64,000 bases of DNA from Ruditapes philippinarum (taxonomy: Eukaryota): assembly GCF_026571515.1 (NCBI RefSeq), contig NW_026855094.1:1-64000 (forward strand), read 5' to 3'. The notes beneath the pieces are model-generated. The model was given only the letters and a program-made list of their open reading frames with translations, made no database searches and had not been told where the DNA came from. Below, one piece after another: positions 1 to 64,000 of the stretch (positions are counted from its first letter, which is position 1; each line of letters starts with the position of its first letter). A program made the translations under genes and the position numbers.

Positions 1-1569
1 TTAAAACGCGTTTTATACAATGATTATAAACCAGGTTTATATAAGTTGGAACTAAAATGAAATAAAGAAAAACTACAAAAATATGGAATTTCTTTGGTCA
101 TACTTTATGTTCACTCTTCTACACGATCAGGTCTACATTTGGCACATTTTCCATAAGTATTTCAAATATTCATAAAAACAATAGAAAGATATCATTTGAT
201 TATTCTTATGAAATGTTGCATAAAGTTCTAAGTGATTTAGATTTTATAATGAACATTTTATATGATGAATAATAATATTTAGATGTAGATTATGTTATTA
301 TTTACTACATGTATACTGGTTTCCTAACAGTTTCCGGTCCCAAATCGCACTTTTTAACAATAAATAAATGAAAATCTGTCTACGGAAGAGTACACAATTT
401 TGACAAAACAAAGTTAGGTACCTGTCTAGCATTACTGTTTTCAATGTTTTTCTTCAATTTTACTTTTTAATTTGGAATAAAGGCCTGAAATGTAACACCT
501 TTTCTCACTTTCATTCAAAATTTCATAGCAGTTTTCCGGACATTTTTTTATTTTGAATATAAATTCAGTACCAGTGAGCAATGTTAAGATTTTTTTTTTT
601 TCGTTTTTTTTTTCAAAAAAAAATACAATGTTTAAAAGTATTTATTTATCTAGAATGGGATCTAATTTATTGTGCATGGGCATTCAAACTAGAATTCCCC
701 ACATGTTGCTTATTTTTAAATGTCCCAAATTCTCTTATGTATCTTTAACAACAGGCATAAGTTAAAAACATATCAATCGCTGTACTATTTTAACTGCTGT
801 TAATTACATAGAAAACAAATGTTTCTCTGATTAATAAAGTAGCATAGATGCCTAATTGATAAAAAAAATAGAATGTACTGGATGGAAATGATGAAGGACC
901 AGAAACCAGTATGTTTCTCGACTTTGCCAACAGCTTCCATGTATAATGATGTCGTGGTTTGTTGTTATGACTAATTATTCATTGTATTACAGACCTTTCA
1001 TTTTAGACAAATTCACTTTAATATTAACAAATTGTATGACTGAACGTTAGATTTTTATCTCACATTGGAACATAAAACATATTGTTTTGATTGCCAATTA
1101 CGTTAATTGCCTATTTCGTTTGAATTATTTGCATTTTAATGTCCAAAAAAGCGGAATTGTCTTTTTTGTAAATAATGTGCATTGGTTTATTAATGAATTC
1201 CATAGTGAATCAAAGGCCAGTCGTAGTGAAAAAAAAATCATATCAGATTTATAGTTAATTTATATTGTTTTTTGTAAGAGTAATTAAATTACAAGGATAG
1301 TTCAATCATAAAATATCAGAGCAGACAATTGATGTTCCGTGAATGCACTTGTAGAATGCACAGATGAATCATGGATATAAGTTACTCGTACTTGCACAAA
1401 TCATTGTCCGTATGATAATTAAACAAAAAATAAAAATAAAATGAAAAATAAATAAATAAAAAAGATGCCGATTTACATATTTTCACATTAAGTCTAAAAT
1501 GCTCATTTCACAATGCCTCTTTTGGAATGCAACAGTTCTCAAATATATGTATTTTATTGTGAGAATGCA

Positions 1570-1665
1570 GTAACGCAGTAATAGGCAAATAACTCAAGAA
1601 TTGTGCAAAAGTAACGCAGAATTGTGCAAAAATAACGCAATAATTGTGCAAAAGTAACACAGAAT
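1570..1665 (+). repeat. ~21-bp tandem repeat (GTAACGCAGAATTGTGCAAAA), about 4 copies
   Basis: Direct repeats visible; shorter version in the duplicated copy at ~7158-7200. Confidence 0.75.
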
Positions 1666-3406
1666 TTCTCAGTTTTGTTGAGGTAATTCTTTTCGGCCTC
1701 TGGCAACAGTTCTAAATGTCATCCCTGATACCTCGGGACACCAGGTTTGACTGTTCCACAAACACCCATGAAATAACTGTATACTGTTAACTGCTCGACA
1801 TCCTGCCCAGGAACAGTAAGCTGGGTGAACAGTGCAGTGTTGAATTCAAAACTAACTCCTGTAATCAAGAGGGTAAATTACCAACACCGTCACTCCAAAA
1901 GTCTAAAAATATAAAATATAAATTTTATTACAGATATCAAAAATGGTTTACAAACGGAAAAATGGCAAAGGTAAATAAAATTAATACCCAGATTTAAATT
2001 GAAAATTGTACTAGTATTTTAGTATTATCCTTGAACCGGTTTAAGTGTTAAAACGCATTTTAAAATTTGGTGGGTTTTTTTCGCAGTCAAAAAAAACCGA
2101 AAACCGGAGTGAGCGAACTTTTTTTGTTCTTCTCCGTGAAAGAACCTTCATCATTTCAAAATATAAATACAAAGTGTGTTCCAGAATTAAAACAAAATGC
2201 TCTAAACGTTCCAATATTACCTGTAGGCTTAAAAGAACAATTGTTGACAGGCTTAGAATATATGTCACAGATTGAAAAAAACAACAAAAAAAAACGTTTT
2301 AACCATGTGACACATAATACAAATTAAAAGAACTTTTCTAATGGAGGAACATTTAAATGTTAATATCACCATGAATGTTCATTTTAAAGTAACTTGTATT
2401 TACATCAAAGGTTTGTATTAATCATACAGACTGTATTAATCATTCCTGAAGAAGATTAATTACACAATGGAATATTAAGTACTGTTTTAAAGTATCATTA
2501 ACATGAAAAAAGCTTTCCAAAATGCAAATTTTAAACAAAAATTAGGTTAATGGATTTGTAAATAATAATACAATTGATTGATCGGAAATTGATTTTGAAA
2601 TATGAAAACTACATTATGAATGACCGATTCTTGCTGTTAAAGCAACACGCCTCCAAATACATTTTTGAAAATGTATTAAAAAGGAAATATTGTGAAGTGT
2701 ACACAAGAAAGTAATTTATACATTGCAAACGACGCTTGCTACCCTCGTAAATTACCATAAAGAGGTCTAAATATGAGAAAATAGCACTTATTGTGTTAAT
2801 AACGCAGTAGAAATATGTGATAAACCTACAGAATCAGTCTTTATTCACACAAAACGTGTAAATTACTACTTGAGTCTGGAACCTTTTTACGTTTCTTAAA
2901 ATCTTAGGACATTTCATTCGAGTATGATTTTCTTGAAATACTTTGGCTCATCTAAAGGCATGTAGCTTTAAAGGTCGACAATGCATAGAAATGATTTTCA
3001 AGACATAACTTTGCTAAATGAATGGAAGTCTATATTATTGCGATTGTTCTTATGTGCTTTTTGCTTTAAAAATGACAATCTTCAACATACTCAAAAGAGT
3101 CTGAAGATACATTATATTGATATATAAGAAACTATAGAAGTCCTCTTATTGACGACATTTTTTTTAATCACCAATGATTCAGGTGGTTTATAGAAGGCAC
3201 AAATTAGTCGAAATTACTAATAGAACATAATATTGTTCTGTTATGAGGAGAGGTTAATAAACTAGCGTTTAATATATATTCTATTATTGTCAAAAATATT
3301 ACTAAAAAATTGATAAAATACTCCATTTTCCACTTGTTTTGAAAATTAGAGAAACAAATCACTTTCATATCACCTACAAGTAAATACAGTTCATCAAATT
3401 TATCGA

Positions 3407-3663
3407 ATTTGATTCGTTTGGGATTTAGTCACACCGACACAGTAAAGGTCATATGGCCACGTTCGAGGAAGACCTCAGGAGCCCTTCCGTGCATTATTTC
3501 AGGCAGAAACGGGCACCTGAGTATAATCGAAGACGTTCCGTAAGCTAGCTGAATAGCTTTCTCACATGAAAGAATAAAAAAAGTCTCTGTTGGGATTCAA
3601 GCCCACAGCGGTGAGGCCAAGTGATTTGAAGTCAACGACATTAATCACCGGGCCACGGACGCC
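3407..3663 (-). mobile_element. tRNA-derived SINE
   Basis: Minus strand starts GGCGTCCGTGGCCCGGTGATT (A-box-like) ... GGGCTTGAATCCC (B-box-like); same body recurs at 9372-9681, 43150-43359, 16345-16545 and ~47030-47095. Confidence 0.8.
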
Positions 3664-6435
3664 AGAGCCTTGTGTGTTACTTCCATTATCACTAATCCTT
3701 AGTTGGAAAAGAAATTCAGATAAAATGGAATATCCAAACGGCATCTTAGCACCGTCAGATTTATTAGAATTGAATATATCGAAAATAGTTTTAGCACCAG
3801 ACAGTCACAAATTTCCTCTGTCAGCTACATGTTTTAGAAACGTCAATCACTAATGGAAGTATGCATGTTAAAATACTTTAGAAATTTAAGATGAACTTAT
3901 TGAGGTAAACCAAAGGCAGTCGATGCGTGGCTTGGATACTGGATAGTATACATGCACATGACCACGCCCACTTATTTTTATAAATAAACATTTTTTTTCA
4001 CTAATAAAATATTTTTTAGACTCAAAAAGTTTTTAAAATGTCTTATTTTCAAAAAAACATCAAAGGAAAGTTGTTTTTTAAAAATTTCATCCACATACCC
4101 GGTAAACTATACATATAGTAAAGGCAGCGGATCTACCACCAGGCCTTAATTTATCTCTCAGATCTTTGTTAATTGTCAACCAATTTTCACCAAATAAAGA
4201 GCAATCTACGCAGAAAGGATTTCTCTTTTGAAAAATGTACAATATTAGACCAGTTAGTACGACAAAAGATTGAATTTTAAAGCGAAAATGCACTTTTTGT
4301 CTAGGTCGGACATTGCTTGACCGAGCCTTAAGAAGAGGATTTTGAACATAAATCGATCTTTTTTCTGAATAACAAACTAATGTCAGTGCATGCAAACAGT
4401 TGAAACAGAATAGGCAGCTATGTAGGAGCACATTTGTCTCGGAGCACATTTGTCTCACGAAGTGTGGCCGATGTGCTCGTAAACATTCATATTTGCGACA
4501 ATTGGAGATGAGACAAATGTGTTCGACACACAATAGAAAGGACAACACTCGAAGCACATTTGTCTCACATTCTTCCATAAAATTCTAAAGAGGTAACAAG
4601 TACAAATGTTGCCTTTATGCAGCAATTGAGAAGCTCCGCGCAAAAAATGCGCTCATTACTGTTACTGTATGACAGAGGGGCCAGATATTAAATTAAAAGA
4701 AAATGCTTTCACTGATGCCTACCTGATAAGGAAAGTAATTCCTGTACGAACAAGACTTACAAGACTTGTAAGTGTAATGTGACATGACAGTAGCGCAACT
4801 TTGTTCTGTTTGTGTCACTACTGTAGGCAGTTATATTAGATGAAAAATATCAAAGCATGTTCATTTTCTTTTTCACCTATAATGCTACTCATTTTTCTAC
4901 AAATATCAACAACTAATCATTGTAGGAAATATTAAAATCCACCCGAAATAAGCCAAATCTACTTTAGTTTTCAAAATGTCCATTACATGTTTCGCTACAA
5001 GAAAGGCATTGATGCAAAGCATCAAATGGCTTCCAAGCAAGAAATGCAGCAAGTGACGATGAACTAGTAGACATCTGATGACCAGATATTCTTTTTAACT
5101 TTTCAATGGTTAATTGGATTTTACCAAAATTGTACATATATATCATAGATGAATGGGCGGACGAAAAACATTGTTCATCATGAACTTTGGTCGGCTTGCT
5201 AAAAATAAAAAATATTAAATGTATTTTCTTTGAAACATACAAAACAGTATTCAAATTGAACAAAGTCTGTTTTTTTTATTATAATTGTAAGAAATATACA
5301 AAACAGCATATAAAAATAGTAACAAAAGAGACTAATATTGTAATAGAACAGGCATTTTTTCTATCAAATGAAGAAAAATGGTTTCTTTTGATGGCTTGAA
5401 CTTAATATACAGTAGCTATATTTTAAGTCTCAGATGAATACTGAAAGAAGAACACACACTGGAATGAAATATTTGGGATGAATTTCTAAAAGACAATATT
5501 CAGGATTTTCTTTTGTTATACACGTTAACAAAAATAATGGTACATTTAAAATCATGAATAAATTTGCATGGCATGTTGATATATTGAAACATTATTTATC
5601 AATGAATGACTGTTACCTGTATTTAAGACAGGTATCATAGGGTATGTCTATGAGGAAATTCACTAACATCACGTTTGATATAAAAACTACTTGACATAGG
5701 TTATAAATAAAGAGCTATTGTTAATTGATTGATTGGGAGATGAATCTACTATTTTGTTGAATTGCTTCAAAATCCTCGTCTCACCCGCCAGTGTGTTTAC
5801 ATTCCTGTCAATAAACCCATAATATTCTGTTGTTAAAATACATGTCGCAGTATTCGGCAAATCAAACCACCATAAAACCGATTGCCTTCAAAGAAAATGG
5901 AATCAACTTCTAACAGCAAAAATTCGGGACACAGGGGTCGATTTAAATAATCAGGGAAGCTATTAATTTACTTTAATTTTTTTTCGATAAGTTATAAAGG
6001 GTGCAATTTATGGTTGACTATGTTTGCATTTCATTCTGCAATACTCTACAGTTCGTTCATTTGCCATAGCGGTTAATAAAACTACTTCTATAAATAGATT
6101 TTCGGACTTTCTCAATGTTTAGGTCATAGGCCCTATCTATTTATAGCTTTGTTCCCGTTCTCATTCATTAAGAATCACAGAAGGGGAAACTAATATATGA
6201 CTTTACATAATAGAAATCGAAAGGAAATCGTGCTTCTGAATTTAATTTTAGCTTTAAATCGAAGAGATTAATTGATAAAAATCGGGTCCATGGACAAAAA
6301 AAATAGTCAACACACAGGCGCGGAGCAATAATTATGCCCGTCCGTTTACCGGCTACCAGCCTGTGTTTTTTATATTTATAGAGATAGAGAGATGGTCTAT
6401 CAAATCTATTATTTGGCTTTACAGCGTGATAATAA

Positions 6436-6550
6436 TAGTCTATATTTAGATACCTAGTCTATATTTAGATACCTAGTCTATATTTAGATACCTAGTCTAT
6501 ATTTAGATACCTAGTCTATATTGAGATACATAGAGTCTATATTTAGATAC
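6436..6550 (+). repeat. 19-bp minisatellite (TAGTCTATATTTAGATACC), about 6 copies
   Basis: Four perfect and two variant tandem units. Confidence 0.95.
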
Positions 6551-7386
6551 TTTACCTTCTGCTGCTACAGTCTTTAATTGCTGTAAAAGAGGTTACTATA
6601 CCTGTTACTTTTCTCACTATTTGTTTATTGAAACACCAAAATAATAATAACAATGCGTGGACATTGTTAAATGTTTTGCCAATCAAAAAATGGATATTTG
6701 ATAATAAAGGATATCTGGAATAGTGCAAACAAATTTATATAAATTATACTGTCTATTTCAGATCCCTTAATAAGTGACTTGGTGCCATCGGAACATCACC
6801 AATTCCTGGAACTTGCTGCGAGTTTGATAATTCTAGCTGTCACATTACGGCAGGTAATTGTAAACTGTTTGTGGGTTTTGTTTCTAAATTTGTGCACTGT
6901 TGTTCTGCATCAATTTCTCTGCATTTTCATGCGAACTTTTAATTTTGCTTTATTTGAACGCTGCCTGTAAAATAATAATTGAGCAATGTCTGTATGATAA
7001 TTTAAAAAAATAACCTGCTAATTGAACCAAACAACAACAAAACAACAACATTTTATCACATTAAATCTAAAATGTTCATTTCACATGGCCTCTAGTGTAC
7101 CGCAACAGTTCACAAATGTGAGAATGTACTATCACCGTGAATATGCTGTTACGAAAATAACGCAAGAATTATGCAAAAGTAACGCAGAATTATGCAATTC
7201 TGCGGCAAAAACTCTTCGGCCTCTGGCAACAGTTCTAAATGTCATCCCTGATACCTCGGGGCAACAGTTTTGGCTGTTTCACAAACACCCATGAAATAAC
7301 TGTATATATTGGTAACTGCTTGACATCTTGCCCAGGAACAGTTAGCTGGGTGAACAAATTCAATGCAGTGTTGAATTCAAAATGAC

Positions 7387-7739
7387 TTTTTATCACACAC
7401 CCGTGCCGATTTTGCGACTCCGTAAATATGGTATTGCACGGCCGTGCATATATTTTGACGTGACGTCATTTGCGCTTTACAATTGTAGCTTTAAGGGGCG
7501 CTAAATATTAGCGTTATACTACAGGCCCGTCAATAAAAAGGGTTATTTTTCCACTTCAAATGGTCTTGTTTTTGGTATGTGATAAAAAGAATATTACATT
7601 TATGTAAGTTCATTACTAAATTTATTGCACTCGTTGAATGAAATAATATTATGCTCGCCAGAGGCTCGCAAAATATCATTTTTATTCAACTCGTGCAATA
7701 AATTCAGTATTGAACTTACACTCATTCAATATCCTCTAT
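7387..7739. mobile_element. Non-autonomous TSD-less element with large subterminal hairpin (Crypton-like, tentative)
   Basis: Absent from the paralogous site (~1855); ends TTTTATCACAC...ATCCTCTAT; ~115-bp palindrome centred on CTCGCCAGAGGCTCG; second copy at ~29387-29737. Confidence 0.75.
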
Positions 7740-8965
7740 CTCCTGTAATCAAGAGGGTAAATTACCAACACCGTCACTCCAAAAGTCTAAAAACATAAAA
7801 TATAAATTTTATTACAGATATCAAAAATGGTTTACAAACGGAAAAATGGCAAAAGTAAATAAAAATCATACCAAGATTTAAATTGAAAATTGTATTTTTT
7901 TGCTATCGTTGAACTGATTTAAGTTGAGTGTTTCTGTTTAAACGCATTTTACAATTTAATTCTGGTCATTTTTCGCAATCAAAAACGAAACGAGAGGATG
8001 ATCTGAAATTTTGTGCATAAGTTATTGGTCCAGGCTTTTCATTCCAATCATGACAAAATGATCTCAGTGACCTTGCATTAGCGTCACACAAAAAAGAACA
8101 ACAATAGTTAACGGGTAATCGGTCTAATGTCTAAGTAATCTCATTTAAATATATGTCACAGATTGAAAAAAAATCACCATATGACATAAAACACAAATTA
8201 AAAGAACTTTACTAAAAGAGGGACATTTAAATGTCAATAACATCAATGATTTATCATTTAAAAGTTTCTTGTATTTACATCAAAGGTTTGTATTAATAAT
8301 ACAGACACACATTTATCATTCCAAAAGAAGGTTAATTACACAGTGAGTGGAATATTAAGTACTGTTTTAAAGTATCACCAACAGAAAAAAGGCTTTCCAA
8401 AATGCAAATTTAAATTACACGGGTTAATGGATTCATAAATAATAATACAATTAATTGATCGGAAATTGATTTAAAAAAATGAAAACTACCTTATGATTTA
8501 TCGCTTTTTGCTGTTAAAGCATGTCACAAGATTTATGCTTATTATCATGAGAAAAAAAATTAAAATGTATTAAAAAAGTAAAATATTCTTAAGTGTCCAC
8601 AGAAAGTAATTAACGCATTGCAAACGGCGCTTACAGTCCACGTAAATTACCCAAAAAGAAGTCAAAAGATATGCGAAAATTTACCCTTTACCAGGCGTTT
8701 AATAACAGCGAGTAATAAATGTTAGTTGATTAATGGCCTGAAAAACCCCCGGGCCCTTTATTCGAACATAGAAATTTAAACCCTTTACTTATTTTCCTTG
8801 GGAACCCCCTTTTTAAAAAATTTTTAAACATTTTATTAAAGGGTTTGATTTTTCTTGAAATGCTTTGGCTCTGAAATCTAGAGGCACATTAATAGAAATT
8901 ATTTACAAGACATAACTCTGCTAAAGGAATGGAAGTCTATACATTATTGCCGATTGTTCTTAGGT

Positions 8966-8996
<31 letters not shown>

Positions 8997-9371
8997 TGCG
9001 CTTAAATAACAATCTTCAACAAAATACTCCCAAAAAGAGTCTGAACAATACAAAATGTATATTGATATACAAGAAAGACACGTACTCCTCTTCCCTTTTG
9101 AACGGACATTTTTTTTTAATCACCAATGATTCAGGTGGTTTATAGACGGCACAAATTAGTCGAATACTTATATAGAACATAATATTGTATTATTATGAGG
9201 GGTAAATAAACACGCGTTTTAATATATATGTTATTATTGCCAAAAGTTTTTACTAAAGAAATGATACAAAAAAAACCCGCAATTTCCTATTTTTTTTCCT
9301 GAAAATTTGGTGAAACAAATCACATTTATTTTACTTATATTGCCTACAAGTAAACAAGTGAATTATCAATA

Positions 9372-9681
9372 ATTTGGTTTGTTTGGATTTATGTCACATC
9401 AAAACCCGTTTTTTAAAGTCATAAAGGCGACGGGTTTCCCGCTTTACAGTTGGGAGGAAGATCTCAATGCATTTCCGTTTCCCTTTTTTTTTAGGGACGA
9501 AACAGCAAACCTTTAGTTTTAACCACCCCACGTTCCCCGTAAGCTAGCTGTATTTAAATTCCTCAGATGAAAGAAAAACCTAATCCCCTTTTTTTTTTTC
9601 GGGGGTTTTGAACCCCCCAGGGTAAGGGGACCCAAATGATTACGAAGTGAACGACCTTAACCACCCGGCCACGGACGCCCC
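9372..9681 (-). mobile_element. tRNA-derived SINE (duplicated copy, error-rich)
   Basis: Same family and same insertion point as 3407-3663. Confidence 0.75.
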
Positions 9682-10461
9682 GATCCGTCGGTTAAAGATA
9701 TGTTTGTAGATTTCTCGTCATTTAATAGTATGACCTAATGATTCAAGTTAAAGTAAAATATTGACATAACTATATTTTTCATATTTAATACTTCTTTGTT
9801 CAGAGCAGGTCAGTTAAAGTGAAAATTAAGACGAAGTATACACTCATCTTACACCCTTTCGTCTGTTACTTCAAATCTTTTTTAAAGGGAGACAACCTTT
9901 TCTTTTTCACACAAAGAAATATTTAGTTAAGTCCCTTTATTTTTGTTGAGCTAAATAGAAAATTAAAATTTCAAGCATTTTTTTTTGTTTTTTTTTACCC
10001 CCATTCTAAAGGAACTTTTTAATGGTTAATTCTTTTTTTCTAATTTTTCCCGACCATGAAAATTTATCAGTTTCCCCCCCAAAAAATTTTAAAAAATTTA
10101 AAACCCGACTAAAATTTTTATCAAGTTGACATAGGATGATAACACTCAATTATGGTATTAATCTTTTCACTTTTGTTTATTCTCGACTTATTTATTTTCT
10201 TTTTAATTACCACTAGATTTTATTGAAATGAACAGGTACAAAATGTGCCTTTTCATTTTCTGTATATAACGCATACTTGAATTTTAGCATTAACAAAATA
10301 TTTTATAATTCTAGCTTTAAAAAACTTTAATAGTTTTTAGATATTTTTTTCTGGTAACTGAGATAGTTATTTTTTTATTACTTGCTCAAAATTATTTGAC
10401 AGTATTTTGATGATTATGCCTAGGTGTATCAGTGGCTAAATATTTTCATTATTTATTTCAG

Positions 10462-13273
10462 TTAACGGATGAACAGAAAAAATGTAAGTATATTTCATAT
10501 AAATATGCGGGTTTTTAAAAACATTCACCGAAAATCATTTAGTTATGCCAGTGTGTTATTCGATTTCTACATAAGTTACCTTCTAAGAAAAATGGTTTTG
10601 GTTTCATAATACAGAGATTAACCGGAAAAAATAATGCTCTTTATTTAGTGTCACAAACATTTTGAGAAATTTACAAGCTTAGACAAAGATGAAATTTGAA
10701 TATTAAAATGTATGTTATATTCTCTTTGGATGTAAGTATCGATGAAGACTTGCCTAATAGTATGCAACCAGTGTAATATAAAGTTAGCCCATTCTTTACA
10801 TTCAATCATTCTAAACACGAGATTTTTCATTGCTTTTTTCTCAATGTAATATTTTTGATATTGCCCTTTAATTAACAATAGCAACAGATCGAATAATTGG
10901 CGATCAATGGCAAACTGTAGCCCACAGTAAGGCCATTTTATGTATATAAAAGCGTTGAAGTGCTTCATAGAATAAATGACGCTCAATGACAAGCTTAAGC
11001 CTTAAAAATGAAGGAATCTGTTTCAGTTAATTTATCTTCTTATCATTTGCAGATGCTACACAGGCGTTTATGTCGCTTGCTGATCGTAAAACAGAGTGTG
11101 TCCCCTACACAAAAGATACTGTGATAGATGCTGTACGACTGTCCGGGCTAAACCCAACAGAGGTTGAGATTGACCAGCTCCTCAAACAAGTTGGAACAGG
11201 TATTGTTGTGTACATTTCAGGTTAAATACTGTAAATTTGCTGCAATTAATGATCCTGCAGGACCAGAAAAATATAACAGCCCTTAAAAACGTTTTGAAAA
11301 AAAAAATATCGAAGTAATCTACTTTCAACTTTTAAAATGATTCTCCAGTATTCTTATATGACAATATTTCGAATATTTCGATACTGTTGTACATTTTAAA
11401 ACTTCGTTAAGTAGTTAATACCAAAATCATAATTACTGTAAAAGTCAGGAAGAAGGGTGATCCCTCGGAAGCATTAATCACAACAAAATTTTATGAAAAT
11501 CACAGACTCGGATTGATAGTGCAACATGCCAATCCCCGGTTTTAGCAGTACTCAATTTCCATCGCTTATAAGTGCTTGAATCAATGATTCTGAAGGACCA
11601 TAAAAAATAAAACAACACTGACGTGAAGTACGGGGCAACTTTTTACAGCTGTAACACGGCACATGACACCTGCTGTTGTGTTGTACACAAATCTGGAAGA
11701 CGGGTATAAGCCATTCTTGATCCGCTTGCATGATGTTAATAAGCGATTCATATACTAGTATTACTTTGCTATCACAGCTGAAAGACCGTTATAGTCTAGA
11801 ACGGAACAATGGATAAAGATTGGCTAGCAGAGGCTGAGTGCACTTACAGATTACCAAGGTACAGACATAAATAATTTTGATTTATTTTACAGATTATGGT
11901 GACAGACTGAAAAAGGATGACTTCCTTTCGATAATGACGAAAGTCGATTGGAGGTCACCAGAGGAAGTAAAAGAAATATTAAAGGTATGTCAAACGTTAT
12001 AATACGTTTATAAGGCACGCACGAGTATACGTGCACTGTTCTGTAAGGCACGAGTGTGACCAGTGTACACAACTGTCATCTAAGATATACATTTGGAACA
12101 TGCTAGTCAGTTGTACAAGTATTATTTTACAGGTTAAATACTATATGTAGCAAGTACACGAATTCTTTAACATCTTGAATATCATATACATTAGAAATTG
12201 TCCTTACACATGAGCGCACACCAAGAGGAACACCCGTGATTGATATGCAAGTATGGTTTTCAACATACTCTTAACCATATTTCAGGATGACTTCCGCCTT
12301 TTCGTTGAAAACCGGCCTGTAATTACGGAAGACGAATTTATCTATATTCTTACACGAGAAGGAAGAGAGAAAATTACCCTGGACGAAGCTCAACAAGTTG
12401 TGGCTAAATTTGATAAAGATCGAGATGGGAATATCCAAATAGAAGGTACAGTACCATTTGTTTCACACCTTGAAGCTGTTGAAATTACAAAGCTACCGAG
12501 GTTCTTACATAACAATACCACCAATAAAGATCCCTTATCAGACTTATTCAGTGGTCTTGTTAATAAATATAAGAACAACTGCGTACTTATCCAAAGATGT
12601 CCTCACATAACAAAAATAAAAATTGACCTAGAGATATTGGACTCCATGTATTCAAATGACATTCATTGCGAGAGTTTGCTATTTGAATTAGCTATATTAT
12701 AAGAACGTTCAAATTTCGCTTTCGTTTCTATCTTATGATAACAAGCCTCAGTTCTGTATATATCAATTGCAAAGCAAAAACAATAAAAATATCACATACA
12801 AAGTCACAATGCTGAATGGTACAGAGTATAGCGAAGTGGTACAATGTCGTTTATTATTGAAAGAAAACTCAGAGTCCCTTCTACAAACTATTTATTGACA
12901 ATACTTGGCAAGCAATTAAGGCTAATGCGAACTAACAAAAATTATTAATGCACTAAGCATCTAAATAAATTTATTTTTATTCAGATCTTTTTGCCATTAT
13001 CTTTAATTCCATAATTCAAATTATGGAAAATTATAAAAACAAAGTTAACACACACTTAATAAGAAAATAAGATACAAATTCCTGCAAAACCAGCGTTTTG
13101 CTCTTCACTAGTACTCATGAATATACAAAGTCTATTCTTATCTATTAAAGTTGCAAAGCTTTCAGATATTTATTATATTAGTATATTTATGCTAAATGAT
13201 TTGCTACCCACTCAATATTTTCTTCTTTTTTTCAGAAATGATCGAAAAGCTTTTAGCTATAGCACCGACTTGA
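10462..13273 (+). CDS. Divergent calmodulin-like EF-hand protein A (~155 aa; first coding exon unresolved)
   Basis: GT-AG exons 10462-10483, 11053-11199, 11893-11984, 12286-12445, 13236-13273 splice in frame: LTDEQKKYATQAF...GLNPTEVEIDQLL...AKFDKDRDGNIQIEEMIEKLLAIAPT*. CaM-like LTxEQ and GxNPTExE motifs; canonical EF4 loop; AATAAA at 13291. Confidence 0.88.
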
Positions 13274-13481
13274 CCAAAATTGCCTTCGCAAATAAATGTG
13301 TCTGGAATAATGACTTTTATTATTTATAACTATTTCTTTATCGGTAGTTGTTGCCCTCTCTATGTTGGTGTCAAATATATCTTTATTAATTGTTTTTTAT
13401 GTATATTGTTTAAATATATCTAAAAGCTATTTGTTGTTTTGTGTTTTCCTTTTTTTGTCGTTTTCATGAATTCGATGTATT

Positions 13482-16400
13482 TCAACCACTCAACAACTTT
13501 GATAGATCTGAAATGAAATGGCGAACATTCTGAAACTTAAGAATATCACGTTTCATTTTTAAATAATGAAAAAGCACATGCATATCCTCTTTAAAAGAAA
13601 CACAAAAAATGTAAATGTTGGGATATTTTTGATCTTCAATAAATACTGTTCTATTCTTTGCAATAATAACTTAAAGAAAGTTAAAAATAGAAATCATAAT
13701 AATAATAAGACGAGCATTTTCAGATTGAGACATTTATTACCAAACAATTATTTTTTTTTAAAACCAATTATTATAATTTATTAAGGATATGCTTCCTTTT
13801 ATAGTTCAACGAATGACATCACTCATGTTACAAAAAAAAAGTTTTATGCTACTTGTTGAAACAAATAAAAATTCTTTTGCAAAAGTGAAGAAAAGTAAGT
13901 GAGATAAAGACTTTTAATGAGAAGTGAAATCCTTAAGATTACATAATTAAACATAAGAATATTTCTCAATAACTGTTTTAAACATCTAGGAAAAATGATG
14001 ACAAAATTGTTACTTTGTATGCCTTTCAATAAAGGAGTCACAGGTTCGAACTCCAGTCGGGTCACGGCATGTGACACCAATGCTGGTGAAAAATATAAGT
14101 TAATATAATGATTTGTGTAAAAAATAACAAAAAATGACGAAATAAGTTCTTACCTGGGACATTCACATTTTCAGAATCTGTCTCTAAACTTTCAATAATC
14201 TTATCAGCCTGTGCATTAGATAATGGTTCATCGCCAAGTTTCGTGAGAATCTCCCTAAAATCTGCTTTAGTGATGACAAAGCCGTCATTTGTATCAAACT
14301 TGGCAAAAGCTTCAGCAATTTCTTCGTTAATAGATTCCTGTGATTTAAGGTGGACAAATTGTTCAACAAAATCTCCAATTTCGTCTCGTTCTATCTTGTC
14401 ACCTTCTGGAAAAGAAATCATGTGAAAACACAATTTTTATAGCAACAGCGTGTTGATTAGTGAAATAAAATTTAAAAAGATAAGTAAAACCTTTCTGTTC
14501 CCTTATATTAAAGTCTTTCTTTTTACTAAACTACAAAACGACCTTTTCAGGAAAAAATGTTATTATTTCGTGCTCTGTAAATCCCAGTTTCTATAACTAA
14601 AAATCCTGAAATAAGGTCGGCAAAATACTGTACATATATTGAGCTGGATTGTCTGAGCAGAACATGCACTATAACATCGACAGCTTTACTCTATAAGGAC
14701 ATGTCAAATCTATGTACAATTCTCAATTGTTATAATTAAACGTTAATAAAAAAAGTTAAACGGTTTAAACAGCTATTACTTAATCTGCGGCCGGCATTCC
14801 TTTCATGGTTTCATAATACTTCGAAAAATACATATTTGGAAAGGAATTTTCTTATTCTACTTGAAAAGCAGTACCTCTATGACCGCCTTCCTGTATTTGC
14901 GTGTGAATGGTAGCTTAATATTATATTGATGATAATTATATCAACAGAAAACAACTGCTCAGAAGATATTGACCATTAACAAGCAATAAACTTTAAAATA
15001 CGAAATTAAATTTCTTCTCCGCCTGCGAGTGTATTGATCACGTCGTATTTTAAAAATTGGTTGATGATGATTGATGCCAAGTCAGTTGTTAAATAACAAG
15101 ACATAAACGTTGCAATTTTCTTGTAATAATTGATGGTTTGGAGTCCATTAAAATGTCAGTTTGTCTGACAACGTGCTGTTAACATGCAAACAAATTAGCA
15201 TATCTAACACGGCTACATATGAAATATGTTCTCCCCGTTACGAAAACATTAAAAAATGTTGCCAAAAACGATTTATAGCGCAAAATCAATATCTAAGAAA
15301 TTGTAAAAGTAAACATCCTAAGACTATATCTACTTTAATAATTTTGGAGGAAATTGGGCGAAACCCTGTTTATAAAGTGTATAAATCGGTTTAACATTTA
15401 CATTTTTTTTACAAACTTATTGATTAAAAGGTATCATCTCAAAGACTGTCAGTAATATAAGTTTTTACTAGATGGGGATTTGAACTGCCATTGAATGCGA
15501 AATGAATTCTTACGATAAAACCACATGGACTNNNNNNNNNNNNNNNNNNNNNNNNNNNNNNNNNNNNNNNNNNNNNNNNNNNNNNNNNNNNNNNNNNNNN
15601 NNNNNNNNNNNNNNNNNNNNNNNNNNNNNNNNNNNNNNNNNNNNNNNNNNNNNNNNNNNNNNNNNNNNNNNNNNNNNNNNNNNNNNNNNNNNNNNNNNNN
15701 NNNNNNNNNNNNNNNNNNNNNNNNNNNNNNNNNNNNNNNNNNNNNNNNNNNNNNNNNNNNNNNNNNNNNNNNNNNNNNNNNNNNNNNNNNNNNNNNNNNN
15801 NNNNNNNNNNNNNNNNNNNNNNNNNNNNNNNNNNNNNNNNNNNNNNNNNNNNNNNNNNNNNNNNNNNNNNNNNNNNNNNNNNNATTGTCATCTCTTTCTT
15901 AGTAGGGTTCTGACCAATCAATTGTAACACTTCACGAACACCATGCTTGTCCATTTTACCAACTTTTTCTTTATCTATCTGGTCAAATGCTTCTTTGATA
16001 GCTGAATAAGCGAAATCAAACTTTGTGAAAATGACCTAAAGGAAATTTATATACTTTCGATGAGTATTATTAATGGGGTAAAATTGCTTTGTTATACTCA
16101 TACTATGTTAATTATAACAATAAGTTGGAATAGAAATTTAACTAAGAAAAATGATTGTAAAGCAATGTTTACATGTGTATAACATAAGATAAACGATAAA
16201 AGTTGGTTTGATATTAACACTAAGTTTATAATGTTTCGAAAAATACCGACCTTCCTTCAATGCTTTTGATAATTTCTGAAACAAAAAGAAAGTGGTATGA
16301 ACTTTAAATAATACTTTTCAGTTGTTTTTTTTTTAAATAGATAACGGCATTGGATATAACGCATTAATAAATCTTGGCTGTTGGTTAGAATCTCTCTATT

Positions 16401-16807
16401 GTTTTTGAATTCTTTAATGTGAGGAATTTCTTTGGCTAGCTTATAGAAGATCGGTGGTTCTACTCAGATGCCCACTCTTCTTCGCGAATAAAGCTGGAAA
16501 GTCGCAACTAATATCTTAAAACGTGTTTGTGCGACATAAAACACAGACGCATTAAATCAAGCGGATGATCACGCGATAATGTTCGGTGATCTAATGAGCT
16601 TGAGGAATTGATAATTTAAATGTAAAATGGTATTCAAAATGTGGTGAAAGGTTCAGCATTTGTTTATAACTTTTCTACATTATATTTAATATAAAGCAGG
16701 ATGAAGTTGAAATCTTTTTACATAAGGAATAATAACATTATGAAATGAAAAATTATACAATTAAAATACAAAATATAAAAAATATGAATTTTCCATACCT
16801 GTGTCAT
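13482..16807 (-). CDS. Divergent calmodulin-like EF-hand protein B (~150 aa)
   Basis: Exons 16807-16799 (ATG ACA CAG), 16275-16251, 16001 into the N-gap, 14405-14154, 13507-13482: MTQKLSKALKEAIKEAFDQIDKEKVGKMD...IGQNPTKKEM...EEIAEAFAKFDTNDGFVITKADFREILTKLGDEPLS...DLSKLLSG*. Confidence 0.87.
15532..15883. other. Assembly gap (352 N) interrupting exon 3 of gene B
   Basis: Run of N; the coding frame runs into it. Confidence 0.99.
16345..16545 (+). mobile_element. Degraded SINE in intron 1 of gene B
   Basis: ATGTGAGGAA...GGCTAGCTTATAGAAGATCGGTGGTTCTACTCAGATGCCC matches the reverse complement of the 3407-3663 body. Confidence 0.65.
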
Positions 16808-17176
16808 GTTTATTATATTATTCAAATTGTTTTCTGTCCCACCGAAAACTTACAGATATATTCATTCTAGGGGTAGACATAAGAACAAATGTAAAACGAT
16901 AGTGTGCAATCATTCTTCCATTTCGTTTTGATATACAAATTGTATACATACTTAAAACAAAGACCGCTAAAAATATAACATACGCAAAAGTGTATTGATA
17001 AAACAAAAGAACAATCCCACGAAGTGTGCTTAAGAAAAAGTAAAATAAAATCAATGTGTTAACAATAATATATTCAAACTGTTTGCGAAATTTAAAATAC
17101 AAGGTGCCAATGTTTATGTGCGTCAGCATGTTGAAATAATTTCAAAAACGTCTTGACACTGTTCTTTTGTTGTTTT

Positions 17177-20100
17177 TCACCCCATGAACAACCGAGATAA
17201 CTCTGAAATAGATGAAAACGATATCATTTTGAACCAACAAAAACAACAACAACAGTACAAATGTCAAAACTCTTTGGACTTTCATTATAATTCTTGCATT
17301 GAAAGAAATGAAATAAGAATATAAAGTCCATATTGTAATGATTTTATTCACGTGCACTATTAACATATGGTGACTTATAAACGTTCCGGCTAGATTTCGG
17401 ATAGTCGGTGGTTTTTCTCAGAACTTCGATCCCTTGTGATCGAATTAATGTACGAACGGCTACCACTAAATTTGTAAAGCCGCGTTACAGGGTCGTTGTG
17501 ACTGAAACCCGAACAAAATAAAAACCAGTTCTAAGACCTTAAAGTGACACTAGATGTTGCTCCGTGCATTATTGTAGACCTTTCGAAAAGTCCACACCTG
17601 AGATAAACTATTCACTTTCAATAATTATTATAACAGTGGATAACTTCCTCACATACCCTAGGAAAATTCAAAGACATTGCTTTGAAGTTAGTGTAATGTT
17701 TTAGTTTTTAGAAGCTCGTGAATCTTAAAACCCATCCTTTTAAGTCTGTATTGGAAACTGTTTTCGAATCAGTTGAAATTAGTTTGCCAAAAAATAAAAG
17801 AAATTGACATAAGAAAACACCCAAACATCATGCTTATATACCTGTAACATTATACTTCCCGCTGTTCTCTATATTTTTCAAACTTTCTATCAAGGTCTCT
17901 GCATCGCCATCAGTTAAAGGTTCATCACCAAGTTTGGTCATCACTTTTTGAAATTCTTCTTTACTTATAGAAAGATCGCGGTCATCACGGAATTTTTCAA
18001 ACGCCTCCGTAAGCTCTTTGTCGATCTCTTCCTTTGTTTTGAAAGGTATATGTTGTTCAACAAATTCAATAAATTCGGCTAACGTAAAAGTGCCATTACC
18101 TTTATGGAAAAAAATAAAAAAGTCATTATCTTGGTATAGTATTTCATATCTAACTCCTGCAAAAGCATTATTATTCGAGGATTACTATTTTTCGTAGTCT
18201 TGTGGGTTGGTAAATCAACGAATTTTGATATTCAACGATTTTTTTCGCGCCTGTCGTACAATTATTGTTACATATCTAAAGTATTTGTATTATATTTATT
18301 GGAAAAAAAGACAAACCGCGAATTTAAGAGCCAAAATGTCCTTTTTTGATAGGACCACGAAATTGTATGCCTACAAAATTAGGTGAATTGACAGTATTTT
18401 AACACAAAATGCTTGGTATTAAAGCCAGGCACGATTGCATTTCACTAAGGTTTAGCAGACACATCACTGTTTAATACTCAGTGCCATTATTTTGCGGTTG
18501 AATTTCCTTGAATTATCGAAACTTAACCGACCAACCTGTTTATACAGGGATTTGAGAGTGTGTCTACAAGCTCATAGCTTCCTTTAAAATATAACTAAAA
18601 TAGATTCTATGTAAACCAATGGTTGGATACTACATCATCGCGTACTTGCAAAATGCTACCAATCGGACATTTTTGTGTAAATATCCTTTCGATAAAGATG
18701 AGCGTCAATTTGGTAGGTAGTTGGTAGTTGGATATTCGAATAACCAACTACCTATACTAGCTGATAGTTGGTTATTCGTAGTTACCAACTATTTTAGAGG
18801 TGCATGGTAGTTGGTAAATCAATCCACTATCACCAGCATGAAATGTAAGAACGCTTCGTACATTATAAACACAGAATAAAAGAGGGGACCTAGATGTTTA
18901 TCTCGCAAATCCCAAAACTACCTACCAAAGTTCGAATTACTAACTACCTTCTGGTAGGTAGTTGGAGATTCACATAAATAACCAACTGTGTCCCCTGCTC
19001 GATGTAGGGAGACGTGGTGATACCATTTGCTAGAATTAATCTATCTTGTCATATATCTGTTACTTTATTGTGAAAAGTTTTTTTCTAGGGACTATTATAT
19101 CTTAGAGACTACGTACAAGAAGTTCGAATAACCAACTATCTTCTGGTTGGTAGTTTGGGATTAAAGCTAATTAATAACCAACTGAGTCCCCTGGTCGATT
19201 TACGGTGAAGAGGTGTCACCATATTATAGAAAACACATATTTAGTTATATGACCGTAACATTTGTTCAGAAAACAAAGCTTTGTTTTCCAGAGAAATATA
19301 TGTACAATCCGAATTACCAACTACCTTCCATGGCAGTATGTAGTTTTGTATTCAGGCAAAAAAAAACAACAAACAAAAGTCTCATGGAGGACATAGGGAG
19401 ACAGGGTGTTTCAATGTTGAAGAATACAGCTATCTTACTATATATCCGTCATTTTACTGTTGTTTTTATGGGTAAGCATGCAATGTTTTTTTCGAATTAC
19501 CAACTGCCTTCTGGTAGGTAGTTGTGGATTCGCGCGAATAACCAACTGTGTCCCTTAGTCGATTTATAGTGAAGGGGTGTTACCATATTATAGAAAACAC
19601 ATATATTGTTATATAACCGTAACATTTGTTAACCATTAACATGCATTCAATACTAGTATGCGAAGTGTTGTTTGCAATATGTAAATTACTGTCTTAGTTC
19701 ACTCGAAAATAGTTTACCTTTAATTTAGATTAAATTTTTAAAATTTTCATGAAAATAAGCATGAGTCTGGGGCTTTGCTGCTTTAACAGACTATTCTCAC
19801 CTAATTTCCGCCAACGGTAATATTTTAACATGTGAAAATTAGATTAAATAGACTTGTCTCAACCCGTCATTTATCATTAAGGTGATTCCGCTTTTGTCAG
19901 ACCATGTTTTGTTTTCACAAACCTCTGTCCAAAGTGGAAAGTAGGCAAAATTCACTATAACAACAAAGCTCTTATTGTAAAATGCATGAACCATTTGAAA
20001 GTACACTTCCAGGTTTATATTTTTAAGGACGAATTATAAAACAAAATAAAAATGATAACAATAAGAATATTTACCTTGAAAGTGCTACATTTCTGAAGAA

Positions 20101-23100
20101 CCAAAAACATTCTGTTGCAAAGTTTTATACACATTTCATGAATGGCAAAATCCTTTTTTTTTAAGTCTGTTTTAGTTGCCTACAAAAAGCTATTTTTTTG
20201 CAGCAAATACAAAAATCTTTCAAAAACTTAACTCCCAAATAAATCCATATCTATGTCCTTCTAAGCACATGGCCTCCATTATTTTTTGGTAAAAAAGTAG
20301 TGCAAGAAAACAATCATCATTTTATAGCCTTATGAACTACTATTAAAAATAAAACACCTATCAAACTTTAAAATCTAACCTTTTTATGTGTAACAGTGAA
20401 TTGTGTCTGTTTGTCATGTACACAAGTAGATAGGTAATGATGTTTATTTTCATGGTACTACTTTTTTACACATGTCATTGTAGGCCATGTTTTTTTTCAA
20501 AGGTCAGATAAACTACACTTCCTAAGGTTTATATTTTTTAAAGTTTTTTGTATTTTCTGCAAAAAAAATAGCTTTTGTAGGCATTAAAACAGACTTTAAA
20601 AAGGATTTTTTGCCATTCATGAAATGTGCATAAAAAACTTTGCAACAGAATGTTTTTTGGTCTTCAGAAATGTAGCACATTCAAGGTAATTTTCTATTAT
20701 GTTATCATTTTATTATTTTGTTTTAAAATAGTCTTTAAAACATAGAACTGGAAGCTGTACTTGGCAAATGGCTCATCATATAAACAATGTAAAGCTTTTG
20801 TTGTTATATGAATTTTGGCCTACTTTCACTTTAGACCCACATAGTGAAAACAAACATGGCTGACAAAGCAGAATCACCTTAACTACAAATATTCATTTCA
20901 GTTTACTTATTGTCATTGTAAGAACTGCGATTCTATTTCACGAATCATGGCTTTTCTGGTATGGTTTTTTTATTGCCAATGCCTGTCAACAGTCTTACTT
21001 ATTTTCCTTGTGTTTAGTCTGAAAGCTTTGTGTTTTGGATAAACCTTTTACTGTAGATGAAATTATCGGTGCTGTTAAATCATTAAAAAGGGGAAAGTCT
21101 CCCGGAAAGGATTTTTTGTTAAACGAGTATTTTATTGAATCAATCGACATATTAGCGTCCCATATTTGTGATATTTTTAATTGTATACTTGATACCGGTT
21201 TTTTCCCGGATTCATGGACGGAGGTATAATTATACCGTTACATAAAAAGGGGGACACTGATAACGCTAACAATTATAGAGGCATAACACTTGTTAGTTGT
21301 ATGTCAAAGTTGTTTACATCAGTTATCAATAAAGAGGATAATAAATTATTGTGAACAAAATCAATGTATTATCTGATGCTCAATTTGGATTCCGTGAAGG
21401 GAAAATCTTACTGTTGATGCTTATATATATATTGTTGTCTGTAGTACAAAAATATTTAAATGAAAATAAACGTTTATATTGTGTATTTGTTGATTTCCGA
21501 AAGGCTTTTGATTTGTGTTTATAGAAATGCCTTATGGTTGAAAATTATATAAGTTTGGTATAAGAGGTAAACTTCTGCGTATAGTAAAAAGATATGTATA
21601 ATGAGGTACAATCTATGTGTAAAACATTGAAAATACCTTTTCTGAATTTTTCGAAATATGCTATAGGACTATGTCAAGGGGAGGTAATTTCGCCAATTTT
21701 ATTTTCGTTGTTTATTGATGATGTAGAAATTATTCTTAGAACAAGATAATTAGTAGTGGCCTTCAAATTAATGACATTATACTTATGCTATTACTTTTTG
21801 CTGATGACATGGTTATACTAGGTAATTCAGTTTTCAGAGTTATTAAATACAAGTTTTAAAGTCTTTTTATATACTTATTGTAAAAAGTGGAGTTAGAGTT
21901 AATGTAGAAAAAGACTAAAGTGGTTGTTTTTAGGAAACGTGGTGGGTTATTACAGGCAAGAAGAATTTTTGTATAATGACATAAAGCTAGATGTTGTTAA
22001 TGATTTTTAATTACCTCGGTGTTATTTTTTTTAACTATACTGGGCACATTTATTTTAAATCAGAGCAGGTTAGTTTGAAAAGCTGATGAAGGCCATTGAA
22101 TATTTTAACTTATTAATTGTAAGAAATAACAATTTTTAAAACCTAAAATCTTTATGCCCAGTATATTTGATTCTTTTGTAGGTTCAATTCTTTGTTATGC
22201 ATCTTGAAATATGGGGTACACAGTAAGTCAAAGGTAATTAGAAAGAGTACATCTCAGATTTTTTTGTAAAAGGATATTAAATGTTAGGTTAAATACATGT
22301 AATGCAGCTGTTTATGGAGAACTAGGACGTTATCCATTATTTGTAAACAAGATATGTAAAAATTGTAAAATATTGGTTAAAGCTACTACAAACTGATAAT
22401 ATTATTTTGAAAGAAATATATCACATGTCTTATTAATGATTGTACAAGTGGTAAACGTAACTGGTTATCTGCAATGTCAAAGATATGTTGTACACTTATG
22501 GTTTTATGGATGTTATGGGAGAATCAAGGTTGTGTTTGTCATAAATCTTTTTATCTGCGAATTTTAAGCAACGGTGTAATAGATAACTTTTTACAAAACT
22601 GGCATTTCTGACATAATGCGTAGCCCAGTTTTGAATTTGTATAATTAATTAATTTGAAGAGTGGGTTTGGTTATATGAGACATTAATCTAGATAATGCAT
22701 CCATCACAAAGAAGGAATCTTAGAACATCCTCTTAATAGTAGAATACGTATCTGTCATTCTACATTAGATTCAGCATACCAACCGGTACGTTATGGATTT
22801 AAAACAGATTCTAGAAATAACGAATCATTGTATATATTCGTAATGCTTCGTCGTATGCAGATGTAATACATTATATCATTGTACTGTACTCTGTATATTC
22901 TTGAAATTCGTACAAGTTTATAATAATGACTACTGTGTTAGACAAGTATGCTTCAAAACTTTATTGAATGATTAAAATTGTTATTTATAAGAAATATTTG
23001 CGTACTTTGGCTTATATATCGAGACTCCTCTGGCTAATAGATATATCAATCGTCTATATTAGTATGTATAATGAATGGTATACTCTATTTAGGACGTAAA

Positions 23101-25858
23101 TAGAATATTGGTCATGTCGCTATTGCTTACTAGTCATATGTTCAGATGTAAACGTAGGTGTATGTAAGCAGTCTATAAGCTATAATTTATGTACCATTAA
23201 ATGTCACTCGTGACTGAATGTTAGCTATAATTTAAAGTGTGTAATGTGATTAAGAATAACAAGTCGTGTACATGTACAGGAAGGTCTTGATAAACAATTC
23301 TAGTTATGCTGTTACTGTATTCTTCTACACACTCACTCGTATTCACGCAACCAGGGCGTAATATTGCTCAGCAATTACCTGAATTAATTAAAACAATTTA
23401 CATTAGTCAATCGTTAAAACAGCTCATATTATAACATAATATAAAAGTTAGTTTGAAACCAACTCCTATATATGTGCAATTGTGTTACTTTCATAACTCC
23501 TTTCAGGCGCTGTCTCTCTCAATTGCAAATACCTGCTCCTCCTCAAGGACTTCGAATGATAGTATAAATCATTGCTACTCGGGAATATCTGTGCGTCAGT
23601 GGTTTACAACGATCTTGACTCACTGAATCACAACAGGAGGAATTCGCGAGTTCGATCCCGCTAACTCTAATCTCAACAAAAATAACATCCTTTCGTTATT
23701 GATAGTAATAATAGATAATTAAAATTAATAATAGGAGAAACTTCAACTCATCACTAACATAACAGGACACTAATCAAATCACTGACACACAGAAAACACC
23801 TACTCAAACACTGAACAACAGGGACAACTACTCAAAATCCCGAACACATAGGACACTACTCACTACTGACACACAGCTTATAGGGAGCAAATAATATGAT
23901 GAACACTGATACAGCTAGAGCACCCTACTACATTCACAACCCGAACACATAAGAAAGTACTAACAAACACTGGTACACAGAACACTAGACTTAAATACAC
24001 TTGGCACGGAACACTACAACCATGACACATAACGTCACTATTCTACAATGCATATACCTGAGGAATCTACTGACCTACTTGCATAAGATACGAGACTACT
24101 ACAACTGACATAACATACTCAACATGCACACAGGACAAATACTGGTCATAGCACTTAGCTATTACAGGGACACCTAGTCAATCATCCTCCACTACCTATG
24201 TCACTAGCTGTGAGACTTCTGGCACACATGACTCACTAACTCAAACACTCGACAAGAACACTATCTCACACTGGGACACATGACACTGACATCGATAGTA
24301 TTACACTACTACGCTGAGATACGCCACAATATACGTAGAAAGTCATAGTACGCTCTGTGTTACGTCAATGTTTCCATGTGTCTAGTAGGCTCATTTTTGT
24401 ATGTACCGCTGTATCGAGTTGGTGTCCTGTGCTCGTATATGTCATGTGGTTGAGTAGTGTTCTGTGTTGTGTCATTTGATTTACAATCCTGTTGTCCGTG
24501 TTTAAGCTATCTTGGTGCTGTGAAATGATCCTATAGTGTCGTGTAACGTGTCCAGTTGGAGATGACACCTGTGTTAGTATAGTGACTAACTAGTTGTAGC
24601 GCGTTTGTGTATGTTCGTTGTACTTGTTCATGCAGTGTTCAGTGATTCTGTATTCTCTAGTTTATTGTCACTGTCTGGTTATGCTGATAGTCGGGGTAGT
24701 CGGCTTAGTTATTTTAAATTTTAATGGTGTCGGCAATCTCTGCCTGTATATATGTTTTTGCAATGATAGTCTGTGTATGGAATTTGTAACAACCTTGTGT
24801 ATTTTCTTTGGCAGTCGTACTATGTATGTTATTAATCGTCTTGTGTATTACTGTGACGTACCAATGATCCTATTCTAGGTATTGCTTAAATTAAGATAAC
24901 TGTCTATGTAGTTTCCGAATATATAATCCGCGGTGTTCGTGTGTTTATGTGAAATTAGTTGTTTTTTTGTAGCTATTGTGTCGTGTGGTTCACCTCGTAA
25001 GTTGATATGATAAATTACAGCACAAGGATGTCTTAGTGGGCTTTCTCCAATATGATGTGTCTCTTTCAGCCATACCTAATTCCAAAATTATTCTTCTGTT
25101 AGGTGATTATTTCTCATAAGTTTAATGATTCATTTTTGATAGTATTTCTGTCTACTATTAACTATTTGTTATAGTGTAAGGTGATAGTTCTTTTATTTAT
25201 ATTTATTTAATTTGCATATATTGACTTTTAAGACCATACTTGACTATTGTTGTTTCATTGACAGTCTTTATTAGTCTATTACCAATGGTCTTACTCCTTT
25301 ACGCCGAACAAGTTAAATTGTATAGTACGCCAGGGGTTTTATAGGATGGACTAAGTATCTTAATCGTGCAGTTCTTGTTAGTATGTAATAAAGCCGTACT
25401 TGGTTGACGTGAGGTTTAGGGAAACAAGTAGTCAATCTTCGTTGTGGGTTAGCTGTCGGACTATACGTATGGTAGTGTGGAGTTAATTAGAAGTTTTTTG
25501 TTGGCCATAAGGTGTGTGCAAAGCGTCTAGGGATTTGGATGAATACAATAAAGCCATCTGTGACGAACCGTTGAGTCGCGCTCGGGAAATGTGGCGTGTG
25601 ACCGAAAAAAGTTGGCCAAAATGAAATGTGGGTGTTCCAGAGGGTGCGAGGGTGTGGGGGGGTGGTAGCGAAGGAGTGGGCGGGGGTGGAGTGGTGCTCT
25701 TTTGTGCATACTTTTTGTATTTGGTGGGGGCGTGGGGGGTGGGGTGTTGTGTTTATAGCTAGTGTGGATTTGTTTGCGTGTTGGTGGGGTGTTGCTTGGG
25801 TTGGGGGGGTGGTGATTAATGTTCTGGATGTTTGGGTCTGTGATTGGGGGGGGGTGGT

Positions 25859-25889
<31 letters not shown>

Positions 25890-27721
25890 GTGGGGTGGGG
25901 GGAGGGGGGGGGTGGTGGGGGGGAGGGGGGGGCGGGAGGGTGGGGGGGGGGGGTGGGGGGGGGGGGGGGGAGGGGGTGGGGGGGGGGGGTGGGGCGGGGG
26001 GGGGGGGGAGGGGTGGGGGGGGGTGGGGGGGGTGGGGGGGTGAGGTAGACTGGGACTATTTATTTGATTCCTGTGTTGTAAACACTGACACACTAAGGAC
26101 ACTGACCACATAGGACCTGACAGTAGGACAGTACTCAAACACTGACACATAGGACAGTACTCAAACACTGACACACAGGACACTGACACACAGGACACTA
26201 CTCAAACACTGACACTGACACACATGAATATACTCAGACACTGACACACAGCATACTGACAAACAGGACAATACAAAAACACTGTCACACAGTGAACTAC
26301 ACAAACGCTGACACACAGGTAGGATACTACTTAAACACAGGGTTCTTCACAATCACTGACACTGTTCAAACACTGACACGACATGTCAACAGTCACTAAC
26401 TTTTAACAGGACACACAGGAACAGTTACTACTCAAGATGACACAAGACACTGACTCAACCACTTGACATATAGGCACTGGGACACCACAACTCGAACCTT
26501 ACGTGACACAGAGCACTACTAAACAGGAAATTGCCTTAACAGAGCGTACATGGACTCCAAGCACTACTAAAACAATTACTACCAAGAGTAAGTTCTATCA
26601 TACACAATAGGAGGGGACCCTGTGATACGCGCACTATATAGTGGGTATTCGAACTTTTTCCTATTTTGTACAAATATCTCCTGTCATATAAACATGTTAA
26701 GTTCGAATTACCAACTACCTGGATTCAAGTACCAGATGTTTAATATTATTTTGGGAATTTCCAATTACCAACTACAACGAAGTTGGTTATTCGAATATTC
26801 AACTACCACCTATACCTACCAAAGTCACGATCATTCGATAACGATGTGTTGTTGTGTTTTTTTTCCTAAAAGCTCCCACTCGGACTCCCAAACTAAATTT
26901 ATTCCGTTTTCAGGCTTAAACCAGGCAGTAATACTTTAAACGTTTTTACAGTTATATCTTTGGTGCGCTACATATGTGTTTTGATATCGTTACTTCGAGT
27001 AGACAGGATAGCAGTCCGATTGGGAGCATTTTGCATGGGCGCGATGACGTAATATGCTACCGTTGTAAACTAAAGTTTTATATTTCATTGAGTTTAAAAC
27101 AGTGTGATATGTTTTATATCTTATTGATATATTTAAATATCTCATTGGAAAAAAATAGTTTAGAGAATGTTACCCAAGCGTTCTGTGTATGTGATCATTT
27201 CCTCCATGGTTGGGTTCTGGCCAGTCAACTGTAACGCTGCTCTTAGCTCGGATTTATTTATCATACCCGAATTCGTGATATCAATGTCTTCGAAAGCATC
27301 TTTGAGAGCTGAAATATAAACTCTGTGATATAATAGGTTTGTTCATTGTGTTTTAACTATTAATGTCGGTTGATAATAATAAAGATTAATTATCTTAAAT
27401 TACTCGAATTATCCGATGTGTACTCGAATCCCGTGCATGGTGTATGAATTTTTCCATGTGCTAGCTAACAGAAGATATACATGTACTTAGAAGGGGTGGG
27501 ATAACTGAGTTATCCCTCTAATCCCTGAGTTACACCTTTAGCTGAGTTATCCCAACACAAGCTGATATTTAACCACAAAGCAGTACAAACAACAACAAAT
27601 TTAAACAAAAAGGACTGTCGTTAACAATAGAAATGAATTTCTTATATAAATCTGTTAAAAAAAAAAGTTTAGTTGATCTACCTGCTTTTTGAGGTTCCGT
27701 TAACGTACGTCCACCTGGCAT
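17177..27721 (-). CDS. Divergent calmodulin-like EF-hand protein C (152 aa)
   Basis: Exons 27721-27682, 27308-27174, 18099-17842, 17202-17177 give 459 nt in frame: MPGGRTLTEPQKAALKDAFEDIDITNSGMINKSELRAALQLTGQNPTMEEM...LGNGTFTLAEF...ELTEAFEKF...MTKLGDEPLTD...ELSRLFMG*. Confidence 0.88.
19881..20878. mobile_element. ~1-kb foldback MITE with TTAA target duplication (Kolobok-type termini)
   Basis: TTAA|GGTGATTC...GAATCACC|TTAA; the arms are reverse complements over >400 bp; RR..YY ends plus TTAA fit Kolobok rather than piggyBac. Confidence 0.85.
21030..22990 (+). mobile_element. 5'-truncated, frameshifted non-LTR retrotransposon (LINE) reverse transcriptase
   Basis: Motifs KSPGKD, IIIPLHKKGD..NNYRGITLVS, QFGFR, FVDFRKAFD, QGEVISPILF, LLFADDMV, GELGRYPL across shifting frames; antisense to host gene C. 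Confidence 0.9.
23750..26600. repeat. Noisy CA-rich minisatellite (ACTCAAACACTGACACACAGGAC-like) with an inverted segment and a poly-G tract
   Basis: Clean units at 26080-26330, degenerate at 23750-24350, complementary-strand composition from ~24360; G-run at ~25846-26043. Confidence 0.7.
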
Positions 27722-28789
27722 CGCAAAATATGTACGAATATTAACCTTAAACTTTTATATTTCGATATGGCACTTTTCTTTCTAAAGTTAATAAACAATG
27801 ATATCAGTGATAACACGCATTCTATAAGTATGATTACATATCATTACAGGGTATCACACGTAATGCCCGGATTTTGTTAATGATTGCATTTCTCTTATTT
27901 GAGTATATTGACTTCTTACGTTAACGTTTGGAGTTGCCTTTAAATGTAGTTCATATTTTTTTTTTTACTTTTAATGTCTGGATAAGAAGAAAAATATATT
28001 ACTATTTCATAGATAACTGCAGGATATAAAGGTGAAAAAGCGTATTACCCTTTAAAATGCGATAACTTATTATCACATTTAACCGTCCACTTTTACGACT
28101 AACGTCATTTGCTCTACACTGTACTACTGTACATACGCGCAAACTGTAAGCGTTACAGTAAACTATAAGCGCGACGTACACTGCAACAGTGTGGGTTTTT
28201 TTTTTTTTTACAGTAAACAGTTCTATTTTGTATATATGATAAAAAGAACATTATATTTGGACTTTGGATTAAATTATTTTATTAATACCCGTGAAAACGT
28301 AAAACTATCCCGTGCAAAATTACACCCCTCCCACTGATTATCAATTCAAGGGAATATTATTTACATTTTATTCATTCTTCAAAAGCAGAAAAACTAAATT
28401 TTGTTTTAACAATAGCCACATTTGCACATGCTGAGCACAATATCGGTTAAAATTTAATCTCGTTAAACCATCATTATTGACACAAACGAAAGCCATTAAA
28501 ATGCAATTTGCGTATCAGAATGTTAATGTGAAAACGTAATTGTTGTTTTAAAAGCAAAAGTGTTTAAATTTTATCTCAGAATAACAATAAAATGCCAGAA
28601 ATTTATAAGAGAAAACGCAACTATTGACTTTAATAGAAATGTACTAAAATTACAGCAACAAAAAAGTTTAAAAAATCGTCTTTTGCGTTTAATATTTAAA
28701 TGCAAAGGTGAAATTCAACTACATCTGTATTTTAAAATGTCCGGATATTTTTTCAGTATATATCAGACGAAGGGTTTGAATGTCGCTTA

Positions 28790-29380
28790 ATGTATCGAAG
28801 CGAGCATATCTTAGCATTGGCGTATGAATATGAGAGCGGTGTCAAAAGGTTAGTGTACGTATCTGAGCAACGACGTACTTAAGACGTCAAGCTATGTATT
28901 TAAATGACAAAAAAAAACGTCAAAGTATGTTTCAGCGTGACAGCACTGCAACGTAAGTATCTGAGCAACGACGTAAAAACGTCAGTGGATATGTCAGATC
29001 TACAGCGTTAAAACGTCATCTTATGTACCACAACATCGGCGTTAAACGTTAATCTACCTTAGAAACTGCGTTATATATGCGAATGCATCAGAGAGACGAC
29101 GTTGAAATGACATCGCATATAAATCAGATCAAGGTCTTAAATTTCTCGTCGTTTCTAAGCATCATGGTTTAAATGTCAGCGTGTAAGTAAAAGTAACGGC
29201 GTCAAAAGTATAAAAGCGAAGGCATGTCTTAAAACACCATCAAAGGTTTCGAAACATCTGGGTCAAACGTCAACATAAGAAATTGAGCAATGCCGTACTT
29301 ATCAGCGTATGCATCAGAGCAAAGGCTTTAAACGTCATCCCATGTATCACTCACATCAACGATGTCAAAATGCCAAGAAT
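28790..29380 (+). repeat. Degenerate ~33-bp CpG-rich tandem repeat (AACGTCAGCGTATGTATCAGAGCAACGGCGTT-like)
   Basis: Recurrent AACGTCA...ATCAGAGCAACG units; continues at 30180-30364 and 34565-34980. Confidence 0.65.
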
Positions 29381-29386
29381 ATGTAT

Positions 29387-29737
29387 TTTTATCACACACC
29401 CGTGCGATTTTGCGACTCCGTAAATATGGTTTGTACGTTTCGTGCATATATTTTTGACGCTGGACGTCATTGGCTGTAACAAATATGTAAGACGCGCTAA
29501 ATGATAGCGTTATACATGGGCGCGCATGAAATGACTTTATTATTTACTTAAAACGGTTTTATTTTGGGTATGTGTTGGATAAATGAATATTAATTTCGTG
29601 TTAAGTTCATTACTGAATTATTTAGATATCGTTGAATAAAATAATATTATGCTCGCCAGAGGCTCGCATAATATAATTTTATTCAACTCGTGCAATAAAT
29701 TCAGTATTGAACTTACACTCATTCAATATCCTATATA
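29387..29737. mobile_element. Second copy of the TSD-less hairpin element
   Basis: TTTTATCACACACCCGTGCGATTTTGCGACTCCG...TCATTCAATATCCTATAT, closely similar to 7387-7739. Confidence 0.85.
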
Positions 29738-30364
29738 TCCTGTCACTTGTATCAATTTCGGCCCGATAACAAGGTGCCGTATATTTTTACTGATCTTCGG
29801 CACTTGATCACGTGGTATGCATGGTTTGCCGGACTATTTTTCAAGAAAAAAATATAATTATTATTATAATGTTGGACTTTATGTTTGGTGGTTAAAATTG
29901 TTTTCGCCTCAGAGTTTCCAATAGAAACGTTCTTTACAGGCCGTTCCAGTGGTATGAAAAAAAAAACTGTCGTTAAATCTTCTGTGTGTAGAAAAACGAA
30001 TTTTGGAAACGTTGATAAAACTTTGTTTGTTAATTTTATTTCACTCTATAATTTTTCAAGCGAAAAATAAATTATCACCCAATAAATTCCTCCGCCTCGC
30101 CAGATAAACTTTCTCCATCCACGGCACCAACCTATTATTCTCTATAACAGCAGCGGCGTTTCAGTGGCGAAATATTGAGAATAACGTCGTAACGCTAATG
30201 TATTATCATAACAACGGCGTTCAAACGTCAGCGTCTGTATCAAAGCAACTGTGTTATAATGGCGTAGTATTGGTCGGAATAATGGCGTTACGTTAATGTA
30301 TTATCATAACAACGGCGTTCAAACGTCAGCGTCTGTATCACAGCAACGGTGTTACAATGGCGTA

Positions 30365-33300
30365 TTATCACATAAACCGCGGCGCAGGAGTGTAATAAAG
30401 CCATTTAATAAAAACGATATTAACACTAGACGATATTACACTTAGTCTGCTCCAATCAAATTTGAACATTCCATTTTTTATTTAATATAATAGTAAAATC
30501 ATTTAAATTAATGTCATCTTAACCCTGACGTCAATATCTCTAGGCATGTGTTTTTCATTTTTTTCATAAAGTCAGTAATATGGTCAAAATGTTTAAAATT
30601 ATATTTTTTCCCGTTGACTTACGTTGTAAACCTGACGTGACGTCCATTTCAAAATGGGGGCGCCCATATAGACGTCATTTAGAGGTTCGTCTCACAATAT
30701 ACGGTGAAATGTACTCGTTAATTATAAAAATTTGATTATATTTACTTTACATTACTGATCAATAGCTAAAATGTTATCATTTAAAATGAAAAATGGGAAC
30801 AAAGTTCGGTGTCAAAAAGCAATTTTACTAGCAAACTATTATTAAAATAATTAAAATTATTTAAAAGCTAAAATATCGCTAAAACCCGCTTTATAATTCT
30901 TACAAACACAAAAAATTTAAAATTAATAACCAGATAAACTGTCGTTTTTTTAAGATAAAAAAGAACAATGAAGTGATTTGATTAGATGCTTTTCCACATA
31001 CCGCAGCAGTCGTAGGGAGCGGACTACTACTATACAGAAATAATAAACAATCTAACAGGAAAAGGCGGCGTTCAATGAACGTAACCCCCCAATGACCCAG
31101 CTAGAAACTATAAAATGGTTCTTTGCTAATTAAGTTTAATTTACACATTCTTTATTTTCTGAATTTTCGTCCACTAGTATTACACTTCATTCAAAAATAA
31201 TTAAATTGACCAGGTTCGAGTGGGTACAAAATGTTACCTTCTTATTTGGGTGGATGTCCGTGCGCTAAAACTTTTCCGTAGGTTTCAATTTATCAAATAC
31301 TACTTTACAAGCAACGACAAAAATATATAAAAGGAAAACTGATTCACTATATGTCAGAATTGGTTTGCTTGTTACCACAGTGCTACTTTAACAACTCCCT
31401 GGGGGGGGGCTAATGAGAGAAACAAAGACTCGCGTTTCGAGGAAATGTATAAAATTATAAGAAATAATATAATATCATGCTTTTTAGTTTGAGCAATCAA
31501 ACGTAGGCCTATATTACACTTTAAGTTTGTAAATACAAATTTAAAACTTCCGTCTCACAATTCAACAAAATGTAGTGATTTCCTGATTTTGTCTTATTAA
31601 GAATAAGTTTGAATCAATTGAATTTGGATGTTAAATAAGCGACAATAAGTGGTTTTTTATAAGACTCAAGTGTTACATTAATTATTATTTTAATATAAGG
31701 GGAGATCAGTCAAAAAAGAAAACACCGAGTGACTTCTCATAATTTTAGCCTTCCTAAAATTTAAAAAAAATTCAGTGAAAAACAATAGATCTAGCATATT
31801 TTTCGCAGGGAGAAAAATACGGATATTGTATTTTTTGAGCTAAAATAGTAGGATTTACAGAATCAGAAAAACTAAGATTTATAGATTAGGGAATTATTTC
31901 TGAAAATATGTAAAATAGTTTAAAAACATAAAATCAAAACGAATGTACATGTAAATTAATGGAAAGAAGGTATTGTACTGTTGTAGATTCAATGTCATTT
32001 AAGTGTGATTAAAATTACTAGATGATTAAATGTTATCAAAAATTTTATTTCATATAATGAATTGAAAGTGTATTTTTCGTTAAGTTGCAAAATCTGGTAA
32101 CAAAAAATTTTTTAAAATTCCTCAAGACAATTATCTCAACGTAAAAATTATTGTTTTAAGGTTACTAATGCCTAGGGGCCCCTGTAATGCCCTGCAACTG
32201 GAATCGCGAGGCATTTTTGTTTACGTCATATATTTTCGTAAATTGTTGTTGACGTAATAAAGTTTTCGTCTGGAATCCATTTTTCAAGAGTTAAAGCATT
32301 GTGATGTTGACAACTAAAATTGATGGGCCGTCTTGAATTATGGATTTGGAACATAATGAATTTGATGTGTTTCATTTACATATTTCATTTGCTAACCCAG
32401 AATAACTCCACAAATTGAACAATGTTTTAATGAGACGGACATTATAGTTTAAAAAATCTGGATCATCATTTGACATAAATGTACTTGTAGGAGTCATGTC
32501 ATTTAGGAGTTTCGAAGTAAAAAAATCGGGTCTAACGAACTGGATAGATACTGGCAATGAAGGAATCTTCAGAAGGACATTTATAAATTATCTATTCCGA
32601 AATTCATAGGAATTCTATTCAGCTTAAAAGTAAGTGCAATTTCTTAAACAGTCCCTATGCGAAAGTCAATTTTTTTTTTCAGGCACAAGGACCGAGCCTT
32701 AGGTTTATTTCCGGCCCGGATGATATTTTTCCGGCCCAGGACATTTTCCAAGCATTATTTTATATTAACATAGTTGAATGCGAAAAATGATTGATCTTTC
32801 TTTAAATTAGGTGAGACCATCAATATAGAAAATAAAGAAGATGCTGACCAAATTGAAATAAATTTAAGCAGGGTGCTCACTAAGGATTTTCAAAGGAGGG
32901 AGGCCTTGGACTCCCAAGCACAGAAAAGTTAGGGAGCACAGAGCATTTGAATATGTTAAGCATCTTTACTGCACTTATGCAGTTGACAAATTGTGTATTT
33001 AGTGGAGTAAGTAGGGTTTTAAAGAGTTGGGTTTTGAACAAGAAAAACGCTTATTCAGGGGAAAATGGTGTATGTCCCCAAATGGAATACACTGTAACCA
33101 TAAAAGTGATTGAAAAAGATTTTGAAATAAATTTCAAAAACCCTACATCATTAGACCTTATGCTGTTTTCTTCCAGATTCATCCACACCCCCCCTCCCAT
33201 AAGAAAATATTATTCAGTGCTATTGTGACAAACACATACTGGTTAAATGCCTCCATCTCAACTAATGTGAACAATATTTAGTAATTTTAATTCTTAAACT

Positions 33301-34564
33301 ACATTTAACCGTGTTATTACACAATTTTTTAAACAAAAAAAGTTTCTTTGGATACGATTTTTTTAATTATTAAAAAGCGGCATCGCGAAAATATGTGACA
33401 TTGAAAATTTGTCGGTTTCCTGCAGAAACATTCACATTCTACTTGTTGTTGATTTTGATTATATTAGATTAATATTTTTTGATTATTTTAAGATGTTTAC
33501 TAATCGGCTATTTCAACAAGCATCATAAAACAAAATTTCAAATCTGTAAGTTTACGGCAAATTTACCAGTTGTTGACATGAACTTTTTGAAGACAGAGTT
33601 GACTGGTATTTATTTGACATGTACAAAATAGATCTGAGGTGGTCAATATCTTCTTTTTAAATAAATTCTTTGAAACAACACCGGGAACTTGTTTTCATCA
33701 GGTCATTGATATTTTTAACTTTTTTGGAATTTTATTCGGACATGGGACTGACGGAAAGAAATTTTTCCGGACCGCACGAGTTTTTTATTCAGCCAGGACC
33801 GAGGACGACGACTTTCCACAGACTGTTTCTAGATATTTTATCCATTTGACTCGGTGTTCTTGGTTGCTTATTTTTCTTTCTTTTTTTTTTAAGTTTTTTC
33901 ATCATGGCATTGCAACAAAACTGCCCTACATCTCTGTAGATTCCAGCTTTGTAAAATAATCATGCAAACGACCCCGAGAACCTCTGTATATTTTTAGAAA
34001 CATGAACACGTGCTTTCTTTCCCGTTCATCCCTTCAAATGAAGGAGTACTTCGGCAATGGTACGGAAAATAAACAACAGAAAGATTTTCCATAGAGAATC
34101 AAAAATTCGCCTTTCACAAGAAAAGTAAGACATTTTTTAAGAGTAAAAATCCTGAAAAATCTCGAAAAGGGTGACTTTTTTTTTGGTTTTCAAAAAAAAT
34201 TAAATTTTTTAATTAATTTTTTATATAAACCAGGCAAAAGTTCTTTCCCCTTTTTTTGGGAAAAGACTATGTTAAAACCTTTTAGCAAAGGGCATTTTTC
34301 CCCCTATAACATTTGCGTTAAAGCGGCCCCTTTTTGCGTTCCCCTATAGGGCGTCAAAGAAATGACTTTTTGTTAAAAGTTTAAAGTTCTTTTTTTATAT
34401 ATGTGATTAAAAAAGAAATTATATTCGGGGTAGATTAAAACTAAATTTATTTAACTCGTTGAATTAAAAAAATATTTAAAGCTCGCCCGAGGCTCGCATA
34501 GATTTTTTTCCAAAATCGTTCAATAAATTTTAGTATTTAAAACCAACACCTTTAATTCCCCTAT
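30365..34564. mobile_element. ~4.2-kb insertion with termini of the same hairpin-element type
   Basis: Splits a satellite unit (GGCGTA|TATTGGTCGG); starts TTATCACA and ends with the CTCGCCCGAGGCTCG hairpin ...CCCCTAT. Confidence 0.6.
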
Positions 34565-36744
34565 GAGGTCGGGAAAAACGTTGAACCCTTAAAGTATTAT
34601 CTAACAAACCCGGCGTTCAAACGCAGCGTCTTGTATACCATGGTTGGCATATGGCGTAGTATTGGGGTTCGGGAAATAATGGCGGGTTCGTTTAATGGAT
34701 TTTCATAACAACGGCCGTTCAAACGTCCAGGTCATATCATTAAAGGCAACGGTTTTGCAATGGCGTAAGTATTGGTGGAATAATGGTGTTACTTAGATGT
34801 TTATAATAACAACGGCGTTTTCAAACGTCCACTGTCTGTATCAGACATTTGGTGAACAAAATTAAATGAGGTTTTAATCAAGCCCAACGGCGATAGCGCG
34901 TTAAACGTTAACGATTTTTCAGAAACAAGCATTAAAACGGTTCTATTATCACACTACAGTAGGTTCAATACGCCAACATAATTTTATGCCATAATTTTCA
35001 AGGTTTTGCTATTAATAGTTATAAAGGGTCCAGAATATTAAGGGCCTATGAAAATTTGTTTAAAAATACTTGATGGCTACAAAGCAAAGTTAAATTACAC
35101 CGTTCTAATGATTCACGTCAATTCATCTTTAATTTTTTAATTCTGGTGGACCCCTTATTTGTTAGTGTTAACATTAAGAGGTCAAATTTAATTATCAGAC
35201 TCGTTTGATATGACCCACCACTGGTTCAGGAGATCAAATCTTTTCAATAAATGGTTCTAGGGGCCCAGTAATTTTTAGCCGCGTCGCGTTTTTTTTTGCT
35301 CTGGTTTCTATTTGCTGCTACTAGTAACCCCAAATGTTGTGTGTTGTTCTGGTTACCCTGTAATCTGTTTTTCTGCGATTTATTTTCAGTTTTCCTATTT
35401 AACTGAAAGAGAATGAAAAAGGGCAAACCCAATCATTAAGCTACATTGCGCTATCAATGCGCAAGCTTAAAACAGATTTAAAGATTTTTTTCCAGCATTT
35501 TCCTATCCCCAATTGCGGGCTAAATCTAACCTCAAAAATATGTACCTTTTTTTTGAAACCCACCGGGCGACATATTGGAACCCTACAGTTTGGGCAAAAC
35601 ATTAAAAAATTTTATGACCATGAAAAAAATACCCCTTTCTTTTTAAAAGTTAAAAAATTTAAATTTTTTAAGGGGAAACCCATGCCTTGACCCGGCAAAA
35701 AAGGGGTCATCTTTTAGTCCCTGAAACCACTGTTTTTAAATCTTTAAAGGAAAAGTAGGTTAAAAAGTTTCTCTGAGACAGAAGACCTTGTGGTAAAAGC
35801 CCAACCTGATGACATTTTACCTTTAAAAATTAACGGGGTCACCTATAGTCATGACCCCCTCCCGAACCCAAAAACTTAAAACTGTAGCAAAAGCATTTTG
35901 GGAATTTCCCTTTCCTTTGGGAAAATTGGTAGAAATAGAGATGAACTTTACCTTTTAAAACCCCCAAAAAGGGTTTCTCTACCCGGGCATAGTTTTTTTT
36001 TTTTGGGGGGATAAAAGTGCCCTAATGCTTCTTAACCAAAACACACCCAAGACTCAAAGCATGTTGAAATTAAAACCACTACAACGCTTAATATCTTAAT
36101 AGACTTGTTTATCTTTCATTTGGAAATTTTTCAATATATATACTGACTGAATTCTGGAAAGTGCAGATTATGATCAGGCAGCACATATGTCTGCACTGAT
36201 TGTACGAGTGAAATATAAGATCTCTCGTTTGCAATGGTTAATTAGACATTTCTAAGTAAAACAAGGACTGGGTAAATACCACACAATCTGCACCCCCCCC
36301 TTCACTCCTAGAATCTACTTAGTTGGATAAACCAGTAAACAAAACTAAATATCACTGTATATAAACGCTTTTATTGCATAATACAGGTTTTGTAAGCAAA
36401 TTTCTAAAAGATTATAAAGTTCTATCACAGATCTGTCTTGTTATTTTCAAAAAAAGAAAAGAAAATATGATTCAAAATAAATACAAAAATATTTATGTAC
36501 AAAATAATGTAGTATCAAAATAACGCAAAATGATAAGAAATGTAAAGTAATATAAGATTCTACAAGTTCATTAGGCCGCTGACTGTACCTCAGAAATACA
36601 ACCTAATTTACAATAGGTCTTCTATAATTTTTGAACCTCTAATTGCTACATGATACACTTGGTGATATGCTAATCACATTAAATTTGGAACTGTAAAACA
36701 TTTTCAAGGCTATGAAATAGACTTGATCCATTTTAAGTTGCTTT

Positions 36745-36962
36745 CAATTGGAACTAGAAATCATTCTAAGGCTATTTCTACGGACTCAGTGTAAAATCAT
36801 TCCACGGCTATTTCTACGGACGTGTGTAAAATCGTTCCATGGCTATGAAACTGACCAATGTAAAATCATTCCCTGGTACATGAAACAGAGCAAAGTAAAA
36901 TAGTTTCAGGACTATGTAACAAACCAATGTAAAATCATTTGATGGCTATGTAACAGACAAAT
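36745..36962 (+). repeat. Degenerate ~36-40-bp tandem repeat (TGTAAAATCATTCCATGGCTATGAAAC)
   Basis: About 6 imperfect units. Confidence 0.7.
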
Positions 36963-37407
36963 GAAAGGATTATATTTCTTTCAAATTTAACCAAATAATC
37001 AATTTTCCCAAAGATAAGTTCGAATGAAAGTTTTTAAAAAATTAACAATTTTTTTTAGAAAACTATCAAAATTTTTTGTAAAACGTTACTATTTAAAACT
37101 GTGAATTGTCTGTGAGATTTATCCCGCATTTTTTTTTTGTTTATTTCGAATTTTTTAAAAACTAAATAAAAACAACCAAACATTTTTAAACCTTTTTCAG
37201 AGAAAGATTAAATGCTGTCCTGGCTTTTAATTGCTAAAGGTAACCCCAATTTTTTAAAAAAATTGGGGGCAAAAAAACCCCAAATTAAAATCAGTTTTAT
37301 TTTGAAAACCCAAATTTCCCCTTTTTAAAAATACCCTGTGTATCCCAAAATTTTTTAATTTAAAAACTAGTATTCCCAAAAAATTTTTTGTTTATCACAT
37401 CCAAAAA

Positions 37408-37890
37408 AAAGAATGTCCCGGTAAGGGCAACAATGCTTACATTCTTAGTGCTTGATAGTAAAAGAGCCTTCATAATGTAAAATTTTCTAAGTTAACAAAA
37501 GGTGGTATGCAAACTTAATGTAAATTCTAAGTTGAAAAACTGGGCATTATTTTGCCAAATGCTTCATAGAGTTACCTCCTCCTGTCTTCAGGTTGGGGTC
37601 ATGATGGGGAACAAGTGTGTAAAGTTTCAAAGCCATATGTCAATCGACTTTGTGTTACAAAAACTTAAACGTAAATTCTAAGTCTAAAAAGGGGCATAAT
37701 TTTGTCAAAATGGTTGATACAGTTACCTCCTCCTGTCTACAGGTTGGGGTCATGATGGTGAACAAGTGTGCGAAGTTTCAAAGCCATAATTATGTCAATA
37801 CACTTTGAAAATATTTAAGGTATTACAAAAACTTAAGATGCTCGGGTGACTACAATAACTCTACTTATTCTTATCAAATAGTCGAGCTAA
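37408..37890 (+). mobile_element. Helentron-associated (HINE-like) non-autonomous element with 151-bp internal repeat
   Basis: TTACCTCCTCCTGTC at 37572 and 37723; terminal ...ATAGTCGAGCTAA; related relics in opposite orientation at 61455-61910. Confidence 0.6.
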
Positions 37891-39571
37891 TTAATGACCG
37901 TTGAAAAAAGACATACAATTCAATGAATTTGAACACCCTAAACAAAAATATAAGACTAAAACAGTTACTCTGAACATAATTACGTGTGATGGGATTTCAT
38001 AGAATACTTGTATTAACAAAAATATACTAAAACAGGGCAATTTACTTAAACTTATGAACGATAACTTTCAGTTGGACCTGAAATTTATATAAAACTACAT
38101 ACATCGTCTGGTTTATTATCTATTAAATCAATTTAGCATATAATTCTGTGCCATATGCAAATCAACTCTCTCCATTAACTGTCAACATTTCCACATTAGT
38201 CGCTCCACTCAATAGTGTAGAGGGAATAGTAATAAATGTTTTGTCATTGAACAAATTTACAAAGAAAAGCTTATTGTCTTAATGGGATATTCTAGATTGC
38301 ATAAGTATAATTTAATATGGCATAAATTATTCCAGATCTATATATAAATGACATTTGTATGAATAACTATTATGATTATTAAGTTTTTTATGAATGATAT
38401 AATACTGGCATTTGAATACCTGCTACTTGGCTATTTAAAAAAAACACAAAACAAAATATTCTGTAACGAAAATACAATTGGCTTAAAAGATGACAACAAG
38501 AAAGAGATGTCAGTAGGACAGCGCATTTAACTTTTCTCAGTCACTGATAGTTGAAGATAAAAATCATGATATAGTTATGAGTCTTTGATATTTTGAAGTT
38601 CACAAACTGGTCACAAAATGGGTGCAAGTTAAAAATATCAGAAAACCTGAAAACGCTGAATTTAGTATTTCATTTAGAAAAATAAAGCTTTCAAGAATAG
38701 AAAAACCTAAACTTCAGGCAAATGACTGAAAACTTGTACCCATGAAAATTTGATCCCTTTACATCATAAAATTGACATAAAAACTTTTCTCACTGGCTAA
38801 CAACCCTTTATAATCAATGCAATGCTCCTACCATTATGAAGTTCAGAACTTCATAAATTACAACCAGACTACTAAACTAATATCTTTGTATACAAAAATG
38901 ATTTTCATATATTTACAAAAAATGGTTATAAAATACAAACATGACAAAAAAAGAAGGCACATTACTGATTGATGTGTGTTGACATAAATAAAATAAATTA
39001 ACATATTATTTACATACAAGCACTTCTGATAAACAAACATTTCTACAACTGTCAAATTACATACAAAGGGATGTAACTCATGATAAAAAATATGAAAGGA
39101 AATGAAATTATCAATAAGGTATTCTTTGAAACTTATCCTTAATATTTCAACCTCTATTAAACAAAAATATTCTACAAACTAGCAAAATTTCTTAACTAAA
39201 CTGCGAAGAATAAGACTTATACGACTCAAAAACAAACTGATTTGCCTCTCAGCAGAAAATTTCCATCTTTGCATTTTAAGAAAAAGTAAGATACTAAATG
39301 GATGTAAATGATAAATATAATCATGTTCATGATTTGTTTTACAAATTTTTTTGGTATAAAAATAATTCACCATCAAAATGTATTTTTCTGCATGTTTTCA
39401 GTTTTAACTGATATGGTGTAATTAAGCCTATTTTAGGAATATTTCTTGAAGAACCAGAATTTTAACCTTTAAAGACTTAACAAGCTGCTTTATGGTGTGA
39501 GTTTCAAATCTTGACATTAAATCAAGATCTACATTACTGGCTGAAGTACGACAACTCAGTCAACAAAAATA

Positions 39572-42500
39572 TCAGAATCGTCTATTAGACTTGATCGGAC
39601 TCATGGACATATCTAGATCATCCGAGTTTTCAAACAGTCTTTTCTTTGGTTCCGGAAGAGCAAACGTGTCATTCTTAGAAGAATAATCTCCGGAAACATT
39701 CGATACATAGCTGTAATGTCCCGACTCTGATATAGGATCAAGTCCTTTAGAGGAGTACGTGTTAGCAGGTACACTACTCGTGTACGATGAGGTCGTGAAG
39801 GTCAATGGAACACTATGGGCGGTAGAGTATGAACTACTAGAGGTCAGAGAGTTCAAGGTTGTAGGCAGGTATGATGATGCTGATGACGGTCCTGGATATG
39901 ATGACAGACCAAGTGATGATGATGATGACCCTGCAGAGGAAGCAGACAATAAATTAGTCTGTGACGACAATGATGAAGCAGAAAATGGTATGTTATTATT
40001 CACAGCAACTTTTGTAGAAAAGTTAGAAAAATCGGTGCCGTCTTTATAGTTATCATCGTTAAATGAAGAAACACTCTTACTATTAGAATATTTATCGTTA
40101 GGTATATAGTTAGAACTGGCACCATACTCTAATTTATCACTAGCAAAGTTACTACTTCTAGCACCTACAGAACTTGCATAGTTATTTGAGTCAGACTGAC
40201 CCATATATGACGGAACAGACGTCCGGTTTTCAAACCGATCACCATAACCATTACCGACACCAGTATTCGTGTTAGTAGAATTAGTATAGTTAGGTAAACT
40301 ATGATAACCATCACCAGGGTTAGTGTAAGATGTGGTCGAACTTTGATAAGGAGGTAGCTGGCTTGAGTACGAACCTTGGGTAGCGCTTCGTGCTGGTGCA
40401 AAATCTGGTACCCTGGAACCAGTAGGTGGCTTCTGAGACATATCTGTTGGCAAGGAAGATGGGCCTGAATATGGGCCACTTGATTTTGTTAGTGAGGAGT
40501 AATCAGTGTTATTTGTGAGGGTAGGGGTGCTGCGACCAGAACCAGTGTTAGCAGTGTAAGTGTATTTATCTGTGCTAGGTTTTGAGAGGGCCATATATTC
40601 AGAGTGGGTTGGGATGGTAGGTGTGATTCTACCGGAAGAGTAATGCTTATCAGGGTCGCTACCAGTGCTGGAGACAGGCAGAGTTGGTGTCTGCCGGCCA
40701 GATGGTGGGAGTTTTCTACCAATTTCCATTTCCATGGAAACCATCTTATCTGAGGAATAACCACGTGCATGTGAATCTAAACCAGTGTCAAGACTTGATC
40801 GTCCCTCGCTACCAATGCTGCTGTATCTATCACCAACACTGCTACCAGAACTCTGTGACCCTAAAATATCGTGCTTGGCCGTTACCGGTGCACTACCTGG
40901 CACATCTACTTTATTTTCTTCCTCACCATATGAACGTCTGCCTAAATACCCAGGAAAACTGGATCTAGACTTTAATCCTAACGGGTCATCCACAGAACTA
41001 TATTTATTCTGGAAACCCGTTGAACCTCGAGACATCATTAGATTATCCAGTGATGGAGTCCTGGTTAATGTTGTTCTACCAGTTGTCAGTCCACCAATGT
41101 ATTTATTTTGATTGCTGCTTGAATACATGTTTGATGTTGTTGGAAGCGCACTGCTTGGTCTTTCATACTGATCGGCATTTCCGGCAATAAATAAATTATC
41201 TAGTGACCCAGATCTTACATGTCTTCCTCGAGAATAACTATCCAAGGACGATGTAAATTTGCTGGTGTCCGTCTTATAGTTTGACATAAAATCGTCCCCT
41301 ACTCCATTTCTCTGGCCAATACTACCGGTAGACGACCTAAACGCAGTATCCATATCGGTATCTGTTGATCTATATTTAGGAACATCGTCAGTAACCGGGT
41401 CTATGTCCCTTGTATGAACATTCTTTTCAGCACGATTTAATATTTTCATGCAATCAGTAAATTCCGGTGTTAATGATATATTTAATTCGTCCAATTCACT
41501 TTCTATATAGTGAGTGTCATCTAAATCACTTTTATCAAGGCCAAGTCCGTCTCTTGTGCCCCTTGACCTTCTTAGTTCACCATCAAGGTCGTCCAGAGGA
41601 TCTGACCTTTTCCTGCTATCATAATCACTTGATCGTGACCTAGATGAATAGTCCCTATCACGAGACCTTTTAGAATCTAGGTCACTTGGTGCACTTAGAA
41701 CACTGTCATCTGCACTGTACTTTTTCTTTGAACCTGAATAAAGGTCATCCTCATAGTCCCTATCACCCGATGACCTTGACCTACTTTTAAGAAAAAGGAG
41801 GTCATCATCCTGAGATAACCTATCAGCTGACTTTTGGTTATAACTGTCTGATAGTGAATCTTTAGACAAGTCAGTGGAATAACCAGACCTGTCACTGTAT
41901 TTATCACTAGAACTTCCTTTTTTACTGGCACCGTTTGTTTTCTTTAACACACCTTTCACTGGTGACACCCTTCCATTCGCAAGCCCACTTGCATTGGCCG
42001 AAGTTTTAAGTGGACTTGGCATTTCAAGGTCGAATGACATTGTACTATTTGTGTTTTTGTTCAGGTCAAAGGTCACCCTTTTCTTTCCGCCATTTTCTCC
42101 ATTTATCTTAGCACCTTGTGATCTCCCATCACTTTTGTAATCATCATCATAATCCCCATTTCCATCATAGTAATACTTAGACCTCTCACCTGAACTTGTT
42201 TTAGCACCCATGTCATCAGAAAACAATTGTCTTCTGTGTTGATTATCTGCCCCTTTCCCATACTCTCTAGGTGGAGGTACTTTTGAATCTGAAGAGTACT
42301 TCCTGTTTGCAAGATCACCATTAGTCAGAGGCTTGTCATCTCTATCAGATCTTCTGGACGAGCCAGATTTTCCACGATAATCATCCAGCTCTGATTCAAG
42401 TTCTTCAATGTATTTATCAGATCTCTCTAGAGCTTTTGTGAGCCTAGTAACGTCCTTCTCTGCACTAGCAAGGTTTGTCTCCAGTGTAGACACTGTGATT

Positions 42501-45500
42501 CTGCCATATCTAAAATATTACAGTAAATACATTTCACAAGTTTCATATGACTAAACTGAATTATTTAATTTTCCTATAAAATTAACAGGTCAACAAAATT
42601 TCATTTTTTTTATTTACAGATATGCACATGTCTAAATAACAAAATATTGACTTTAGTATTTTATAAAGTGACAGCATCAATATGTCAAGTTGACAAAGAT
42701 TTTTCTTGTACATGATCATTCTTTGCAACATAAAACATGCCAAATCTTTACTTGCAAATACATATATCTTAATAAGTGCTTTAAATTTAGACACTTTAAA
42801 AAAAAGAAAGAAGATATTTAAGAAATATACTTAGAATCAAATTGAAATTGAATATTTAGTGCACTTGTTAGTAAAATTTGAGTATAAAAGACTTCAACAC
42901 ATATTTCACACAATAAAAATAATTATCCTGGAAAAACGGAATGAGCAAATGTGTTCAGCATGAAACTACATGGATTGGTATAAATATCCTGAAAAAAAAA
43001 ATCCAGTCATGTCATATAAAAAATGCAGTTTTTTTAATATGCAGACTTTGGACAATTTGTAATTGCACTTAAGTGAATTTGGATCCGTCAATCAGCAGTA
43101 TCAAAATACACAAGTCACACCCACACTGTATAGGTAATAAATTTAAATTTACTTTACAGCTTTACTGGTGGAGGTAGACCTCATGTGCCCATTTGTGTAT
43201 TACTTCAGGCACCTGAATAGAATAACCAACCTTCCCTAAGCTAGCTGAATAGCTTCCTCACATGAAAGAATCCAAAGTCCCTGGCGGGATTCAAACCCAC
43301 ATCAGTGATAGGCAAGTGTTTTTTACTCAGAGAACTTAACCACTCAGCCATGGAGGCCCAAAGTCAAAAGTAAATAGTATTGTAAGGCTGCATGGACATA
43401 CAGGGGACTAGGGAAGGTTAATCACTGCTAGCAAATTAACAGTGGAACATTCACTTTTATACTTTTGTATCATTCATTAGATTTGCTTCAGATGTATTTC
43501 AGCATTAAAAGAATGGTGCCAGGTCTCTTTGGCAAGGGAGATAACTTCAAAATTGCATTACAATTGCAGGCATTGATTAAGTAAAATAATATCAGTATCA
43601 TTAATAATTACCTTCCCTTTAAATGGGTAAAACCAACTTAATTAATAAGAACATACTGATGTTTCTACTTATTTGTTTATTTGTAGGACAAAATTTTACC
43701 AAAGAACAAAAACTTTTTGATGGGGTCCAATTTCCACTTAAAATGGTCCCTTTGAAAAGTAACTATTGTATATATTTTGATTTACCTGTGTGGAGATCTG
43801 CCTGCCAGCTCCTGTCTTACATGTTGATTTTCTCTATTTAAACTCAAATTTTCATCCTTTAAATTTGTATTCTCCTGTAAAAATGAAAAAGAAAACAAAA
43901 CACTTAAATTTCTCAATAAAAGCTAATTAGGATGTTTTATCAATGTTGAAGTTAAGTGACATCATTTGTTTTGTATGGCTATACATATATTTTCTGTCTT
44001 GTATTTAATTTCAATATAAATCTATTGCTAAGTATAAACAAAGCAACAGTGCAAATATCAAGTATGTCTCAATCTTGATTTGATTTACATGTATATGCAA
44101 TTGAAGACTTGTCATAAATCCGTCAATATAGATTAATTCATGAAGGCTTAATAAGATACAGTAATAAATCTAATTCTCGTTTCTTCCCCTTACCTGTTTA
44201 AGTCTTGTTAGCTCCCCTTTAACTTTCTCATACATTTTCGTGGCATCTTGAAGTTTTTTCGTGAGTGCCAGTAGGTGACTAGTGTCTGTGGATTTAGAAC
44301 TGCTACTATCCGATCTGTATGATGAAATATACAACAATTAATACAAGATAGGAGACAATCTTACATCTATGAATGATAAACCAGTATCTTATATTTGTAG
44401 CCATTTTATATAAACTGCTTAGCTAACAATTATTATAAAACTCTACAAAGGCTGGCTTTATACACGTTAAATGTTTACTATGAAATCAATTTTACCCTTA
44501 ACCTGAATGGACTTGTCCAGCTTCCATTTTTGGAACTATACATTATTATATGATTATTAATTTTGGGGATACCAAAATGAAAATTTGAAAATTGTAAGCC
44601 AAGGGTGTAGTGCTTGGTCATACAGCATAGATGTGTAGGCTGGCCTGGCTCTATACTGGTGGCAAAGGCTATTTCTGTTTCAGCATGGAAAGGGTTAAAG
44701 AATCATGTTCTTAAAGTGTATAGATACTGAGAAATAAACAAGAGCCCGGTTTGAGGTGGGTGATGCTCCCCGAATAGGTTTTGGACACAGGAAAGTACAC
44801 CTCTTGTAGTTTCATAGTTATGTCCCTGGAAAAAGTTCAAAGTGCAATAATTCCAAAATTAGGCAAGGCAGAGTTACTGTTCTTTGCACTGCACTTCTAA
44901 TCAATGTGATCTATCAACCTACAAAGTTTCTTTATGGTTATGTCCAAGACAACTTCAAAAAGTAAAAATAAACAAAGGGCAATAACTCCAGAATTAGGCA
45001 ATGCAGAGTTATGATTCTTATGCACTGCACATCTACCCATTGAGATATATCTACCTACAAAGTTTCATGTTGATATCTCTTATAGTTTTACAGCTATGTC
45101 CTGGACAAGATTTTTCTAGAAGGGGAGATAATTCAAAAATGAGGCTTAACAGAGTTATGGTTTTTTGCACTGCACTTCTACTCAATGAGATCAATCTACC
45201 TACAATGTTTCATCTTGATATCTCTTATAGTTTTAGAGTTATGTTCCGGACAAAGTTCAAAGTGTTAAAATTAACAAAGGGCAGTAACTCCAAAATTAGG
45301 ACAAAAAGAGTTATTGTTCTTATGAGATCTATTCACCTACAAAGTTTCATGATGATATCTCTTATAGTTTTAGAGTTATGTCCCGGACAAGATTTTTCTA
45401 TAAGGGGAGATAATTCAAAGCCCAGGAAAATAGTTATGGTTCTTTGACACTGCACTCCCCCTCAATGCCCTCTACTACTGTATGAAGTTTAAACAAATTA

Positions 45501-48500
45501 TCTCCAAGGGTTTTCAAGTTATGCTCTGGACAAGACAACGGACGGACAGACGTCCTCACATTTGTATTCTTGTTGGGTATTTTACTGTGTAAAAAAGTAC
45601 CCAACAATACATCAAAATTCATTAAAAATACCCAACAATACATACGGAGTGAGTAGGATTGGTAGTTGTTGGGTATTTAGTACCCAACATATACCCTCTC
45701 GTGCGCTCGGACAGACGGACAAGGCGCTGACTATATGCTCCCTCCAAAATTTTTCGGGGAGCATAAAAATTAATTCTAATTTATAATAATACTTAAATCC
45801 TTTTTAACTGGCAGTTCAAAAGCTGTTTGCTATGGATTAACTTTAGAATATTTAATAATATACAATAGGGTTGTTTACTGCAGAATTAAACAAATATTCA
45901 TAGTTTATCACATTGTTTACCCAAATATTACAGAAACTGTAATACATAGAGGATATTTGTTTGTTTTGCATGTAAGATTGAAATATAATTTCACTGAGTG
46001 AACACCAGATGCAATATTTTCACGAGTGGCGTAGCCACGAGTGAAAATATTATAATATGGTGTTCACGAATGAAATATATTTCAATCTTATATGTAAAAC
46101 AAATAAATTTTCTTTTTATTTCATGCGTTTTAATTGATTTTAAGTATTTTTTACTGATTTTGCCGCGTAACGTCGCGCATTCTCCCTTGTGACGTCATCC
46201 CATCATGACGTCACATCATCAATTTTGAAAAATAGTTCTGTTAAATTTCTCTAATTTTGTTACATTTTCAACATGATGTATGGTGACATCTACTGTCTTT
46301 TCCTAAAGAAGCAAAATTTACGCATGACGGCATTTATTTCTGCATGTTATTCCATTTAGTTATGATTTCTTTTCATCCGCATTCAGATATAGTCCGGCTA
46401 CAGTGAAAATTATATTTTATAAATTTCACTAGTGGTTTATCAGAATATAATCATCTGATATATTACAATAAAACACTCGAAAGCATGAAATAAAAAAACA
46501 TATCTTAATATTGAAATTGTGAACAAGATTTATCAATACCACTGCAGGAAAGTTTACTTAGTGCTACATATGATAGAGACCACCAAGTTTTTTTTTGTAT
46601 TTTAAACAAAGGTTAAGACAAAATTTTATGCAATCAATAATGCCGCAAACAGAAGAAAACATTAATTTTATGGATCCAAATTATGAATTTGGTAAAGCGA
46701 ATGAAGTCTATCCAGTTTTGTCTTAATAACTAATTAGTTACAATGCAGGCTTCCCAATAAATTGGAACAGAAGTTTATTTCGAGGCCTGATTAAATAAAA
46801 TATCTTGCATCCCTGCAGTGTTTTATGGAAAAAATATATTGAGGAAATCTGAAAAAATTCCCAAACTACCTTGAGTATAGCATGATTATATAATAACAAC
46901 ATTTTTATATATCTTTTTAACAACACTTCAAACATAAGGAGATTGTTTAGCTTTTCTGGTAGATAAATAACTAAGAAGCCCCTCCTTGCATGTTTGTTCA
47001 GGCACCTAGATAAAACCAACAACCTTTATTAAGCCAGCTGGATACCTTGAACCCATGAAAGAATCCAAAGTCCCAGACAGGATTCAAACCCACAACCTCC
47101 CTCAGATTTGCTGATTATAAAAAACTAACCTGCTAGGGGTGAGGCCATCTTTTCTGGTTTGCTGCTTCAGAATCTGATTCTCTGTTTTTAACAACTGTAT
47201 TTCTGAGTGCATACGCTCAAACTCATTCTATAAAAGTTAAATTAATTTTAAAAGTAACATTAAAATGAGTGCATATATTGTCACCTTAGTGCAGTAACAG
47301 GTTAACTCCAAATAAATTATGTAAGGAGTTAACCCATTACTGCACTAAGGTGACATGATATTTTATATGAAAAAGTGTATATGTGGAAAGATCACTTTAT
47401 AATGACTTTTTACTCCTCCAAACAATGACTGTGACCCTATTTGTCCTTTTGTATAATATTAGGAGTGTAAAGTCTTCAATTAACCTTTTACCCCATGAGC
47501 ATATTGCGAAAAATGGCCGTTTTCATTGAAAAGCCTCCTGTAACAAGTTCAAACTGCTATGAAACTGTGAAAAATTGCTTCAATACTAATGAAACTTGGC
47601 ACAAATGTTGACTACACCATAGCCTCTGTAACAGCATGCTCAATGGTAAATTTCCTGTTACAATGGCAATGGAGGACGTCTCAAAATTGCCAAAAATCAC
47701 TATTTTGCATTGTTTTTTTCCATCAAAACTGAGTTCAAAGTGCTGCAACTTCTCAATGAATTGAGATAGAGTAAAAGGCTTTTCAGCGTCGGTTACTAGT
47801 TACCCTAAGATCGACCTGAGGCCATTTTTAGTCTGTCACATGTCCAAAATTTTCTTGGAGATGAGGGGGACTACGCCCCCCTTCAAACCCCACAAACAGA
47901 AGGGGGCACATCCCCCTTCTGGCAACCCCCTTATGTAATATTTGGATGGGGGACGGCGCCGAAAAAGTCATCATTTTTTAACAACATTTCTCAAACGAAA
48001 AACAGTGTTTGGGGCCTAAATAGGTCATTTTTTCACTGTTTGAGGCCTCAAAAAGGGGAGGGGGGAAAGTCGACGAAACACGCTTATATAAGGGAAAAGG
48101 TTAAAAAGAACTGTGGGTAGGACAGCGTGCTCGACTATTCTCAGGCCTGTGCAAGAGATATCAAAATTGCCTCAATTGTCCTCACTATAGTACCAGGTTT
48201 CTGACTGATATGTATCATTTAAATTAATCCAGATTATGGCTTGGATGTTTTAATAAATATAACATAATATACAATATTCTGACAGCATTTGCTGAAATAA
48301 TGAGCAGTGTAAAAAATTCGGATTTGAAACCACTAGGCTGGTCGGACTACCGGATTGGAATATTCACTAGCCCAAAAAACATTTCACTAGCACGATTCAT
48401 TTGTTCACAACAGTTGTTTATATTGCCTCTGAAAATACAGTAGCCTTGCCGGGCTTGTTACTTTAAAAAGTTGGTAGCCCGAGGAGAAATTTAGTAGTCA

Positions 48501-51500
48501 GGGGCTATAGGACTACTGCTAATTTCGAACACTGAATGAGTATTCTGATATTTACTCTGCTAGGGTATGCACGAATCTTGTGTTCAAGACTTGTTCTGGG
48601 TTTTCTTTTCTTAAATATAATCCGTGTAGTTACGGACTGGTTCTTGACAAGAAGTGTTTAATTACTGTTCAGAGATAACATCAGAGCGGTTCAGGACTAT
48701 TTTCTTCAATGTTTCCCCAACACCACCTCCTTTGTCGGGAGAGAAAAAAATTGTCCAGAACAATGTTTCAGTCCACGTGAATTCGGTTCTGACTGTTCTG
48801 ACTATTCTGGACCATAATTCATGCAGACCCCTAGTGAAAGAGGTCAGGTATTGCAGTCTTGATATCAGAATTTTTAACATCACGTTTTTCAAGTAGACAT
48901 AAAACTATTTATGTTTAAGAATTTAAAATAAATTTACTTAATTAATGTTTGAAGAAACATGCACTCATTGTTGACAAAAAAGCGACTGATTGCTCATCAA
49001 CCAAAAAACACAGAAACAACTTAATCAATTGTTTTCAGACACATCAGGGTTGGATGGTTGTCTGGTTTTAGTGGTCTCCAACCAATAGTCTCAATAAATT
49101 TTTTTTAGCATACTGAAAGATTCTCTTTTTAACAGTACCTCATATTCTTTGTATAGGAGATCAAATCTAGCTTTTCTGAGATCAGGATTGGTCAATTTTT
49201 CTGTGTCTTCTTCCTGCTGGCTTAAACCACCTATAATATATAAACAGTGTAAATCGCCTGAACTTTAATAACACATTATATATACAACAGTTTAAACCAC
49301 CTATAATATATAAACAGTATTGTTTAACTTTATATTCATTTAACTTCAGTGTCTAATCATATATTATGAGCAAATATATGAGAGTTAGCTCAGAACTAAC
49401 CATCACCAGGACAAAAACCCTTCTTTGTAGAGGCTGAATATAGGCTGCTTCCCCAACCAAACTAGCCTCTTTTTTCCCCAGTTTGGTCCTTAAAATTCCC
49501 AAGTCTTTTGAAATTCCCACAGAATTTAGAACAAAATTAAATGATGGTGTTGAATTAAGGTCTTTAACTGCCTAATTAGTATTTCCCAGTGCTTTTTGCT
49601 TTTCTATTTTGAAGTTTGTGTTAAATTTGAGGCCCCTTTTCCCAAAGTATGCCAAAATCACGAATATTTTCCCCAAGAGAAAGGCTGAGGCCCCTTCCCT
49701 AAAAATGGTGTTTTGGTCCTGATCACCATCATTTTTTTATCAAAATTGTACATAAAATGACTGACATACCAAGAATTTTTTTGCCTGCTGTCATGGCAGT
49801 TCTACATGCAGGGCACTGTTTGTTTTTCTGCAGCCAAACATCCATACAAGGGCCGCAGAATACATGATGATTTGGACATAGAACTGGATTCTTAACCTGA
49901 AAAAAAGAAATTAAAAACTTCAATTAAAAATAAAAATAAAAACTTTTTGATGGTTTAAATACAGATATTTTATAAATATGTTGTGGTATATTGTTTGGCC
50001 CCTTCACAATTCGAAATTGCACTTTTTTTCACAATACGCAGAAAAAAATTCAAAATCTCAAAAGAGATTTCACAAAATATTAGGACTTCGAATAGTTAAA
50101 AAGTAGTTTAAATCGAGTTAAATGTATTTGCGCATGTTTACCGGCCGGGTTGAAAATACCGACTCGAAGCCTATTTTAGACTAGTCAGAAATTATAATCA
50201 AGTGTTCATCGTGCGACATTTCCGGTTTCAATATGTCACGAAATGGGAAATACAATGCAAAACAGAAAACCCAACAACAAAATCTATTCAATTTGGGCAT
50301 AAAAAAACTAGAACTCCGCGAGTTGGATGTGTCGCCTTGTGAACAATGTAGTTTAGGAGAAATGGCCAGGACAAAAATGAAATATGAAAAATAACAAAGG
50401 GCAATAACTAAAAAAATAATAAGTGCAGAGCAGCAGTTTCTGTGCACAATAAGATCTATCATTCTATGATGTTTCAAGCCCATAGCTTTCATACTTGAGG
50501 AGAAATGACCAGGACAAAAATAAAGTAAGAAAAGCAACAAAGGGCAATAACTCAAAAAATAAGAAATGCAGAGTATCAGTTCTTATGCACTGCACTTTTC
50601 CTTAATGAGATTTATCATCCTATGAAGTTTCAAGTCCATAACTTTTATACATTCGGAGAAATGGCATGGACAAAATTAAAGTATGAAAATAGACAAAGGG
50701 CAATAACTCAAAAAATAAGAAATGCAGAGTACCTGTACTTGTGCACTGCACTTCTTCTTAATGAGACCTATCATCCTATGAAGTTTTAAGTCCATGGCTT
50801 TTATACATTAGGAGAAATGGCTCGGACAAAAATAAAGTATGAAAATTAACAAAGGGCAATAACTCAAAAATTAGGAAGTGCAGAGTACCGGTTCTTGTGC
50901 ACTGCACTTCTTCTTAATGAGATCTATCATCCTATGAAGTTTCAAGTCCATAGCTTTTTTAGTTGAAGAGAAATGGCCCGGACAAAATTAAAGTATGAAA
51001 ATTAACAAAGGGCAATAACTCAAAAAATAAGAACTGCAGAGTACCGGTCCTTGTGCACTGCACTTCGGGTTATTGAAAGAAGCATGCATACCAAGTTTGA
51101 AGTCAATCAGACTTATAGTGACTGAGTTATGCTCCGGACAAGCTTTAGAGGACGCCGACGCCGACAACGACGCCGCCGACACAGGCGCCGCCGACAAAAG
51201 TAACCCCTATATGTCACCTTTTCAAGGCGACACAACAAAAACTAGACAACTGGCCAGAAGTGCTACCACCAGATTCGGTTAATACAGAATCATGTCCTGT
51301 ACCTTCAACCGCCATCATCTGTACAAATAATCAAATCAGATCATGGTAAAAAAATGGTAAGAGCAGTTGAGAAACCTTGTTCTGTACTTTTGTCCCATGA
51401 AACGGGATCGCCACCATAGGAACAAATGACCGAATCAGATCATGGTGATAAAATAGGATAAACAGCTGTAGAAAGAATACATACTACTCTCAGTTCCTGA

Positions 51501-54500
51501 AGAGGACTATAATCAAATCATTGAAATTTTCAAAAATGCAAAAGAAAGGCACCTTAAACTTTGAAAAAGCATGTCAATAAAAACACAAGAGGGATCAGTG
51601 ATCACATGTGTCGCCTCATGATGGCCAATTTCATGTTGGGACAAGTTTTGTGACAGACGGACAGTGCACAACTAGACTTGGTACTGATCATTCCTGTAAA
51701 GTTTGGATGAAATTGCACCAGTTGTTTATGAGGAGTAGTCCGGACAAGCTTTTGTGTATCTGGCAACACACAGAAAAAACATCTTTTTATCAAAGGGCCA
51801 TAACTCAGCCAAAAATCATTCAACTGGAAAACCCGTGCAATATGGGCAAGGACTTGAGCTACAAGTTTCATTGAAATTGCATTAGTGGTATAAGAGAAGT
51901 AGTCCGGACAAACTTCAAAAATAAAAATTATTAAAGGGCCATAACTCTGACAAAAATCATTGAACCGGAAAATGCTGACAATATGCACAACTAGACTTGG
52001 TACTGATCATTCCTGTAAAGTTTGGATGAAATTGCACCAGTAGTTTATGAGGAGTAGTCCGGACAAGTTTTGTGACGGACAGATAGACGGACGGACACAC
52101 AGACAGACGACGGAGAAGTGATCCCTATATGTCGCCACTACTCCATGGAGGCGACACAAAAATAGAAGTCAATTTAAGTCTGAAAAAAAATGCTTAACTG
52201 TTCTCATTTTACAGTTTTTTTCCACAATTTCATGACGCATTGTGCTTTTTTTCCCAAATTAAACAGGCCCAGGCCCCTTCACAATTTTGACAAAAAATTC
52301 CCTGCTCTAAGACAATCAGTAAAAAGTTAAAAACATATGTAAATGATTGATTACTGCTTATGATACTACAGTAAAGTTTTATTCAATATTTATTTACTCT
52401 TGATTCCACTATTATTAAACAGTTTTACTCCAATTCTAACTCACATAGTGAAACATTCTTTTTAAAAACTGTGTCAGAAAATTTTGTATTTAAAGAACTT
52501 TGTAGTTTAAATGTTTGTAAAAGTACAGGTCTGGATGGAATACCTGCAAGATTTTTAAAAGATGGAGCAAGTTTTCTAAAATTACCTGTTGCTTTCATAA
52601 TAAACATGTCCATCAGAGAAATTTTTGTCCCTGATGATTTAAAACTTGCCAGGGTGAAACAATTATATAAGAAAAACAGTACACTTGAAGTGGGCAATTA
52701 TAGGCCTGTTTATTAAGTATTATCTCTAAGATTTTAGAAAGAGCTGTATATAATCAATTAGAAACATTTCTTGTTAAAAATAATATATTGTATGGACACC
52801 AATCTGGTTTTAGAAGTTCACATTCAACTGATACTTGCCTCATATATTTGTTAGATCATATCAGACTGAATAATTCCAAAGACTTACTTACTGGAATGAT
52901 AATGATAGATTTGCAAAAGGCATTCGATACTGTTGATCATAATATTCTCTGTGGAAAACTTCATCTGATGGGAATTACCAATACAGACTTGTTTAGAGCT
53001 TATCTAAATAACAGGCAACAATTAGTACATATTGGAGAGTTTTCTTCTTCTCCATCAATAGTAAATTGTGGTGTTCCTCGGGGAAGTATTTCAGGTCCAT
53101 TGCTCTTTTTATGCTATGTAAATGATATGATCACCAGTATCGATTCCGAGTGTAAGCTTATTTTGTATGCTGATGACAGCACTATACTTTTTTCTCATCA
53201 TGATCCTGATTTTATTTCACAGAAATTAGGTAAAGCTCTAGAATCTTGTTCAGATTGGCTAGTTGATAATAAACTGTCTCTCCACTTAGGAAAAACTGAA
53301 TGTATGATTTTTGGTCCAAAGAAAAAACTTAAAAAGATTAATAATTTTAATATTATTTGTAATGGTCACACTATTGAATCTACTAAGACAGTCAAATATC
53401 TTGGTTTGAAAATTGAAAATCTTCTGTCTGGAGAAGAAATTGTTAATGCAGTCATATCTAAAGTAAACACTAAACTTAAATTTTTGTACAGAAACAGTAA
53501 ATGTCTATCATTTAACTGTAGAAAATTGCTTTGTTCTGCTTTAATCCAATGTCATTTTGACTATTCTTGTTCGTCCTGGTACGAAAGTTTAAATAAAAGT
53601 CTGAAAAAGAAACTGCAAGTAGCTCAAAACAAAGTCATAAGGTTTATAAAAGATTACCATCCAAGAACTAGTTTAACTCCTTCTGATTTTAAAGATGTTA
53701 ACATGTTAAATATTGAAAACAGAGTTAAACAACTGAGACTTAATCATATGCATAAGATTTTTTATAATACGTGTCCAACTTATATGAAAACAAATTTTGA
53801 TCGGATGTCTGATATACACAACTACAACACTAGATCAAATAAGTTTAATTTTTCAATTCCTCTTTGTAATAAGACATGTAATAGCACCTTTTTCTATAAT
53901 GGTATTAAAGATTGGAATAGTTTGCCAGATGATGTAAAATGTATATCAAATCCAACTTTATATAAAAATTCTGTTAAAAGCCATCTTGCTTCAATATGGG
54001 CTGCGCAACATCAAAGTGACTTTTTATATTACTAATTTAGTGGCGACATAGGTTTCGCCAAACTTTATTGTTTTTAGTTATCTAATTTTTTCCTGTGCTT
54101 TTCTTTATGTGATAATGCAAAACTACTGTGATTGAATAATTTGAAGATTATCTCACTGTCTATTTTTATTTGAGGAATGAATGTCTCTCTGGTTTTATCT
54201 TGTTTCCATCTATTTGGTTAACAGGACCCCATTGGAAATAAGCACACCAGCTTAATGGGCTATCCTTGTAACCATAGATCACTATTTAACAAAACCCTTG
54301 TATTGAAATTTTATTGAAATTCTTTTACTTCTTTTATATCATGTTTATCAGTAACTTTAAGTTAACAATATTCTGTGATAATTATAATTCTGACTATTGT
54401 AGTCTTAACCTGAAATGTGATTTTATTAATTTATTCATTTGCTTCTTTTTAAAATACATTTATCCTATGCCTCATCTGATCTCAGTCATTAACTAAATTT

Positions 54501-55210
54501 GTTTTATTTATTATTAATATGAAATGATATTTTAATTTGGATAAACTGTTATTTTATATATATATTTATTTATATATATATCTTATTATGTAACTGTGAT
54601 CTATGTTGTTGCTAAAATAAAATAAATAAAAAAAAATAAATAAATTAATCAATTTAAAAGGGTAAACATTTGATAAGCATTTGTACAAGCATTCAAAATG
54701 TCATGTTGGGTCAAATCGTTTGCAATACTACCTAAAACACAATAACGAGAATAAAGTTATTAAAACTTTTAATTTTCTTCAAAATATGGCATATTTTGTA
54801 TAAGAAAAACACTTCCATACAAACTGTATTAGATCAACAATTTCTTTCAAACAACTGGCTCTGATGCTTATTTATTCATATTATAGAAATGGTCCCTAAT
54901 ATTAATGTGCTGTCCTTTCAGTTGAGCTCAGCAACTATCTGCAATGTTATTTCTAATAAAATAGTTTACAATTTCACATGGTTTAAAAGTGGGTGGGGTA
55001 CATAAATTTGACAGGTGCCCTAGAAACCGACGACGCTTTTCGAAATAATGATCGGATTTTACGCTAATTAGATTTATTCTTCATTTTAAACTAATCCAAA
55101 AGATATAAAGAAATGATGCATACCTTTCCTAAACATACTTGACATGAAATTGGCAAAGTAAAAGCTATTGTTGAATTCTTGTTAGATCTTGCATTCACTT
55201 CGGCCGCCAT
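39572..55210 (-). CDS. OBI1: ORC ubiquitin ligase 1 / RING finger protein 219 orthologue (1183 aa, 7 exons)
   Basis: Exons 55210-55124, 49896-49770, 49230-49139, 47227-47130, 44314-44194, 43874-43786, 42509-39572 sum to 3552 nt in frame. TLPISCQVCLGKVKNPVLCPNHHVFCGPCMDVWLQKNKQCPACR RING, LRKARFDLLYKEYE and RLTKALERSDKYIEELES match RNF219 as I recall it. Confidence 0.95.
43150..43359 (-). mobile_element. tRNA-derived SINE in the last OBI1 intron
   Basis: GCTAGCTGAATAGCTTCCTCACATGAAAGAA...GGGATTCAAACCCAC...AACCACTCAGCCATGGAGGCCC; same family as 3407-3663. Confidence 0.8.
44737..45768 (+). mobile_element. HINE-like element with internal repeats, GGACAGAC microsatellite and a nested insert
   Basis: Subterminal ATGCTCCCCGA (~44763) is inverted to 3' TCGGGGAGCAT; A-rich flanks. 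Confidence 0.75.
45946..46495. mobile_element. Related TSD-less hairpin element in opposite orientation
   Basis: Begins ATAGAGGATATT (reverse complement of the AATATCCTCTAT end); subterminal palindrome centred on GAGTGGCGTAGCCACGAG. Confidence 0.6.
47279..47355. repeat. 77-bp near-perfect inverted repeat (31-bp stem)
   Basis: TGTCACCTTAGTGCAGTAAcagGTTAACTCC-loop-GGAGTTAACccaTTACTGCACTAAGGTGACA. Confidence 0.92.
47484..48100. mobile_element. piggyBac-type MITE
   Basis: TTAA|CCTTTTACCC...GGGAAAAGG|TTAA. Confidence 0.75.
48305..48534. mobile_element. MITE with CAGTGT..ACACTG termini and 6-bp TSD (AATGAG)
   Basis: AATGAG|CAGTGT...ACACTG|AATGAG. Confidence 0.75.
49407..49721. mobile_element. 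MITE with CAGGAC..GTCCTG termini and 5-bp TSD (ATCAC)
   Basis: ATCAC|CAGGACAAAAA...TTTTGGTCCTG|ATCAC. Confidence 0.75.
50303..51238 (+). mobile_element. HINE-like element with 156-bp tandem array and (GACGCC)n microsatellite
   Basis: AAAGGGCAATAACT at ~50396, 50539, 50695, 50851, 51007; subterminal TGTGTCGCCTTG inverted to 3' CAAGGCGACACA. Confidence 0.8.
51583..52160 (+). mobile_element. HINE-like element with ~319-bp duplicated unit and GACG/GACA microsatellite
   Basis: TGTGTCGCCTC (~51607) inverted to 3' GAGGCGACACA; TGCACAACTAGACTTGGTACTGATC at ~51665 and ~51984. Confidence 0.8.
52425..54645 (+). mobile_element. 5'-truncated L2/CR1-group LINE (RT plus C-terminal region, 3' UTR, (TAAA)n tail) in OBI1 intron 1, antisense
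   Basis: KSTGLDGIP, NYRPV, QSGFR, IDLQKAFDTVDH, GVPRGSISGPLLF, LYADD, LSLHLGKTE; frameshift near 52710; ORF to 54035; tail at ~54613-54645. Confidence 0.93.
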
Positions 55211-55494
55211 ACTTTATGTACAATATCGTTCCTCTTGAAAGTAGGTCAAAGCATAAAAAAGCTTTAAGATATTTAAAAAGGTACCTTAATAGTACAGAAA
55301 ATGGAATTTAAATGTTTATATTGTATCTACCATAACTAAAATCGAATATATAGTACTGAAATGATTGTCAATAAATTACTACTTTTATTGCACATGAATA
55401 TCCGGTTAAGTTTTTGGGGTGTTGGTAGGCACTTCCTGTGCAAACGTGGAAACTGTCAAACTTATAGAGAAACGAATAAGTGAAATGAAAAACA
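55211..55494. promoter_or_regulatory. Bidirectional promoter between OBI1 and SLC10A7
   Basis: Divergent ATGs with 284 bp between them; YY1-like GCCGCCATACTT over the OBI1 start; ETS-like CACTTCCTG at 55430. Confidence 0.75.
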
Positions 55495-58400
55495 ATGTTG
55501 TCTGTATTAAAAAAGAATTGGTTCTTGATTGGAATAATTGTAGTGATAAGTTTAGCTAAATTCGCTCCTGAAATTGGATCTAAAGGAGGTTGTCAATTTT
55601 TTTTAAGAGTTGTGAATTTTATATGATAATCAGGTCTTTCAAATATTTGAAAGACCTTGCTTCAATTTGCTGCAAGAAGTTTTAGCAATAGTTTTACAAT
55701 TTATTTTAGGTATTGCAGATAATGTTCACAAAGAAAACATGACGTTTATAATAGGAAATTTCTAAATTAAATTTAGGGCCAATTTGGTAAAGGGCCGAAA
55801 AAGGCGAAATGTCCAAGCAGAAATGACTGAAGTTGGTAATTTGGGACACCTTAAAATCTTTTGGCTGAAAATGTCTTGAAATCAATTTATATACAAGTCG
55901 TAAGAAACTTTTAAAAGATTTAATATTTTCGCATCAAGCATATTTAAATTCAAAATTTATAACGTATGTTCTTATTTTATAAATATCAACATTTTTAATC
56001 CATTGCATACAAGTTTCCTTTCCTTATAGGAGTTTTAATGCCCGAGATAACAGTGAAATATATTGCAGTCTTCATAATTTTCTTCAATAGTGGAATTTCA
56101 TTGAAAAGTGAGGTAAATAGTGTTCACAATTTTGTAAATTTTAAAGATTGATGATAGTAATATTCTTCAATATTTACATTATCAATGACATAATTTTAAA
56201 TACCATTTGCAATTCAAAACTATTTAGAAATAAAACTTTAGTTACCTTGAAGTAACAAAAGAAAAATAAAAAAAAAAATAAGAGAAGTTAAAAAATTGTT
56301 TTTAAGTGATTAAATAGTTAATTTCAAACAAAAATTATGTGATTTCTCATTAAACTCTATCTTACAGTTATGTTCTAAGCACTTTTACATATTAATTAAT
56401 AATCTGTTTTCAGGATTTGGGAAGAGCATTATTGCAGGTCAAAGTTCATGTCTTTATTCAAGGCTTTACCTTCATTTTGTTTCCAGTAATAATATTTGCT
56501 TTAGTTGGCTTTTTGAGCATTGCAGAATTCAACCAACAAGTTTTAGAAGGGTTTGTATTTTCTTACACATGATTAAAATATGATGGTGAATTTCATCAGA
56601 TTTTATAACAGGTCCATAGTATTTAACTTAAGACACTTACATGTATTATACCTTAAGCTTAAACATTTAATGTTAGAAAAATTCTTCATGACTAAAATTT
56701 TGATTTGCATTAAAATTTTGGATTTATAGGAGAAATGAAGGAGTTTAGGAGAAAAAATTATACATGTACAAATGAACTTGTAGAAAATGATTCAAAGGGC
56801 AATGACATGTTATTTTTAATCCCCGCTAGTATTCAGTGTGTTAAATGGTGAAATAGATAAATCAAGGTGACCAGTTTGAATTATTATAACATTTTTGCAT
56901 TCTTACATCTTTCTAATTGAAATGTTAACTAATTGTTATTTTTTTCTTTTTTTGTAAGATTGAAGATATTGAGTTGTTTACCACCACCCGTGTCTTCAGC
57001 AGTTATCCTTACAAAAGCAGTTGGTGGCAATGAGGTGATTATTTATTACTATTTTATAATTGTCATAACATGTATTTTATCATCATCATCTTTATTTGAA
57101 GAAAATTTTAGTATAAAGAAATATCAATGACCAATACATGTATACACATTTTTATAAAGTACATGTATATTATTTTCATAAAACATTTCATGCAAAAAAC
57201 ACAAAAAACAATAAAATATGTTTAAATGCAAAAAACACCAGGGGTAAAAAACATGTTATATTTATTTCTATATTCCTTTTGAATTGGATATTGATATTTT
57301 TATGAACAATTTTGGGTGAAAACTTTTTACATTTTTCACATATATTTTTTTTCTTTTCATATAAGTAATTTCTGTCAGTATAATATACTTTCTTTGCAAA
57401 GATGATTCTTCTAACTTCATTTGACCTGCACACTGGCAAACATTTCCTATCATTTATAGTGAATTGTGTCCAGTTCATTGTATTGGCACTTACATTCTAA
57501 TATTTAGTCTATGCCAACTCATAAATAAAGCTCTATGATTTCAGGCTGCAGCTATTTTCAACTCAGCATTTGGAAGTTTTCTTGTGAGTATAAAGTAGAT
57601 TCTTTAATATAACATTATTTTCATATGTAAGAGAGATTGAACATGATGATAACTAGTGTTGCTAATTTTGTTAAACAATAACTGTTTGCCTTGGGGCTAT
57701 TTTAAATGACCAGACAAATAAGATGATTTTAATCAGTTTTGTTTATCTTTGTTTGCATGCTATTTTCATATATGCATATTCAAATGAAAAGGCTGTAAGA
57801 ACAAAATGTTTGTTTGTGCTAAAAAGGTGTGCCACATCTCACATGCTAATATAATGGGTCTAAGTTAAGAAAGTGGCTTTATATGTTGACTTGAATTTTA
57901 ACTACATGTATTGTCACAGATTATTTAAATCAGTTGTGAAGGTTTGAAACACCTAAAATATTGCTGCTTCAATAATGGCCTGTCTTAACCACCAGTGTGT
58001 GAACACAATATTCCACGACCAACTCGATGATATATCCCACCAGAATATCACATTCTTTTAATATTCCCAGAACATGTATATTGTTATGCCCCCGCCATGT
58101 AATGGCCGGGGCATATAGTGTTACCCTGTTCCGTCCTTCCGTCATTCCGTCATTCCGTCCTTCCGTCATTCCGTCATTCTGTCATTCCGTCATCATCAGT
58201 TTCCGTTCATTATCTTAGTAAGGGTTGCACACATTCAACTCAAATTTGACATATGGATATGTCGAGAGAAAATACAGGTCAAGTTCGAATTTGGTCATGG
58301 TTCAATGATTTTTGGCAGAGTTATGCCCCTTTTACTTTAAAATAATATGAAATTTTCAGTTTCCGTTCATTATCTCCGCAATGGTACAACACATTCAACT

Positions 58401-61400
58401 CAAACTTGACATATGGATATGTCATGAGAAAATACAGGTCAAGTTCGAATTTGGTCATGGTTCGATGATTTTTGGCAGAGTTATGCCCCTTTTACTTTGA
58501 AAATAATATGAAATTTTCAGTTTCCGTTCATTATCTCCCCAACAGTACAACACATTCAACTCAAATTTGACATATGGATACATCACAGGAATGCGCAAGT
58601 CAAGTTCAAAGTTGGTTATGGTTCAATGATTTTTGGCAGAGTTATGCCCCTTTCACTTTGGAAATAATATGAAATTTTCAGTTTCCGGTCATTATCTCCC
58701 CAATGGTACAACACTTTTAACTCAAACTTGACATATGGATACATCACAGGAATGCGCAAGTCAAGTTCAAAGTTGGTTATGGTTCAATGATTTTTGGCAG
58801 AGTTATGCCCCTTTCACTTTGAAAATAATATGAAATTTTCAGTTTCTGTTTATTATCTCCCCAATGGTACAACACATTCAACTCAAATTTGACATATGGA
58901 TATATTTTTGGAATGCCCAGGCCAAGTTTGAATTTGGTCATGGTTCAATGATTTTTGGCAGAGTAATGCCCCTTTCACTTTGAAAATAATATGAAATTTA
59001 CAGTTTCTGTTCATTATCTACCCAACTACTCAAATTTGACATATGGATATGTCAAAGGAATGGGCAGGTCAAGTTGGAATTTGGTCATGGTTCGATGACT
59101 TTTTGGCAGAGTTATGTCCCTTTCACTTTGAAAATAATATAGATACATCTTAGGAATAAGCAGTTTAAGTTTGAATTTGGTCGTGGTTCAATGATTTTGG
59201 ACAAACTTATCTTTCTTGAATGTTGTAAAAATTTTGAACTTTCAGTTTCAGCACTGAAATGTATGTAGCCAATGCCCATTATTTTGGCTACAAATATGAA
59301 ATATGCTAATTTCAAAAGGTTTAGACTGAATAATTTCAGTGCCTTGAACATTGTATGAAAATGGTTTGTGTTAACATTGAAAAGTTTTAAGGGCTTTGAA
59401 CTTAAAATGAAAAAAATTATTTGTGCAAACAAATTTGGAACTAAATATTATAACATCTGAAATTTTGGCTGCATGCGGGGGCATCCGTGGCATGATGACA
59501 CATTTCTAGTTTAATTTTTAATTACAGGGTATAGCAGTCACCCCAACACTTATATTAGCTTTAGTAAGAATGAGATTCTTTTAACCTTAATTTAAGTTCT
59601 TTTTTAAAAGGTAATATCAATATTATTAAAGTTATAATTTATAAATGTAACCCATATTGTGAAGTTTTTGTCATGAAAAAAGGAAAATTAGATAAAAAGC
59701 AATCCTTAACAACAGCCAAATTATGAATTATTATGGTCATTTGACATTGGGAAATTTCGGACACCATTTTGGGAAAAATTAATAATGTTGTCCCTTAGAA
59801 AGTGTAAGACTTATCTAAATAAGGAAATAAATCTTGTCATATTGAAGGATTATACATATTTTAATCAAGTTTTCATGTATCAGAATTTAGATGTGAAAAA
59901 CATATATAATTCTTTAGAAATCTTACACATACATATTTGTATTAATTAATATTTCAGTTTCAGACATTTCAAACATGTATGTTGTATTTCAGGTAGGATC
60001 AAAGGCTGCTGTCCCTGTAGCATCTATATTTTTACAACTTACAGCAACTGTTGTTTTACCATTAATCATTGGCCAATGGATAAGACGATATTTAGCTAAC
60101 TTTATTAACCTAAAAAGTGTTCCCTGGGGCCAGATAGGAAGGTATGTATATATGTCACTAAATTTGTGCCATACTCTTGTTTTATTTGATTGAATTTAAG
60201 CTTTAATTAAAAGACACATTCTCAATGTGATAAAGTTTCTTCTTTTCCCAGTTGTGATCTGATAATTTCAAAATTTTATTATCAATACATGATCTGACAA
60301 TACAAAATACATTTATTATTTTACAGTACAATGTATATGGTCCAAAAATTCCCAATTTTGTTGCCAAATTATGATCTTGAATATTCCCAATTTTCTTGTC
60401 ATTTTTTTTTTAATCTGAAAATTCAAAATTATTGTTGTAAATATATAATCTAAAAATTCAAAATTTTCTTGTTTGTAATTTGGCATTGCTATTTTCATTT
60501 TAACTCAAATAAAATGAAAAGAAAAGGGCTAATAAAATTCAAAGTTTTTGGCGACCAATTGCTCCACACTCTACTTTTGGGACCTATCATCTATTGGTAG
60601 AATATAAGTTACCAGTACTGGTAATTCTGAAAAAAAGGAGAAATTTCATTGGTTATTAATCTGGTCAGATTTTTATCTAAATTTGCTTTTTCCATTTTAC
60701 CAATGTTTACTTACTTGACCTATATATCAATATGTAATTGTCCGCATGAAAATAGCTGAGTTAAGATGTGTATATGTGCATGCACTGAAAAGATAATGAC
60801 AAATTATCAAAACTTTTCGGAAAATTTCCAGAAAGAAATGATATTTCTTCTAAAGTCAAATTGATCACATATATTTTCATTACTTATAGCAGTAATGATC
60901 AGTTATAATGGTTATTGTTATTAAAGATCCTGTAAGATGTAATTAAGGATGTAACAATACTTATATTAAATTTTATATATGTATATAATTATTCTTCTAA
61001 AACAATTCCTAAACACCCAAGAATATGTTAAACATTTACTGCAAATATTCATACGCATTATAAGTAATCTTTAAAATTATATGCATTCATTTCTTATGGA
61101 AAAATTGGGCTTAGACTTTATTGAAAATAAATTTCTAATAACCTCCCTTTATTTACATGAAATGTAAATTTGGTAATATCTTTACAAATAATGCTTTTTG
61201 GAACTTACAATATTGATAAATCTTCATTTGAGCATCATATAAATGATATAAAACCATAAAAAAATTGAGATACAAGATCTGTGATTTCTCTAATTGTTTC
61301 AGTGGGGTTTTACTTCTCATTATCTATGCAACATTCTGTGATACGTTCTCCCAGGAATCGATAGATGTTGATCCATCAAGTTTCTTCATTACTGTAATAT

Positions 61401-63041
61401 TAAGTAAGTATAATGTTAAAGACATTTACAATTTTTAGTTTGACTATTTAAAGAATAAGGGATAGCTATTGTACTCACCCAGGCGTCAACATCAACTTCA
61501 TTCTTGGTTATGTTTTTTGCATGCAAGTTGGTATCTCTAAAACTACTGAAGGGAATAGCTTGAAACTTCACACACTTATTGAAGAGTATAATAGGAGGTT
61601 GTCCATTAGGCTCATAACTCTAACATGGATTTTGACAGAATTATGGCCCTTTTTGATGTTAGAAAATTGAAAATACTGCATTTTCCAGGCAATTATACTA
61701 TAAGGCACTTGAAAAATCGAGCACACTGTCCTACAGACAGCTCTTGTAAGCTCAGCTATTTATATATAAGAAGAGCTATTGTACTCATATCAGCTTCATA
61801 CTTAGTTTAGTTTTTGCATGCAATTTGATATCTCCAAAATTCTTACATTATTTATGCTATCAAACACTTAGAGAAGTTGAGCATACTGTCCTACTGACAG
61901 ATCTTGTTTTGTTATCTATAACATTGTTAGCTTTGTACAATAGACCTGTCTGAATTTGAATTTGGAGCAGACCATCTGTCCATTCTCAATATTAGCATAT
62001 TAGAATGTGGGCAGCCACCGAAATAACATTATGTCAGACTGAATAAACATGCTGGTGGAGTATGACCTTCTATAACAAGGTAAAATTTACTGCATAGCCA
62101 GCCAAGGTACTTCTTTTTATGTCCTTTTCTTTCTGGTTATTAATGTAGACCCACCTACTGTAAAAAATAACCAAGCTTCTTAAAAAACATAATTAATGCC
62201 CAGTTGATAAACTTTCATAGATTTAAAATTATTTTTGCTGTGTTTTATTTTCAGTTATCTGCATACAGTGTGTTTACTTACAGTGTGTTTACATTGTCGT
62301 GTTTTATTTTCAGTTATCTGCATACAGTTGTGTTTACTATACAGTGTGTTTACATTCAGCAGTAGTAGATTGTTTCATTTTTCACGCAGTGACACTGTTG
62401 CTTTAATGTTTTGTTGTACACACAAATCACTTACTTTAGGTAAGTATACAATTATACAGTCTGCATAGTTACATGACAAAATCTGGGGCTAGGTAATTTA
62501 TTCATATTAGATAAAAATTTGATTGCTGGTCAAGATTTGCTTGTGAATATGTTCAACACAGATTTAAAATAGTCTCTTTATTTTGTTAATTTTTTTTTTT
62601 AAACTAAAAAATAAAAACATTGTCAATGTGATTTAACCTGAGACATTTTCTATCTTTTTAAAAATTAGTATCACTCTTCTGGTGAGATGGTGGCATGCTT
62701 TTAATAAAATTTATGTCTGAAATGTATTGAGTTAAAAATCAATAAAAAAGAAATGCTTGCACAAAATAACAAATACATGTGCTAATTAAAAAACATATTT
62801 ATATACTTATGTATATACTTATATAAGTAGCCTAAAATTTGATATTGTTTTTGGAAAGTGTTCAAGCGTTGTTGTTTTTTGTCTTTGCAGGAATTCCAAT
62901 AATAAAAATCATATTTGCCGACTCAGCAAGTCTGTCATTAATTACCATACCTTTACTAGTGTATCATCCGACACAAATACTCCTAGGTGGACTTCTAGTG
63001 CCGTCAGTACGATCATGGATGCTTAGTGGACCAAGATCGGG
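55495..63041 (+). CDS. SLC10A7: Sodium/bile acid cotransporter family member 7 (3' end uncertain: stop at 63057 if the donor at 63042 is read through, otherwise a tiny last exon)
   Basis: Exons 55495-55588, 56030-56112, 56414-56550, 56959-57034, 57545-57583, 59528-59563, 59993-60141, 61303-61403, 62314-62439, 62891-63041. Motifs [89 protein letters not shown]. Confidence 0.96.
58084..59511 (-). mobile_element. HINE-like element with ~6 x 161-bp tandem array in an SLC10A7 intron
   Basis: Terminal hairpin ATGCCCCCGCC...GCCGGGGCAT, (CCGTCATT)n microsatellite, units at 58197, 58357, 58518, 58679, 58840, 59001; distal GCGGGGGCAT inverted repeat. Confidence 0.85.
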
Positions 63042-63163
63042 GTACGTATTCAACTAAATGTACATGATTGATTAGTGGTTTAAAGTGGGATAATAATTAT
63101 TTAAATGGCTTCTATTTAAATTATTTTATTCCTTTTATGCATTAATCTTAATAACTTAAAATT

Positions 63164-63360
63164 ATTGAATTTTTAGAATTAGGATTTATAGGTCTGCTTT
63201 TACAACTGCTACAGGGCAACACCCTTTTTATTGAATTTTTAGAATAAGGTTTTAAAAGCTTGCTTTTACAACTGCTACAGGGCAACACCCTTTTTATTGA
63301 ATTTTTAGAATAAGGTTTTAAAAGCTTGCTTTTACAACTGCTACAGGGCAACACCCTTTT
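63164..63360 (+). repeat. 66-bp tandem repeat, 3 copies
   Basis: ATTGAATTTTTAGAA at 63164, 63230, 63296. Confidence 0.92.
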
Positions 63361-64000
63361 GGACGCAAAGATTTTGGTTGTTACGGAAAGGTGTTGCTCT
63401 AGACAGGTTAAATTCAAAGTTAAATTTTAATTTGGAAAGATTGTTAAGAGATTATTTCTATACAGAGGGTTGCTTTGCAGAGGTTAGTTCCCCTGTAGAT
63501 GTAATTTCACTTAGACTTTGTTTTGTAGAAAAACAGTAATATATAATTTTGCATTTACTTATCATATGTGATCCAATTTTTTTAACAGTGGGGAAGTGAA
63601 GTACATGTATAGGTGTTGGGTAGGATTTTTGAAAAGTAAGGGTGGAATAGGTGTGTCAGTTACATAACTGTACACTGATAATGATGACGTTAGGGTAAAT
63701 GATTAAAACAAGTTAGACTTAAATCAACTGATGCTGATATTAGAAATGTGAACCAGGAAAACCCATTGTATCATACAAATAATTTTTTGTTTATTTCATA
63801 GAACGTAATGGTAAGAATTTAGTAAAGTCTGAAAATAAGTGCTTTATCTTCTTGAATTGGCATTATCTATTAAACAGTTAATATGTCAAGTAGGTTAAAA
63901 TTTCTACAGCTTTCTTGTTTTCAGATAAGTTAATTGAAAAACATATATTTTTTAGCATGTACAAATTCAGCATACTTTGTCTTTTACTTTAAATAAGCAT

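What the first reader, a model, noticed from the sequence alone, without database searches (positions are those of the whole stretch)
10462..27721. Three diverged calmodulin paralogues, each keeping a different EF-hand
Seen: three ~152-155 aa CaM-fold genes side by side. Scoring the 12-residue loops against the canonical DxDxDGxIxxxE pattern: A keeps only EF4 (DKDRDGNIQIEE); C keeps a near-canonical EF1 only (DITNSGMINKSE; EF2 entry helix shortened, EF3 starts with R); B has no canonical loop (EF1 ends in G, EF3 DTNDGFVITKAD is partial; part of its EF2 region lies in the gap). All three keep the GxNPT linker and the hydrophobic AF/EF helices, and the readable frames have no stops, which suggests selection on fold and target binding rather than decay. 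Inference: a lineage-specific, subfunctionalised set of Ca2+ sensors or light-chain-like subunits (candidate roles in muscle, cilia or mantle calcification), and possibly Ca2+-insensitive competitors of CaM at IQ motifs.
Basis: partly seen in the sequence, partly recalled or inferred. Interest (0 to 1): 0.7.

Follow-up and report, generated by a model that had tools for sequence, protein, structure and literature searches.

The report
Calcium-poor calmodulin-like clam gene trio
Three neighbouring clam genes are spliced, conserved descendants of the calcium sensor calmodulin that have lost most calcium-binding sites but kept the surfaces that grip partner proteins, so they likely act as largely calcium-independent accessory subunits of motor-type proteins in a tissue not yet identified.

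Summary
The three genes are real. A (+) and B, C (−) are spliced in public RNA contigs. A and C match Manila clam RefSeq proteins; RefSeq's B model lacks the N-lobe. Orthologues exist in Mercenaria and Mactra (A), Mactra (C) and Dreissena (B), with signs of purifying selection.

"Each keeps a different EF-hand" is overstated. B keeps none. A's EF4 passes the canonical pattern here and in Mercenaria but ends in Lys in Mactra. C's EF1 passes only in Mactra. What orthologues hold nearly constant are the two inter-EF linkers and the C-lobe groove used for calcium-free IQ-motif binding. A folding model docks A on a clam IQ motif (0.75, best control 0.08; possibly from memory).

A, B, C and a fourth clam gene share a one-residue longer EF3–EF4 linker. 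They form one clade apart from calmodulin, the clam's essential light chains and a centrin-like protein in one of two careful trees.

Best reading: an undescribed bivalve subfamily of largely Ca2+-insensitive, light-chain-like subunits, working like MlcD or androcam. Tissue and target are unknown. Three look-ups of this scan's notes showed no earlier report.

The parts
10462..10483 (+). Gene A, first placed coding exon (LTDEQKK-Y); an upstream ATG-only exon is implied by RefSeq but not placed
   Evidence: P0003 starts M-LTDEQ; one search gave two unconfirmed candidates
11053..11199 (+). Gene A exon: degenerate EF1 (2-residue insertion) and GLNPT linker
   Evidence: spliced joint to next exon in X1
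11893..11984 (+). Gene A exon: degenerate EF2 and central linker; followed by an A-specific phase-0 intron
12286..12445 (+). Gene A exon: degenerate EF3, lengthened EF3-EF4 linker (GREKIT), canonical-looking EF4 DKDRDGNIQIEE from 12412
13236..13273 (+). Gene A last coding exon and stop
13274..13481 (.). 208-bp spacer between the convergent stops of A and B; one RNA contig covers it into A's last exon, so the 3' ends overlap or nearly touch
   Evidence: table 8, record 6 (13244-13507); AATAAA sites
13482..13507 (-). Gene B last coding exon and stop
   Evidence: joint 13507/14154 CT..AC
14154..14405 (-). Gene B exon: EF2 positions 4-12, EF3, GDEPL linker, shortened EF4
   Evidence: RefSeq XP_060586359
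15884..16001 (-). Gene B exon, readable part: EF1 ending in Gly and GQNPT linker; continues into the window's N
   Evidence: loose end at 16251 reads this exon
16251..16275 (-). Gene B second coding exon
16799..16807 (-). Gene B first coding exon (ATG ACA CAG)
   Evidence: joint 16275/16799 in X5 and X9
16808..17176 (-). 369-bp stretch from C's stop to B's ATG, holding C's 3' UTR and B's 5' UTR; covered unbroken by one X5 contig, with a depth dip in X1 and X9
17177..17202 (-). Gene C last coding exon and stop
   Evidence: joint 17202/17842
17842..18099 (-). Gene C exon: EF2 end, EF3 (RDDRDLSISKEE), GDEPL linker, degenerate EF4
18100..27173 (-). Gene C 9.07-kb intron, containing a decayed LINE and a poly-G tract
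   Evidence: loose ends behind 18100 read the exon at 27174 in X1, X5, X9
27174..27308 (-). Gene C exon: near-canonical EF1 DITNSGMINKSE from 27282, GQNPT linker, shortened helix
27682..27721 (-). Gene C first coding exon
   Evidence: identical to RefSeq P0002

Best explanation
A, B and C are spliced, conserved calmodulin-derived genes whose calcium loops are mostly broken while their partner-gripping linkers are kept, and they likely serve as largely Ca2+-independent, light-chain-like subunits that clamp IQ-type helices of motors, channels or scaffolds in a restricted tissue or stage. Shown: gene structures, splicing, orthologues, the conservation pattern, and separation from the clam's own essential light chains. 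Predicted: A can wrap an IQ helix in the apo-calmodulin manner, with the C-lobe on Ile-Gln and the GxNPT linker on the Gly and second Arg. Inferred: by occupying IQ sites they would replace calmodulin and uncouple or blunt the target's Ca2+ response. Single leftover loops (A-EF4, C-EF1) would bind Ca2+ or Mg2+ weakly or structurally in some species. B and C arose by tandem duplication; A is an older relative.
For: Across orthologue pairs, identity at the two inter-EF linkers is 63 of 66 (B), 31 of 33 (C) and 25 of 33 (A). At Ca-ligand positions 1, 3, 5, 12 it is 31 of 79, 22 of 40 and 30 of 45; background is 0.54, 0.51, 0.51. In B and C the groove residues that contact IQ motifs in apo-calmodulin (E84, A88, F89, F92, V108, M109, L112, E114; PMC4990970 and PMC5122967, passages read) are kept or conservatively changed. 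A-EF4 position 12 is E, D, K; Asp shifts selectivity towards Mg2+ and Lys perturbs binding (PMC5983762, passages read). Complex model of A with a 40-residue clam IQ segment: score 0.75, best of 3 controls 0.08, runs agree in at least 93% of contacts, partner pLDDT at least 68. That mark was reached by 51 of 78 solved and 2 of 108 mismatched microbial pairs; in eukaryotes by 39 of 65 solved pairs without a like complex and 2 of 126 unrelated pairs. B exon versus two relatives: pN 0.23 and 0.21, pS 0.86 and 0.85 over 75 codons; 4 of 4 exon variants tested were synonymous. Spliced in contigs of X1 (A, B, C) and X5, X9 (B, C), but near zero depth for A and B in 3 of 3 raw RNA runs and very low for C in 1 of 1.
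Against: No binding or Ca2+ measurement exists. Calmodulin-IQ complexes are solved, so the model's pass may be memory; it does not name the true target, and B and C were not modelled with a partner. A carries Asp at calmodulin's Ala88 and Glu at Leu112, both groove positions. In A the ligand positions (0.67) are more conserved than background (0.51), and EF4 passes the pattern in 2 of 3 species. C-EF1 keeps D1, S/T5, G6 and E/D12 in 4 of 4 sequences. Degenerate loops can bind Ca2+ inside a complex, as the scallop essential light chain does (PMC4914028, passages read). Linker conservation may partly reflect fold. Only 4-12% of each raw run was read and tissues are coded. A joined B+C in only one of two careful trees.
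Confidence: 0.58

Rival explanations
1. One reading: a divided set of Ca2+ sensors, A sensing through EF4 (as recalled for molluscan troponin C) and C through EF1, each switching its target with Ca2+.
For: A-EF4 passes the pattern in Ruditapes and Mercenaria; C-EF1 passes in Mactra and is near-canonical elsewhere; C-EF3 keeps D3/D5/S9/E12 in several orthologues. A functional site IV in scallop troponin C is known (title in the reference list of PMC5963113 only).
Against: B has no site in 4 of 4 sequences; A-EF4 ends in Lys in Mactra; ligand positions in B and C are no more conserved than background; each leftover loop lacks an intact partner loop.
Confidence: 0.2
2. The proteins are Ca2+-insensitive structural subunits with non-IQ partners, or they assemble with one another (for example in an axoneme or a secreted-fibre cell), which would explain the clustering and shared expression.
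For: All three are spliced in the same run X1. Stops are 208 bp apart (A, B) and C's stop is 369 bp from B's ATG. Mactra A and C accessions are two numbers apart on a contig of the same length. A's groove has two acidic substitutions.
Against: The IQ-contact set is kept in B and C and A docks on an IQ helix in canonical geometry. No test of A-B-C assembly was run.
Confidence: 0.14
3. They are ordinary orthologues of a known subfamily (myosin essential or regulatory light chain, CALML4, troponin C, centrin), as automatic names suggest.
For: Database names: 'Myosin light polypeptide 6' (Mactra A), 'troponin C-like' (Dreissena B), 'calcium vector protein-like' (Mercenaria A).
Against: The names disagree among orthologues. 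In every full-length PDB search calmodulin-type chains fill the 60 rows shown, whereas the clam's own essential light chain L093 ranks scallop light chains first. The tree keeps them apart from L092/L093 and a centrin-like row.
Confidence: 0.05
4. They are decaying duplicates of calmodulin without function.
For: Only 27-37% identity to calmodulin; the genome holds dozens of calmodulin-like copies.
Against: Intact frames, splicing, 52-75% orthologue identity across families, pN far below pS.
Confidence: 0.02

Closest known systems
Calmodulin (canonical, molluscan multi-gene family; PMC6171432, passages read)
   Same: Size, four-EF fold, best PDB matches, phase-1 introns at the same three positions, no intron inside EF3 in B and C, ATG-only first exon in A, GxNPT linker
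   Different: 27-37% identity; at most one canonical loop; one residue longer EF3-EF4 linker; longer central linker; 4, 6 and 3 Met in A, C and Dreissena B against 10
Dictyostelium MlcD and Toxoplasma MLCs (PMC4914028 section 15, read)
   Same: Calmodulin-like, four EF-hands without high-affinity Ca2+ sites, lineage-restricted; the working model proposed here
   Different: Those are shown to bind myosin IQ motifs; here binding is only predicted and no target is known; no homology implied
Drosophila androcam (PMC4914028 section 15, read; cluster paper seen only as a title in PMC3080363's references)
   Same: Tissue-limited calmodulin derivative that replaces calmodulin on a myosin; lies in a cluster of EF-hand genes with a dicistronic pair, echoing the tight C-to-B junction
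   Different: Androcam keeps two high-affinity C-lobe sites; the clam genes have introns and lost nearly all sites; testis expression and a dicistronic mRNA are not shown here
Amphioxus calcium vector protein (PDB 1c7v)
   Same: Same lengthened linker (GEEPLT against GDEPLT); best PDB hit for a 28-residue C segment, 19.5 against 14.5 bits, E 0.005
   Different: Not in the top 60 for full-length queries; level with calmodulin on a clade profile, 22.8 against 21.9-23.3 bits; CaVP keeps functional EF3/EF4 and an N-lobe disulfide (recalled)
Myosin II essential light chain (scallop; clam L093, L092)
   Same: Degenerate EF-hands, IQ-binding geometry
   Different: Separate clam genes; they have an intron in the EF3-EF4 linker that A, B, C lack; 26-31% identity

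Membership tests
Calmodulin superfamily (CaM-like, four EF-hands) | Two EF-hand-pair lobes of about 150 aa, no other domain | tested here: met
   Pfam EF-hand_7 above cut-off for A, B and C; models (pLDDT 77; pLDDT 60); PDB hits
Canonical calmodulin | Over 90% similarity to human calmodulin (criterion in PMC6171432) | tested here: not met
   27-37% identity to a canonical-type calmodulin row
Canonical calmodulin | Four canonical Ca2+ loops | tested here: not met
   1, 0 and 0 loops pass in A, B, C
Canonical calmodulin | Shared intron positions and phases | tested here: met
   Phase-1 introns at calmodulin positions about 11, 59, 140, as in the clam's calmodulin loci; shows descent, not membership
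Myosin essential light chain | Best match to, and clade with, known essential light chains | tested here: not met
   against positive control; tree
Myosin essential light chain | Binds a myosin IQ motif without Ca2+ | tested here: inconclusive
   Model only, for A only, possibly from memory
Myosin regulatory light chain | N-terminal extension (172-226 aa in human, PMC4914028) and a metal-binding EF1 (recalled) | tested here: not met
   148-153 aa with no extension; A and B EF1 broken; no RLC row in the trees
Centrin | Clade with centrin | tested here: not met
   Centrin-like row P0030 (named from recall) falls outside the clade
CALML4 | Orthology to CALML4 | tested here: inconclusive
   Clam L040/L077 look CALML4-like by recall only and fall outside the clade; no named CALML4 sequence was available
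Molluscan troponin C | Single functional site IV and orthology to scallop troponin C | tested here: inconclusive
   A has only EF4, but no troponin C appears in the 60 rows shown for A; the clam's own troponin C was not located
Calcium vector protein (amphioxus) | Lengthened EF3-EF4 linker G-[DE]-E-P-L-T | tested here: met
   the same length also occurs in unrelated rows P0105, P0051, P0052, so it can arise independently
Calcium vector protein (amphioxus) | Functional EF3 and EF4 (recalled) | tested here: not met
   EF3 fails in all rows of the clade; EF4 passes only in two A rows
Calcium vector protein (amphioxus) | Phylogenetic grouping with CaVP; binding to CaVP target | not testable with these tools

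The most novel reading that the evidence does not exclude
The lengthened-linker clade (A, B, C and the fourth clam gene) is the protostome counterpart of amphioxus calcium vector protein, making that 'orphan' an old bilaterian family. In clams it has become a co-regulated three-gene module, partly read as a C-B dicistronic RNA and tail-to-tail with A, that equips one IQ-array motor with three different Ca2+-blind light chains, paralleling the androcam cluster of flies.
Probability: 0.1. Interest if true: 0.72.

Novelty: new member of a known kind. Interest (0 to 1): 0.4.

Why it matters
Bivalves carry dozens of calmodulin-like genes that annotation pipelines name inconsistently and papers often read as Ca2+ or shell-formation genes. 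This trio shows an old, conserved branch that has largely given up Ca2+ binding while keeping its target grip. It gives a compact test of how a Ca2+ sensor turns into a constitutive subunit, with natural intermediates: EF4 ends in E, D or K among A orthologues, and an outgroup (P0060) still has DVDGDGQL at EF4. The kind of system is known (MlcD, androcam, light chains), so the surprise is moderate.

Tried and rejected
Run search: no RNA holder on record was listed. Twenty rows hold 14-23% of the words; only X1, X5 and X9 were laid, and the other shares are not used as evidence.

A dicistronic C-B mRNA is not accepted. One X5 contig runs through, but contigs cannot show a single transcript. In X9 depth falls to about 6-12 between B's 5' end (83) and C's 3' end (25). 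X1's C contig ends at 17104, near a CATAAA at 17118, and seven upstream ATGs lie in the spacer.

Monophyly of A with B+C: SH-aLRT 76 in the quick tree; not recovered in the careful 47-row tree (bootstrap unsettled, 6 short or near-duplicate rows dropped); 96/93 after adding L073 (38 rows, near-identical calmodulins and B/C half-sequences left out). No AU test was run.

CaVP kinship: inconclusive. ESM Atlas gave only generic EF-hand clusters. The Foldseek search on A gave calmodulin, light chains, troponin C and centrin without separating them; the low-confidence C model was not searched. Top hits were designed repeat proteins, a summed-score artefact. The four metagenome loci were too short to show gene order. 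A's first exon was not placed.

Literature: searches (listings and abstract starts only) showed no paper on these genes; subscription papers and supplements were not seen and could hold expression data. Four papers were not held. Earlier scan notes held nothing on this family.
Full report
Observation. Exon models give gene A on + (10462-13273) and genes B (16807-13482) and C (27721-17177) on the minus strand, all with open frames and GT-AG introns. A and C are identical to RefSeq XP_060586358 and XP_060586360 of Ruditapes philippinarum, both 'uncharacterized'. RefSeq's B (XP_060586359, 97 aa) starts at a Met just upstream of the exon acceptor and lacks the N-lobe. RNA contigs show B's true first exons: joint 16275/16799 and a loose end into the exon at 16001. 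Spliced joints were also seen for three A introns and B's last intron, and for C's last intron and 9-kb intron. X1, X5 and X9 are only guessed to be RNA by the tool, but joints at exact intron ends show spliced molecules. A and B had near-zero depth in 3 of 3 raw RNA runs and C very low depth in 1 of 1; only 4-12% of each run was read and tissues are coded. Expression therefore looks restricted, and the tissue is unknown.

Origin. Introns fall in phase 1 at calmodulin positions about 11, 59 and 140, as in the clam's many calmodulin genes. Full-length PDB searches return calmodulin-type chains in all 60 rows shown. Identity to calmodulin is 30, 27 and 37%; B-C is 41%, A-B 28%, A-C 22%. Orthologues: A in Mercenaria (75%) and Mactra (52%); C in Mactra (59-61%) and an unnamed record; B in Dreissena (65%) and metagenome contigs. 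Mactra C and A carry accessions KAL4230334 and KAL4230336 on a contig of equal length, so the cluster is probably conserved (inferred, not viewed). All three have an EF3-EF4 linker one residue longer than calmodulin's. Among 72 other clam loci examined, 48 showed the normal linker and 1 (L073, G000:C2296) the long one; the rest did not include or match the linker. With L073 in the set, A+L073 and B+C+P0060 form one clade (96/93), apart from calmodulin, two essential light chains and a centrin-like row. Without L073, A did not join B+C, so long-branch effects cannot be excluded; B+C was firm in both trees (100/98 and 97/88). The clam's muscle essential light chain is another gene, L093, whose best PDB hits are scallop light chains.

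Calcium loops. The ligand positions follow PMC5983762 (passages read); the PROSITE-like pattern is recalled. In this genome only A-EF4 passes. Among orthologues A-EF4 passes in Mercenaria (E5, D12) and fails in Mactra (K12). C-EF1 passes only in Mactra, though it keeps D1, S/T5, G6 and E/D12 throughout. B passes nowhere in 4 of 4 two-lobe rows. B's EF2 is non-canonical at positions 5-6 in readable sequence. The outgroup P0060 keeps DVDGDGQL at EF4, so loss continued after the clade arose (inferred).

What is conserved. Pairwise identity among orthologues is highest at the GxNPT and G-x-E-P/K-L-T linkers (B 63 of 66, C 31 of 33, A 25 of 33), then the hydrophobic core (125 of 165, 69 of 90, 68 of 94; core list recalled). 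Ligand positions give 31 of 79, 22 of 40 and 30 of 45, against background 0.54, 0.51 and 0.51. So ligands are at or below background in B and C but above it in A, a point against a fully Ca2+-blind A. The residues by which apo-calmodulin grips IQ motifs (PMC4990970, PMC5122967, passages read) are kept in B and C; A has Asp and Glu at Ala88 and Leu112. Selection: pN 0.21-0.23 against saturated pS 0.85-0.86 for B's large exon, and 4 of 4 exon variants tested were synonymous; the variant table was cut.

Mechanism. A folding model placed A on a 40-residue clam IQ segment (L047; 'myosin V-like' is my recall) with score 0.75 against a best control of 0.08, run agreement of at least 93% and partner pLDDT of at least 68. 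The mark was reached by 51 of 78 solved and 2 of 108 mismatched microbial pairs, and in eukaryotes by 39 of 65 solved pairs without a like complex and 2 of 126 unrelated pairs. The IQ Ile touches A's residues 87, 90, 91, 109, 110, the Gln touches 110 and 116, and the Gly and second Arg touch 37-42: the canonical arrangement. Since such complexes are solved, this shows likeness, not binding. I conclude that the proteins most likely act as constitutive IQ clamps that replace calmodulin in some cell type and blunt Ca2+ control (0.58). A Ca2+-sensor role through single loops remains possible (0.2), all the more as scallop essential light chain gains a site inside its complex (PMC4914028, passages read).

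Locus layout. The stops of A and B are 208 bp apart and one contig covers the gap into A's last exon. C's stop lies 369 bp from B's ATG; one X5 contig runs through, while X1 and X9 show separate ends with a low bridge. Separate mRNAs with overlap or some read-through fit best.

Comparison. It works like MlcD, Toxoplasma MLCs and androcam (PMC4914028 section 15, read) but is not a member of those families. It fails the tests for calmodulin, essential light chain, regulatory light chain and centrin; CALML4 and troponin C are inconclusive. The long linker matches amphioxus calcium vector protein in a short search, but not beyond calmodulin in a clade profile, and it recurs in unrelated proteins. 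Five literature searches (listings only) showed no description of these genes; subscription papers and supplements were not seen.

Verdict. This is an undescribed heterodont-bivalve subfamily of a known kind of protein. Interest 0.4.

Noticed in passing
L073 (G000:C2296:137600-142000), exons near locus 392-541, 1127-1240, 1696-1827: A fourth clam gene of the same clade: degenerate EF1 and EF3, lengthened linker, an extra intron inside EF3; sister to A
   Followed up: partly
window 16808-17176 and 13274-13481: Very tight C-to-B head-to-tail and A-to-B tail-to-tail junctions with overlapping or read-through RNA
   Followed up: partly
window 14154-14412 (RefSeq XP_060586359): The RefSeq model of gene B is truncated to 97 aa and misses three upstream exons seen in RNA contigs
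   Followed up: yes
P0004 (Mercenaria XP_045205690): An annotated isoform of the A orthologue lacks the whole EF1 exon, giving a 104-aa protein; possible alternative splicing
   Followed up: no
P0009 (Mactra KAL4230334): The C orthologue is annotated as 469 aa with an unrelated Cys-rich tail, probably a fused gene model
   Followed up: no
G000:C15641, C13660, C9055, C5193, C14567 and others: Large calmodulin and calmodulin-like family: 133 exon matches at E up to 10, with a tandem cluster on C15641
   Followed up: partly
window about 21030-21930 (+): Decayed LINE reverse-transcriptase remnant with frameshifts and stops inside C's 9-kb intron, antisense to C (motifs read; family name recalled)
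   Followed up: partly
window 52704-54035 (+): 443-aa open frame with RVT_1 (E 7e-32), a LINE-type element
   Followed up: partly
window 59918-63057 (+): Exons with SBF_like matches; SLC10A7-like by recall
   Followed up: no
window 39572-42517 (-): 981-aa Ser-rich open frame with a coiled-coil start and no significant Pfam match; likely the last exon of a longer gene
   Followed up: no
window 11239-11700 and 7389-7740: Repeat elements with very high RNA coverage from other loci (about 600x per strand in X21 for the one in A's intron)
   Followed up: no
window about 25840-26045: Long poly-G-rich tract in C's large intron; may be a sequencing or assembly artefact
   Followed up: no
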